32,000 nt of DNA, taken from Acaryochloris marina MBIC11017. GTDB lineage: Bacteria; Cyanobacteriota; Cyanobacteriia; Thermosynechococcales; Thermosynechococcaceae. The notes under the pieces are model-generated. The model did no database searches. It was not told the origin of the DNA and saw only the letters and a program-made list of their open reading frames with translations. The position numbers were made by a program, and so were the translations under genes. The stretch lies in contig NC_009925.1 in NCBI RefSeq assembly GCF_000018105.1, positions 2,610,001 to 2,642,000 on the forward strand, written 5' to 3'. The stretch's first letter is position 1; each line of letters begins with the position of its first letter. Positions 1-32,000 of the stretch are shown here, piece by piece.

Positions 1-1065
1 AAAACCGTTAAGTCCAACCGAGTAGTGGCTCGGGGCAAGATCATTCCTGAATTTGATGTGATCAAATTATCGGTATCGAATGCTGAAGACAGTCGAGTCA
101 ATCGGATTTTGGTCAAAGTCGGCGATCGTGTCCGTGCCAATCAGGTGATTGCGACACTTCAAGGGGCTGATCGGCGGCTCGCCGATCTAAAAGCCGCCCA
201 AACCAACGTTAAGCTCTTACAGGCCCGCTTGATTAAAGCTAAACAAGGGGATGCCAAACCCGGTGGTATTGCTGCCCAGCAAGCCGTTGTGATCCGGTTG
301 GAAACCCAGCTACCCGTTGAGATTAAACAAAAGGAAGCCGAGATTGTCAGTGCCCAAGCCTCCTTGCGAGAGGCCGCACTCACCTATCAACGTCGTCAAC
401 AACTCTTTCAACAGGGCGCGATTAGCAGGGCCGAAGTAGATACTGCTCGTGAGGAATTTGAGACCACGCACGCTACCTTAGCGACCCAAATCGCCTCCTT
501 AGAACAAACGGTCACTACTTTAAAAGCACAAATCCAAGAGGCAAAGGCCCGACTCGCTGAACTTCAGCAGGTTCGACCCATCGACGTTACCATCGCCCAG
601 GCCGAACTGGAACGCGCCTTCATTGAAGTTGAGCAACGGCGGGCCGATTATAACGATACCCAAGTGCGAGCCCCCATTCCTGGCCAAATTCTGCGCATCA
701 ATACCAAGGTGGGAGAGCAGGTGAATACCCAGCTGGGCATTGTCGACCTGGGACGAACCGAGCAAATGTTTGTCCAGGCGGAAGTCTATGAAACGGATGT
801 GAGTAAGGTGCAGAAAGGCCAACGAGCTACGATTCTCAGTGAATATGGTGGATTTGAAGGGGAGATCCAGGGGGTGGTGGATGATGTTGGTCTCCAGATT
901 GACCCTCGGACCTTATCAACCGGAAATAACAACCCAACGACCGACGAAAATGCTCGGGTCGTCAATGTTTCCATTCGCATCGATCCAGACGATAGCCCCA
1001 TTGTCGCTGGCCTGACGAATATGCAAGTCAGAGTCACCATTGACTTACAGGAGAAGGCCGGATGA
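1..1065 (+). CDS. devB: ABC-exporter membrane fusion protein, HlyD/DevB family (5' end lies outside the window)
   Basis: Frame 1 is open from base 1 (KTVKSNRVVARGK...), so the listed GTG at 25 is probably internal. The centre is a long Ala/Gln/Glu-rich coiled coil and the C-terminus looks like a beta-barrel. An ATGA stop/start overlap at 1062-1065 joins it to the next gene, and DevC- and DevA-type genes follow. Confidence 0.8.
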   Translation, partial: KTVKSNRVVARGKIIPEFDVIKLSVSNAEDSRVNRILVKVGDRVRANQVIATLQGADRRLADLKAAQTNVKLLQARLIKAKQGDAKPGGIAAQQAVVIRLETQLPVEIKQKEAEIVSAQASLREAALTYQRRQQLFQQGAISRAEVDTAREEFETTHATLATQIASLEQTVTTLKAQIQEAKARLAELQQVRPIDVTIAQAELERAFIEVEQRRADYNDTQVRAPIPGQILRINTKVGEQVNTQLGIVDLGRTEQMFVQAEVYETDVSKVQKGQRATILSEYGGFEGEIQGVVDDVGLQIDPRTLSTGNNNPTTDENARVVNVSIRIDPDDSPIVAGLTNMQVRVTIDLQEKAG

Positions 1066-2315
1066 AATGGGGCCGCCTGCGCAATTTAACGGCTGAACGC
1101 CCCTTAGCTTGGGCGCAGCTATCTCATCAAAAGGCACGTTTAGCTGTTGCCCTGACGGGGGTAGCTTTCGCCAATATCTTGATGTTTGCCCAGCTGGGGA
1201 TTCGGGCAGTGCTGTTTGATGGCATTACCTTAATTCATGAGAATCTCCAGGGTGAGCTGTTCCTGATATCGTCTTACTCTCGGGCCTTAGGATTTCAGGC
1301 CTTTGCACGGATTTACCTATATCAAGCAAATTCTGTTCCGGGGGTTGCTTCAGCGAGGCCTCTCTATATTTTGGGGCGGGTGGACTGGATCAATCCGGAG
1401 CAACTCCCCGATGAGCATCCGATTCCACCGGAGTTACTGTCTCCTCCAGGGCAAGGCGAGTCGGCAGATAAAGAGATTCAAATTTTTCCAGATCGGGTTA
1501 AAATCTTAGCCTTTAACCTCTCTCAGCCTGCTTTTACCCTACCCGAAATCAATCAGCAACTGGACAAGTTGAAGGAACCCGATTCGATTCTCTTTGACCG
1601 GCTGTCTCAGGATGGGTTGGGACCGATTTCCGATTTAATTACGCAGAAACCCCAGTTAACAACGGTGATGGGAAATCGCCGCACTCAAATTGCTGGATTA
1701 TTTACCTTAGGGAGCACGCTGTTCACCAAAGGGCATGTAATTATGAGTGACTTGAACTATGCCGCCCGCAATGGCCCCGAGAGTTTAGAGAATGTCAGTG
1801 TGGGATTGGTGAGTTTGGATGCAGGTGCTGACCCCCTGCAAGTTAAAGCGCAAATCCAACAAGCCTTACCGCCTTCTATCCAGGTGTTAACTCGAGAAGA
1901 ACTGATCCAAAAAGAAGTGGCGTTCTGGGAAACGGATCCGAGTGGCACGGTCCTTAATTTTGGGGCGATGATGGGGTTTGTGGTGGGGGTGATTGTGGTG
2001 TATCAGGTCCTATACTCGGATGTGCTGGAACATCTACCCGAATATGCCACCTTGAAGGCGATGGGGTTTGCAGATAATGCTCTGCTGCGGGTTGTTCTGC
2101 AGGAAGCCATGATTTTAGCGGTGTTGGGTTTTGTGCCTGGGTGCGTGGCCTCTGTCGGGGTCTATAGCCTGCTCAGTTCTCTAACCAAAATCCCCTTGAG
2201 TTTGCGACCCGATGTGATGGCCCAGGTGTTTATCTTAACGATTGTTATGTGTATGGGAGCGGGTGGAATTGCAACTCAGAAGCTACGCCAAGCCGACCCT
2301 GCGGATGTATTTTAA
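1062..2315 (+). CDS. devC: ABC-exporter permease, DevC / FtsX-like family
   Basis: 417 aa with an N-terminal TM helix, a large extracytoplasmic domain and a C-terminal FtsX-type TM bundle (GAMMGFVVGVIVVYQVLYSDV...LKAMGF...). It sits between the membrane fusion protein and ATPase genes. Confidence 0.8.
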   Translation: MKWGRLRNLTAERPLAWAQLSHQKARLAVALTGVAFANILMFAQLGIRAVLFDGITLIHENLQGELFLISSYSRALGFQAFARIYLYQANSVPGVASARPLYILGRVDWINPEQLPDEHPIPPELLSPPGQGESADKEIQIFPDRVKILAFNLSQPAFTLPEINQQLDKLKEPDSILFDRLSQDGLGPISDLITQKPQLTTVMGNRRTQIAGLFTLGSTLFTKGHVIMSDLNYAARNGPESLENVSVGLVSLDAGADPLQVKAQIQQALPPSIQVLTREELIQKEVAFWETDPSGTVLNFGAMMGFVVGVIVVYQVLYSDVLEHLPEYATLKAMGFADNALLRVVLQEAMILAVLGFVPGCVASVGVYSLLSSLTKIPLSLRPDVMAQVFILTIVMCMGAGGIATQKLRQADPADVF

Positions 2316-2318
2316 CCG

Positions 2319-2999
2319 ATGGAACCTGTTGTTTCGATCCGTCATCTGAATCATGCCTTTGGCAAAGGGCAGTTACGGAAGCCTGTGCTGAAGGATATTA
2401 GTCTGGATCTCAATCCCGGTGAAATTGTGATTCTGATGGGGCCGTCGGGAAGTGGAAAAACGACGTTATTGACGCTGATCGGGGCGTTGAGATCGCAACA
2501 GGAAGGCAGCCTTAAATTCCTGGACCAAGAACTCCTGGGTGCCCCTAAGAAAAAGCTGGTCAAGCTCCGCCAGCAAATTGGTTTTATTTTCCAGTCTCAT
2601 AATTTGCTGGACTGTCTAACGGCCCAAGAGAATGTGCGCATGTCTCTGAAGCTGCATAAGCACTTGACGTTGGAGGAACGGACTAGGCGTGCGATCGCAA
2701 TCCTCGAATCCGTCGGTTTAGGCGAACATATCAATTACTATCCAGCCAATCTATCGGGGGGACAAAAGCAAAGAGTCGCCATTGCTCGTGCCCTCGTCAG
2801 CTACCCCAAACTGGTCCTCGCCGATGAACCCACTGCTGCCCTCGATAGCAAAACGGGTCGGGATGCAGTTGAAATTATGCGAAAACTGGCTCAAGAAGAA
2901 GGCTGTACAGTAATGTTAGTAACGCACGACAATCGGATTCTGGATATGGCTGATCGGATTCTGCAAATGGAAGATGGTCAGCTATTGCCTTCCGACTAA
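2319..2999 (+). CDS. devA: ABC transporter ATP-binding protein, DevA type
   Basis: Walker A GPSGSGKTT, ABC signature LSGGQKQR, Walker B LVLADEPT, H-loop VTHD. Confidence 0.9.
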   Translation: MEPVVSIRHLNHAFGKGQLRKPVLKDISLDLNPGEIVILMGPSGSGKTTLLTLIGALRSQQEGSLKFLDQELLGAPKKKLVKLRQQIGFIFQSHNLLDCLTAQENVRMSLKLHKHLTLEERTRRAIAILESVGLGEHINYYPANLSGGQKQRVAIARALVSYPKLVLADEPTAALDSKTGRDAVEIMRKLAQEEGCTVMLVTHDNRILDMADRILQMEDGQLLPSD

Positions 3000-3218
3000 G
3001 GCCCATTTTTGTATTTTATGAATAACGATGGACTATTGAACCTGATAGTCTGTCTGCAACCTTTACATCCCACTCAGCAACATTCACTCCAGTAGGCTCA
3101 CTTCCTCAATGGTTTTCTAGAACGGATCCCCCTTACCTAACTGCACAATTTCTTCATTCGATATCATGCCCATGAATCCTATACTTTGACCTAAGTTAGT
3201 CAGTATTTGGAGGAAAGC

Positions 3219-4373
3219 ATGCTTGATAAAGAACCAGAGACTAGCGGTAAGCCATCCTCCAAAGAGCCTTGGCTAGCAGTTAATTGGTCGATGATTTTAC
3301 CGGGATTAGGACATCTTTATGTTGGCAAACCCTTACAAGGGTGGGGCATCATTTTTGCTTACTTAGCTTTATTTTTACTGTCCCTTTTCTCAGTCATTAC
3401 GGCTCAAGAGACTGGACTGATCGGGTTTGTTGCTATAGTCCTATTCCTATTATTGGGGTTTGGAAGTTGGGTCGGTGCCTATCGAGCTGCAATTTACACC
3501 AACGATTCAGCATTTGAAAATCATCGAACAACGCTCAAAGATCCCTGGCTTGCCGTGTTCCTAAGTCGTTTTATATTAGGAGCTGGCCATCTTTATATGG
3601 GGAAATGGATTTTAGGCTCAATTCTAATTGTGGCTGAAATTCTAACTTGGATTTATGCTCCGGCGCTAGTCTTCCTGGGGCTGTGGTTTGTTTTACCCTT
3701 TGTCGCTAACCATGCTTATCAAGCTGCCTCAGATCAACGAAAAAACAGCAAAAATATCATATTAAAATTATTTCTGCTGCTGTTTATTGCCCCGATCGGG
3801 CTATCTATCACGTTGGGCCTCGCTATTCGCTCATTGATTGTAGAAGCTCGATATATTCCATCTGGAGGAATGGAGCCAACTCTACAGATTAATGATCGTA
3901 TCGTTATAGATAAAGTCAGTTATGTATTTCGAACCCCAAAACGAGGAGAAATTATTCTTTTTGAACCCACACAGGCATTAAAACGAGGTGGCTTTGAGAA
4001 TGCTTTTTTAAAGCGGATTATTGGCCTCCCTGGTGATAAGGTCGAGATTAAACAGAATGTTATATGGATTAATAATCAACCCTTGCAAGAACCCTACACA
4101 ATGTCGGGCACCACTGAGAGTCCAAGCCCCGACATATGCCGTTCCAATTATGTAACGATGGACGTCGAGAGCAAGCCCATTGATCCGCCTATTCCCATCT
4201 ATTTATCCCAACCTCAAACGATCCCTCCCGGTCATTATTTAGTATTAGGAGACCACCGAGAACTGAGTCTCGATAGTCGGTGCTGGGGGCTGGTTAAACG
4301 GAGTGAAATTATTGGCCAAGCAACCAAAAGATTTTTCCCGTTTAACCGTATGGGTCGTTTAGATAAAAAGTAG
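3219..4373 (+). CDS. Signal peptidase I (S26) paralogue with an N-terminal polytopic membrane extension; Gly occupies the nucleophile position
   Basis: SPase I boxes are present: IPSGGMEPTL, RGEIILFEP, FLKRIIGLPGDKVEI and GDHRELSLDSRCWGLV. The ATG at 3219 lies 5 nt after GGAGGA; the ORF-track start at 3207 is TTG. The N-terminal ~200 aa contain two repeats of a WLAV..S.ILPG(L/A)GHLY(V/M)GK membrane unit. Confidence 0.8.
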   Translation: MLDKEPETSGKPSSKEPWLAVNWSMILPGLGHLYVGKPLQGWGIIFAYLALFLLSLFSVITAQETGLIGFVAIVLFLLLGFGSWVGAYRAAIYTNDSAFENHRTTLKDPWLAVFLSRFILGAGHLYMGKWILGSILIVAEILTWIYAPALVFLGLWFVLPFVANHAYQAASDQRKNSKNIILKLFLLLFIAPIGLSITLGLAIRSLIVEARYIPSGGMEPTLQINDRIVIDKVSYVFRTPKRGEIILFEPTQALKRGGFENAFLKRIIGLPGDKVEIKQNVIWINNQPLQEPYTMSGTTESPSPDICRSNYVTMDVESKPIDPPIPIYLSQPQTIPPGHYLVLGDHRELSLDSRCWGLVKRSEIIGQATKRFFPFNRMGRLDKK

Positions 4374-4495
4374 GTGCTATCGATAGGTTTTGACGATTTT
4401 CTGAAGCAGATTCTCATCATCTCCATTGTCATACGCTTCCAGATCTTTATTGCCAGACATCTCGATCTGGAAGAGCAACATATACTTCCCTTAAC

Positions 4496-4652
4496 CACCT
4501 AACGCCAATAGGGCTCTTGCTCGGGTGTCGAAATTAGGATCTATCGCTAGCGCCTTTTGGGCATAGACCTTGGCTTGAGCCTTATTGCCTAGGGACGCTT
4601 CTACTAAACTGGCTCGATAGAACAGGCTAGCATCTTGTATACCGAGTGCGAT
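4496..4652 (-). pseudogene. Duplicated 3'-terminal fragment (about 52 codons plus stop) of the TPR gene at 5494-6858
   Basis: 4496-4652 aligns base for base with 5499-5655 at an offset of 1003 bp, with roughly 8 mismatches. The minus-strand frame is kept (...ALLALGG*), but there is no start codon or upstream coding sequence. Confidence 0.75.
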
Positions 4653-4658
4653 GATCGC

Positions 4659-5057
4659 TTAGATAAAAAGTCCTGCATCAACGCCAAAGTAATCAGCCAA
4701 AGATTTAGCTTGAGCGATACTAATACCTCGCTTACCGTTCACCACTTCAGACACAACCCCTCGCGATCCAATAACACCCACCAAATCCTCTTGAATACAT
4801 CCTTTGGCCTCCATCAAGTGCAGCAAAACTTCACGAGGGCTACTGACAAGAATCGGATAAGCGCTATCTTCATACTTTTCAATCAGCATCACCAGTAGAT
4901 CAAGCAGCGCTTCCTGTTCTGAGGTTTGATTCGGGAGATGTTCTAACTTTTGTGCAAGTGCGATGGCAGCTTCGTTTTCCCGTTCAGAAGCAATAACCTT
5001 TGGACGATACTCCGCCAACAATTGGCTGTAGATATCCACATTAAAAGTAAGGGACAT
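4659..5057 (-). CDS. HTH (XRE-type) protein resembling HigA/COG5499-type antitoxins; no partner toxin present
   Basis: There is a C-terminal HTH (GVIGSRGVVSEVVNGKRGISIAQAKSLADYFGV) and a helical N-terminal extension typical of this antitoxin class. No RelE/HigB-like ORF lies upstream on the minus strand. Confidence 0.6.
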   Translation of the reverse strand: MSLTFNVDIYSQLLAEYRPKVIASERENEAAIALAQKLEHLPNQTSEQEALLDLLVMLIEKYEDSAYPILVSSPREVLLHLMEAKGCIQEDLVGVIGSRGVVSEVVNGKRGISIAQAKSLADYFGVDAGLFI

Positions 5058-5132
5058 TTTTCTAGAGGTCTATATCGTTATCAGCGTGAGTCAGAATATA
5101 TTTGCAATCACCATCATGACATCAACAACTCT

Positions 5133-5468
5133 ATGGCAACAGTTTGCCTCGAAACTGACTCCAACAACTCTGACTGGCTGGATATTGAGTGTATCTATCC
5201 CTTCAATTGGGAGATATTCACTGATGCGGATTGGGCAACGTTGAATACTATTTATACCAAGTTGCCAGACTATCAAAGCATCACCCAGAATTCAGAAGAC
5301 TCACTACCTAGGTGGTTCTCTAGAATTGATAATCCTAAACAAGGATTTCTTTGGGCCAGTGTGGAACCGCCAGGTCTACAAGTTGTAGGGACGCTACCAA
5401 AAGATACCTGGCAAGCTTGGGATGAACAGTTGCGTGCTGAGATTGCGATACTTCCATTTCGAACTTAA
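5133..5468 (+). CDS. Hypothetical protein (about 111 aa)
   Basis: The frame is open and Trp-rich with a non-repetitive composition (WLDIECIYPFNWEIFTDADW...). I chose the ATG at 5133 because the longer ORF-track version overlaps the HTH gene. I recognise no family. Confidence 0.4.
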   Translation: MATVCLETDSNNSDWLDIECIYPFNWEIFTDADWATLNTIYTKLPDYQSITQNSEDSLPRWFSRIDNPKQGFLWASVEPPGLQVVGTLPKDTWQAWDEQLRAEIAILPFRT

Positions 5469-5493
5469 GTCGTCAGACTTCAGCCCCTCAGAA

Positions 5494-6858
5494 CTACCCA
5501 CCTAAAGCCAATAGGGCTCTTGCTCGGGTATCGAAATTGGGATCTATCGCTAGCGCCTTTTGGACATAGACCTTGGCTTGGGCTTTATTGCCTAGGGACG
5601 CTTCTACTAAACTGGCTCGATAGAACAGGCTGGCATCTTGTATGCCGAGTGCGATCGCATCTTGCAACACACTCTGAGCCTCACCATATCGGTTCAGCCG
5701 CGACAGCGCCCAAGCCAAAGTCTTCAGAGTTTCAGGATCCTGGCGAAGATTGGCTTCTGCCTGCATCAGGGTCAACGCTTCCGGTAAATCCGCTTGGTGA
5801 CCTCTCGCCAACAGTAACTTTGCCAAGTCCCGGCGATGACCGAAATGATCGAGATCCTGGTGATCGCGAAACTCATGTTCGGCTTCATCCCAGAGTTGAC
5901 TGGCTTCGGTCAGTTTTCCTTCTAGAACCTTCAATTGGGCTAGTCCCTGCAAAGCCACATGATCTAGTCCATGGGAAGATTCTGGATGCTGAAGTAGTTG
6001 TTGATAGAGGGTTTCGGCAGCGCCGTAATTACCTTGACGGGTTTCCAGTTCTGCCAGTTTGACCCGGGCAAAGGAAGAATGGGGCTGTAGCTGTAGGGCT
6101 TCTTGATAGTACTGTTTCGCTAGAGGCAGTTGGCCCCGATGGGCATAATAACGGCCTAGCAATGTTCGCGCCCAGGCTGATTGAGACAATTGATCGGGTT
6201 GTTCCAGGGCCAGCGCCTGCTGGAAATCTTGAAGGGCAGCTTGATCTTCACCCTGAGCCACGAGCACCAAGGCCCGAAGGGTATGGCTGACCAAGGTTGG
6301 AGCCTGCTCCACTAACTGATCGGCCACTGGTTGGGCCTGATCAAGCTGCCCCTGGGCTAGCTTGCTGGTCACAACAATTGAGAGGGCTTGTTGATTTGTG
6401 GGATTCTCCTGCAGAACTGTCTCAGCAAACTGTAGGGCTTCCGCAAACTGATGCTCCGCCTGAGCCACTTTTGCCAGGGCAAGCTGAGCTTCAGGGTTAT
6501 TGAAGGGTAAGTTGGCCAAAGACTGACGGGCGGTTTCTTCTGCCTCGTGATACCAGTGGGTGTTGCCAGTAGAGGAGGCGAGTTGCAGATAAAGGGTCGC
6601 TAGAGAGGCACGGTCTAAGCCATCTGTGGGATTGGCCTGAATTCGATTTTGGTAGAAGACAATCTCCCGTTGCAGGGCATCCGTTACCGAATGTTCGACC
6701 GCATGGGAATGGGATTCTCTCGTATGGGAATGAGTTTCCCCCCCATGGGAATGGGCTCGGGCTGGCTGCCCCAGGTCAACGCTAATTCCCAGCACTAGGG
6801 TAAGCGTCACGCCTGAGAGCAAAGAGGTGCGGGGCCATTTCCAGATATTCAAAATCAT
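5494..6858 (-). CDS. Secreted tetratricopeptide-repeat protein with a His-rich N-terminal segment
   Basis: It has a signal-peptide-like N-terminus (LLSGVTLTLVLGISV...ARA), then HSHGGETHSHTRESHSHAVEHS, then about 10 TPR-like Ala/Leu/Gln-rich repeats. Confidence 0.8.
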   Translation of the reverse strand: MILNIWKWPRTSLLSGVTLTLVLGISVDLGQPARAHSHGGETHSHTRESHSHAVEHSVTDALQREIVFYQNRIQANPTDGLDRASLATLYLQLASSTGNTHWYHEAEETARQSLANLPFNNPEAQLALAKVAQAEHQFAEALQFAETVLQENPTNQQALSIVVTSKLAQGQLDQAQPVADQLVEQAPTLVSHTLRALVLVAQGEDQAALQDFQQALALEQPDQLSQSAWARTLLGRYYAHRGQLPLAKQYYQEALQLQPHSSFARVKLAELETRQGNYGAAETLYQQLLQHPESSHGLDHVALQGLAQLKVLEGKLTEASQLWDEAEHEFRDHQDLDHFGHRRDLAKLLLARGHQADLPEALTLMQAEANLRQDPETLKTLAWALSRLNRYGEAQSVLQDAIALGIQDASLFYRASLVEASLGNKAQAKVYVQKALAIDPNFDTRARALLALGG

Positions 6859-6967
6859 TGCAAAACCTCATGGTGGATTAGTAAAGCTTTCATCCTCTGC
6901 AAGCCAGGGCAGGGAAATCCGCAAAGGATGAAAGCAAGCGGCTTTAGAACAGTTCGAACAGGGAGAC

Positions 6968-8218
6968 TTAGTTGGGTAGAGCTAGGTAAGGAAACTGGGT
7001 TTGGAGTGGACTGTGGCCCTGAGAGGGATTGCCAGGAGTGCCCTCATAGGAAACGTTATCCGTGGTGATCGCCCCGTTGGTGAGAACGCTCAGGGTAATA
7101 TCCACCACATCGTCTTTAAGCAAGCGACCGCGAATGGGGCTGCCTTTGCTATTCAGGGCATTACCATAACCACTGGTATCCGTGGTATCAATTCGCATCA
7201 CGTCGGGCAAGAAGGCTTGCAATAAGGTATTGGTGCGCTGGTCATCGTTGCCAATGGCTTTGAGGGTTTGAGCGGCTTCATTGACAATGGGGCCAGCAAC
7301 TTTAGCGGCAGGCTTTTGACCAGCCAGAGCAGCGGCTTCAAAGTCAGGACCGACACTATTGAGGGCATTGAGGAAATCATTGGAAACAATTAACCCTTCG
7401 TTGACTGCCGGACGGGCTAAGCGTTCTACTTGTCGGTATTTACCACCTTTGCCCCGGACGGAGATGGTTTGCCAAACGTCAAAGGTCGTGGCACCCGACT
7501 GATTCTGGAGGAATTTGATGGGAACACGAACTGCGATCGCATTGACGTTATAGCCCGTTGTAAAGTCTACGGCTTTGTCAGGGTCCCGGAAGCCCACGGC
7601 AGGTCCTTTGCCTAATGCCCCGGCTCGGACTCGAAAAAACTGCTCCACATCGAAGAAGAAGGGATCTTCTCGGAGTCCAGCAAATACGAAGAGGGTCTGG
7701 CCGCCCATGGGCACTTGGGTGGTTTTGGGGTCACTATTGAGGGGAGTCGTGATCGCTTTGCCCACATGACTACTGCCATCGCGAATCGTCGTAATTTTGA
7801 CGGTCTGAGTCTGATTTGGCTTGGGTTGACTAAATTCAAATCGCAACGTCACATCCGGCTTACCCGTGGGGGTGGCGTCGTTATCGGGGGTGCGAGCAAT
7901 ATGAAATTCGTAGCGGGCCTTGTTATTGAAATAGTATTGCTGCCGTGCCACCGACCGAGGATTGGTATTCATAATCAACACCAAGTCATCGGTAGAGGCG
8001 TTGGGATTTTGATCGCCTTCGCGGAACACATATAAGTCCGTCAGGTTGAGATTGCGGCTCTTGGTATTGGTTTCACCATCATCATGATCCGAAGCCAAGG
8101 TAGCGGGGGCAATGCTGCCCAACGAGAGGCCAAGTCCTAAAACCACGCCACTCAATTTCAACAAAGATTTAGCAGAGAATCGGCGGGTGGCCTGATTTTG
8201 ACGGGGGTTCGATAGCAT
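6968..8218 (-). CDS. Secreted DUF4331-like protein
   Basis: I placed the start at the internal Met of MLSNPRQNQATRRFSAKSLLKLSGVVLGLGLSLGSIAPATLA, which gives a signal peptide. The mature N-terminus SDHDDGE...LTDLYVF resembles the DUF4331 signature as I recall it (S-H-R-E-A-P...D.TD.Y.F). The coordinate 8218 is derived from the ORF-track frame and may be off by 1 nt. Confidence 0.65.
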   Translation of the reverse strand: MLSNPRQNQATRRFSAKSLLKLSGVVLGLGLSLGSIAPATLASDHDDGETNTKSRNLNLTDLYVFREGDQNPNASTDDLVLIMNTNPRSVARQQYYFNNKARYEFHIARTPDNDATPTGKPDVTLRFEFSQPKPNQTQTVKITTIRDGSSHVGKAITTPLNSDPKTTQVPMGGQTLFVFAGLREDPFFFDVEQFFRVRAGALGKGPAVGFRDPDKAVDFTTGYNVNAIAVRVPIKFLQNQSGATTFDVWQTISVRGKGGKYRQVERLARPAVNEGLIVSNDFLNALNSVGPDFEAAALAGQKPAAKVAGPIVNEAAQTLKAIGNDDQRTNTLLQAFLPDVMRIDTTDTSGYGNALNSKGSPIRGRLLKDDVVDITLSVLTNGAITTDNVSYEGTPGNPSQGHSPLQTQFPYLALPN

Positions 8219-8429
8219 GTCTATCTCCTGCGAGTACATCAATGCGTTGACAGCAACCAGAAAAGGCTGCAAATTGACTGATAATGGGCAGCAGAAGCTT
8301 GTCCGCCCTCGGGCAGACTTCGCCGTCAACTTCCTTTCATTCAGCAATCTGTAGGGGTATACGCTAGGGGTTGGTGATTGGATCTGTTTCTCGAAAAATT
8401 TGTTGGAATCACGTGAGTTTAAATCGGGA

Positions 8430-8996
8430 ATGACTGTCCAAAACACCAGTGAGGACTTGGTTTTAATCCACCAAGTGGCTGAACAGAATCAAGCCGCACT
8501 ATCGATGTTGTATGACCGATATGCAGGCATCATTTATGCGATCGCATACAAAATGCTGGGGTCCGTCGAAGAAGCCGAAGAAGTGGTCTTGGATGTATTC
8601 GATCAAGTCTGGCGCACCGCCGCTAAATATGATCGCAGTCGCAGTCGAGTCGATTCTTGGCTATTTATGCAGGCCCGCAGCCGCACCTTAGATCGCCTTC
8701 GCAAACGGCAGCGCCAAGCCAAGGTCGTCGAAGCTTCTACGGTAAACGCGCCCATCGAGTCCGATACCAAAATGGCCCTGCCTGAAGAACATGCCCTGAT
8801 TCAAGAACGGCGCGATCTTGTCCAAGTCGCCATGGCCCAAATTCCACCGGAACAACAGCAGGTGATTGAGCTGGCCTATTTTCAAGGGTTATCCCAATCA
8901 GAAATTGCCAAGCAAACTGGCCTGTCCCTCGGCACCGTCAAAACCCGAATTCGGTTGGGTTTAAGTAAGTTGCGAGGCATTCTTGATCAATCTTGA
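8430..8996 (+). CDS. ECF-type RNA polymerase sigma-70 family factor
   Basis: Region 2 is LYDRYAGIIYAIAYKMLGSVEEAEEVVLDVFDQVW and region 4 HTH is LAYFQGLSQSEIAKQTGLSLGTVKTRIRLGLSKLR. The ATG is at 8430; the ORF-track start at 8400 is TTG. Confidence 0.88.
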   Translation: MTVQNTSEDLVLIHQVAEQNQAALSMLYDRYAGIIYAIAYKMLGSVEEAEEVVLDVFDQVWRTAAKYDRSRSRVDSWLFMQARSRTLDRLRKRQRQAKVVEASTVNAPIESDTKMALPEEHALIQERRDLVQVAMAQIPPEQQQVIELAYFQGLSQSEIAKQTGLSLGTVKTRIRLGLSKLRGILDQS

Positions 8997-9168
8997 GGAG
9001 TAAAAAAATGCGAGAAATCTGCCCATAGACAGATCCAAAGTCATTTTGAGGACGTAATACTGGTATAGGCTTTTTCATCAACTCATCTCAGCATAACCAG
9101 GGTCAGAGATCAGCCTGCTTCAGTCCTCCTATTCAACATCCCCATAACCCACAGGCTAAGATGTAGCT

Positions 9169-9774
9169 ATGAATCACTCAGCTCCACAACCCAATCCTGA
9201 AGAGCTTTCCAACTGGGCAGCCTTATCGGCGCTGGGTGCGTTGGCTGGGGACGATCAGCTAGCCGAGTCCTTTTCAGCGGATGAACTGGATGCAGAAATT
9301 GCTGGGTTTGAAGATGCGGTATCTGCGATCGCATACAGCGTTCCCGCCATGCCCATATCTCCCAAGCTGAAGGAGCGGCTGTTTCAACGGATTGACGCCA
9401 CCACTCTCCAATCTGCTGAGCTATACGCGCTCATCTCTCAGCCTATTGAGGAGTTAATTGCCCTATCCAATCAATTGCAATGGCAAGACATAGAAGGGCC
9501 AGGTGAGTTTAAGCATGCGGTCTACCAAACCAACACCCTACATCGAGAGCTGGCCTTTTTTGTCAAGTCTGACCAAGGGGGGCTTTTCCCCAAGCATCAT
9601 CACGCCGCTGGGGAAGAAATTTTGGTCTTGGCTGGCGATTTGGTGGTGGATGACCAGGTGTATCAGAAGGGAGATCGCATTGTGTCTGCGGCAGATACCA
9701 TTCATCAACCTGCCACCCGCAACGGTTGTCTCCTATTCTGCGTTGCCTCTATGGACAATCAGTTTGTGTCTTAG
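9169..9774 (+). CDS. Putative cytoplasmic anti-sigma factor with a C-terminal cupin (ChrR-like) domain
   Basis: It lies directly downstream of the ECF sigma gene. The N-terminus is anti-sigma-like (WAALSALGALAGDD...) and the C-terminus is cupin-like (HHHAAGEEILVLAGDLVVDDQVYQKGDRIV...IHQP). I saw no TM segment and no HxxxCxxC zinc motif. Confidence 0.6.
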   Translation: MNHSAPQPNPEELSNWAALSALGALAGDDQLAESFSADELDAEIAGFEDAVSAIAYSVPAMPISPKLKERLFQRIDATTLQSAELYALISQPIEELIALSNQLQWQDIEGPGEFKHAVYQTNTLHRELAFFVKSDQGGLFPKHHHAAGEEILVLAGDLVVDDQVYQKGDRIVSAADTIHQPATRNGCLLFCVASMDNQFVS

Positions 9775-9789
9775 ATGTCAAAGTAGACG

Positions 9790-10017
9790 TCAGTCTTTGA
9801 GGCCACAGATCATGTCATCTATGGATTGACTGCTTTGGGTATCCTCTGATTCGACCATCCCTGCATAGTTCATCCAAGGTTGTGAACCATCAACTGGCGG
9901 AACATTACGCAAAGAGCTTTTCCGAAGCTCTGCTAGGGAAATACCTAACCGTTCAGCTTCTTGCTTTGCAGCCTGATATTTTTCTTCAGATAAGCTACTC
10001 TGGATGCGAAGCACCAT
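9790..10017 (-). CDS. Ribbon-helix-helix (CopG/VapB-like) antitoxin; no toxin gene present
   Basis: The N-terminus MVLRIQSSLSEEKYQAAKQEAERLGISLAELRKSSL is RHH-like. The acidic C-terminal tail (PWMNYAGMVESEDTQSSQSIDDMICG) is typical of VapB-class antitoxins. The ATG at 10017 lies inside the attC-2 outer core, and the ORF ends 15 bp from the convergent anti-sigma gene. Confidence 0.55.
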   Translation of the reverse strand: MVLRIQSSLSEEKYQAAKQEAERLGISLAELRKSSLRNVPPVDGSQPWMNYAGMVESEDTQSSQSIDDMICGLKD

Positions 10018-10098
10018 AACGGTGGAGTTGTGCGGCGGCAAGCGACTGCTAAGTTTTATCAATCCCTTTATCCCGTCCGCACCAACGAAGTGTTAGCT
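10014..10098 (-). other. attC-like recombination site 2 (end of the R-M cassette)
   Basis: On the + strand the site reads CCATAACGG-N9-GCGGCGG ... CCGTCCGC-N9-GTGTTAGCT. Stem pairs are 10027-10030/10083-10086, 10031-10035/10077-10081 and 10036-10038/10073-10075, with C10082 and T10076 unpaired. It has the same skeleton and spacing as attC-1. Confidence 0.6.
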
Positions 10099-11270
10099 GT
10101 TTCATTTGACCGGGGAGATATAGCTTGGACTAAAGAGTTAGCTATTCGATAACCCAACTCTACAGGTACAGCATTACCGATCTGCCTCATTGCTTCTGTC
10201 CATGAGCCAGAAATCCTATAATTGTCTGGAAAGGTCTGGATTCTTTTAGCTTCAAACGTAGTGTAATAGCGTATTCGACCATCTTGATATCTAATCATAT
10301 TTTCTCCACCAGGAACTCCATGATCTCCTGCCTTAAGGGCTTTAGAGGGCATATCAATATAGCTACCAGTATGTCCAGGATAAGATCGCGCACCTTCTCT
10401 CAAGACATGTTCATTATCAAAACTACCTTGGATGTCAGGAGCTGGAAGTTTTCCAATTTGATCCCGAACTGTCTTCCAGGGTTCTAGAGAAGGAGAAAAT
10501 AAACTAGGCTGTTGCATGAGCTGCTTAGCTCGTTGTTGTGTTCTTTGGTCTAGATGTTCAATTTCTAAGGGATTGACCGCATTTCTTATCCAGTAAGCGC
10601 CAGTAATAAATTGTGACCACAATAGAGAATCTAAAGAATGAGATTCTTCAGGAAAAGACCACTCGATATTTAAATCTTCTCTAATTCCAACAATAAAAAC
10701 TCTTTCTCGGCGCTGAGGAACCCCATAATTTGCAGCGTCTACTAGCCGAAAAACAACATTATATTTGATGCCATCATACTTCCCTGAAGTGTGAATCTTC
10801 TCAAGCCTTGCAAGATGATCTTCCCAACGTTCTGAAGCTTGAAGAGAAAGGTCAGGATATCTCAACCTCAAGAGAATGTACTCAAAATAGCTACTGAAGG
10901 ACTTACGTAGCAACCCTTTGACATTCTCAAAGACAAAAGCTTTAGGTGTACAAACACTTATCGCTTTACAGGCGTAAGGGAACATATCTCGTTTATCCAT
11001 ATTCCCTTTATGTTTTCCTCCCATCGAAAATGGTTGACATGGAGGTCCACCAGAAACTATGTCAACATGACCAAATTGTGAAAATTTAAATGTACGAATA
11101 TCTACATTATGAACAAGCTGAGCACTGTAGTTATTAGCTAAAGTGATGCAAGCATCCTTGTTCCATTCAACAAAAGCCGTGTGCTGAACTCCAGCCTTTT
11201 CTAGACCTTTTGCCAGACCTCCAGCTCCTGTGAACAACTCTAAACAGGATAATTTAGGCATCTTCTTCAT
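10068..11270 (-). CDS. DNA (cytosine-5)-methyltransferase
   Basis: Motif I FTGAGGL, motif IV GGPPCQPFS, motif VI ENVKGL, motif VIII QRRERVFIVG, motif X GNAVP. It overlaps the upstream nuclease gene by 17 nt. Confidence 0.93.
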   Translation of the reverse strand: MKKMPKLSCLELFTGAGGLAKGLEKAGVQHTAFVEWNKDACITLANNYSAQLVHNVDIRTFKFSQFGHVDIVSGGPPCQPFSMGGKHKGNMDKRDMFPYACKAISVCTPKAFVFENVKGLLRKSFSSYFEYILLRLRYPDLSLQASERWEDHLARLEKIHTSGKYDGIKYNVVFRLVDAANYGVPQRRERVFIVGIREDLNIEWSFPEESHSLDSLLWSQFITGAYWIRNAVNPLEIEHLDQRTQQRAKQLMQQPSLFSPSLEPWKTVRDQIGKLPAPDIQGSFDNEHVLREGARSYPGHTGSYIDMPSKALKAGDHGVPGGENMIRYQDGRIRYYTTFEAKRIQTFPDNYRISGSWTEAMRQIGNAVPVELGYRIANSLVQAISPRSNETANTSLVRTG

Positions 11271-11943
11271 TCAATTCATTCATAAAAGCTTCAATGCTTT
11301 GCAAGAGATCTGCTTTATTAGCGTGAACTCCCTGACATTTTTCCGCCCAAAGGCGGCCTGGGTGGCAAACATCCCAGTCAGATTTTGCTTGCTCATATCG
11401 CCCTTTTCCAGGATCGTGGTTACCAAAACCATCAATTAAAGTATTCCAAAGTGGTTGATATTTCCTGATAAGAGCTGCTTCAACAGTTCCAATTAAGTCG
11501 CTTTCTTTACCCTCAAGAATCATGAATCTACAGAAAAAGTCGGAGCTGTTTACACCTTCTCCGATCTCTATACTGCGACTATGTTCTCTTATTCGATTAT
11601 TTAGCTCATAGCTTTTTGTATCTGAAGATGATGACTGTCTGGCTTGTCTCCAGCCTTTGGGGACTGCTTTTCCAACATAGATAGGAATATGAAATGCAGT
11701 CCTATTAACTGAATTAAATCTTGAATAAATTCCAGACTTAGCGATGCAATACAAGGCATAAACACCTGTGCCGTGAAAACGTGTGGGCACGGGAATTGAA
11801 TGCACAGGTGTACCGTTAAAAAAACGTATTGTGTCCTTGATTATTTCATCAAAATCCGGAGAAACGTAGACATGTTTAGAGCGGTCAAAACTATTCATAT
11901 GACTAAATTTAGACCGATAACCGTAAGCAAAGCAGCGCCACAT
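11254..11943 (-). CDS. GIY-YIG type II restriction endonuclease, Eco29kI-like
   Basis: GVYALY...IPIYVGKA (the GIY and YIG elements), NNRIREH (Arg/His), TVEAAL (Glu) and LWNTLIDGFGNHDPGKGR (Asn). The gene is translationally coupled to the C5-methyltransferase gene. An alternative start is the ATG at 11898. Confidence 0.72.
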   Translation of the reverse strand: MWRCFAYGYRSKFSHMNSFDRSKHVYVSPDFDEIIKDTIRFFNGTPVHSIPVPTRFHGTGVYALYCIAKSGIYSRFNSVNRTAFHIPIYVGKAVPKGWRQARQSSSSDTKSYELNNRIREHSRSIEIGEGVNSSDFFCRFMILEGKESDLIGTVEAALIRKYQPLWNTLIDGFGNHDPGKGRYEQAKSDWDVCHPGRLWAEKCQGVHANKADLLQSIEAFMNELNEEDA

Positions 11944-12030
11944 TATATTCGATTTTGCTGCCCTTATGTTTGAAGTGAAGCTAATTTGCTATCAGGAAGC
12001 ATTAAAGGGACAGCAGCAAAGCCCCTAGAC

Positions 12031-12116
12031 GGCTAACGGCACAACGTAGCGGCTGCAGATAACCTTGAACTCAGCACCAGTAGCCTTCTACCGTCCGCTG
12101 CCGTGATGTGTTAGGC
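12031..12116 (-). other. attC-like recombination site 1 (end of the PD-(D/E)xK cassette)
   Basis: On the + strand the site reads GGCTAACGG-N9-GCGGC ... CCGTCCGC-N9-GTGTTAGGC. The outer cores GGCTAAC/GTTAGGC pair at 6 of 7 positions. GCGG 12049-12052 pairs with CCGC 12095-12098 and T12094 is unpaired. The site starts 11 bp after the ORF stop. Confidence 0.65.
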
Positions 12117-12126
12117 GAGCTACAAA

Positions 12127-13101
12127 TCATCTCCGCTGCTTAGATAAAGTACGAGCGGCTTTAGAAGTAGCTTTCTTGATGTCAGTCATTAAAGTATCAA
12201 AGTTAGACGTTTGACAAATTACAAATTGAGTAAAATATTGGACAAGAGTAAAACGCCTTCCCTCTGATAATGACTTGCAAAGAAACGAAGGTAAATAAAA
12301 TCCGTATTCTCCGTTTTCTGCGCGGTACTTTTCAATATCATTGAATTCATCGAAATCAAGTTGCCCAAGCTTTGAGCACTCACGAGTACAGTGTCTTTCA
12401 AAATCAGGACCATAATCTGAATACAGGACTAAATAGGGAGTCGATTTTGCAATGTCAGTAAGGACAGTTGCATCCTCAACCATATTGGCTGTGAGTTTAT
12501 TATGTGCGACTAGAAGTTCAGCAGTAGTAAGGAGTATTGGGCACACGATAAAAGGAATACTATCTTCACGATGTCCGTATAAATTGAAAAGAGCTGCTTC
12601 AGAAATGAGTCGTGGGAGAGCATATTGGAGTTGTGAGATTCCATGTTTGATCTCAGCATCATACACACGACCATCTGATTCATCTACTTCTACTCCCTTG
12701 TAACAATGATGCGCGTTTTCATCAAACTCCACCGTTGCATTGGAGCGGAAGAATTTCTGGGAAAACCTATCGATAGTGCGAATGGTTCGACCAAGCACAA
12801 TTGGCGAAAAGTCAGCTCTGTTGGGATCTGGGCAGAATAACCATTTAACGTTTGGATTCCGTTGCTTACATTCTACCAACAGTTCAAGCTGGGCTGTTAT
12901 CTTATTGGGGTTGGAGAATGGTAAGAAAGCAGAGGCTTTCAAATCGACTGAAAAATCTTTGGCAATACCAGAATCATCACGAGCATAGGTGTAATCAGCA
13001 TCAATAGAAAAACCGTGCGAAACAAGAGACTTTGCCACTTCAAACTCCAAAGGAAGACTTGAGGAGACAAGTTTACTTTTCCATTTAGTAGAAATAGACA
13101 T
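12127..13101 (-). CDS. Uncharacterised protein with an N-terminal PD-(D/E)xK (Mrr-cat-like) nuclease motif
   Basis: The N-terminus is LPLEFEVAKSLVSHGF...DFSVDLKA...LELLVECKQ, which fits the E...D...E-x-K pattern. I do not recognise the C-terminal ~200 aa. Confidence 0.6.
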   Translation of the reverse strand: MSISTKWKSKLVSSSLPLEFEVAKSLVSHGFSIDADYTYARDDSGIAKDFSVDLKASAFLPFSNPNKITAQLELLVECKQRNPNVKWLFCPDPNRADFSPIVLGRTIRTIDRFSQKFFRSNATVEFDENAHHCYKGVEVDESDGRVYDAEIKHGISQLQYALPRLISEAALFNLYGHREDSIPFIVCPILLTTAELLVAHNKLTANMVEDATVLTDIAKSTPYLVLYSDYGPDFERHCTRECSKLGQLDFDEFNDIEKYRAENGEYGFYLPSFLCKSLSEGRRFTLVQYFTQFVICQTSNFDTLMTDIKKATSKAARTLSKQRR

Positions 13102-13382
13102 CCAGGATTAATAAATAGTATCAGCCACTATAACGCTGATCTTCGACGATTTCCGGGTACTGTTCCAGTTAAAGAGCGAAGCTGCCTAACTATGGTTATA
13201 CGACAGACTGACGTATAACTCTCCTATATAGAATATTAGATGCCAAGTGTCGTATAACAACCTTCCAACGGGAATTAAATGTCAAGTGTCGCCTAATACC
13301 ACTGATTTGGATAGTATTGCGACATATTATCGGATAAAACCCCTATTCTCACCCCTATTGAATCAAGCTTCCCATAACTGTA
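13102..13382. other. attI-like region between cassette 1 and intI
   Basis: GCCTAAC at 13184-13190 reads GTTAGGC on the cassette strand and lies 193 bp from the intI start. Short CGTATAAC-type repeats occur nearby: GGTTATACGAC around 13194-13204, GACGTATAAC around 13210-13220 and GTCGTATAAC around 13249-13258. Confidence 0.5.
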
Positions 13383-13789
13383 ATGTCTCCTGGTGTCCAG
13401 AAACAGCCTCCACGCCTGCTAGATCAAGTTCGTCAATCAGCCAGACTTAGGCATTTTAGTCACAAGACTGAAAAGTCATACATCTACTACATTCGATCAT
13501 TCATCCTGTTCCATCAGAAACGCCACCCTCGTGAAATGGGAGTTGACGAGATTCACGCCTATCTCTCTCACCTCGCCATCGATAAACAGGTAGCAGCCTC
13601 AACTCAAAATGTGGCATTGAGCGTTTTACTGTTTCTCTATCAGCACGTTCTGTCAATTTATTTACCTTACATTGACAAGATTGAGCGCGCTCGCAAGCCA
13701 GCACGGTTACCCACGGTCTTTTCACGCTCTGAAATCGCGGAGATTCTAGATAATATGAGTAGGGGCCACTTGTTGACGGCCAGCTTCTT
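13383..13789 (+). pseudogene. intI: Integron-integrase-type tyrosine recombinase gene; only the N-terminal ~135 codons remain
   Basis: LLDQVRQSARLRHFSHKTEKSYIYYIRSFILFHQKRHPREMGVDEIHAYLSHLAIDKQVAASTQNVALSVLLFLYQHVL...ARLPTVFSRSEIAEIL matches the conserved IntI N-terminal core-binding domain. Similarity ends at ...LLTASFL, and the catalytic domain is absent. Confidence 0.75.
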
Positions 13790-15152
13790 AAGCTTTGGCG
13801 TTCTCCTGTGTTGCATCCCTAGCTGTTGAGAGACGTTCTTGCGCTTCAGCCACCCATTGATTCACTTCTGGTTGCGTCTCCAGAACAATCGGATTTTGCT
13901 GGGCTTTAGTCAGACACTTCTTCCAATCGGGTAGTGCTTTCTGCTGCTCATTCTTCGCTTCAGACACTTTAGCCAGCATACAAAATGGATCAGGGGCATT
14001 CGGCTCCATCTGGGCTGCCTGCTGAAGATGGTGTTCAGCCTTCGAGAAAAACTTCTGCTTTAACCGTGCCCACCCTAAATTCTTAAGAAGGCTATATTTC
14101 AGTTGTTTACCCTCGGGTGTCTCTTTATTACCTTGTTGTTCTAGCTTCCGCAACCCTGCCTGCAATAGCGGAGCCGCTTTGCCATACTCTTCATCGACAA
14201 TATCCAGCTCAGCTAAATTGTTATGGGCCTGCAGCCAAATCATCAGATCATCGCAATGGTCAGCATTAGCAGCATTACAGTTCACAAGGTCTTTCTGAGT
14301 CACCACAAGCTGATACTGTGCCTTCGCTTTTTCAAGCTGCTGCAAATCTTCATGGACCAAGGCCAAATTGAAATGCGCCTTAGGAAAATCTTGCTTCAGG
14401 GCAATCGCCCGCTTAAAGTCTTTGCGAGCACTGTCTAACTTGCCATTCTGATAATGAGCTTCGCCATTCTGGTTAGCCGTTTCCGCAAATCCAGGCAATG
14501 CAGAATGGATACCAGCCAGAGATAAAACTAGGATCAGGGCGAAGGTAAAACTTGCCTCCTGCCAATAGCGCTTATTGATCCGTATCCGACAGAGAAGACG
14601 CTCATAGGCTTGTCGGCCAGCTTGAGTTAAGGCCCCTCCCCCCGCGAGCAAGGCCAATAGGCTTTGGCCGGAGATCATTAAGGTTGAACCCAAGTCGATA
14701 CCCCCCGAGAATAGGCGAGTAGCAGTATCAGTAATTAAACTGGCCGAGATGGTCAAAATAACCAGGGTTCCGGCATTAAACAGCCAATCATATTCGTTCC
14801 ACCAATGCCTAGGTTCTGGAGCCCTGAGAAACCACCACCAAGAAGTGTGGGGCGGATTAACCAACTGCTGCCAAGCCTCTAAATCAAGGTGAGTCGCAAT
14901 CAAGACTTCATATTTTTTGAGATAGCAATCTAAATCCGCTAGCCGCAATAACTGCTGAGAACTCAACAAGGATCGCTCCGTCATCAAGGCCTGGATTTGA
15001 TCACGACAGGTCAAAAGATTGAGAATTTCTTCTGGCTTAAATTTGCCCTTGGGGCGATCAAAGATTTGCAAGCTAACACGATACTGATTCAGCAGCTTGT
15101 TGAACTCAGGTGACTGAGCAGGCTCATCAACCGTCAAAGAATGGGTATGCAT
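13788..15152 (-). CDS. Membrane-anchored TPR-repeat protein
   Basis: An N-terminal soluble region is followed by about 3-4 TM helices (LVILTISASLI..., LMISGQSLLALLAGGGAL, FTFALILVLSLAGI) and then C-terminal TPR repeats. I chose the ATG at 15152; the ORF-track start at 15197 is TTG. Confidence 0.7.
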   Translation of the reverse strand: MHTHSLTVDEPAQSPEFNKLLNQYRVSLQIFDRPKGKFKPEEILNLLTCRDQIQALMTERSLLSSQQLLRLADLDCYLKKYEVLIATHLDLEAWQQLVNPPHTSWWWFLRAPEPRHWWNEYDWLFNAGTLVILTISASLITDTATRLFSGGIDLGSTLMISGQSLLALLAGGGALTQAGRQAYERLLCRIRINKRYWQEASFTFALILVLSLAGIHSALPGFAETANQNGEAHYQNGKLDSARKDFKRAIALKQDFPKAHFNLALVHEDLQQLEKAKAQYQLVVTQKDLVNCNAANADHCDDLMIWLQAHNNLAELDIVDEEYGKAAPLLQAGLRKLEQQGNKETPEGKQLKYSLLKNLGWARLKQKFFSKAEHHLQQAAQMEPNAPDPFCMLAKVSEAKNEQQKALPDWKKCLTKAQQNPIVLETQPEVNQWVAEAQERLSTARDATQENAKA

Positions 15153-15774
15153 CTTTACAAGCAGAATTGAATAACAGCAGTCAAGATTCAGGCGCAACCA
15201 ATTTATCTAGCAAAAGCTAAAAATTATGCCATCAGCTCTTGAGAGAAAGATTATTCTTATCATAAAAACAAATGAAAATATCTAAAGTGAGTCTGGTCAC
15301 CATCACTAATAGTTCTAAATAATTTATTAAAAACTATCAGACTAGTCACTAAAAGTTATGGGGTTTATTAGTGCTAGCTCTATTTTTTCAGTTAGGCTCA
15401 GCCGGTCAAAAAAGTAAAAATTCTTCGATTTCACCCATCAATTTATTGATATACAGATCTTTTAGCCTTCAGTGTATCTCAAATAGGAATAGAGATAGTT
15501 ACGGTGAGCGATCATCCTAAACATACTTTATTAGCTCTCGGCAAGAAAGACTTCAAGAGACATTATTGGATTTCTAGACAGTGAGCAATCTTAAGATTCT
15601 ATAAGAAAGGGAAGACTAAAAAATCTGAGTACAAAATAAACAAAATTAAAGAATGGCGTAAAAATGGCCATTTGAAATGATGTTAGATATTAGAAGCTTG
15701 AATGAATTAGACAGCTCAGTTTTAAAATAATCATCTTTTTTATTTCCCATTTGTGAAACCTGGAGATCTAGAAA

Positions 15775-16119
15775 ATGCCAACTGTAGATTCACTTCCCAT
15801 CGAACAAAAAGTTGCTTTCCGCCGAAAGTCCGTTCAAGTTATGCGAGATCTGTTCGATCTCTCTGCATTGATGGTTTCAGTAGAAGACTATCAAAAAGCA
15901 AAAGATAATTTCTTTTCCCCTGCTCAAAAAATCTGGTTTATGTTCGGTGGTACTATCAAGCGCTTGGAGCCAGGCTTAGGCAACCAAATCGAATCCCACA
16001 TCAATGCCATCAACCCTCTGTTGGATCAAGCTGCTCCCAATCGTGCTTTGACCGCTAGCCTAGATGAGCTGAAGCGATTGATGGCATCAGCTGTAACGAT
16101 TAGCGATGCCAAACTTTAG
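15775..16119 (+). CDS. Hypothetical 114-aa protein upstream of the lipoxygenase fusion gene
   Basis: A GGAGA lies about 9 nt upstream of the ATG. The ORF has ordinary composition inside a very AT-rich intergenic region. I recognise no family. Confidence 0.45.
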   Translation: MPTVDSLPIEQKVAFRRKSVQVMRDLFDLSALMVSVEDYQKAKDNFFSPAQKIWFMFGGTIKRLEPGLGNQIESHINAINPLLDQAAPNRALTASLDELKRLMASAVTISDAKL

Positions 16120-16311
16120 TACTGCTGTCAAACTAGACTGAAATTCTTTTCAATCCTAGAGATTAGGAGCTATTTCAGCGGGTTAGGCCATCGAATAAGA
16201 TTTCAAAACTGAATTTCGTATCAACCTATCTCAAATTTATCTTTCTGCCGGTAGATAGGTTGTTTTGTGCTCTCAAACGATCAAACCATCAGACCCTTAA
16301 GGTAATTAACC

Positions 16312-18729
16312 ATGGATAGTCGTGATCCGCGCACTGAACATGTTGATGATGAATTTAAAAAACTAATTTCAAATATTGCCCGAGCCTTTGGACGTACCGC
16401 ACAAATTAAAGGACGGCGAGCGACCCACTCCTACGGCACCGTCGCCAAAGGGGTTTTGAAAGTTCTAGATACTCTAGATATCCCTCAACATCAAATATTT
16501 AGCGCAGGCAAACAATACCCGGTCTTACTACGCCACGCCAATATCAAAGGGTTCCGCGATGACGCCATCCTCGATGGGCGCGGTGCGACAGTCAGGGTCC
16601 TAGCGGGCGATGCCCAAGCGCCGCTATCGGATTTAAACCTAGATGAAGGCATTGTCGATATCCTGATGAGCACTGGACGCTCCTTTATTTTGGCAGAGGC
16701 GCTTTCCTTTGCTCGCTGGGCAGCAGGGCCCATGAAATCGCGAGCCGCCATGCTGCAGGAATTTCCCAAGATTGCACCCATCTTCCATGAAATTATTCGC
16801 GACCCAGACTCCTACACTCAACTCCACTACTATTCTGAGACAACCTACAGTTTTACTAGCCTCAATCAGCAGTCATTTTTTCTCCGATATCGCTTGGTTA
16901 ACCGCCAAAACCCATCTGCAGACACGGGATGGCTGAAGCCTGAAGAGGTGAAACTACCTTTAGATTACTTACCTCGCGTCGCCAGCGATACCCGTCCCGA
17001 GACCTATCTACAGGACGATTTTCGCCAACAGGTACGCAGTACAGGGGTCAGCTATCTACTGCAGATCCAACTGCAGCCCGTTTCTGATGATGCTGCAATG
17101 AATGAAACAGCCAAAGACTGCACGATTCCCTGGGAAGAAGAAGACCATCCGTTCCATGATGTTGCGGTGTTGGACTTGGGTAGCATTTTGCCCGATGAAC
17201 TCGCGGAAGCCTTGGAATTTAATCCCTATAATGCACCACCAGAATTGAGCTTAATTTTGGCGAAGACAGCGCGTGAAACAGCTTCTGTCAACCATCTTCG
17301 CTCTGTTGTCTATCAGATCTCTGCCAATATGCGTAAATATCAAACTCCTAGCTCCAGCCTAGTGGATTGGGGCAGCGGTCACCAGCCGTCCCTCCCTGAG
17401 CAATATCCTTATGGCACAGGCAAAACCCCGAGCTTCGATAATACAAAGCCCTTGCCCGCGAGAGTAAAGCCAAAACCACGCTACTGGGCCAACTTTGGCC
17501 TCAAACTGATTCCCAATCAACAGCTAGATCCTGATTTGCCTGAATTAGGTATTACAGGGGCCTTAGATCTGATGGGTACCAGTGTGGTTTCCTATATGCC
17601 GCCGAACCTAACCCGCACCCGATTGGATAAGTTTAGCGATGATTTCTTTGTAGAGCGCCGCCTGAATGGATTTAATCCAGGCAAACTCAACCGAGTGACG
17701 GGGCATGCCTGGCAATATCAGGTCTGCTACGATTGCAGCAAACACCAGGTGGAACCTGCGGGCATCCTTCCGACAAAAATTACAGCCCGGTTTAATTTCT
17801 GTGGACAATACTTGCATCCCCATTCCATTCAATTTACTCTGAACGGCCAAACAGAGACTCAGCAACCCGGTGATGAAAATTGGGAATGGAGTAAGCGCCT
17901 GTTCCGCTGCGCAGAATTCGTCTTCCAGGAGGCTCAATCTCATCTAGGACGAACCCACATGAACCTGGATCAGTACGCTATGGCGTATTACCGGAATGTG
18001 GTGAATAATCCCATTCGTTTACTGTTAGAACCCCATCTGGAAGGTCTCTTAAGTATCAATAAGCTAGGAGCCAACCTAATTAGTGGACCGACAGGCTTTA
18101 TTCCGGAAGCCTCCTCTCTAACACCAGAGAGCGTAGATGACGTTCTCAAAGATGAAATCAGTCACCTGAGTTATCATTGGACGCCCCATCGTCAAACCCT
18201 GCCCGATCGGGTACTGAACAACCATTATGATCCGGCTGCGATCGCAATGTGGAATCTCTTGACGCAGTATGTCAGGGAGTTCTTCGAAGACCATCAGGCA
18301 GGTATGGAGGAATACTGGTCTGAGATCCAAGCCATGTCCCACGATCTGGTCACTCACTCGATTCTCAAACCAGAATTAGGGACACTCGCCGTTCAAAACA
18401 ATGCTGACTTACAGCAGCTTTGTGTATACGTTATTTTCCTTAGCTCTTTCTTCCATTCATGGGTTAATAACAAGCAGTACGAAGACGGTGGCGATGTCAG
18501 CTATAGCACGATTGGCCTATGGGATACCCGCCATCCAAAGTATGATCCTCTACGCGTCGCTGAACGAGAAGCCAAACAGGTCACTCTCCTCTGGACACTT
18601 TCCCATGTCCGCTACAACCCCATTATGGATGTGGGACCAACAGCCCTTAAAAACTTACTTTGGCAACAGCGGCAGCACATTGAGCCAGGCATTCCCCTAG
18701 CCAATCTTATGATGAGCACCAATATCTAA
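16312..18729 (+). CDS. Fusion protein: catalase-related haem domain (allene-oxide-synthase-like) plus a PLAT-less lipoxygenase
   Basis: The N-terminal half carries RRATHSYGTVAKG, VLLRHANIKGFRDDAILDGRGATVRV and RSVVYQISANMR, which look like the catalase distal His, beta-barrel and proximal Tyr segments. The C-terminal half carries HLGRTH (H-x4-H), HSWVN (H-x3-N) and a C-terminal ...MSTNI ending in Ile, the lipoxygenase iron ligand. Confidence 0.85.
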   Translation: MDSRDPRTEHVDDEFKKLISNIARAFGRTAQIKGRRATHSYGTVAKGVLKVLDTLDIPQHQIFSAGKQYPVLLRHANIKGFRDDAILDGRGATVRVLAGDAQAPLSDLNLDEGIVDILMSTGRSFILAEALSFARWAAGPMKSRAAMLQEFPKIAPIFHEIIRDPDSYTQLHYYSETTYSFTSLNQQSFFLRYRLVNRQNPSADTGWLKPEEVKLPLDYLPRVASDTRPETYLQDDFRQQVRSTGVSYLLQIQLQPVSDDAAMNETAKDCTIPWEEEDHPFHDVAVLDLGSILPDELAEALEFNPYNAPPELSLILAKTARETASVNHLRSVVYQISANMRKYQTPSSSLVDWGSGHQPSLPEQYPYGTGKTPSFDNTKPLPARVKPKPRYWANFGLKLIPNQQLDPDLPELGITGALDLMGTSVVSYMPPNLTRTRLDKFSDDFFVERRLNGFNPGKLNRVTGHAWQYQVCYDCSKHQVEPAGILPTKITARFNFCGQYLHPHSIQFTLNGQTETQQPGDENWEWSKRLFRCAEFVFQEAQSHLGRTHMNLDQYAMAYYRNVVNNPIRLLLEPHLEGLLSINKLGANLISGPTGFIPEASSLTPESVDDVLKDEISHLSYHWTPHRQTLPDRVLNNHYDPAAIAMWNLLTQYVREFFEDHQAGMEEYWSEIQAMSHDLVTHSILKPELGTLAVQNNADLQQLCVYVIFLSSFFHSWVNNKQYEDGGDVSYSTIGLWDTRHPKYDPLRVAEREAKQVTLLWTLSHVRYNPIMDVGPTALKNLLWQQRQHIEPGIPLANLMMSTNI

Positions 18730-18788
18730 TGTTGGCTGCATAGTGAAGGCTGCAATAGTTTAACAGTAGCTAGAAAATCAAATTCATG

Positions 18789-18821
18789 GCCAACCAGGAT
18801 TAGTATTCAATCCTGGTTGGC
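18789..18821 (+). terminator. Hairpin downstream of the lipoxygenase fusion gene
   Basis: GCCAACCAGGATT (18789-18801), a 7-nt loop and AATCCTGGTTGGC (18809-18821) form a perfect 13-bp stem. The hairpin is 60 nt after the stop codon, and the 3' T-tract is weak (GTTATCTAGTCTT). Confidence 0.55.
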
Positions 18822-18937
18822 GTTATCTAGTCTTAACCTAAATTACCCAACGGGTTTAGATCGTCCACTGCAGCCAGCAGTTCAGGCATAGGGAAGCGTT
18901 AATCTGACTTGTCACGCTAAGTCTCCTGGGTTGTTAT

Positions 18938-20329
18938 CCCTCTTTTATCACTTTAGACAGATAAAAAATAGACTATTCTCAGTTTCTATTTTTCTAATGA
19001 GTGATGTCAGCTTCAAGAAGTCCAGAACCAACCATTGGCTTTGTTGATGAGTACTGCCAACTATTTGCAGAGTTATTTCCCCAAGTCCGCAGTTATGAAG
19101 CCTTCAAGCATCTCCATCTGGGGATGATTAGTGATATCAAACGTAAATCATTGCCCGCCATTGCAAGAGCAGTGGGCTTGGAGAACCATCAAAGCCTGCA
19201 TCATTTTCTGAGTGAATCACCTTGGGTAGCGTCACATTTGTCTGACAAGAGATTGGACATCATCTTGAAAATACTGGATGGGCGCAGGTTAATTCTATTG
19301 ATCGATGAGACGGGCGATTGCAAAAAAGGCAAGAGTACCGACTATGTGAAACGGCAGTATATCGGCAATGTGGGCAAGAAAGAGAATGGCATCGTCGCAG
19401 TCACTGCCTACGGGCTGTTTCAAGGGATGATTTTGCCTTTGTCCTTTGAAGTGTACAAACCCCGAGAACGTCTTAAAGAGGAGGATGAGTATCTCAGCAA
19501 ACCCCAAATTGCTGCTGGAATGATCCGACAGTTGCAAGGGATGGGCTTTTGCTTTGAGCTCGTCCTGGCTGACAGCTTGTATGGGGAAGCTCAAACAAAC
19601 TTTGTGAATGTCTTAGAGGAGTTAAAGCTGCCCTATATCCTAGCGATTCGTAGCAATCATGCGGTGTGGTTACCCGCAGAACAAGCAGTCTTTGCCGAAC
19701 CGTGGCAGTCATTTGAACGAACCTTCAGCAATGGCACCACTGAAACTCGTTACAGGCAAGAGATCATTTATGGCCAGCGACACCACCAGAAGCGCTATTG
19801 GCTATTAACCACGGACCCCCAAACGCTACCAGAGAACTCAACCTCTTATGTCATGGCAGCGGCACCCGAGATCAAGCTGGATGAAATTGGGGATTGCTAT
19901 GGCTTCAGAACTTGGATTGAGTATGGTCTCAAACAGTCTAAAGATACCTTGGGTTGGGCTGATTTTCGCATGACGCACTACGAACAAATTGAAAAGTGGT
20001 GGGAGATAGTGATGAGCGCTTTCTTGATGGTGAGTTTGTTCGCTGATGTCTTCAATGACTCTTGTCCAGTGGCACATCAACACTTTGCGCAGCATCCTTG
20101 GTGGGATAACCAAAACGGGTGGAAGAATCTGCTCAATAATGTGCGCTTGATCATTCAACCGTTAATCAGTTGGAATCTTCTAAAGCGCTGGTTAGAAGTC
20201 TTTCCCAGCCGTGCTTTGAAAAAGGGGTTTGAGCAACTCACATCAAAGATGGAGGCATTTTGCTGTCCACTGGTGAGGAAATTGCTCAAGCATCCTGATT
20301 TTCTCTCTGTCTAAAGTGATAAAAGAGGG
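18938..20329 (+). mobile_element. IS701-family insertion sequence, copy A (about 1392 bp)
   Basis: The terminal inverted repeats are CCCTCTTTTATCACTTTAGACAG (18938-18960) and CTGTCTAAAGTGATAAAAGAGGG (20307-20329). TTAT lies directly outside both ends. Confidence 0.85.
19001..20314 (+). CDS. IS701-family DDE transposase (copy A)
   Basis: 437 aa. The candidate DDE residues are in LILLIDETGDCKKG, ELVLADSLYGE and RTWIEYGLKQSK. The protein is identical to the one at 21483-22796. Confidence 0.85.
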   Translation: MMSASRSPEPTIGFVDEYCQLFAELFPQVRSYEAFKHLHLGMISDIKRKSLPAIARAVGLENHQSLHHFLSESPWVASHLSDKRLDIILKILDGRRLILLIDETGDCKKGKSTDYVKRQYIGNVGKKENGIVAVTAYGLFQGMILPLSFEVYKPRERLKEEDEYLSKPQIAAGMIRQLQGMGFCFELVLADSLYGEAQTNFVNVLEELKLPYILAIRSNHAVWLPAEQAVFAEPWQSFERTFSNGTTETRYRQEIIYGQRHHQKRYWLLTTDPQTLPENSTSYVMAAAPEIKLDEIGDCYGFRTWIEYGLKQSKDTLGWADFRMTHYEQIEKWWEIVMSAFLMVSLFADVFNDSCPVAHQHFAQHPWWDNQNGWKNLLNNVRLIIQPLISWNLLKRWLEVFPSRALKKGFEQLTSKMEAFCCPLVRKLLKHPDFLSV

Positions 20330-20415
20330 TTATACTGCGTACGACTTGCGGCTTAACATTGTAGTGGAGAGATTTGGCAGACTGGGAATATCCCTCAACC
20401 GACTCCCCTACTTGC

Positions 20416-21460
20416 ATGATTAAAATTGATTTCACCGCAGAGGAAATCCAACACCTCAATTACGAACGCTATCATCACCCTCACCCACGGGTGCAGCGAC
20501 GGATGGAAGTGCTCTACTTGAAAAGTCAGGGTCTTCCCCATGCCCAGATTTGTCAGCTTTGTCAGATTAGTCGTCCGACCTTAGCTAAAACCCTTCGTCT
20601 GTATCAACAAGGCGGAATTGAAGGGTTGAAAACCCTGGAATACAAAGGTCAATCCAGTTCACTCAACGCTCATAGCGATAGTGTGAGAGCCTATTTTGAG
20701 CAACACCCGCCCCGCACCAGTGCAGAAGCCCAAGCAGTCATTGAACAATTGACAGGTATTAAGCGTTCTCCAACCCAGATTCAAAGCCTTCCTCAAACGC
20801 ATTGGTTGTCGCTCTCGAAAAGTGGGGTATGTGCCGGGAAAGTCGAGTCTGCCCGAGAAAATTGAGGAGCAAGAGCAGTTTCGACAAACTCGCCTTGAAC
20901 CCTTATTAGAGGAAGCTCAACGCCAAGAGCGTCTTGTCTTTTTTGTGGATGCTGCTCATTTTGTTCACCGGGCTTATCTGGGGTTTCTCTGGTGCCTTCG
21001 TCGGATCTTCATCCCTTCTCCTTCTGGCCGTCAACGATTCAATGTTCTGGGTGCACTCAACGCTGTCACCAGTATCACCAACCACACCTACATCAACTCT
21101 CATAGCATGTGTCTGTTGCTAGCCAAGCTGGCACTACTCGACCCAGTCATACCCATCAGCGTCATTTTAGACAATGCCCGATATCAAAAATGCCAGCTGG
21201 TGACTGACTTTGCTGAGATCGTCGATATTGAGTTAGTCTATTTGCCCTCCTATTCACCCCATTTGAATTTGATTGAGCGGCTTTGGCGCTTTGTGCGCAA
21301 GGAATGTCTCTACTCGAAGTATTATTCGGATTTTCACTCTTTCAAAGGGGCCATTCAACAGTGCATTGACCAATGCAATACAGAGCATAAGGCGAAACTA
21401 ACCAGCCTGCTCTCACTCAAGTTTCAGTCTTTCCAGAAAGTTAATCTCTTAACCGTCTAG
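20416..21460 (+). pseudogene. IS630-family transposase, split over two frames (20416-20865 and 20822-21460)
   Basis: The N-terminal HTH is LKSQGLPHAQICQLCQISRPTLAKTLRLYQQGG. The catalytic part carries FFVDAAH, VILDNARYQK and PSYSPHLNLIERLW (D, D, E). The reading frame has to shift by +1 near 20776-20785 to give ...FKAFLKRIGCRSRKVGYVPGK. Confidence 0.75.
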
Positions 21461-21467
21461 AGTATAA

Positions 21468-22859
21468 CCCTCTTTTATCACTTTAGACAGAGAGAAAATC
21501 AGGATGCTTGAGCAATTTCCTCACCAGTGGACAGCAAAATGCCTCCATCTTTGATGTGAGTTGCTCAAACCCCTTTTTCAAAGCACGGCTGGGAAAGACT
21601 TCTAACCAGCGCTTTAGAAGATTCCAACTGATTAACGGTTGAATGATCAAGCGCACATTATTGAGCAGATTCTTCCACCCGTTTTGGTTATCCCACCAAG
21701 GATGCTGCGCAAAGTGTTGATGTGCCACTGGACAAGAGTCATTGAAGACATCAGCGAACAAACTCACCATCAAGAAAGCGCTCATCACTATCTCCCACCA
21801 CTTTTCAATTTGTTCGTAGTGCGTCATGCGAAAATCAGCCCAACCCAAGGTATCTTTAGACTGTTTGAGACCATACTCAATCCAAGTTCTGAAGCCATAG
21901 CAATCCCCAATTTCATCCAGCTTGATCTCGGGTGCCGCTGCCATGACATAAGAGGTTGAGTTCTCTGGTAGCGTTTGGGGGTCCGTGGTTAATAGCCAAT
22001 AGCGCTTCTGGTGGTGTCGCTGGCCATAAATGATCTCTTGCCTGTAACGAGTTTCAGTGGTGCCATTGCTGAAGGTTCGTTCAAATGACTGCCACGGTTC
22101 GGCAAAGACTGCTTGTTCTGCGGGTAACCACACCGCATGATTGCTACGAATCGCTAGGATATAGGGCAGCTTTAACTCCTCTAAGACATTCACAAAGTTT
22201 GTTTGAGCTTCCCCATACAAGCTGTCAGCCAGGACGAGCTCAAAGCAAAAGCCCATCCCTTGCAACTGTCGGATCATTCCAGCAGCAATTTGGGGTTTGC
22301 TGAGATACTCATCCTCCTCTTTAAGACGTTCTCGGGGTTTGTACACTTCAAAGGACAAAGGCAAAATCATCCCTTGAAACAGCCCGTAGGCAGTGACTGC
22401 GACGATGCCATTCTCTTTCTTGCCCACATTGCCGATATACTGCCGTTTCACATAGTCGGTACTCTTGCCTTTTTTGCAATCGCCCGTCTCATCGATCAAT
22501 AGAATTAACCTGCGCCCATCCAGTATTTTCAAGATGATGTCCAATCTCTTGTCAGACAAATGTGACGCTACCCAAGGTGATTCACTCAGAAAATGATGCA
22601 GGCTTTGATGGTTCTCCAAGCCCACTGCTCTTGCAATGGCGGGCAATGATTTACGTTTGATATCACTAATCATCCCCAGATGGAGATGCTTGAAGGCTTC
22701 ATAACTGCGGACTTGGGGAAATAACTCTGCAAATAGTTGGCAGTACTCATCAACAAAGCCAATGGTTGGTTCTGGACTTCTTGAAGCTGACATCACTCAT
22801 TAGAAAAATAGAAACTGAGAATAGTCTATTTTTTATCTGTCTAAAGTGATAAAAGAGGG
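21468..22859 (-). mobile_element. IS701-family insertion sequence, copy B (inverted relative to copy A)
   Basis: The terminal repeats are the same as in copy A (21468-21490 and 22837-22859). ATAA, the reverse complement of TTAT, lies directly outside both ends. Every internal ORF in every frame is identical to copy A. Confidence 0.85.
21483..22796 (-). CDS. IS701-family DDE transposase (copy B)
   Basis: The 437-aa product is identical to copy A. Confidence 0.85.
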   Translation of the reverse strand: MMSASRSPEPTIGFVDEYCQLFAELFPQVRSYEAFKHLHLGMISDIKRKSLPAIARAVGLENHQSLHHFLSESPWVASHLSDKRLDIILKILDGRRLILLIDETGDCKKGKSTDYVKRQYIGNVGKKENGIVAVTAYGLFQGMILPLSFEVYKPRERLKEEDEYLSKPQIAAGMIRQLQGMGFCFELVLADSLYGEAQTNFVNVLEELKLPYILAIRSNHAVWLPAEQAVFAEPWQSFERTFSNGTTETRYRQEIIYGQRHHQKRYWLLTTDPQTLPENSTSYVMAAAPEIKLDEIGDCYGFRTWIEYGLKQSKDTLGWADFRMTHYEQIEKWWEIVMSAFLMVSLFADVFNDSCPVAHQHFAQHPWWDNQNGWKNLLNNVRLIIQPLISWNLLKRWLEVFPSRALKKGFEQLTSKMEAFCCPLVRKLLKHPDFLSV

Positions 22860-23122
22860 ATAACTGCCATCCTTACTATCAGGAGATTTAGCGTGACAAG
22901 TTAAATATTAAGTCGAGAATTTTTACGTCTTTCTTATTGCAACTGATATCATCCAAGTTGTATTTATAAATACAGAAAACCACTTATAGATAGATTTCAT
23001 CAAGAGACATCTATATCATTTTTATTCATAGATAATACTATATTTCCCAGCGCTAACTCTCTATCTAAATTGCAACAAAAAGATTTTAGATTGAAGCTTT
23101 AGGGCTAGGAAATATCTAAATT

Positions 23123-24838
23123 TTAGATATTGATCCGCGATCTTAAATCTCGCAAATCATAACCAAGTGTTTTAAAGTTGTCACGCTCTCTCTTCAAGAT
23201 CGAAATAAACTCTCTAGGAATATCGTTTTCTTCATTCCTGGTTAAATATCCATGCTTGACATCGACCAAGATATTGACAATAAATAACTGAAATGCAGCA
23301 TCTTCAACAGAATAATCAATTGCTAGACGAGCATAATCAATTTCTCCACCATAGTTGGCTTGATTATCATTGCGCCAATCATGCCAAATCGTTGCATGAT
23401 AAATCGCATAAGCACAGGCTTGTTTGAGGTTCTCGATATCCTGTTCACCAGGATGAGTCATCGTTTCTGTGATTGGACTAATTGCCTTTTGATTCGCAGG
23501 TCTTTCGACGCTGACTTCATTATTATCAACATACTGTTCTCCATCTGTGATAGATGGAGGGACAAATGGAACGCTATGGTTTTCTAAATCTTTGGAGAAG
23601 TAATAAATTTCTTTCCAGTCTAATTTGATTTTGTCTTCATAAAGCGAAAAGAATTTATCAACGTATTCATTCAGAATATTCCAATATAGATTCTGAATTT
23701 TCGAATAGGAATGCTGGCCAGTAGAATTCACCTCACTTCTGGGCGACCAGTTCCTCCAATTACATTGGCCCAGATCATCTCTCATCACATCGATTAAAGA
23801 AGCTGAGTTGAGGGGGGAAAGTGCAAGGACTCCTTGATCTCCAAAGATAATATCTTTCCCAAACGTATTAATCGCAGAAACACTCTTTAAGTGGGGATGA
23901 AGAAGTTTAAGGATGGGACTTTTTTGAATATTCCGATAGAGGGCAATAGCATACTGCCCCACATTCAAATGCCCTCTGCCTAAATGTCCCTTAACCTGTC
24001 CATCAATAAACTCAGCAATGCGGAAATACAGCTTCGCTTGCTCCCACTTTGCCCCGTCTCCAGGCTCAGCCGAACCATCATCGACAAATTCAGGAGGGAA
24101 AGACGCAATTTTCCTTAGTTTCCATTCAATTTTTTGGGGAATCAACTGATCATTCCCATCTTTCACCATTGTTAAATGCACACTAGGTGCTTGATGAATT
24201 TCATCCCATCTATATTGATCTAAGTTGTAGCGAACATGAAATTGTCCATTGCTATCTTGGGTCATTAGCGCTGGTGCAAAACCATTTAAAGTTGCATCAA
24301 TAAAGAACTTATCATCTCTAGATGTACCGTTCTCGATGGTGAGGTTTTCTGGAAAAACAGTTTGCGCTGCTTCAATCGAACCCTGTTGTCCAGCATTCCG
24401 TCTTTTCAGCCCCCATGGGACTGATTTAAGCAGTATTTTACGAGTCTGTGATGCGACAAAATTCTGGGGAGAGGCAAAGATTCCTGCTCCTTCCGAACGT
24501 ATCAGTGGTACGGCATAATCGGGATCATATTCCCAGTCAGCGATCAAAATAGTGCCGAAATCATAGTCTCCTTCTACATTCCTAGGACCATCTTCCTCAT
24601 AAATCACATGAGGCTGACTTTGATAGTCCAATCGGATGACCTTAACGGTTAGATCGGGGGTATCACCAGCATCATCTGTATCATATTCAATGTTGAACTC
24701 GCCATTGTCGTTCGTTCTCCCTGAACCGACTAGGTCATCTAGCCCAAAATCTCGGTCCCAAATCTCAATTAATGTATCTCTAAAGGGCGATTGATCAAAT
24801 TGTCGAGAAATTTTGCCGGAAACCGTTTGCTTAACCAT
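23123..24838 (-). CDS. Lipoxygenase with a short N-terminal beta-sandwich-like domain
   Basis: HLGRGH (H-x4-H), HDWRN (H-x3-N) and a C-terminal ...RSRINI ending in Ile. It is a paralogue of the C-terminal half of the 805-aa fusion (GHLGRGHLNVGQYAIALYRNI versus SHLGRTHMNLDQYAMAYYRNV). Confidence 0.85.
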   Translation of the reverse strand: MVKQTVSGKISRQFDQSPFRDTLIEIWDRDFGLDDLVGSGRTNDNGEFNIEYDTDDAGDTPDLTVKVIRLDYQSQPHVIYEEDGPRNVEGDYDFGTILIADWEYDPDYAVPLIRSEGAGIFASPQNFVASQTRKILLKSVPWGLKRRNAGQQGSIEAAQTVFPENLTIENGTSRDDKFFIDATLNGFAPALMTQDSNGQFHVRYNLDQYRWDEIHQAPSVHLTMVKDGNDQLIPQKIEWKLRKIASFPPEFVDDGSAEPGDGAKWEQAKLYFRIAEFIDGQVKGHLGRGHLNVGQYAIALYRNIQKSPILKLLHPHLKSVSAINTFGKDIIFGDQGVLALSPLNSASLIDVMRDDLGQCNWRNWSPRSEVNSTGQHSYSKIQNLYWNILNEYVDKFFSLYEDKIKLDWKEIYYFSKDLENHSVPFVPPSITDGEQYVDNNEVSVERPANQKAISPITETMTHPGEQDIENLKQACAYAIYHATIWHDWRNDNQANYGGEIDYARLAIDYSVEDAAFQLFIVNILVDVKHGYLTRNEENDIPREFISILKRERDNFKTLGYDLRDLRSRINI

Positions 24839-25021
24839 GACATGAGGCAGTAGTTCTACATATTACTCATCATTTATATCCATGGTTTTTATGCATCATT
24901 ATCAAGAGTTAATACGTTAGAGTTTCTCGAATATTTCACAGGAGAACGTTATTTTTTAGGCATAAGCCTGACAGCATACTTGACACACTCGGGTAGGCGA
25001 ATTATGCATCTTTACATCAAC

Positions 25022-26014
25022 TTATGGAGTTGTGAGGCTCAGGCTCCAGCGGTGACATGTCGTCATCAAAATCAGCTTAATTAAATGTGGATAGGTCAGT
25101 TTTTGGGCTTGGGCGATTTGGGCAAGCGATCGCAAAGGATGTAACGTCGCATCGGCATTCACATCCACCAAATAGGCTTGCCCCCGGCCTAACCGAAAAT
25201 CGAAGGTTGCATAATCCAAAGGCTGCAGCAGATTCATCAACTTTAAAGCTGCACTCCGCAGAGGCTGTAAGTCTGAATCGGCTAGATCAACATTGACTTT
25301 CTGAAACCCTCCCTGACGCTTCGCTTGCAGATCCAACACTTGCTCCTGCAATGCCTGACCTGAAGTCGTCAAAGTTTCCACAGCTCCCAGCAAACTCGGT
25401 TCGAGATTGCCAACCACCCCAACCGTAATTTCTCGCCCCGCAATCAACGGTTCACAAAGTACTGCGGTTTGAAACTGGGATTGAAGTTGCTGCACCTGTT
25501 TCTGCAATACCGCTAACCCATCTTGGGTCTCGAACCTTTGAAGTCCTAAAGAATAACCTTCACAGGTGGGTTTCAGTAGCGATACGGGCCAAGGGGGTAA
25601 TTCTGTAATCGACTCTTCCAAACCAAAGCGACGCCAAGGTGGCGTGGCAATGCCGCACCATTCCAGAACCGGTTTGAGCCAGTCTTTATTTAAGGTCAAA
25701 CTTTTAGTGGCCGCATCGCCACCGGTATAGGGAATGCCTAGGTGTTCTAACAACGCAGGAGCGAGAGCCGTACGATTGCGGGATAGAGCACCTACGGATA
25801 AATTCCACACTAGATCAGGCAGGTCTTGCTGCTGCCAGCGGTGAAGCAAACTCTCCAGGGACCCAATAGCATCAACGGTATGGCCCAAATCCGTGAGGGC
25901 ATGGGTCACCGCAACCACTTCTTCCGGTTCGCGCCAATGGTAGTGGGTGTTGACTTGGGCCTCTGGTGCAGCCATCAGCTCCGCTTGGGAGTCAAACAGG
26001 AGGCCAATCTTCAT
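25022..26014 (-). CDS. ATP-grasp ligase, D-alanine--D-alanine ligase-like
   Basis: MKIGLLFD...EEVVAVTHALTDLGHTV... forms a Ddl-type N-terminal domain. LLEHLGIPYTGGDAATKSLTLNKDWLKPVLEWCGIATPPW forms the central ATP-grasp entry. The ATG at 26014 forms an ATGA overlap with the stop of the upstream gene. Confidence 0.7.
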   Translation of the reverse strand: MKIGLLFDSQAELMAAPEAQVNTHYHWREPEEVVAVTHALTDLGHTVDAIGSLESLLHRWQQQDLPDLVWNLSVGALSRNRTALAPALLEHLGIPYTGGDAATKSLTLNKDWLKPVLEWCGIATPPWRRFGLEESITELPPWPVSLLKPTCEGYSLGLQRFETQDGLAVLQKQVQQLQSQFQTAVLCEPLIAGREITVGVVGNLEPSLLGAVETLTTSGQALQEQVLDLQAKRQGGFQKVNVDLADSDLQPLRSAALKLMNLLQPLDYATFDFRLGRGQAYLVDVNADATLHPLRSLAQIAQAQKLTYPHLIKLILMTTCHRWSLSLTTP

Positions 26015-27150
26015 GGTGGGAGAGCATCCGGTAGCCACATCGTTTGCGGATCAATCGGCAAAAACAGAATGTCAGGATAATCATTGCCCCGCCGCCGCTG
26101 GTGCCAGCGACCGATCAGCTGTGGTTCAGGACCAGGGGTGAGTCCGACGAGTTCTAGCTTGCCGTGTTCATGGGTGAGGATATAGCGAAATCGCTTAACG
26201 GAGCCATTGCAGCGTTGGCGCAGTCCTTCGACTAGCTTGAGTCCCTCCAGAATTGGCAGTTGAAAATGGAGGGCATGTTTAACCGGGCGCGGATGGAAGA
26301 GATATTGAGGCAGGACGCTGAGGCGATGCAGTCGCTTAAATAAGGTTTCCATCACATCGACGGAACTGTTGACCCCTTGCATCAGGGGAATTTGAGCCGT
26401 AAGCAGACAGCCTGCGTTTCGCAAAACCGCTAGGGCCTGTTCTGCGGCTGGGGTGATTTCGCGAGGGTGATCGAAGTGGCACTGAAAAACAATTTGGAAT
26501 CGCTCTTGATACTGGGCCAACACTTGCAGCAACTCCGGATCAGAAGTAAAGCGGCTGGGAAGAAAGGCGGGTAGTTTGGTGCTGATCCGAATTTGCCAGA
26601 GATGGGGAATCTCGGCCAGGGCTGCCAGCAAATTGGCCAGACGGCGGGTACTGGACACCATTGGGTCGCCCCCGGACATCAGCACATTGTCAATTTCAGG
26701 ATGGGTTTGAATATATGCGATCGCACCCTGCAAATCCTCAATGGTTTCCTTGGTCATCACATCTTTGCTCATTAGGCGGCGACGAAAGCAATAGCGGCAA
26801 TGTCCCGCACAGGCTTGGGTGACAATCAAAACGGCGGTCTGTTCGTACTTATGCTGTAATCCAGGCACCACCGTCGATAAGGTTTCGCCACTGGTATCAA
26901 GAGAGCCGTGGTCATCCTGTTCATAGACCGACGGTAAGAGCAGCTGTCGCAGCGGATCGGTGGGGTCTTGCCAATCAATCAGTTGGGCATAGCCCTCCGG
27001 CACCATAAAGGGAAAATGGGTTTGGGCAGCAGTGATGCGATCGCAGTCTTCCTCTCCCAGAGGTAAGGTCGTTGCCGCCGTTTGCGAAAACTGTAGACTC
27101 GCTTTGAGTTCATCCCGCCAGGCCAGGCGCTTAGGCGTCGATAATGTCAT
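26011..27150 (-). CDS. KamA-family radical SAM aminomutase-like protein
   Basis: The CxxxCxxC cluster motif is VTQACAGHCRYCFRRR, followed by a SAM-binding-like LMSGGDP. The C-terminal LHFQLPILEGLKLVEGLR...HGK aligns by eye with lysine 2,3-aminomutase [19 protein letters not shown]...GGGGK. I chose the ATG at 27150; the start at 27192 is GTG. Confidence 0.8.
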   Translation of the reverse strand: MTLSTPKRLAWRDELKASLQFSQTAATTLPLGEEDCDRITAAQTHFPFMVPEGYAQLIDWQDPTDPLRQLLLPSVYEQDDHGSLDTSGETLSTVVPGLQHKYEQTAVLIVTQACAGHCRYCFRRRLMSKDVMTKETIEDLQGAIAYIQTHPEIDNVLMSGGDPMVSSTRRLANLLAALAEIPHLWQIRISTKLPAFLPSRFTSDPELLQVLAQYQERFQIVFQCHFDHPREITPAAEQALAVLRNAGCLLTAQIPLMQGVNSSVDVMETLFKRLHRLSVLPQYLFHPRPVKHALHFQLPILEGLKLVEGLRQRCNGSVKRFRYILTHEHGKLELVGLTPGPEPQLIGRWHQRRRGNDYPDILFLPIDPQTMWLPDALPP

Positions 27151-27257
27151 CCCCTCACATTCCCCAGATAAATCTTTGAGGATCAGGCACACATCAGATC
27201 CTCGGTTTACAATAATGCCCTAACAACTGATGCCCTAACAACAATGGAGCTGAACGA

Positions 27258-28043
27258 TTGACGGCCTCCTCTTGGCGAACCCCACTACGACTGCTGAAGT
27301 GCCGACTGCGTCAATCCCTCAAAGAGATGCGGCGGGGCTATGGCCCGCAATATGCGCAACAGCAAGCGCCGATAAACTCCTCCAGATTTAACCATCTCTG
27401 GAGCCAATGTCAAACCCCCATTAAGCAACGGTCTTCCGCAAATAACCTCCACCAAAATCGGCTGATCAATATGAGCTTAGCCGCTCAATTCGTAGATGGC
27501 CTGATTCTTCAGCCCCAGCAAATCTTTGGCTTTTGGCGACGCATCCCTCAACCGACGATTCAAAATGGCTTTCGGGCTGGCCCCATGCTGATCCGAGGAC
27601 AACTAACGACGGATGCTGGCGGGGGGCTGTGCCAAATTTCTACCACCTTGTTTGGCGCTTTTCTGGCGGGCAATTTGGAGATTTTAGAACGGTCCAATCA
27701 CAGCGTCGATACCTACGGCGACGATCGCTTTTTTACCTTGGGCCAAGATGCAGCCGTTGTATATGGCTATAAGGATCTGGTCGTTCGCAATCTGCATCCC
27801 GTCCCCCTCCAGCTACGCCTGCAAATTGATCAAGCTCAATTGACAGCCACTGCCAGTCTTTGGGGACCAACCCCCATTTCCGACACTATCTCGCTAAACT
27901 CTGAGGTGATCCAATCGTTGCCTGCTCCCCCAGATGGCATTCCAGGCTGGCGGGTGCGCACCCAACGATGGGTCCAACCCCCTGAATCCCCCAAAATCCT
28001 CACCTACCAAACCGAAGATACCTACCATCCCTACCCCCTATGA
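27258..28043 (+). CDS. VanW-family protein
   Basis: NMSLAAQFVDGLILQPQQIFGFW...AGGGLCQISTTLFGAFLAGNLEILERSNHS...GQDAAVVYGYKDLVVRN matches the VanW core. The start is uncertain: TTG at 27258 or ATG at 27327. Confidence 0.7.
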   Translation: MTASSWRTPLRLLKCRLRQSLKEMRRGYGPQYAQQQAPINSSRFNHLWSQCQTPIKQRSSANNLHQNRLINMSLAAQFVDGLILQPQQIFGFWRRIPQPTIQNGFRAGPMLIRGQLTTDAGGGLCQISTTLFGAFLAGNLEILERSNHSVDTYGDDRFFTLGQDAAVVYGYKDLVVRNLHPVPLQLRLQIDQAQLTATASLWGPTPISDTISLNSEVIQSLPAPPDGIPGWRVRTQRWVQPPESPKILTYQTEDTYHPYPL

Positions 28044-29107
28044 ACCCACTGATTCAGGTTTCTGCCGCTCAGCTTCGCGCCTTTCTCACCGCTGTTTTAG
28101 CGAACTATCCCCTGCAATCCGAGGCTGCTACTGCGATCACCGATCACTTAGTCCAAGCCAATTTATGGGGCATGGATTCCCACGGGTTGCAGCAAATTAT
28201 GGGGTATGACAAAAGTCTGCGGAGCGGTCGGATTAACCCTCAACCCAAGTTACACATCCAAACGGATCGCCCCACGATGATCCGGATCGAAGCCGATCGT
28301 GCGCCTGGACAGTATGCCGGTCAGATAGCCATGCAACAGGCGATTACCAAGGCTCAGGAGATGGGCATGGCAGTGGTGGGGGTCACCAACAGCAACCATT
28401 TTGGCATGGCAGGCTACTATACACGGATGGCCGCCGCTGCTGGGATGATCGGTTTTGCTACCAGCGACACTAATGTCGTGGATTTAGCCCCCTATGGTGG
28501 CAAAGAAGCCCGCCTTGGCAATAACCCTTTTTCCTGGGGCATTCCCAACGGTGATATGCCCATCGTGTTGGATATGGCGGCGGGAACCGTGAGTGGCGGC
28601 AAAATTAAGCATTTCGGCTATCAAGGACTGCCCATCCCACCAGAGTGGGGTTTAACGGCAGCAGGCGAGACCACCTCTGAAGCGCAAGCGGTGGCGGTCA
28701 ATCAAGCCGCTTCGCCCAAAGGAGCGGGGATGGCCCTGGTTGCGGATCTGCTCTGTGGCCCGCTTTTGGGAACGGCAGCAGCTCTATTTAAAACCAAATC
28801 CAGGCATGATCGCATGAACGGTACGGGGCATTTTTTCTGGGTGATGGATCTGGCAGTCTGGTCTGATCCAGAGGAATTTGCAGAGCGGGTGGGGGATGCG
28901 ATCGCAACCCTAAAACAAACCCCACGCCTCGACCCCCAACAGCCCATCTATTTCCCCGGTGAGTTGGAAGTTGTAACAGAGCAGACGCGCATACACCAGG
29001 GAATTCCTGTACCCTATGCTCTAATCCAGGATTTGGCCCGTCACTTCGGCCCTGACTTGGTAAATCAACACCTAACGCCTGATCTGTCTATCTCGATTAA
29101 CGCTTGA
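28040..29107 (+). CDS. Ldh_2-family (malate/L-lactate dehydrogenase type 2) oxidoreductase
   Basis: DHLVQANLWGMDSHGL...GQYAGQIAMQQAITKAQEMGMAVVGVTNSNHFGMAGYY... is typical of the Ldh_2 family. An ATGA overlap joins it to the VanW gene. Confidence 0.8.
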   Translation: MNPLIQVSAAQLRAFLTAVLANYPLQSEAATAITDHLVQANLWGMDSHGLQQIMGYDKSLRSGRINPQPKLHIQTDRPTMIRIEADRAPGQYAGQIAMQQAITKAQEMGMAVVGVTNSNHFGMAGYYTRMAAAAGMIGFATSDTNVVDLAPYGGKEARLGNNPFSWGIPNGDMPIVLDMAAGTVSGGKIKHFGYQGLPIPPEWGLTAAGETTSEAQAVAVNQAASPKGAGMALVADLLCGPLLGTAAALFKTKSRHDRMNGTGHFFWVMDLAVWSDPEEFAERVGDAIATLKQTPRLDPQQPIYFPGELEVVTEQTRIHQGIPVPYALIQDLARHFGPDLVNQHLTPDLSISINA

Positions 29108-30195
29108 ATCCATCCACCCCAACAAGCCAAGGCCGCTTAACAGCGGCAGGTTTTATCGGTCTCTACCTCCACGGCATTGTGGTCGCCATGCCCGGTGCGT
29201 TCCTCCAGCAGTGGACGGATACCTTTGGCACAGGCGTCAATATTGGCCTGTTTTATACCCTCTTTTTAGTCAGCAGCCTAGGGGGATTAATCTGGGTCTC
29301 TCGCCAAAAATATCGCCATCCTGTCTTTGCCTTTGCCTTTGCTGCCATCGGCGTTGCCTTTATCGCCGCCGCTTGTGCCCCTCAGTTTGCCTGGATTGGG
29401 GGTGCTGCCCTTCTGCTGGGTTGGGGAGACGGCATTCTCAACTTTCACTGCAATAACTTGGTGGGAGAGCTACATCCTCGCCGTAAGATCACCGTCTTAA
29501 ATTGGGCGAATGCCACCTTTGGGGTTGGGGCTTTGAGTGCTCCTCTGATCAATGCAGCATTACTGTGGCGCTGGGCCTTTGGCTTAGTGGCAATGGGAGC
29601 CATTTTAGCCATTGCCCTGGCATGGCAAGCACCCCCAGTTCAAAATTTTCAGCCTCGCCATGATCGCGTTCAGTGGAGCATTGCTTGGCCATTTCTGTTG
29701 GTGATATTGATTTACGTCGGTTTGGAAAGTTCGATTGGCACCTGGAGTGGGTCTTACCTCAGCAGTCTGGGCTGGAGTAAGGGATGGCAAAATGCGTTGC
29801 TCTCAGCGTATTGGGGTGGTTTAACTCTGGGTCGCCTAACGTTGGGCATTTGGGTTGGCCCTCGCCCAGTACAACGGTTGCAGATATTGTTTTTGGTGGG
29901 TGTGGGTACCATTGCACTGGCGTTTTTGCCCAGTTTTGGCTTTCTGTTTCCAATTGCGGCAGTTCTCTATGGCCCAACTTTTGCAACTATCTTTGCTCTC
30001 CTGCAAGGGCGCTGTGGTCATGTGGCTTTAGGCTATATGTTCTACGCTGCCTATCTAGGCAAAACCCTATTCCCTACGGTCTTAGATCAAATCCCTGATC
30101 CTATTAACCTACGCTTTGGCTTTCTGAGTCTTGCTCTGCTCCTTTTGCTGAGCAGTCAGTTTTTATCCAGCACATCGGCACAAGAGCATGGTTAA
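29104..30195 (+). CDS. MFS-type transporter
   Basis: 363 aa with about 10-12 predicted TM helices. The TTG start overlaps the stop of the Ldh_2 gene, and the first ATG would delete TM1. Confidence 0.65.
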   Translation: MNPSTPTSQGRLTAAGFIGLYLHGIVVAMPGAFLQQWTDTFGTGVNIGLFYTLFLVSSLGGLIWVSRQKYRHPVFAFAFAAIGVAFIAAACAPQFAWIGGAALLLGWGDGILNFHCNNLVGELHPRRKITVLNWANATFGVGALSAPLINAALLWRWAFGLVAMGAILAIALAWQAPPVQNFQPRHDRVQWSIAWPFLLVILIYVGLESSIGTWSGSYLSSLGWSKGWQNALLSAYWGGLTLGRLTLGIWVGPRPVQRLQILFLVGVGTIALAFLPSFGFLFPIAAVLYGPTFATIFALLQGRCGHVALGYMFYAAYLGKTLFPTVLDQIPDPINLRFGFLSLALLLLLSSQFLSSTSAQEHG

Positions 30196-30224
30196 GTCTC
30201 ATTTCAAACAGCTACACAGAGTCT

Positions 30225-30593
30225 TTATGCTTCGATGATAGTCATGATCGCGATCTCAATTGAAGCCATGATCTCATCAGAGAGATACCCTAACCGACGG
30301 ATCAATCTTTGTTGATCAACACCTCGAAGCTGAAGTGCATCGACGGAGGATAGTTTACTCAACCCATTGTCAGCACTTGGCTCTAGCTTCACATGCCAAA
30401 TGTTCTTGGCAAAATAAGGTTTCCAATCAGTGACGGGGGCAACCAGTTTGATGGGCAGTTTGCCTACGGCGTCAGAGCTAATCACAATCGCAGGGCGGGT
30501 CTTTTTAATCTCTGTACCAAGGGTAGGATCAAAGTTCACTAGCCAGACTTCTCCACGCTTAGGCACTGCGGGATTAGTAGTCAACGACATCAC
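30225..30593 (-). CDS. mazF: PemK/MazF-family toxin (mRNA interferase)
   Basis: PKRGEVWLVNFDPTLGTEIKKTRPAIVISSD is the MazF/PemK N-terminal signature. It overlaps the upstream small ORF by 20 nt. Confidence 0.85.
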   Translation of the reverse strand: MMSLTTNPAVPKRGEVWLVNFDPTLGTEIKKTRPAIVISSDAVGKLPIKLVAPVTDWKPYFAKNIWHVKLEPSADNGLSKLSSVDALQLRGVDQQRLIRRLGYLSDEIMASIEIAIMTIIEA

Positions 30594-30888
30594 CTGCCAT
30601 TAGGTCTTGCCATTCAGAATCTTGCTGATAATGGTCGTATATCATATCTGCCTGTTCTGCCAAGATTCGTCTTCGTTCTGCCAGTGGCTGTTCTAAAAAA
30701 TGGCGTCGCTCTTCTAAGGTGAAAGTCGATGCTTCGGTCATCGATTGTTCAGTCTGGCTAAAGGATGAAGACAAAGCTTCTGTAACGCCTTCATTCTGGA
30801 GGAGTTCTTGGACGAGGACTTGTAAAAGTAAGAGCTTGTCAGTGTGGGACAGTCTTTTGACGGTGGGGATTAGCTTAGTGATAGTCAT
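30574..30888 (-). CDS. Putative cognate antitoxin of the MazF-like toxin
   Basis: A 104-aa acidic protein sits immediately upstream of the toxin gene and overlaps it. The assignment rests on position and size, not on a recognised family. Confidence 0.55.
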   Translation of the reverse strand: MTITKLIPTVKRLSHTDKLLLLQVLVQELLQNEGVTEALSSSFSQTEQSMTEASTFTLEERRHFLEQPLAERRRILAEQADMIYDHYQQDSEWQDLMAGDVVDY

Positions 30889-30898
30889 ATTATTTATC

Positions 30899-31180
30899 TC
30901 ACGCTAGAGATTCAACCTGGCGAATACCAATATCATCTAAAATTTTGACGCCAGTGTAGACCTGGTCCAAAGATAGCCCTTTCTTCATCCCTAGCAATTT
31001 GACGATTCCGTACCGCTCTAGATATTTCGTCTCATACCTCAGAAATAAATCAGCCCCAGCCTGCCGATCTTTAACAAATTCAATTCCTTTCTCAAGCAAC
31101 TTCTCAAGGATAGATGCCCCCACTTTCGCAATGGCACCTTGCGTACCTTTTCCCGCAATTTCCCCAATCGGACCGCTCAT
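30899..31180 (-). pseudogene. 5' fragment of a STAND (NACHT-type) NTPase gene
   Basis: FLRYETKYLERYGIVKLLGMKKGLSLDQVYTGVKILDD resembles the conserved pre-P-loop segment of cyanobacterial NACHT/WD40-type NTPases. The ORF stops at 93 aa, before any P-loop. Confidence 0.45.
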
Positions 31181-31256
31181 TTCACAACCTAGTCTTCAGA
31201 AGCTATTGGCCCTAGCCTAGCAGTCATCACCTAAAAACTTCTTAGACTTGCCTTAA

Positions 31257-31279
31257 AATGTACTGTAATACCGTACATT
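31257..31279 (+). promoter_or_regulatory. Candidate YefM-YoeB operator (inverted repeat with TGTAC/GTACA cores)
   Basis: AATGTAC (31257-31263), a 9-nt spacer and GTACATT (31273-31279) lie 20 bp upstream of the yefM start. As I recall, the E. coli yefM-yoeB operator palindromes centre on TGTACA. Confidence 0.45.
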
Positions 31280-31299
31280 AAATTTTAGCTTGAGTTCCA

Positions 31300-31572
31300 A
31301 TGGACAGTATCAGTGTCAACCAATTCAGAGCAGCGCTCAAAGAATGTGTAGAAAAAGTGATTAGCCAGCACGATCCGCTGAAAGTGACTCGGCGCAATGG
31401 AGCAGACTTTGTAGTGGTCAGCGCTGAGGACTGGGAGCGGGAGCAAGAAACACTGCGTATATTACAAAGTAGTGACTTGATGCAGCAGATTTCTGAGTCT
31501 TTTGCCACTCATCTAAACCAGCAAGGCTACACACCATCCACCGAGGAAATGGATGAGATCTTTAGTCTTTGA
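31300..31572 (+). CDS. yefM: Phd/YefM-family antitoxin
   Basis: ISVNQFRAALKECVEKVISQHDPLKVTRRNGADFVVVSAEDWEREQETLRIL is a YefM-type N-terminal fold. It overlaps the downstream toxin gene by 20 nt. Confidence 0.88.
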   Translation: MDSISVNQFRAALKECVEKVISQHDPLKVTRRNGADFVVVSAEDWEREQETLRILQSSDLMQQISESFATHLNQQGYTPSTEEMDEIFSL

Positions 31573-31825
31573 AGGTAATACCTGGAGCGCCTATGAAAAG
31601 TTGAGAGAGAAAGACAAGAAACTGCATCGGAATCTTTGTAAGATCCTCAAAGAGATGCTGCGAGGAGATCCTAGCTCAGGACTCGGCAAGCCAGAACTTC
31701 TAAAACATAATCTTTCTGGTTTGTGGTCTCGAAGGATATCGCAAAAAGATAGACTCGTCTATCGATTTGATGATAACTACATCTACATCTTCGCCATCGG
31801 TGGTCATTATGACCAAATCACCTAG
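31553..31825 (+). CDS. yoeB: Txe/YoeB-family toxin
   Basis: GLGKPELLKHNLSGLWSRRISQKDRLVYRFDDNYIYIFAIGGHY matches the YoeB signature (GKPEPLKHNLSGFWSRRI...RLVY...HY). Confidence 0.9.
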   Translation: MRSLVFEGNTWSAYEKLREKDKKLHRNLCKILKEMLRGDPSSGLGKPELLKHNLSGLWSRRISQKDRLVYRFDDNYIYIFAIGGHYDQIT

Positions 31826-32000
31826 AGCTAGCACATTCCATAATCGGACTGCCATGTACGATAAAAAACACACTACCAATGGTCTTCTTGATATCGAGAC
31901 ACTCGATCAGCTATCCGTTTCACATCAGATAAATAAAAGCGACTCCAGTTAAAACAGTTGCACTCAATAATCCGCCATTGTCGATCAACCCGCCCCACAT

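Follow-up and report, generated by a model that had tools for sequence, protein, structure and literature searches.

The reading frames at positions 9775–13789 of the chromosomal stretch of Acaryochloris marina MBIC11017 analysed here (32,000 nucleotides, hereafter the window) raise the question of whether an integron, a device with which bacteria capture genes, once resided at this place, and what is left of it. The stretch is very probably an integron relic whose recombinase gene has lost the catalytic half. With a similarly high degree of confidence, it appears to retain an attI site plus two complete cassettes, each predicted to close in a canonical cyanobacterial-type attC hairpin site. 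The third and most distal cassette lacks an attC and is in all likelihood a remnant. The class of element is already known; IntegronFinder terminology would make the locus a CALIN with an intI relic next to it. The only point of mild novelty is that strains with a common dead intI differ in cassette content.

The integrase fragment and the attI region

The intI relic (13383–13787, + strand) comprised about 135 codons and corresponded to the N-terminal half of an integron integrase, with its SAM-like DNA-binding domain. The ORF 13383–13829 matched positions 1–125 of the 315 of model TIGR02249 (E 9.6e-37, 127 bits), as compared to about 25 bits for the XerC and XerD models, and also matched PF13495 (E 6.5e-27). 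When a full-length cyanobacterial IntI was used in a tblastn search, only its residues 1–131 were aligned, to window positions 13395–13790, and no second match corresponding to the catalytic half was present anywhere in the window. These searches agree with the earlier note, in which the gene was described as the N-terminal 135 amino acids or so of an IntI-type recombinase deprived of its catalytic half. Full-length cyanobacterial proteins named “integron integrases”, which form a large clade, were 65–75% identical to the fragment. The fragment falls with integron integrases and not with XerC/D or phage integrases; grouping with the latter was what the note had considered contrary to its reading. 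The position of the IntI-specific insertion lies in the absent half.

From position 13787 up to 13829, the ORF is an out-of-frame antisense reading of the 3′ end of the TPR gene, the stop codon of which is located at 13788–13790. The catalytic half has been removed by a deletion having its endpoint at this stop codon.

The predicted attI region (13184–13296, minus strand) is made of a core, an inverted repeat and two direct repeats. The core GTTAGGC is read on the top strand from 13190 to 13184, the crossover separating 13190 from 13189; the sequence thus bears out the proposal that GCCTAAC at 13184–13190 is a minus-strand core. The inverted repeat GTTATACG/CGTATAAC (13195–13219) adjoins the core, and the two 23-nt direct repeats are found nearby at 13235–13257 and 13274–13296. 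Scanning with consensus sequences revealed no promoter in the vicinity of attI.

The attC sites and the cassettes they close

Two imperfect palindromes, attC1 (12031–12116, R′ 12031–12037, R″ 12110–12116) and attC2 (10014–10098, R′ 10014–10020, R″ 10092–10098), lie on the window + strand, which would be the bottom strand; attC2 overlaps the last 31 nt of a methyltransferase ORF. Both share TAACGG-N9-GCGGC...CCGTCCGC-N9-GTGTTAG with identical spacing, and the skeleton, spacing and extrahelical layout described in the earlier note were all recovered from the sequence. In each site an unpaired T and an unpaired C (12093 and 12100, respectively, in attC1) are located on the R″/L″ arm, which adjoins the ORF end, in agreement with the orientations of the ORFs and of intI. 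The T17–G75 wobble of attC1 pairs on the + strand only, which fits the bottom strand as the folding strand. When the + strand was folded as single-stranded DNA, as proposed in the note, its folding energy was unexceptional compared to shuffled sequences at both sites (z −0.19 and −1.36), and only the minus strand of attC2 stood out (z −2.90).

As a surrogate for the IntegronFinder model, a covariance model (R2) was trained solely on attC sites taken from class 1 integrons (blaVIM-24, aadA1, aadA16, aac(6′)-Ib-cr, dfrA14) and from two non-cyanobacterial chromosomal integrons (Thiomicrorhabdus and Verrucomicrobia). It matched attC1 (33.6 bits, E 3.1e-7) and attC2 (42.6 bits, E 5.7e-10) over its full length, although the independence of this test is only partial, the training sites having been chosen and aligned with a window-derived model. 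There was no other match in the 32 kb window (64 kb of strand), an outcome beyond chance expectation. The silence of an attC model at both sites, which had been foreseen as an argument against the integron, was therefore not observed with this surrogate. The reciprocal model, derived from the three Acaryochloris sites, picked up all three annotated attC sites of the class 1 array in pNCGM3741, another three sites of class 1 and, in the complete Kovacikia plasmid pB integron, five sites, all on the strand predicted by the orientation of intI. Across 13 cyanobacterial sites, 92% of cells were paired and compensatory changes affected 14 of 19 pairs. None of 500 shuffles reached the observed values, and slid controls stayed at or below 0.051, compared to 0.533.

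The published Cyanobacteria attC model starts with GcCUAAC-AAgUC-GcU-[G]-cAGCGG-[A] (Ghaly 2021). The top strands in the window read GCCTAAC-ACATC-ACG-[G]-CAGCGG-[A] and AGCTAAC-ACTTC-GTT-[G]-GTGCGG-[A], and the predicted layout of attC1 and attC2 is that of the published model. Judged on their sequences, the two sites are genuine attC sites. The attC family had been put forward as worth documenting in a cyanobacterium, but a Cyanobacteria-specific model already exists (Ghaly 2021).

From 9790 to 13101 there are four ORFs, all on the minus strand and reading away from intI, as had been noticed. Cassette 1 (12037–13189, minus strand, 1153 bp) contains an ORF encoding 324 aa (12127–13101) and most of attC1. 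It starts with TTAGGC, and the R″ box GCCTAAC of its attC is the exact complement of G plus TTAGGC. Recomputing the lengths of cassettes 1 and 2 and the complementarity between inner cores and cassette starts gave the values of the earlier note. The 324-aa protein had no match among Pfam, NCBIfam, PADLOC or PDB sequences. Its AF2 model (pLDDT 95) gave weak PD-(D/E)xK matches and nothing else; residue D53 does not vary, and the likewise invariant C78 is flanked by E77 and K79, each conserved in at least 90% of the sequences. The modelled protein is possibly a PD-(D/E)xK nuclease.

Cassette 2 (10020–12036, minus strand, 2017 bp) carries a two-gene restriction-modification unit of the Eco29kI type, in which the ORFs of a restriction endonuclease (11254–11943, minus strand; PF09517 E 4e-72, PADLOC REase_II 1e-93) and of a C5-cytosine methyltransferase (10068–11270, minus strand; PF00145 E 2e-61, PADLOC MTase_II 7e-143) overlap. 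It showed about 67% DNA identity, with the same gene order, to Eco29kI-family pairs on small plasmids of E. coli and Salmonella.

The third-cassette remnant (9775–10019, minus strand) abuts the stop codon of the anti-sigma gene and holds a 75-aa ORF (9790–10017), the ATG of which sits within the R′ core GTTATGG. R2 had no match to the left of this remnant in the window, so that of the three cassettes initially described two have their attC and the third does not; the latter could alternatively represent DNA that flanks the element at a secondary-site junction. No HMM family matched the 75-aa ORF in support of a ribbon-helix-helix (RHH) identity. Its single-sequence model (pLDDT 59) has a free N-terminus followed by two helices, a structure compatible with RHH but short of proof, and the protein may be RHH-like. 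Of the proposed cargo types, defence is represented by the restriction-modification system, and the addiction type, ascribed to the 75-aa ORF, is putative.

By established integron biology, the cassettes would have arrived as circles through IntI-catalysed attC × attI recombination between G and TT, with the folded attC bottom strand (window + strand) as the recombining form. It would be because of this crossover that each cassette starts with TTRRRY and has an inner core complementary to G plus its start. No catalytic IntI is encoded at the locus, and therefore the array is unable to rearrange by itself. It would now be a fixed small defence islet, consisting of one Eco29kI-type system and one uncharacterised possible nuclease, while remaining a substrate for any IntI provided in trans.

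Cassette content among strains and alternative explanations

Strains CCMEE 5410 (L001), L048 and L011 have the same flanking DNA, truncated intI and last cassette as the window. To the left of attI these strains had DUF1353 with an IS, a PDC-M50 TIR system or further unrelated sequence. Homology between the window, CCMEE 5410, L011 and L048 began exactly at the boundary between ...TAAC and TATGG, the sequences leftward being unrelated, and the breakpoints coincided with the predicted crossover in the attI core. The third-cassette remnant was 93–95% identical and unchanged in position in CCMEE 5410 and L048. In L048 the cassette starts with TTGGGC, and the inner core GCCCAAC of its attC complements G plus TTGGGC. 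At the level of sequence, this comparison shows inheritance of the truncated intI, attI and last cassette, and strain-dependent variation of the attI-proximal cassettes. Absence of the motif family from all other cassette boundaries had been named as an argument against the integron. The family was present at such boundaries in Acaryochloris sp. CCMEE 5410, in the complete integron of Kovacikia minuta plasmid pB and in a Scytonema plasmid, one site of which is 86% identical to attC1. A seven-site array of this family adjoins an IntI relative of 70% identity.

It might be argued that the 85-bp imperfect palindromes are simply intergenic hairpins, or repeats dispersed in cyanobacteria, in a generic defence island brought by an unrelated phage-type integrase. 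The unremarkable + strand folding energy, the shortness of the core 7-mers and the presence of just two sites would suit such a view, but the significant full-length R2 matches confined to the two sites, the unpaired bases, spacer lengths and orientation typical of canonical attC and of the cyanobacterial consensus, the score of the integrase fragment on the IntI as opposed to the Xer models, and the attI core serving as the breakpoint between strains make it extremely improbable. Also unlikely, to a lesser degree, is the idea that the 148-aa ORF is no pseudogene but a retained stand-alone DNA-binding protein, acting as attI/attC binder or regulator. The ORF stays open (147–148 aa) in four lineages, its DNA is highly conserved, and many short cyanobacterial proteins consist of an “N-terminal SAM-like domain” alone, including some from Microcystis and Xenococcaceae, at loci that have no attC in their vicinity. 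However, its dN/dS is 0.5–0.9 as compared to about 0.1 in neighbouring genes (0.09–0.17 in the flanking genes), it is shortened to 92 aa in L048 and L049, its tail is frameshifted in L012, and its final 13 codons come from reading antisense into the TPR gene.

It is possible, if rather doubtful, that the platform is still in use, attI and attC being served by an IntI supplied from another replicon or incoming DNA, and that Acaryochloris populations keep swapping defence cassettes. One identical intI–TPR deletion junction occurs in four or five strain lineages with three or four cassette sets, the junctions of which fall exactly at the attI crossover point. The segment from attI to the 5′ part of intI is 95–97% identical across strains despite a synonymous divergence of about 0.27 in the adjoining TPR gene, and a second attI-like copy is present on pREC4, a conjugative plasmid of the same strain. 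Yet no intact Acaryochloris IntI was present among the best 120 relatives of the cyanobacterial IntI clade, among the best plasmid matches or beside the pREC4 copy. Alternatively, unequal losses from a larger array in the ancestor could account for the cassette differences, or the deletion allele could have spread by homologous recombination among strains that already differed.

Relation to known integrons

The preferred reading, that of an integron relic, places the locus close to the CALIN elements, for which an origin by integrase loss from complete integrons was proposed (Cury et al. 2016, PMC4889954). Like them, it has two attC sites 2 kb apart in the absence of a functional integrase, co-oriented cassettes and cargo other than antibiotic resistance; unlike them, it keeps an intI remnant and attI attached. 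The pseudogene screen of that study relied on a C-terminal intI profile, so that an N-terminal-only remnant would be overlooked and the locus scored as a plain CALIN.

In Xanthomonas, according to the summary in bioRxiv 10.1101/2025.06.18.660453, chromosomal integrons adjoin ilvD and have an inactivated intI (Gillings et al. 2005, cited therein). They likewise occupy a fixed locus genus-wide, with a mostly truncated or frameshifted intI and small lineage-variable arrays, but strains with an equal lesion usually carry identical arrays, whereas in Acaryochloris one deletion junction accompanies differing attI-proximal cassettes, a contrast that favours cassette swapping in trans. The phylum differs as well, and the attC type of the Acaryochloris locus is cyanobacterial.

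The integron of Kovacikia minuta CCNUW1 plasmid pB (NZ_CP083584) shares the attC family (73.5 bits with the Acaryochloris model at L037 9729–9814), and the two arms of attC2 are nearly identical to those of the attC behind the Kovacikia methyltransferase cassette. In both, attI is a core with two direct repeats; in Kovacikia too a cytosine methyltransferase is found, in the attI-proximal cassette, and intI is divergent from the cassettes. Kovacikia differs by its full 320-aa IntI with a catalytic domain, only 52% identical to the window fragment, and by its array of at least five attC sites on a plasmid. Its IntI contains an ALERKYP...W.WQYVFP stretch, which resembles the IntI-specific region of IntI1.

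Compared to mobile class 1 integrons, the Acaryochloris element is chromosomal, vertically inherited within the genus, and devoid of a catalytic integrase, of a Tn402 or 3′-CS context and of resistance genes. IntI1 is 41% identical to the fragment in its N-terminal half. The geometry and attC architecture are shared, with a 7-bp R box, a 5–6-nt unpaired spacer, 3 bp, an extrahelical base, 6 bp and an extrahelical T in this order, and the blaVIM-24 attC also has a C at the first extrahelical position.

The integrase relic and the attI region

The 4-kb segment flanked by a ChrR-type anti-sigma gene on the left (9169-9774, plus strand) and a TPR gene on the right (13788-15197, minus strand) contained five ORFs, four on the minus strand and one on the plus strand, and this region now has an unambiguous explanation as an integron remnant. 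The minus-strand ORFs encoded a 75-aa product with no family match (9790-10017), a C5-cytosine methyltransferase (10068-11270), an Eco29kI-family endonuclease (11254-11943) and a 324-aa protein of no known family (12127-13101). The plus-strand ORF of 148 aa (13383-13829), the intI relic, matched TIGR02249. It is named "phage integrase N-terminal SAM-like domain protein" in GenBank, where the first cassette gene is "hypothetical". Rfam families gave no match across the whole window.

Residues 12-136 of the 148-aa ORF corresponded to positions 1-125 of the 315 positions of TIGR02249 (integron integrase), with a score of 127 bits. The class 1-type profile NF011946 scored 103 bits, against 43 bits for XerA and about 25 bits for XerC/D. 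The earlier note had called the fragment IntI-type, and it did side with IntI over XerC/D (127 vs about 25 bits); its nearest full-length relatives were annotated as integron integrases, with 65-80% identity to P0031. The relic was 65-75% identical to a large clade of full-length proteins with this annotation, whose members include Synechococcus PCC 7335, Pleurocapsa PCC 7327, Pseudanabaena PCC 6802, Halomicronema, Chroococcidiopsis and others. The IntI-specific insertion falls within the lost half, and the assignment of the relic to IntI rests on the N-terminal region.

When the complete IntI of the Kovacikia minuta plasmid pB integron (320 aa) was searched against the window by tblastn, only its residues 1-131 aligned, at 13395-13790. 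With full cyanobacterial IntI as query, no tblastn match to the C-terminal, catalytic half was present in the 32 kb. Since no IntI match beyond residue 131 existed anywhere in the window, the catalytic half is absent, in agreement with the earlier observation that the similarity stops at the TPR stop codon (13788-13790). A complete integron would encode a full-length tyrosine recombinase, including the catalytic RHRY residues and the additional domain specific to IntI, and no such gene was found at the locus. Between Acaryochloris strains the dN/dS of the relic was 0.5-0.9, against 0.09-0.17 in the flanking genes, values that fit a pseudogene. Screens for intI pseudogenes using only a C-terminal profile would class such loci as bare CALINs.

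The attI core GCCTAAC (13184-13190), which reads GTTAGGC on the top strand, is located 193 bp upstream of the intI ATG. To its right were an inverted repeat (13195-13219) and two direct repeats of 23 nt (13235-13257 and 13274-13296); the Kovacikia pB integron likewise has a core and two direct repeats at attI. What had been described as an attI-like core from a single sequence could be delimited by comparison: across four strain variants the homology began exactly at ...TAAC|TATGG, and the sequences to the left were unrelated. By these comparative breakpoints the region is a predicted attI with the crossover at G|TT. No sigma-70 consensus site for a cassette promoter Pc was found in 13100-13500, a consensus that may miss cyanobacterial promoters.

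A second attI-like copy was observed on the conjugative plasmid pREC4 of strain MBIC10699, the label used here for the window strain (L043 12001-12104, corresponding to NZ_AP026079 at about 37928-38031). It was 81% identical to 13186-13288, the homology starting again at the CTAAC|TATGG core, and neither an intI remnant nor an attC site was detected inside 12 kb.

The attC sites

Two imperfect palindromes of about 85 bp, attC1 and attC2, had been proposed as attC-like sites. On the top (minus) strand, attC1 (12116-12031) reads GCCTAAC-ACATC-ACG[G]CAGCGG[A]CGG...TGTGCC-GTTAGCC and attC2 (10098-10014) reads AGCTAAC-ACTTC-GTT[G]GTGCGG[A]CGG...TCCACC-GTTATGG. The order of elements was the same in both: a 7-nt R'' and a 5-nt spacer, then 3 bp and 6 bp, each followed by one unpaired base, and the variable loop, the opposite arm lacking the two extra bases and continuing with a 6-nt spacer and R'. 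The extrahelical bases were on the ORF-end (R''/L'') arm, the orientation predicted by the ORFs and intI. At one position of attC1 the plus (bottom) strand forms a G-T wobble where the top strand has a C-A mismatch.

The proposal that the two sites could be checked by folding the plus strand as ssDNA was not rewarded, as shuffle z-scores for this recombining strand singled out neither of them. Folding energy alone was not distinctive and covariance models were therefore used instead; thermodynamics by itself is no useful attC test here. With default filters and 234 kb of sequence, a first model returned only its own training sites and one marginal match, and sensitivity required filters off and smaller targets. 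Model R1 was built from the two window sites and the homologous site of strain CCMEE 5410, and was run with filters off. In a Pseudomonas class 1 array it recovered each of the three attC (E 4e-8 to 1e-6), of which two follow blaVIM-24 and the third follows aadA1. Further matches were the sites of aadA16, aac(6')-Ib-cr and dfrA14, one site lying upstream of intI in Thiomicrorhabdus and five in the Kovacikia pB array; all the sites were on the strand predicted from intI. Among the class 1 sites, the bottom-strand unpaired C of the window attC was also present in the blaVIM-24 site, whereas aadA1 has G.

Model R2 was trained on nine non-cyanobacterial sites only, and the whole window was searched with filters off. 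It matched attC2 (42.6 bits, E 5.7e-10) and attC1 (33.6 bits, E 3.1e-7) over the full model length on the plus strand, in a test that depends in part on the window sites, the training sites having been picked and aligned by R1. No third attC match was obtained with R2 in the whole window besides 10014-10098 and 12031-12116. In the alignment of 13 cyanobacterial sites to R2, 92% of the cells were paired and double-sided changes occurred in 14 of the 19 pairs; none of 500 shuffles reached the observed values, and slid controls collapsed, the alignment being fitted to the model. With full-length R2 matches, covariation and a common architecture, both palindromes qualify as attC sites.

A Cyanobacteria-specific attC covariance model, made from 51 sites and covering 87 positions, has been published with a printed consensus that reads GcCUAAC-AAgUC-GcU-[G]-cAGCGG-[A] at positions 1-23 (Ghaly et al. 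2021). Over these positions both window sites had the same layout and a largely agreeing sequence, with a length of 85-86 nt vs the 87 model positions. An 86%-identical copy of attC1 was found on a Scytonema plasmid, and the attC of the Kovacikia pB methyltransferase cassette was nearly identical to attC2 in both arms.

The boundaries of the cassettes agreed with these sites, as the earlier note had reckoned. The R'' core was complementary to G plus the first six bases of its own cassette at 7/7 positions for cassette 1 (12037-13189) and 6/7 for cassette 2 (10020-12036), and again at 7/7 for the different cassette of the Acaryochloris locus L048, which begins TTGGGC and has GCCCAAC as its own inner core.

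Lacking a catalytic IntI, the locus is not a complete integron. It is a CALIN, with two attC 2017 bp apart (at least two within 4 kb being the criterion) and the N-terminal relic as the sole intI sequence. A sedentary integron is recognized by more than 19 attC and/or presence of the locus in all strains; the window array has 2 attC sites only, and the same locus occurred in every Acaryochloris assembly retrieved via the intI fragment itself, namely MBIC10699, MBIC11017 (protein), CCMEE 5410 and contigs of four SRR124479xx runs. In the Kovacikia pB integron intI is full-length, the first cassette contains a methyltransferase and there are at least five attC, whereas in the window the catalytic half is missing and two attC remain. 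A metagenomic contig carried an IntI 70% identical to the window fragment and seven attC in a co-oriented array.

Cyanobacterial integrons, as well as CALINs and nearby pseudogenes of intI (Cury et al. 2016, PMC4889954), and the cyanobacterial attC type (Ghaly et al. 2021) are known, and defence cassettes in integrons are the topic of several recent papers. All these elements, decayed intI included, were previously described, and the locus is no surprise to a specialist. Among papers of the searched library that mention both integrons and Acaryochloris, neither term appeared in any title and one paper had integrons in its reference list only.

Cargo of the cassettes

Cassette 2 is a bona fide Eco29kI-type restriction-modification (R-M) unit, the endonuclease (PF09517, E 4e-72) lying beside the C5-cytosine methyltransferase (PF00145, E 2e-61). 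The pair showed about 67% DNA identity and the same gene order as Eco29kI-family pairs carried by small plasmids of E. coli and Salmonella. Eco29kI recognizes the sequence CCGCGG.

The 324-aa protein of cassette 1 was identical to AM1_2585 of A. marina MBIC11017 across the aligned 94% of its length, and had no match in Pfam, NCBIfam, PADLOC or PDB sequences. Its homologues were patchily distributed over many phyla and one archaeon; the family includes a cluster of 41 Vibrio parahaemolyticus members and a Methanoregula homologue. The structure model had a pLDDT of 95 and a pTM of 0.93, and the best Foldseek match against the PDB had an E value of 0.24. The weak structural matches were mostly PD-(D/E)xK nucleases (AF1548, MspJI, NotI, Hjc). 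Within the family both D53 and C78 are invariant, and C78 is flanked by E77 and K79, each at least 90% conserved. From the D53...E77-x-K79 arrangement and the weak PD-(D/E)xK matches, our guess is that this might be a nuclease-like defence protein; as a family it is a candidate for a new defence gene of nuclease fold.

The 75-aa ORF of the third-cassette remnant (9775-10019) had been labelled an RHH ORF, a label that the profile searches did not support: up to E 10 there was no match in Pfam, NCBIfam or PADLOC, and no toxin ORF, the partner expected of an RHH antitoxin, was adjacent. A low-confidence single-sequence structure had two helices only, and R2 found no attC belonging to this ORF in the whole window. 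In CCMEE 5410 (L001) a frameshift close to the 3' end carries this reading frame into the anti-sigma gene.

The Eco29kI system described here and, in a sister strain, the PDC-M50 TIR system add cyanobacterial examples to integrons as stores of anti-phage genes.

Cassette differences between strains

The attI region, the same truncated intI and the 75-aa ORF were common to all variants, as were the TPR gene and the genes for sigma and anti-sigma. The interval from attI to the 75-aa ORF varies: the window strain (MBIC10699) has the 324-aa gene and the Eco29kI R-M pair; CCMEE 5410 has a DUF1353 gene, a degraded IS and an attC of the same family, with a compensatory CTGG/CCAG replacing GCGG/CCGC; L048 (run SRR12447957) has a two-gene PADLOC candidate system, PDC-M50, and a short attC of another type. 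In L011 further unrelated sequence lies left of the core, where the contig ends. In every variant the breakpoint was ...TAAC|TATGG, the predicted crossover. This comparison between strains is the strongest evidence for the attI and integron reading.

The sequence features, the attC-model matches, the exact breakpoints between strains and the loss of the IntI catalytic half were observed directly. Following established integron biology, the cassettes would have come in as circles, with IntI recombining attI and the folded attC bottom strand. The locus would no longer be able to rearrange alone, and its cassettes would be kept as fixed genes. A single intI deletion junction was common to all compared strains and the cassettes were different, the attI-proximal ones across strains comprising the R-M system, the TIR-based PDC-M50, DUF1353 and the 324-aa protein. 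Differing cassettes behind one shared intI lesion are the one somewhat unusual aspect of the locus, because in Xanthomonas a shared intI lesion usually goes with identical arrays, as described in a preprint (bioRxiv 10.1101/2025.06.18.660453).

Turnover may have gone on via IntI supplied in trans; a search that covered plasmids and the 120 best relatives found no intact Acaryochloris IntI. A larger ancestral array may equally have lost different subsets in each strain, or the deletion allele may have passed between strains by homologous recombination. That a platform whose integrase was dead before the divergence of the Acaryochloris strains kept swapping attI-proximal cassettes, with an in-trans integrase or transformation-borne cassettes, is a tentative idea that we consider rather unlikely. 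If true, "integrase-less" attI/attC loci would be still-active docking sites that cyanobacterial populations share for their defence genes. With several sequenced strains, one intI deletion and differing cassettes, the locus is a clean natural test case for array turnover after integrase loss, and demonstrated turnover would raise its significance somewhat.

Several minor observations concern the same locus. In L048, the two PDC-M50 genes (1618-2720, at the same attI) were M50A (E 2.6e-27) and M50B, a ThsB-like TIR component (E 6e-53), as identified by PADLOC. In CCMEE 5410, the regions L001 7505-8035 and 8105-9193 cover the frameshifted 75-aa ORF and a degraded IS4-like transposase gene, broken into several ORFs, in the space that separates the DUF1353 cassette from the next attC.

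The segments common to the variants, including the neighbours of the anti-sigma gene, were 93-97% identical in nucleotides, with the exception of the anti-sigma gene itself (9169-9774), which was about 81% identical in comparisons with the window strain (81-82% for the CCMEE 5410 and L048 orthologues, these two being 95% identical to each other). Its dS was 0.74, compared to 0.27 in the TPR gene. The pattern resembles a recombination tract or an allele replacement ending at the cassette boundary. At the other side, 13191-13658 (attI region and first 92 relic codons) was 95-97% identical between strains, with both dS (about 0.10) and dN low; dS was about 0.27 in the adjoining TPR gene. This stretch is conserved beyond the expectation for a neutral pseudogene, perhaps through DNA-level constraint, recent recombination or small-sample noise.

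A genome scan with the IntI fragment returned 12 loci only, none of them from Acaryochloris. The Microcystis and Xenococcaceae loci, with similar N-terminal IntI fragments, and two other loci with IntI matches (L024 and L013) had no attC match within 10 kb. L047, in a marine cyanobacterial MAG (JBCCYL010000074), contained a 130-aa IntI fragment (9646-10038; 84% identity to that of the window over the aligned 70% of the query) and two attC matches (7965-8052 and 1684-1767) in a different genomic context, and so is a second decayed integron, independently placed.

Contigs starting at 13192 were observed in runs DRR374621, SRR29694080/81/90 and DRR374622 of the window strain and in L012 of another strain; a neighbouring DRR374621 contig ended at 13213, and contigs of DRR194263 and SRR4784082 read through. 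The contig breaks at 13192-13213 could be due to the inverted repeat at 13195-13219 or to heterogeneity of the attI junction in the cultures.

Follow-up and report, generated by a model that had tools for sequence, protein, structure and literature searches.

The integron cassette gene AM1_2585 of Acaryochloris marina MBIC11017 as a candidate one-protein defence nuclease with a PD-(D/E)xK-type core

Small defence systems, most of them consisting of one gene, are enriched among integron cassettes and include the nuclease fusions Epona, Divona and Damona, and cassettes are switched on when they occupy the first position of an array (10.1101/2024.07.02.601686; 10.1101/2024.07.02.601719). [quoted passage not shown] Brc142, likewise a single-gene integron cassette, is described as a "putative dimeric restriction endonuclease" (Kieffer et al., 10.1101/2024.07.02.601719; Science 388:eads0915), and protects E. 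coli, Klebsiella and Pseudomonas from several phages (10.1101/2024.07.02.601719).

The gene AM1_2585 of Acaryochloris marina MBIC11017 resembles both of these systems by description: it shares with Divona the form of a one-gene integron cassette whose product carries a probable PD-(D/E)xK-type core in its N-terminal part, and with Brc142 that of a cassette that lacks a methylase and codes for a putative stand-alone nuclease of the restriction type, such that Brc142 provides a functional precedent for the role proposed here. We suggest that the product of AM1_2585 is a PD-(D/E)xK endonuclease that depends on metal, works alone and represents a family not named before. Its active site would be formed by the helix-1 residue E19, the strand-2 residue D53, the E77-x-K79 motif of strand 3 and probably Q157 of the next helix, and its C-terminal region of about 130 residues, packed with the core in one globule, would supply substrate specificity. 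The gene would move as a promoterless single-gene integron cassette and, when first in the array, would be transcribed from the cassette promoter of the integron. Its most likely role would be to cut incoming foreign DNA, as a one-protein, restriction-like defence that needs no methylase, in the manner of type IV enzymes and nuclease BRiCs. A cassette-borne PD-(D/E)xK nuclease that cleaves incoming foreign DNA is, in our view, the best explanation as a whole, with a probability of roughly 0.55. The cassette structure, the conservation of the family and of its motif, the order of the fold elements and the lack of a partner gene are observed; that the protein is active as a nuclease, that it acts on DNA and that it serves in defence are what we infer, and for the defence role taken by itself, which is argued through guilt by association, we consider the chances to be about even.

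The features that define the locus are given below in coordinates of the window, that is, the whole 32,000-nucleotide stretch of A. marina DNA that was analysed.

12127..13101, minus strand: 324-aa open reading frame AM1_2585 / WP_041659709.1, a member of an unnamed family of stand-alone PD-(D/E)xK-like proteins of about 325 aa
12025..12125, minus strand: attC of cassette 1, with R'' box GCCTAAC at 12110-12116 and R' box GTTAGCC at 12031-12037
13184..13190, minus strand: attI-side recombination core GTTAGGC, about 83 nt upstream of the AM1_2585 ATG
13235-13257 and 13274-13296, no strand assigned: two 23-nt direct repeats between the GTTAGGC core and intI
13383..13829, plus strand: integron integrase remnant, N-terminal SAM-like domain only, divergent from AM1_2585
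10003..11943, minus strand: cassette 2, with an Eco29kI-family restriction endonuclease (11254-11943), a C5 cytosine methyltransferase (10068-11270) and an attC (10003-10107)

The 324-aa reading frame, in which an earlier note on this DNA had pointed to the motifs LPLEFEV, DFSVDLKA and LELLVECKQ, is real and contains all three, and its product has a mass of 36.9 kDa and a pI of 6.0. Two starts are in circulation: RefSeq (WP_041659709.1) begins at the ATG at 13101, and GenBank (ABW27593.1) begins at a GTG (V22), giving 303 aa. The long form that starts at ATG 13101 is the correct one, because W7, K8, S14, P17 and E19 are 90-97% conserved in homologues, and because the short form loses the helix-1 glutamate.

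The anatomy described by the earlier note, with an attI-side core 83 nt upstream of the gene, an attC just downstream and a restriction-modification cassette next door, is correct, as is its reading of a single-gene cassette without a methyltransferase, since cassette 1 contains no methyltransferase and no second open reading frame beside AM1_2585, and no partner is conserved in 66 homologous loci. The R'' box of cassette 1 begins 10 nt past the AM1_2585 stop codon, with the R' box 72 nt further on. In cassette 2, the endonuclease belongs to the Eco29kI family (PF09517, 4e-72), and the R'' box of its attC falls within the 3' end of the methylase gene. The cassette array has a GC content of 41%, compared to 47-52% in its flanks.

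When the attC of cassette 1 was folded as a single sequence, the hairpin energy of either strand was no better than that of shuffled sequence. An attC on another cyanobacterial contig (L027), where it follows a 67%-identical homologue, has arms that are nearly identical to those of the cassette 1 attC and a different loop, and five such elements have common R''/R' and L''/L' stems, in which 5 pairs show compensatory changes. We built an attC covariance model from these five elements and searched it against 603 kb of related loci, obtaining 52 hits, all 52 of them on the strand of the family gene, with the cassette 1 attC as the second-best hit. The attC of cassette 1 is thus genuine, as established by comparison with other attC sites. 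An attC in gene orientation, an attI core, a divergent intI and recurrence of the gene in unrelated arrays are all found, and we regard it as nearly certain that AM1_2585 is an integron gene cassette.

The two 23-nt repeats upstream of the core may be the integrase-binding repeats of attI. What remains of intI matches positions 1-125 of the 315-position TIGR02249 model and abuts a TPR gene on the other strand, and, because only the N-terminal SAM-like domain is left, the integrase is dead and the decayed integron is probably inactive. A promoter scan, which is uninformative for a cyanobacterium, found no sigma-70-like site upstream of AM1_2585. The truncated integrase and this lack of a promoter-like site make expression of AM1_2585 in A. 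marina uncertain.

The earlier note had called the protein uncharacterised, and this holds across all of the libraries that we searched: HMM scans against Pfam, NCBIfam, PADLOC 2.0 and PHROGs gave no match, a Pfam scan of 71 family members (65 + 6) taken one by one also gave none, and searches of PDB sequences, whether started from the single sequence, from the family profile or from a C-terminal profile, returned only noise (HflX at E 3.3, TIPE2 at E 0.57). An AlphaFold2 model built from 65 sequences is very confident (pLDDT 95.5, pTM 0.93), and contains a helix at residues 16-28, strands at 32-43, 46-60 and 70-79, and, further on, a helix at 149-175 and a strand at 184-192, which is the order of the PD-(D/E)xK core (helix, three antiparallel strands, helix, strand). 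The motif of this fold, with a glutamate on helix 1, an aspartate on strand 2 and (D/E)xK on strand 3, is also present in the family, as listed here for the key codons, with conservation taken over 237 homologue sequences.

13045..13047, minus strand: E19 codon, helix-1 glutamate, 97% conserved, aligned with Hjc E12 and cut off by the GTG start
12943..12945, minus strand: D53 codon, strand-2 aspartate, 98% conserved, aligned with Hjc D42
12865..12873, minus strand: E77-C78-K79 codons, (D/E)xK on strand 3, conserved at 95%, 100% and 91%, aligned with Hjc E55-M-K57
12631..12633, minus strand: Q157 codon, 94% conserved, in the QLQYALP motif of the long helix 149-175

At position K79, a further 5% of the 237 sequences have arginine in addition to the 91% with lysine. 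D53 should lie opposite E77 in the model if the hairpin 46-60/70-79 has equal arms, and Q157 is a candidate fourth active-site residue. The numbering E20/D49/E75/K77 that was proposed previously for the catalytic residues is off, the actual positions being E19/E21, D49/D53, E77 and K79; of the residues themselves, E19, D53, E77 and K79 stand up, at 91-98% conservation, whereas D49 does not, being, like E21, conserved in less than 85% of the 237 sequences. Separately, an iron-sulfur or zinc site was suggested by C78, C133, C187 and C296 in an alignment of 65 sequences, and was rejected on the 237, in which only C78 is invariant, C296 is conserved at 89% (with V, T or S instead), and C133 and C187 fall below 85%.

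Foldseek lists obtained with the model are dominated by PD-(D/E)xK nucleases in both libraries, with each match weak. Against the PDB, the best E value was 0.2 and no single match was significant; the top 50 includes AF1548, MspJI (second-best), NotI, Cas4 (SSO0001 and the I-C chain 8d3l_I) and Hjc, along with Exo5, the R2 endonuclease domain, a phage exonuclease and SduA. Against the viral library, where the best E value was 0.04 and again no single match was significant, the top 50 holds exonucleases, Holliday-junction resolvases, endonuclease I, DUF1064 and annotated PD-(D/E)XK nucleases.

Profile comparison points to the archaeal Holliday-junction resolvase Hjc (PF01870; PDB 1HH1), with which the protein has a helix-strand-strand-strand core in common. 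Using hhalign, the family aligned to a profile of 15 Hjc sequences, the seed of which is S. solfataricus Hjc, identical to PDB 1HH1, with a probability of 40% and P 3e-4, in a register that places E19/R41/D53/E77/K79 on Hjc E12/R28/D42/E55/K57. With the single Hjc sequence, the same alignment was obtained and was not significant. The best Pfam match of a remote homologue from Leptospira is also Hjc, over the same segment (E 0.065, 13.6 bits against a cut-off of 21.1). Neither the Hjc HMM nor, at E <= 10, that of Mrr_cat (PF04471) matched any of the 71 family members. By the profile tests that we ran, the core would be nearer to Hjc than to Mrr_cat; the likeness to Mrr suggested in the earlier note found no support, with Hjc as the only profile link, while its broader assignment of a PD-(D/E)xK-type core is supported by the conserved residues, the AlphaFold model, the Foldseek lists and hhalign. 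This assignment rests on several weak but concordant signals together with the motif, and taking these together, we consider it highly probable that the protein has a PD-(D/E)xK nuclease fold.

PD-(D/E)xK folds include RNases and non-catalytic binders, and the core could in principle be used for RNA cleavage, or for binding nucleic acid without catalysis. Such a use would fit with the fact that all fold and profile matches are individually weak. However, the four canonical catalytic positions are 91-98% conserved in 237 sequences from many phyla, which is hard to explain without catalysis, and we consider a function other than DNA cleavage to be very unlikely. The Hjc link raises a different possibility, namely that the protein is an accessory nuclease of repair or recombination that acts on branched or damaged DNA, for instance as a relative of Hjc, RecU or Cas4 that resolves specific structures or cuts flaps. 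Hjc is the sole link at the level of profiles, the fold matches include Hjc, Cas4 and Exo5, and some copies of the gene sit between housekeeping genes. Against this, the AM1_2585 protein has 324 aa where Hjc has about 140, more than a doubling in size, and carries an unrelated C-terminal region of about 130 residues without a relative; there is no synteny with repair genes, and the distribution of the family, described below, is also hard to square with such a role, so that a repair nuclease appears unlikely. The protein further differs from Hjc in its insertion of about 57 residues, in a likeness that falls below the Pfam threshold, and in being bacterial, horizontally mobile and cassette-borne, where Hjc is a housekeeping archaeal gene.

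Approximately 57 residues are inserted after strand 3 of the core, and the C-terminal region, listed here, completes the chain.

12127..12516, minus strand: C-terminal region, residues 196-324, of alpha/beta type and mostly helical, without a structural relative in the PDB

Modelled alone, residues 196-324 retain a pLDDT of 92.4, and a Foldseek search of this model against the PDB found no relative (best E 2.6, TM < 0.25). HMM and fold searches identified no SRA, winged-helix or other modification-reading domain in it. The suggestion in the earlier note of a nuclease head joined to a sensor tail is not supported. The model is compact, residues conserved at 89-99% lie outside the supposed head (R81, K135, E138, Q157, T192 and H237), and neither head nor tail alone was ever found among the listed family hits. 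Because of this compactness, and because the two parts do not occur separately among those hits, the picture of a head with a swappable tail appears to be wrong, and the model instead depicts the protein as one compact, fixed unit. The non-core parts presumably confer specificity.

Relatives of the protein are numerous and scattered. There are 144 word-indexed relatives, and when 1.84 billion representatives were searched with the family profile, 840 matched at E <= 1e-3, with 386 of these at <= 1e-30. Among the 150 of the 840 hits that were listed, nearly all are 310-345 aa long, and every one (150/150) aligns as a single stretch, most spanning nearly the whole profile and the shorter ones being truncated proteins. 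The named hosts include cyanobacteria, Vibrio, Frateuria, Caballeronia, Marinobacter, Paenibacillus and Cohnella, as well as Cytophagales, Anaerolineales, Verrucomicrobiia, Blastocatellia, Omnitrophota, Myxococcaceae and Methanoregula. In Vibrio, the members form one cluster at >= 90% identity that covers at least 10 species, and members from different phyla and domains are still 40-55% identical. At the same time, two peptide patterns located the family at only 18 loci out of 185,579 species genomes. This extremely patchy distribution, the 40-55% identity between phyla and domains, and the carriage of the gene as a cassette all argue against an accessory repair function. In phages, no tblastn match at E <= 1e-3 was obtained in 50,697 records, and there was none in IMG/VR contigs. 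The same threshold gave no match in 72,556 plasmid records, and at E <= 1 the sole plasmid match was the remote Leptospira homologue (98.5% to the family by hhalign), from which a new search found no bridging relatives.

A survey of the homologues, which the earlier note had called for, places them in cassette arrays and in islets with toxin-antitoxin and defence genes, not in housekeeping operons. An attC lies within 50 nt of the family gene in at least 10 loci, the A. marina window included, and is found <= 50 nt downstream of the gene at L027, L033, L030, L031, L032 and L046, and <= 50 nt upstream at L007, L018, L046 and L069. The Vibrio parahaemolyticus copy lies in part of a superintegron where 15 repeats occur within 11 kb. 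At L018, a Blastocatellia array whose 21 kb contain 25 attC hits, the family gene is frameshifted and adjoined by an IS481 element; the copy at L017 is frameshifted as well. Outside arrays, the family gene occurs alone in small variable islets of a toxin-antitoxin or defence character, where its neighbours include BrnT, ParE/Phd, VapB, HicAB and PIN, also Uma2, and transposases too. Several homologues are lone insertions amid housekeeping genes with no defence gene nearby.

No cluster of open reading frames co-occurs with the gene across 66 loci. We note that apparently "conserved" antisense reading frames were rejected as partners, being artefacts of overlap with the family gene itself. Because nothing co-occurs with it across these loci, the family gene is truly stand-alone.

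These surroundings bear directly on whether the protein might instead be a selfish or addictive nuclease, either toxin-like or an orphan restriction endonuclease, that stabilizes its own cassette array or islet; in one version, the cell would be protected by an unlinked host methylase or by low expression. The frequent co-location with toxin-antitoxin genes (BrnT, ParE/Phd, VapB, HicAB, PIN) and transposases is what would be expected of such an element, as are the frameshifted copies at L017 and L018. Type II restriction endonucleases are typically compact, have a PD-(D/E)xK core and lack recognizable relatives, and a compact PD-(D/E)xK protein of about 320 aa without recognizable relatives resembles them. 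However, a toxin-antitoxin module would have an adjacent cognate antitoxin, and there is no room for one in the cassette, where no antitoxin-sized reading frame fits into the roughly 83 nt upstream or the 10 nt downstream, nor is there a conserved neighbour that could serve. [quoted passage not shown] Furthermore, an unprotected type II enzyme is lethal, yet nearly all members are intact and retain their catalytic residues. On balance, a selfish nuclease seems improbable, and we continue to favour a defence nuclease that cuts incoming foreign DNA.

Returning to the described systems, a distant relationship between the AM1_2585 family and Divona is possible, the two being compared here only through Divona's description. 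One Vibrio family member carries the UniRef name "DUF4365 domain-containing protein". In the 71 family members, neither PF14280 (DUF4365) nor PF08847 (crr6) gave a match at E <= 10; none of the 120 listed homologues has a precomputed Pfam domain, and none (0/120) is found on as many contigs as a gene of pandemic V. cholerae should be; and the family gave no match to E. coli DNA. Proof of a relationship with Divona would make the AM1_2585 family part of a validated system, as one of its branches. In contrast to Brc142, the AM1_2585 family has no full-length tblastn match in the 72,556 plasmids. Type IV enzymes (Mrr, MspJI, PvuRts1I) are similar in being stand-alone PD-(D/E)xK nucleases without a cognate methyltransferase, but differ from the AM1_2585 family, which has no Mrr_cat match and no detectable modification-reading domain. 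Cyanobacterial DNA is commonly heavily methylated, and the occurrence of the family in several cyanobacteria therefore argues against a broad m5C or m6A target.

Tentatively, one may go further and ask whether the family constitutes an undescribed one-protein anti-phage or anti-plasmid system, in which an Hjc-like nuclease with a structurally new specificity region would be spread by cassettes, and would spare self DNA by a recognition principle without precedent among restriction enzymes. Such a system would reach at least 8 bacterial phyla and methanogenic archaea through integron cassettes, although we regard this extended proposal as somewhat doubtful.

Chromosomal integrons have recently been shown to store compact defence genes, and most of their cassettes are still unassigned. 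Here, about 840 clusters, a fixed length, obvious catalytic residues and a model of very high confidence make for a well-defined family, and integrons of very different kinds, in Vibrio, cyanobacteria, Acidobacteria and other Proteobacteria, have repeatedly taken up its gene as a cassette. AM1_2585 is thus a good candidate for a one-protein defence nuclease, and it is an easy, self-contained test case, consisting of one gene with no partner, that encodes a putative nuclease without a methylase or a recognizable sensor. If the protein is not protective, it would be one more orphan PD-(D/E)xK family; if it is, it would provide a new family for defence-finding tools and a new DNA-recognition region for the nuclease toolbox.

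The two public annotations of AM1_2585 place its start at different codons, and the following segment is in dispute between them.

Window 13039-13101, minus strand: disputed N-terminal segment of AM1_2585 (GenBank versus RefSeq start)

In the GenBank entry (ABW27593.1), the protein begins at a GTG codon, V22, giving 303 aa and dropping 21 conserved residues, among them E19, the helix-1 glutamate of the putative catalytic core. The ATG of RefSeq WP_041659709.1 (324 aa) is the correct start.

The cassettes lie between a truncated integrase and genes of a different base composition, as listed here in window coordinates.

13788-15197, minus strand: TPR-protein gene, on the opposite strand to the integrase remnant
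13383-13829, plus strand: integron integrase remnant (148 aa, N-terminal part, positions 1-125 of the 315 in model TIGR02249)
10068-11270, minus strand: C5 methyltransferase gene of the second cassette
10003-10107, minus strand: second attC, its R'' box within the last codons of the methyltransferase gene
9790-10062, minus strand: 90-aa ORF, directly after the second attC
8400-9774, plus strand: ECF sigma factor and ChrR-type cupin anti-sigma pair, at the far edge of the array

The end of the integrase remnant coincides with that of the TPR-protein gene, and the Acaryochloris marina integron probably no longer shuffles its own cassettes. Within the second cassette, the Eco29kI-type endonuclease and methyltransferase ORFs overlap by 17 nt (11254-11270). 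The 90-aa ORF, which has no Pfam match, may be a third, degenerate cassette; it includes ...EAERLGISLAELRKSSL..., a stretch that, as sequence, looks like a ribbon-helix-helix antitoxin. A search for further attC sites past the second in the window found none, and the sigma/anti-sigma pair lies ~230 nt past that site. The array has a GC content of 41%, which climbs to 50-52% over the pair.

The following genes lie elsewhere in the window.

16312-18729, plus strand: 805-aa ORF, weak catalase-like and lipoxygenase matches
19001-20314, plus strand: DDE_5 transposase gene, 437 aa (inverted copy at 21483-22796)
21483-22796, minus strand: DDE_5 transposase gene, 437 aa (inverted copy at 19001-20314)
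23123-24838, minus strand: 571-aa ORF, weak lipoxygenase match

The inverted transposase genes, ~1.2 kb apart, are apparently identical. Taken together, the 805-aa and 571-aa ORFs bring to mind the fusions of a catalase-related part with a lipoxygenase that have been reported in Acaryochloris.

A tblastn search of 72,556 plasmid records at E <= 1 found a sole plasmid-borne relative of AM1_2585, on Leptospira interrogans plasmid p7 (NZ_CP043899.1).

L074 (the plasmid locus) 3998-4864: remote 288-aa family homologue (hhalign 98.5%)

Its C-terminal end differs from that of the AM1_2585 family, and its gene adjoins one for an FRG-domain protein, with an Rpn-family nuclease ~2 kb away.

An acidobacterial genome has a very dense cassette array: over 21 kb of the Blastocatellia MAG contig CAVSDJ010000007.1 (L018 1-20928), the attC covariance model gives 25 hits, every one on the same strand. 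There, a frameshift splits the family gene, which is flanked by an IS481 transposase.

One Vibrio family member is labeled 'DUF4365' in UniRef; a Pfam scan of 71 family members gave no such match. The Vibrio cassette protein (Vibrio parahaemolyticus DAHSIS010000020.1, locus L001; cluster of homologue P0069) keeps at least 90% identity over at least 10 Vibrio species (parahaemolyticus, vulnificus, cholerae, harveyi, owensii, coralliilyticus, chagasii, lentus, cyclitrophicus and metoecus), and this sequence identity between species indicates recent cassette exchange.

What the first reader, a model, noticed from the sequence alone, without database searches (positions are those of the whole stretch)
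16312..18729. Catalase-related haem domain fused to a mini-lipoxygenase (AOS-LOX-type oxylipin synthase)
Residues ~1-370 show catalase-fold landmarks. The distal pair is Thr-His (ATHSYG) rather than the Val-His of true catalases, which is the hallmark of catalase-related allene oxide synthases. A candidate proximal Tyr lies in RSVVYQISANMR. Residues ~375-805 form a lipoxygenase without a PLAT domain that retains all iron ligands (H-x4-H, H-x3-N, C-terminal Ile). Such natural fusions are known from the coral Plexaura homomalla, and a similar haem-LOX fusion or pairing has been described in a few cyanobacteria (Anabaena PCC 7120, Acaryochloris). Their products differ: allene oxides, epoxides, bicyclobutane fatty acids. 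The chemistry of this enzyme therefore cannot be inferred and could be new.
Basis: partly seen in the sequence, partly recalled or inferred. Interest (0 to 1): 0.6.

Follow-up and report, generated by a model that had tools for sequence, protein, structure and literature searches.

The report
Known Acaryochloris catalase-like AOS–lipoxygenase fusion
This gene really does encode a haem (catalase-like) allene oxide synthase fused to a small lipoxygenase, but its product is identical to the Acaryochloris marina MBIC11017 protein that is almost certainly the fusion enzyme already characterised in 2009–2010, so it is correct but not new.

Summary
Window 16312..18729 (+) is an intact 805-aa ORF. Its N-terminal ~345 residues match coral catalase-related allene oxide synthase (PDB 1u5u, E 5e-34) and keep Thr38-His39 and Arg330/Tyr334. 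Its C-terminal ~430 residues are a PLAT-less mini-lipoxygenase that keeps all five iron ligands and has Gly586 at the R/S-stereocontrol site.

The claim that its chemistry is unknown and could be new is not supported. The protein is residue-for-residue identical to ABW27596.1 / WP_012163053.1 / UniProt B0C6P0 of Acaryochloris marina MBIC11017. Papers held in the library state that the A. marina catalase-like AOS–LOX fusion was cloned and characterised (Gao et al. 2009, 2010). The LOX domain makes 12R-hydroperoxides from omega-3 C18 acids and 9R-HPODE from linoleate. The haem domain is cited as an allene oxide synthase.

It differs from coral cAOS in having Ser120 where the distal Asn sits (21 of 28 family members) and no PLAT domain. 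It is only 31% identical to the Anabaena PCC 7120 fusion.

Extras found:
- a conserved orphan four-helix-bundle ORF just upstream (AM1_2588);
- a second, 571-aa LOX gene (AM1_2594) convergent downstream;
- a nested IS insertion separating the two LOX genes.

Verdict: real, correctly read, already known. Low interest.

The parts
16312..18729 (+). Fusion gene (805 aa plus stop). Product is identical to A. marina MBIC11017 ABW27596.1 / WP_012163053.1 / UniProt B0C6P0. Locus tag AM1_2589 is inferred from the neighbouring tags.
   Evidence: ORF. Exact-sequence look-up. Neighbouring tags AM1_2588 and AM1_2594.
16312..17349 (+). Catalase-related allene-oxide-synthase (cAOS) haem domain, residues 1-346.
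   Evidence: phmmer vs 1u5u E 4.8e-34 over residues 30-345. Foldseek vs 1u5u TM(target) 0.76. Pfam PF00199 24.4 bits, just under the gathering score of 25.
16423..16428 (+). Distal Thr38-His39 codons (motif RRATHSYG), aligned to cAOS Thr66-His67.
   Evidence: Alignment. Invariant in 28 of 28 family members. Codons checked.
16669..16671 (+). Ser120, at the position of the distal Asn of catalases and coral cAOS (Asn137).
   Evidence: cAOS VMNTG aligns with ILMSTG. Family counts are 21 Ser, 6 Asn, 1 Gly.
17299..17313 (+). Proximal haem-ligand motif Arg330-x3-Tyr334 (LRSVVY), aligned to cAOS Arg349/Tyr353.
   Evidence: alignment. Both residues invariant in 28 of 28.
17350..17433 (+). Inter-domain linker, residues ~347-374. 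A further low-confidence stretch runs to about residue 415.
   Evidence: pLDDT below 50 at residues 345-353 and 396-415. Variable and gapped in the family alignment.
17434..18726 (+). Mini-lipoxygenase domain (residues ~375-805), without a PLAT/beta-barrel domain.
   Evidence: PF00305 E 1.4e-9, above the gathering score. 5ek8 E 3.9e-39. Stand-alone 450-473-aa mini-LOX homologues cover residues ~345/375-805.
17941..17958 (+). Iron ligands His544 and His549 (H-x4-H, SHLGRTH).
   Evidence: Invariant in 28 of 28. Codons checked.
18067..18069 (+). Gly586 at the Coffa-Brash R/S stereocontrol position (INKLGANL). It aligns with the Gly of coral 8R-LOX (IDTIGRKE); I identify that Gly as Gly428 from my own knowledge, as no tool output numbers it.
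   Evidence: 3dy5 domain 2 alignment. Gly in 28 of 28 family members. The Nostoc PCC 7120 protein has Ala here.
18454..18468 (+). Iron ligands His715 and Asn719 (H-x3-N, FHSWVN).
   Evidence: Invariant in 28 of 28. Codons checked.
18724..18726 (+). C-terminal Ile805, whose carboxylate is the fifth iron ligand in lipoxygenases.
   Evidence: Invariant in 28 of 28. Followed directly by the stop codon.
15775..16119 (+). AM1_2588: a conserved 114-aa orphan ORF 192 bp upstream on the same strand. Predicted four-helix bundle and probable operon partner, function unknown.
   Evidence: ABW27595.1. Present immediately upstream of the fusion in all 7 loci (L002-L008) whose fusion is at least 71% identical and whose upstream DNA is available, and in no other locus. 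Only 7 clusters in 5.8 billion proteins, none with Pfam. AF2 pLDDT 91 with four helices, and no specific PDB match.
18902..22906 (.). Nested IS insertion in the spacer between the two LOX genes. An IS630-like element (27-nt terminal inverted repeats; HTH plus DDE_3 transposase in two ORFs at 20374-21460) is itself hit by two 100%-identical 1404-bp DDE_5 IS copies (18933-20336 and 21461-22864) in inverted orientation, one just inside each end.
   Evidence: Repeats. Pfam. Absent from the Acaryochloris IP29b locus L002, where the two LOX genes lie about 580-700 bp apart.
23123..24838 (-). AM1_2594: a second lipoxygenase gene (571 aa), convergent with the fusion. Full-length homologue of the Cyanothece PCC 8801 9R-LOX. 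Ligands His285/His290/His486/Asn490/Ile571, with Gly327 at the stereocontrol site.
   Evidence: PF00305 above the gathering score. 5ek8 E 2.8e-88 over residues 13-570. ABW27601.1 / B0C6P5. Motif positions.

Best explanation
The ORF is the catalase-related allene oxide synthase-lipoxygenase (cAOS-LOX) fusion enzyme of Acaryochloris marina MBIC11017, a bifunctional oxylipin synthase that has already been characterised.

Step 1. The C-terminal mini-LOX holds a non-haem iron through His544, His549, His715, Asn719 and the Ile805 carboxylate. It abstracts a bis-allylic hydrogen and inserts O2 with R stereochemistry, which fits Gly586. Reported products are 12R-hydroperoxides (n-7) from omega-3 C18 acids such as alpha-linolenate, and 9R-HPODE from linoleate.

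Step 2. The N-terminal haem domain has tyrosinate ligation by Tyr334, supported by Arg330, and distal His39 tuned by Thr38. It cleaves the hydroperoxide O-O bond and dehydrates the fatty acid hydroperoxide to an unstable allene oxide.

What is shown here: the domain architecture, fold, ligand set and stereocontrol residue, and exact sequence identity to the A. marina protein. What is taken from the literature: the products. What is inferred: that this is the very gene used in those papers, and that the two domains channel substrate in vivo.
For: - Intact ORF and motifs.
- N-terminal half matches coral cAOS: E 4.8e-34, Thr-His and Arg/Tyr in register, TM 0.76 to 1u5u.
- C-terminal half matches 5ek8 (E 3.9e-39) and PF00305 above threshold.
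- All catalytic residues are invariant in 28 family members.
- Exact identity to ABW27596.1/B0C6P0 on the 6,503,724-bp A. marina MBIC11017 chromosome.
[quoted passage not shown] - No other catalase-LOX fusion or catalase-related paralogue attributed to Acaryochloris appeared in two database searches.
- From my own knowledge, not from a tool: MBIC11017 was the only sequenced A. marina genome in 2009. The abstract of Gao et al. 2009 describes cloning a LOX-catalase fusion gene from A. marina that forms 12R,13-epoxy allene oxides, and mainly an epoxyalcohol from 9R-HPODE.
Against: - The two primary papers are not held, so I could not read the accession they used. No held paper cites ABW27596, B0C6P0 or AM1_2589.
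- The homologue searches depend on shared words and missed 30%-identical relatives: neither the Nostoc 7120 fusion nor AM1_2594 appeared. A divergent paralogue elsewhere in the genome is therefore not formally excluded.
- No A. marina locus was returned by the genome scan.
- The one A. marina plasmid accession I tried, NC_009926 (recalled from memory), is not in the plasmid collection. therefore may not cover this strain's plasmids.
- The distal Asn is replaced by Ser120, a departure from coral cAOS.
- Pfam Catalase is marginally below its threshold.
Confidence: 0.88

Rival explanations
1. Same architecture, but this is a paralogue or a different gene from the one characterised by Gao et al. 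Its regiospecificity and haem-domain chemistry would then remain untested and could differ, as they do between the coral, Anabaena and Capnella enzymes.
For: Primary papers are unavailable and no accession link was found. The homologue search can miss relatives around 30% identity (the Nostoc 7120 fusion and AM1_2594 are absent). A. marina plasmids may not have been covered. The genome does hold a second LOX only 4.4 kb away.
Against: The second LOX has no catalase-related domain, so it cannot be 'the fusion protein'. The only Acaryochloris catalase-LOX fusion cluster found is this one. Gly586 and the close match to the 9R/12R-type Cyanothece LOX fit the reported R-specific 9R/12R products.
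Confidence: 0.07
2. The haem domain is a genuine H2O2-dismutating catalase, fused to a lipoxygenase for self-protection against peroxide, and not a fatty-acid-hydroperoxide-converting enzyme.
For: A weak Pfam Catalase hit. True catalases appear as distant hits (KatA, 23% identity).
Against: The distal pair is Thr-His, not Val-His, and is invariant in the family. The title of Mashhadi et al. [quoted passage not shown] The best match by far is cAOS and not any catalase. The distal Asn needed for efficient catalase turnover is Ser. The domain is ~345 residues, the size of cAOS. The literature lists the A. marina enzyme as an AOS.
Confidence: 0.02
3. The haem domain mainly performs a non-AOS hydroperoxide transformation in vivo: epoxyalcohol synthase, leukotriene-A-type epoxide or bicyclobutane formation as in Anabaena, or hydroperoxide lyase as in Capnella cHPL.
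For: Catalase-related hemoproteins with the same catalytic residues give different products (cHPL vs cAOS: abstract of PMC5617202; Anabaena fusion). From my own recollection of the Gao 2009 abstract, 9R-HPODE is converted mainly to an epoxyalcohol. Ser120 replaces the distal Asn.
Against: Held reviews classify the A. marina enzyme as an AOS. The protein is only 31% identical to the Anabaena fusion, which also aligns Gly and His at the positions of Arg330 and Tyr334. The title of Gao et al. 2008, cited, states that Asn137 mutations change the rate but not the chemistry.
Confidence: 0.03

Closest known systems
Acaryochloris marina catalase-related AOS-LOX fusion protein (Gao, Boeglin, Zheng, Schneider, Brash, J Biol Chem 2009;284:22087; Gao, Boeglin, Brash, Biochim Biophys Acta 2010;1801:58)
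   Same: Same species and, by inference, the same protein. The window protein is 100% identical to ABW27596.1/B0C6P0 of strain MBIC11017. The architecture (catalase-like N-terminus, LOX C-terminus) and an R-type LOX (Gly586) match the descriptions.
   Different: Nothing detectable. The only gap is that I could not read the accession used in the primary papers.
Plexaura homomalla allene oxide synthase-8R-lipoxygenase fusion (PDB 3dy5; cAOS domain 1u5u; 8R-LOX 2fnq)
   Same: Same domain order (haem N-terminal, LOX C-terminal). Same catalase fold (TM 0.76). Thr-His distal pair and Arg-x3-Tyr proximal motif in register. Gly at the R-stereocontrol site. Top fold hit for the whole model.
   Different: The coral protein is 1066 aa and has a PLAT/C2-like domain in its LOX, which is absent here. 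The distal Asn137 is Ser120 here. The LOX halves are only distantly related (E 4e-9). The substrate is arachidonate (8R) in coral, against C18 omega-3 (12R) and linoleate (9R) here.
Anabaena/Nostoc sp. PCC 7120 hemoprotein-mini-LOX fusion (WP_010994078.1, plasmid pCC7120gamma; Schneider et al. PNAS 2007)
   Same: Cyanobacterial, with the same two-domain order, a PLAT-less mini-LOX, a Thr-His distal pair and the same five iron ligands.
   Different: Only 31% identity over the full length. It aligns Gly and His at the positions of Arg330 and Tyr334. It keeps the distal Asn (VLNTG). It has Ala, not Gly, at the stereocontrol site. It is plasmid-borne. Its reported products differ: an allylic 9,10-epoxide giving diols and a bicyclobutane fatty acid (paper title).
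Cyanothece sp. PCC 8801 9R-lipoxygenase (PDB 5ek8)
   Same: Closest solved structure to the LOX half (E 3.9e-39). Reported to share the 12R specificity on alpha-linolenate. It is also the closest structure to the neighbouring gene AM1_2594 (E 2.8e-88).
   Different: 5ek8 is a stand-alone 668-aa LOX with an N-terminal extension and no haem domain. The fusion's LOX aligns only with 5ek8 residues 224-668.
Split mini-LOX plus catalase-related gene pairs in other cyanobacteria (for example Spirulina sp. 06S082 L026, Okeania L033/L035, Dapis L031/L036, Calothrix L040/L041)
   Same: The same two activities are encoded side by side. The mini-LOX is 53-57% identical to the fusion's C-terminal half.
   Different: Two separate genes in the opposite order (LOX first, haem protein second). 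The haem proteins are only about 26-30% identical to this N-terminal half. To my knowledge they are uncharacterised.

Membership tests
Catalase-related fatty-acid-hydroperoxide-converting hemoproteins (cAOS type) | Catalase core fold (beta-barrel plus helical domain) of about 350-370 residues. | tested here: met
   phmmer vs 1u5u E 4.8e-34 over residues 30-345. AF2 model vs 1u5u: TM(target) 0.76, rmsd 3.4 A over 336 columns. Pfam PF00199 scores 24.4 bits against a cutoff of 25.
Catalase-related fatty-acid-hydroperoxide-converting hemoproteins (cAOS type) | Distal His preceded by Thr (Thr-His), in place of the Val-His of true catalases. | tested here: met
   Thr38-His39 align to cAOS Thr66-His67 and are invariant in 28 of 28 relatives. 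The hallmark status comes from the title of Mashhadi, Newcomer & Brash 2016, as cited.
Catalase-related fatty-acid-hydroperoxide-converting hemoproteins (cAOS type) | Proximal Tyr haem ligand with Arg four residues upstream. | tested here: met
   Arg330/Tyr334 align to cAOS Arg349/Tyr353 and are invariant in 28 of 28.
Catalase-related fatty-acid-hydroperoxide-converting hemoproteins (cAOS type) | Distal Asn (cAOS Asn137, catalase Asn148). This residue is conserved, but reported not to be essential for the chemistry, so I do not treat it as family-defining. | tested here: not met
   Ser120 occupies this position (21 Ser, 6 Asn, 1 Gly in the family). The title of Gao et al. [quoted passage not shown]
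Catalase-related fatty-acid-hydroperoxide-converting hemoproteins (cAOS type) | Binds haem and converts a fatty acid hydroperoxide to an allene oxide. | not testable with these tools
   Reported for the A. marina enzyme in the literature. The primary paper is not held.
Lipoxygenase (PF00305), cyanobacterial mini-LOX subtype | Match to the LOX family profile above the curated threshold. | tested here: met
   PF00305 E 1.4e-9, 37.5 bits against a cutoff of 23.6. 5ek8 E 3.9e-39.
Lipoxygenase (PF00305), cyanobacterial mini-LOX subtype | Five iron ligands: His-x4-His, His-x3-Asn and the C-terminal Ile carboxylate. | tested here: met
   His544, His549, His715, Asn719 and Ile805 followed by the stop codon. 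All are invariant in 28 of 28.
Lipoxygenase (PF00305), cyanobacterial mini-LOX subtype | No N-terminal PLAT/beta-barrel domain; catalytic domain of about 430-460 residues. | tested here: met
   No PLAT hit even at E up to 1. Stand-alone homologues of 450-473 aa cover residues ~345-805. The alignment to 5ek8 starts at 5ek8 residue 224.
Lipoxygenase (PF00305), cyanobacterial mini-LOX subtype | Gly at the Coffa-Brash position, as expected for R-stereospecific LOX. | tested here: met
   Gly586 aligns with the Gly in IDTIGRKE of coral 8R-LOX, which I identify as Gly428 from my own knowledge. Gly in 28 of 28. That Gly means R-specificity is established knowledge (Coffa & Brash 2004), recalled and not tested here.
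Lipoxygenase (PF00305), cyanobacterial mini-LOX subtype | Dioxygenase activity and regio/stereospecificity. | not testable with these tools
   Literature: 12R-HpOTrE from ALA and 9R-HpODE from LA.
Natural AOS-LOX fusion proteins | A single polypeptide with the haem domain N-terminal and the LOX C-terminal. | tested here: met
   One uninterrupted ORF. The domain order is the same as 3dy5, which is the top fold and sequence hit. About 43 full-length clusters with the same architecture were found, the named ones cyanobacterial.
Identity with the published A. marina enzyme | Same sequence or accession as used by Gao et al. 2009/2010. | tested here: inconclusive
   Exact identity to the MBIC11017 protein ABW27596.1, and no other fusion was found for the genus. 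However, the papers are not held, no accession was found in the held literature, and the whole genome could not be scanned.

The most novel reading that the evidence does not exclude
The characterised enzyme may be only one part of a conserved, unstudied oxylipin locus. AM1_2588, an orphan four-helix-bundle protein that accompanies the fusion gene in every close relative with upstream sequence, could be a functional partner. For example, it might capture or cyclise the short-lived allene oxide, or regulate or localise the enzyme. The adjacent second LOX (AM1_2594) could feed or diversify the hydroperoxide pool. That would give this cyanobacterial AOS pathway a defined end product and physiological role, which to my knowledge is still unknown.
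Probability: 0.15. Interest if true: 0.45.

Novelty: already known. Interest (0 to 1): 0.12.

Why it matters
As a discovery it matters little. The fusion, its 12R/9R-LOX activity and its allene oxide synthase activity were published in 2009-2010, and the protein is in GenBank, RefSeq and UniProt.

It does serve as a positive control for the first-stage reader, which recognised a two-domain haem-LOX enzyme and its catalytic residues from raw DNA.

Modest residual value lies in four places:
- The fused family is much wider than the two cyanobacterial examples usually cited: about 43 clusters at 55-97% identity, the named ones cyanobacterial. Split, reverse-order versions also exist.
- Ser replaces the distal Asn in most members.
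- A conserved orphan partner ORF and a second LOX lie next to the gene.
- The physiological role of cyanobacterial allene oxides remains open.

Tried and rejected
- I tried to read the primary papers: PMC2755933, PMC2787963, PMC5267355, PMC2141887, PMC4727423 and PMC4528142. None is held.
- I searched the library for ABW27596, B0C6P0, WP_012163053, AM1_2589 and a remembered YP number. No paper holds any of them.
- I tried to count fusion copies in A. marina with the species-representative genome scan. No A. marina locus was returned, although the window sequence fits both search patterns.
- tblastn of the plasmid collection found only the Nostoc PCC 7120 fusion plus rhizobial and enterobacterial catalase-like hits. 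The one A. marina plasmid accession I tried, NC_009926 (recalled from memory), is not in that collection, so this negative result may say nothing about the strain's plasmids.
- NCBIfam gave no meaningful hit.
- I considered and rejected a true catalase (Thr-His, Ser120, best hit cAOS).
- I considered that the downstream 571-aa LOX might be the published enzyme. Rejected, because it has no catalase domain.
- I first mislabelled PDB 5ek8 as CspLOX2. I corrected this: 5ek8 is the 668-aa Cyanothece 9R-LOX, and CspLOX2 is 5med.
- For AM1_2588 I tried Pfam (no hit), a homologue search (7 orphan clusters), a profile-HMM search of all fetched loci (only the 7 close loci), and AF2 plus Foldseek (a generic four-helix bundle, best E 0.13). 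No function emerged.
- The promoter/terminator scan around the gene was at shuffle background.
- Rfam and tRNA scans of the window found nothing.
- In some searches my minus-strand ORF references were offset by one codon (first Met dropped, stop included). This does not affect the domain hits. Exact coordinates were used for the look-up.
Full report
**1. Observation**

The ORF listing shows an ATG-initiated ORF at exactly 16312..18729 on the + strand, 805 aa.
- ATHSYG, with Thr38-His39 at 16423-16428.
- RSVVYQISANMR, with Arg330 and Tyr334 (17311-17313).
- SHLGRTH, with His544 and His549.
- FHSWVN, with His715 and Asn719.
- A C-terminal Ile805, followed directly by the stop codon.

**2. Domain assignment**

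*Profile searches.* Pfam gives Lipoxygenase PF00305 at E 1.4e-9, which is 37.5 bits against a gathering score of 23.6. It gives Catalase PF00199 at E 1.9e-5, which is 24.4 bits and just under the gathering score of 25. No PLAT domain is found.

*Sequence comparison with solved structures.* This is much more decisive.
- Residues 30-345 match the coral Plexaura homomalla catalase-related allene oxide synthase (1u5u) at E 4.8e-34.
- Residues 425-804 match the Cyanothece PCC 8801 9R-lipoxygenase (5ek8) at E 3.9e-39.
- The full-length coral AOS-LOX (3dy5) is the top hit overall, at E 1.1e-44.
- Thr38-His39 sit on cAOS Thr66-His67, and Arg330/Tyr334 sit on Arg349/Tyr353.
- The cAOS distal Asn137 (VMNTG) aligns with Ser120 (ILMSTG).

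*Structure prediction.* An AlphaFold2 model built on 28 family members has mean pLDDT 83.9. It shows two well-predicted domains and a poorly predicted linker at 345-353 and 396-415. Foldseek against the PDB returns 3dy5 (E 2e-33), 5ek8 (E 1e-22) and 1u5u (E 5e-21; TM 0.76 normalised on 1u5u; rmsd 3.4 A) as the best hits.

**3. Identity of the protein**

The homologue search finds a 97%-identical protein in Acaryochloris sp. CCMEE 5410. A more distant 790-aa group lies at 44%, and many stand-alone 450-473-aa mini-LOXs are 52-70% identical to the C-terminal half.

The exact-sequence look-up shows that the window protein itself is ABW27596.1 / BDM82332.1 / WP_012163053.1 / UniProt B0C6P0, on the 6,503,724-bp chromosome of Acaryochloris marina MBIC11017. 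The neighbouring ORFs are AM1_2588 (ABW27595.1) and AM1_2594 (ABW27601.1). By GenBank numbering, this places the fusion at AM1_2589.

**4. What is already published**

Papers held in the library say the following.
[quoted passage not shown] - A. marina is listed among the catalase-type AOSs (PMC10813956).

The primary sources are Gao, Boeglin, Zheng, Schneider & Brash, J Biol Chem 2009;284:22087, and Gao, Boeglin & Brash, Biochim Biophys Acta 2010;1801:58. Neither is held, so I could not read the accession they used.

From my own recollection of the abstracts, which is not a tool result:
- The full-length protein and its domains were expressed in E. coli.
- 18:3 and 18:4 omega-3 are converted via 12R-hydroperoxides to 12R,13-epoxy allene oxides.
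- 9R-HPODE gives mainly an epoxyalcohol whose hydroxyl comes from water, which was taken as evidence for a carbocation intermediate.

The link from 'the A. marina fusion' to this ORF rests on four things:
- Exact identity to the MBIC11017 protein.
- The absence of any other Acaryochloris catalase-LOX fusion or catalase-related paralogue in two database searches.
- Gly586 at the R/S stereocontrol site, which fits the reported R products.
- My own knowledge that MBIC11017 was the only sequenced A. marina genome at the time.

I put this identification at about 0.9. The remaining doubt comes from the limits of the searches. They depend on shared words and missed relatives at about 30% identity. 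The genome scan returned no A. marina locus. The one A. marina plasmid accession I tried, NC_009926 (recalled from memory), is not in the plasmid collection.

**5. Mechanism**

*Shown here.*
- The LOX half has the complete iron-ligand set (His544, His549, His715, Asn719, Ile805-COO-), invariant in 28 of 28 relatives.
- It has Gly at the Coffa-Brash position.
- The haem half has the Thr-His distal pair and the Arg-x3-Tyr proximal motif, also invariant.

*Inferred from established enzymology of cAOS and LOX.* The LOX abstracts a bis-allylic hydrogen and delivers O2 to give an R-hydroperoxide. The haem domain then cleaves the O-O bond. The resulting epoxy-allylic intermediate is oxidised and deprotonated to an allene oxide.

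*Taken from the literature.* The actual products: 12R from omega-3 C18 acids, 9R from linoleate, and allene oxide.

Ser120 in place of the distal Asn is the main departure from coral cAOS. The family has 21 Ser, 6 Asn and 1 Gly at this position. The title of Gao et al. 2008 (Arch Biochem Biophys 477:285, cited) states that Asn137 mutations alter the rate but not the chemistry, so this substitution is compatible with AOS activity.

**6. Comparison with known systems**

- *Coral fusion.* Same domain order, fold and catalytic residues. The differences here are no PLAT domain, Ser instead of the distal Asn, different substrates and a much smaller protein (805 vs 1066 aa).
- *Anabaena/Nostoc PCC 7120 fusion* (WP_010994078.1 on pCC7120gamma). 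Identity is only 31%. The Nostoc protein keeps the distal Asn, has Ala at the stereocontrol site, and aligns Gly and His where this protein has Arg330 and Tyr334. That fits its different reported chemistry: an allylic epoxide giving diols and a bicyclobutane fatty acid (paper title).
- *Split versions.* The genome scan also shows that many cyanobacteria encode the two activities as separate adjacent genes in the opposite order. The mini-LOX comes first, then a haem protein about 26-30% identical to this N-terminal half (L026-L041 and L055).

**7. Surroundings**

*Upstream.* A 114-aa ORF (15775-16119, AM1_2588) lies 192 bp away on the same strand.
- It is conserved immediately upstream of the fusion in all seven loci whose fusion is at least 71% identical and whose upstream DNA is available (L002-L008).
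- A profile HMM finds it nowhere else among the fetched loci.
- It belongs to an orphan family of seven clusters with no Pfam domain.
- It models as a confident four-helix bundle (pLDDT 91) with only generic fold matches.

*Downstream.* A 4-kb nest of insertion sequences occupies the spacer.
- The outer element is IS630-like, with 27-nt terminal inverted repeats at 18902-18928 and 22880-22906.
- It carries two 100%-identical 1404-bp DDE_5 elements (18933-20336 and 21461-22864) in inverted orientation, one just inside each end.

*Second LOX.* Beyond the nest, convergent with the fusion, lies a second lipoxygenase gene (23123-24838, AM1_2594, 571 aa).
- It matches 5ek8 over its full length at E 2.8e-88 and has all iron ligands.
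- In the IS-free Acaryochloris IP29b contig (L002), the two LOX genes are only about 580-700 bp apart. The IS nest is therefore a strain-specific insertion into an ancestral two-LOX locus.

**8. Verdict**

The enzyme is not new. It is, with high probability, the very protein whose LOX and AOS activities were published in 2009-2010.
- Novelty: already known.
- Interest: low (0.12).
- The only open angles are the uncharacterised partner ORF AM1_2588, the second LOX and the physiological role of the pathway.

Noticed in passing
window 23123-24838 (-): A second lipoxygenase gene (AM1_2594, ABW27601.1, 571 aa), convergent with the fusion gene. It is a full-length homologue of the Cyanothece PCC 8801 9R-LOX 5ek8 (E 2.8e-88), with all iron ligands, Gly327 at the stereocontrol site, and a weak transthyretin-like N-terminal hit. 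To my knowledge it is uncharacterised.
   Followed up: partly
window 15775-16119 (+): AM1_2588, a 114-aa orphan ORF conserved directly upstream of the fusion in all 7 close relatives with upstream sequence. Predicted four-helix bundle (pLDDT 91), with no Pfam match and no specific PDB fold match. Possible operon partner of unknown function.
   Followed up: yes
window 18902-22906: Nested insertion sequences. An IS630-like element (27-nt terminal inverted repeats; transposase split into two ORFs at 20374-21460) carries two 100%-identical 1404-bp DDE_5 IS copies in inverted orientation (18933-20336 and 21461-22864), each just inside one end. This suggests target-site-specific insertion into the IS630 terminal repeats. 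The nest is absent from the Acaryochloris IP29b locus L002.
   Followed up: partly
window 10068-11943 (-): A type II restriction-modification pair: a C-5 cytosine DNA methyltransferase (10068-11270) overlapping an Eco29kI-family restriction endonuclease (11254-11943, PF09517 E 4e-72). GC content here is about 40-42%, lower than the ~50-53% upstream of it (window 6001-9000), so the pair is possibly horizontally acquired.
   Followed up: no
window 13383-13829 (+): A 148-aa ORF with only the N-terminal SAM-like domain of a phage-type integrase (PF13495). It is probably a truncated integrase remnant, and it overlaps the 3' end of the TPR gene at 13788-15197 (-).
   Followed up: no
window 6968-9774: A DUF4331 protein (6968-8446, -) lies next to an ECF sigma factor (8400-8996, +) and a ChrR-like cupin anti-sigma protein (9169-9774, +). 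ChrR/RpoE pairs respond to singlet oxygen in other bacteria (my own knowledge). That would be thematically close to lipid-peroxide chemistry, but no link was tested.
   Followed up: no
window 25022-29107: A cluster of a D-Ala-D-Ala-ligase-like ATP-grasp protein (25022-26038, -), a radical SAM protein (26011-27192, -), a VanW-like protein (27258-28043, +) and an Ldh_2-family dehydrogenase (28040-29107, +), followed by an MFS transporter. This may be a small-molecule or peptide modification cluster. A MazF/PemK toxin lies at 30225-30593 (-), with a small overlapping ORF at 30574-30888 (-) immediately upstream of it on the same strand that is likely its antitoxin.
   Followed up: no
proteins P0085, P0136-P0139 (angiosperm genomes; not in the window): Flowering plants (Ipomoea, Aristolochia, Coffea, Salvia) encode proteins 33-36% identical to the haem domain over more than 90% of its length. 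They keep the distal His and the proximal Arg-x3-Tyr. They have Phe-His in place of Thr-His, and Lys at the distal-Asn position. This looks like an undescribed plant catalase-related subfamily.
   Followed up: partly
protein P0083 (metagenome; not in the window): A 498-aa protein that fuses an NTF2/SnoaL-like domain to the N-terminus of a catalase-related domain 55% identical to this one (ATHSFG). Enzymes with the NTF2-like fold include epoxide hydrolases and cyclases (my own knowledge), so this could be an alternative 'AOS plus downstream enzyme' fusion.
   Followed up: no
loci L026-L041 and L055: Many cyanobacteria (Spirulina, Okeania, Dapis, Calothrix, Anabaena cylindrica) carry the two activities as separate adjacent genes in the reverse order. 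The mini-LOX comes first, followed by a catalase-related gene only about 26-30% identical to this haem domain.
   Followed up: partly
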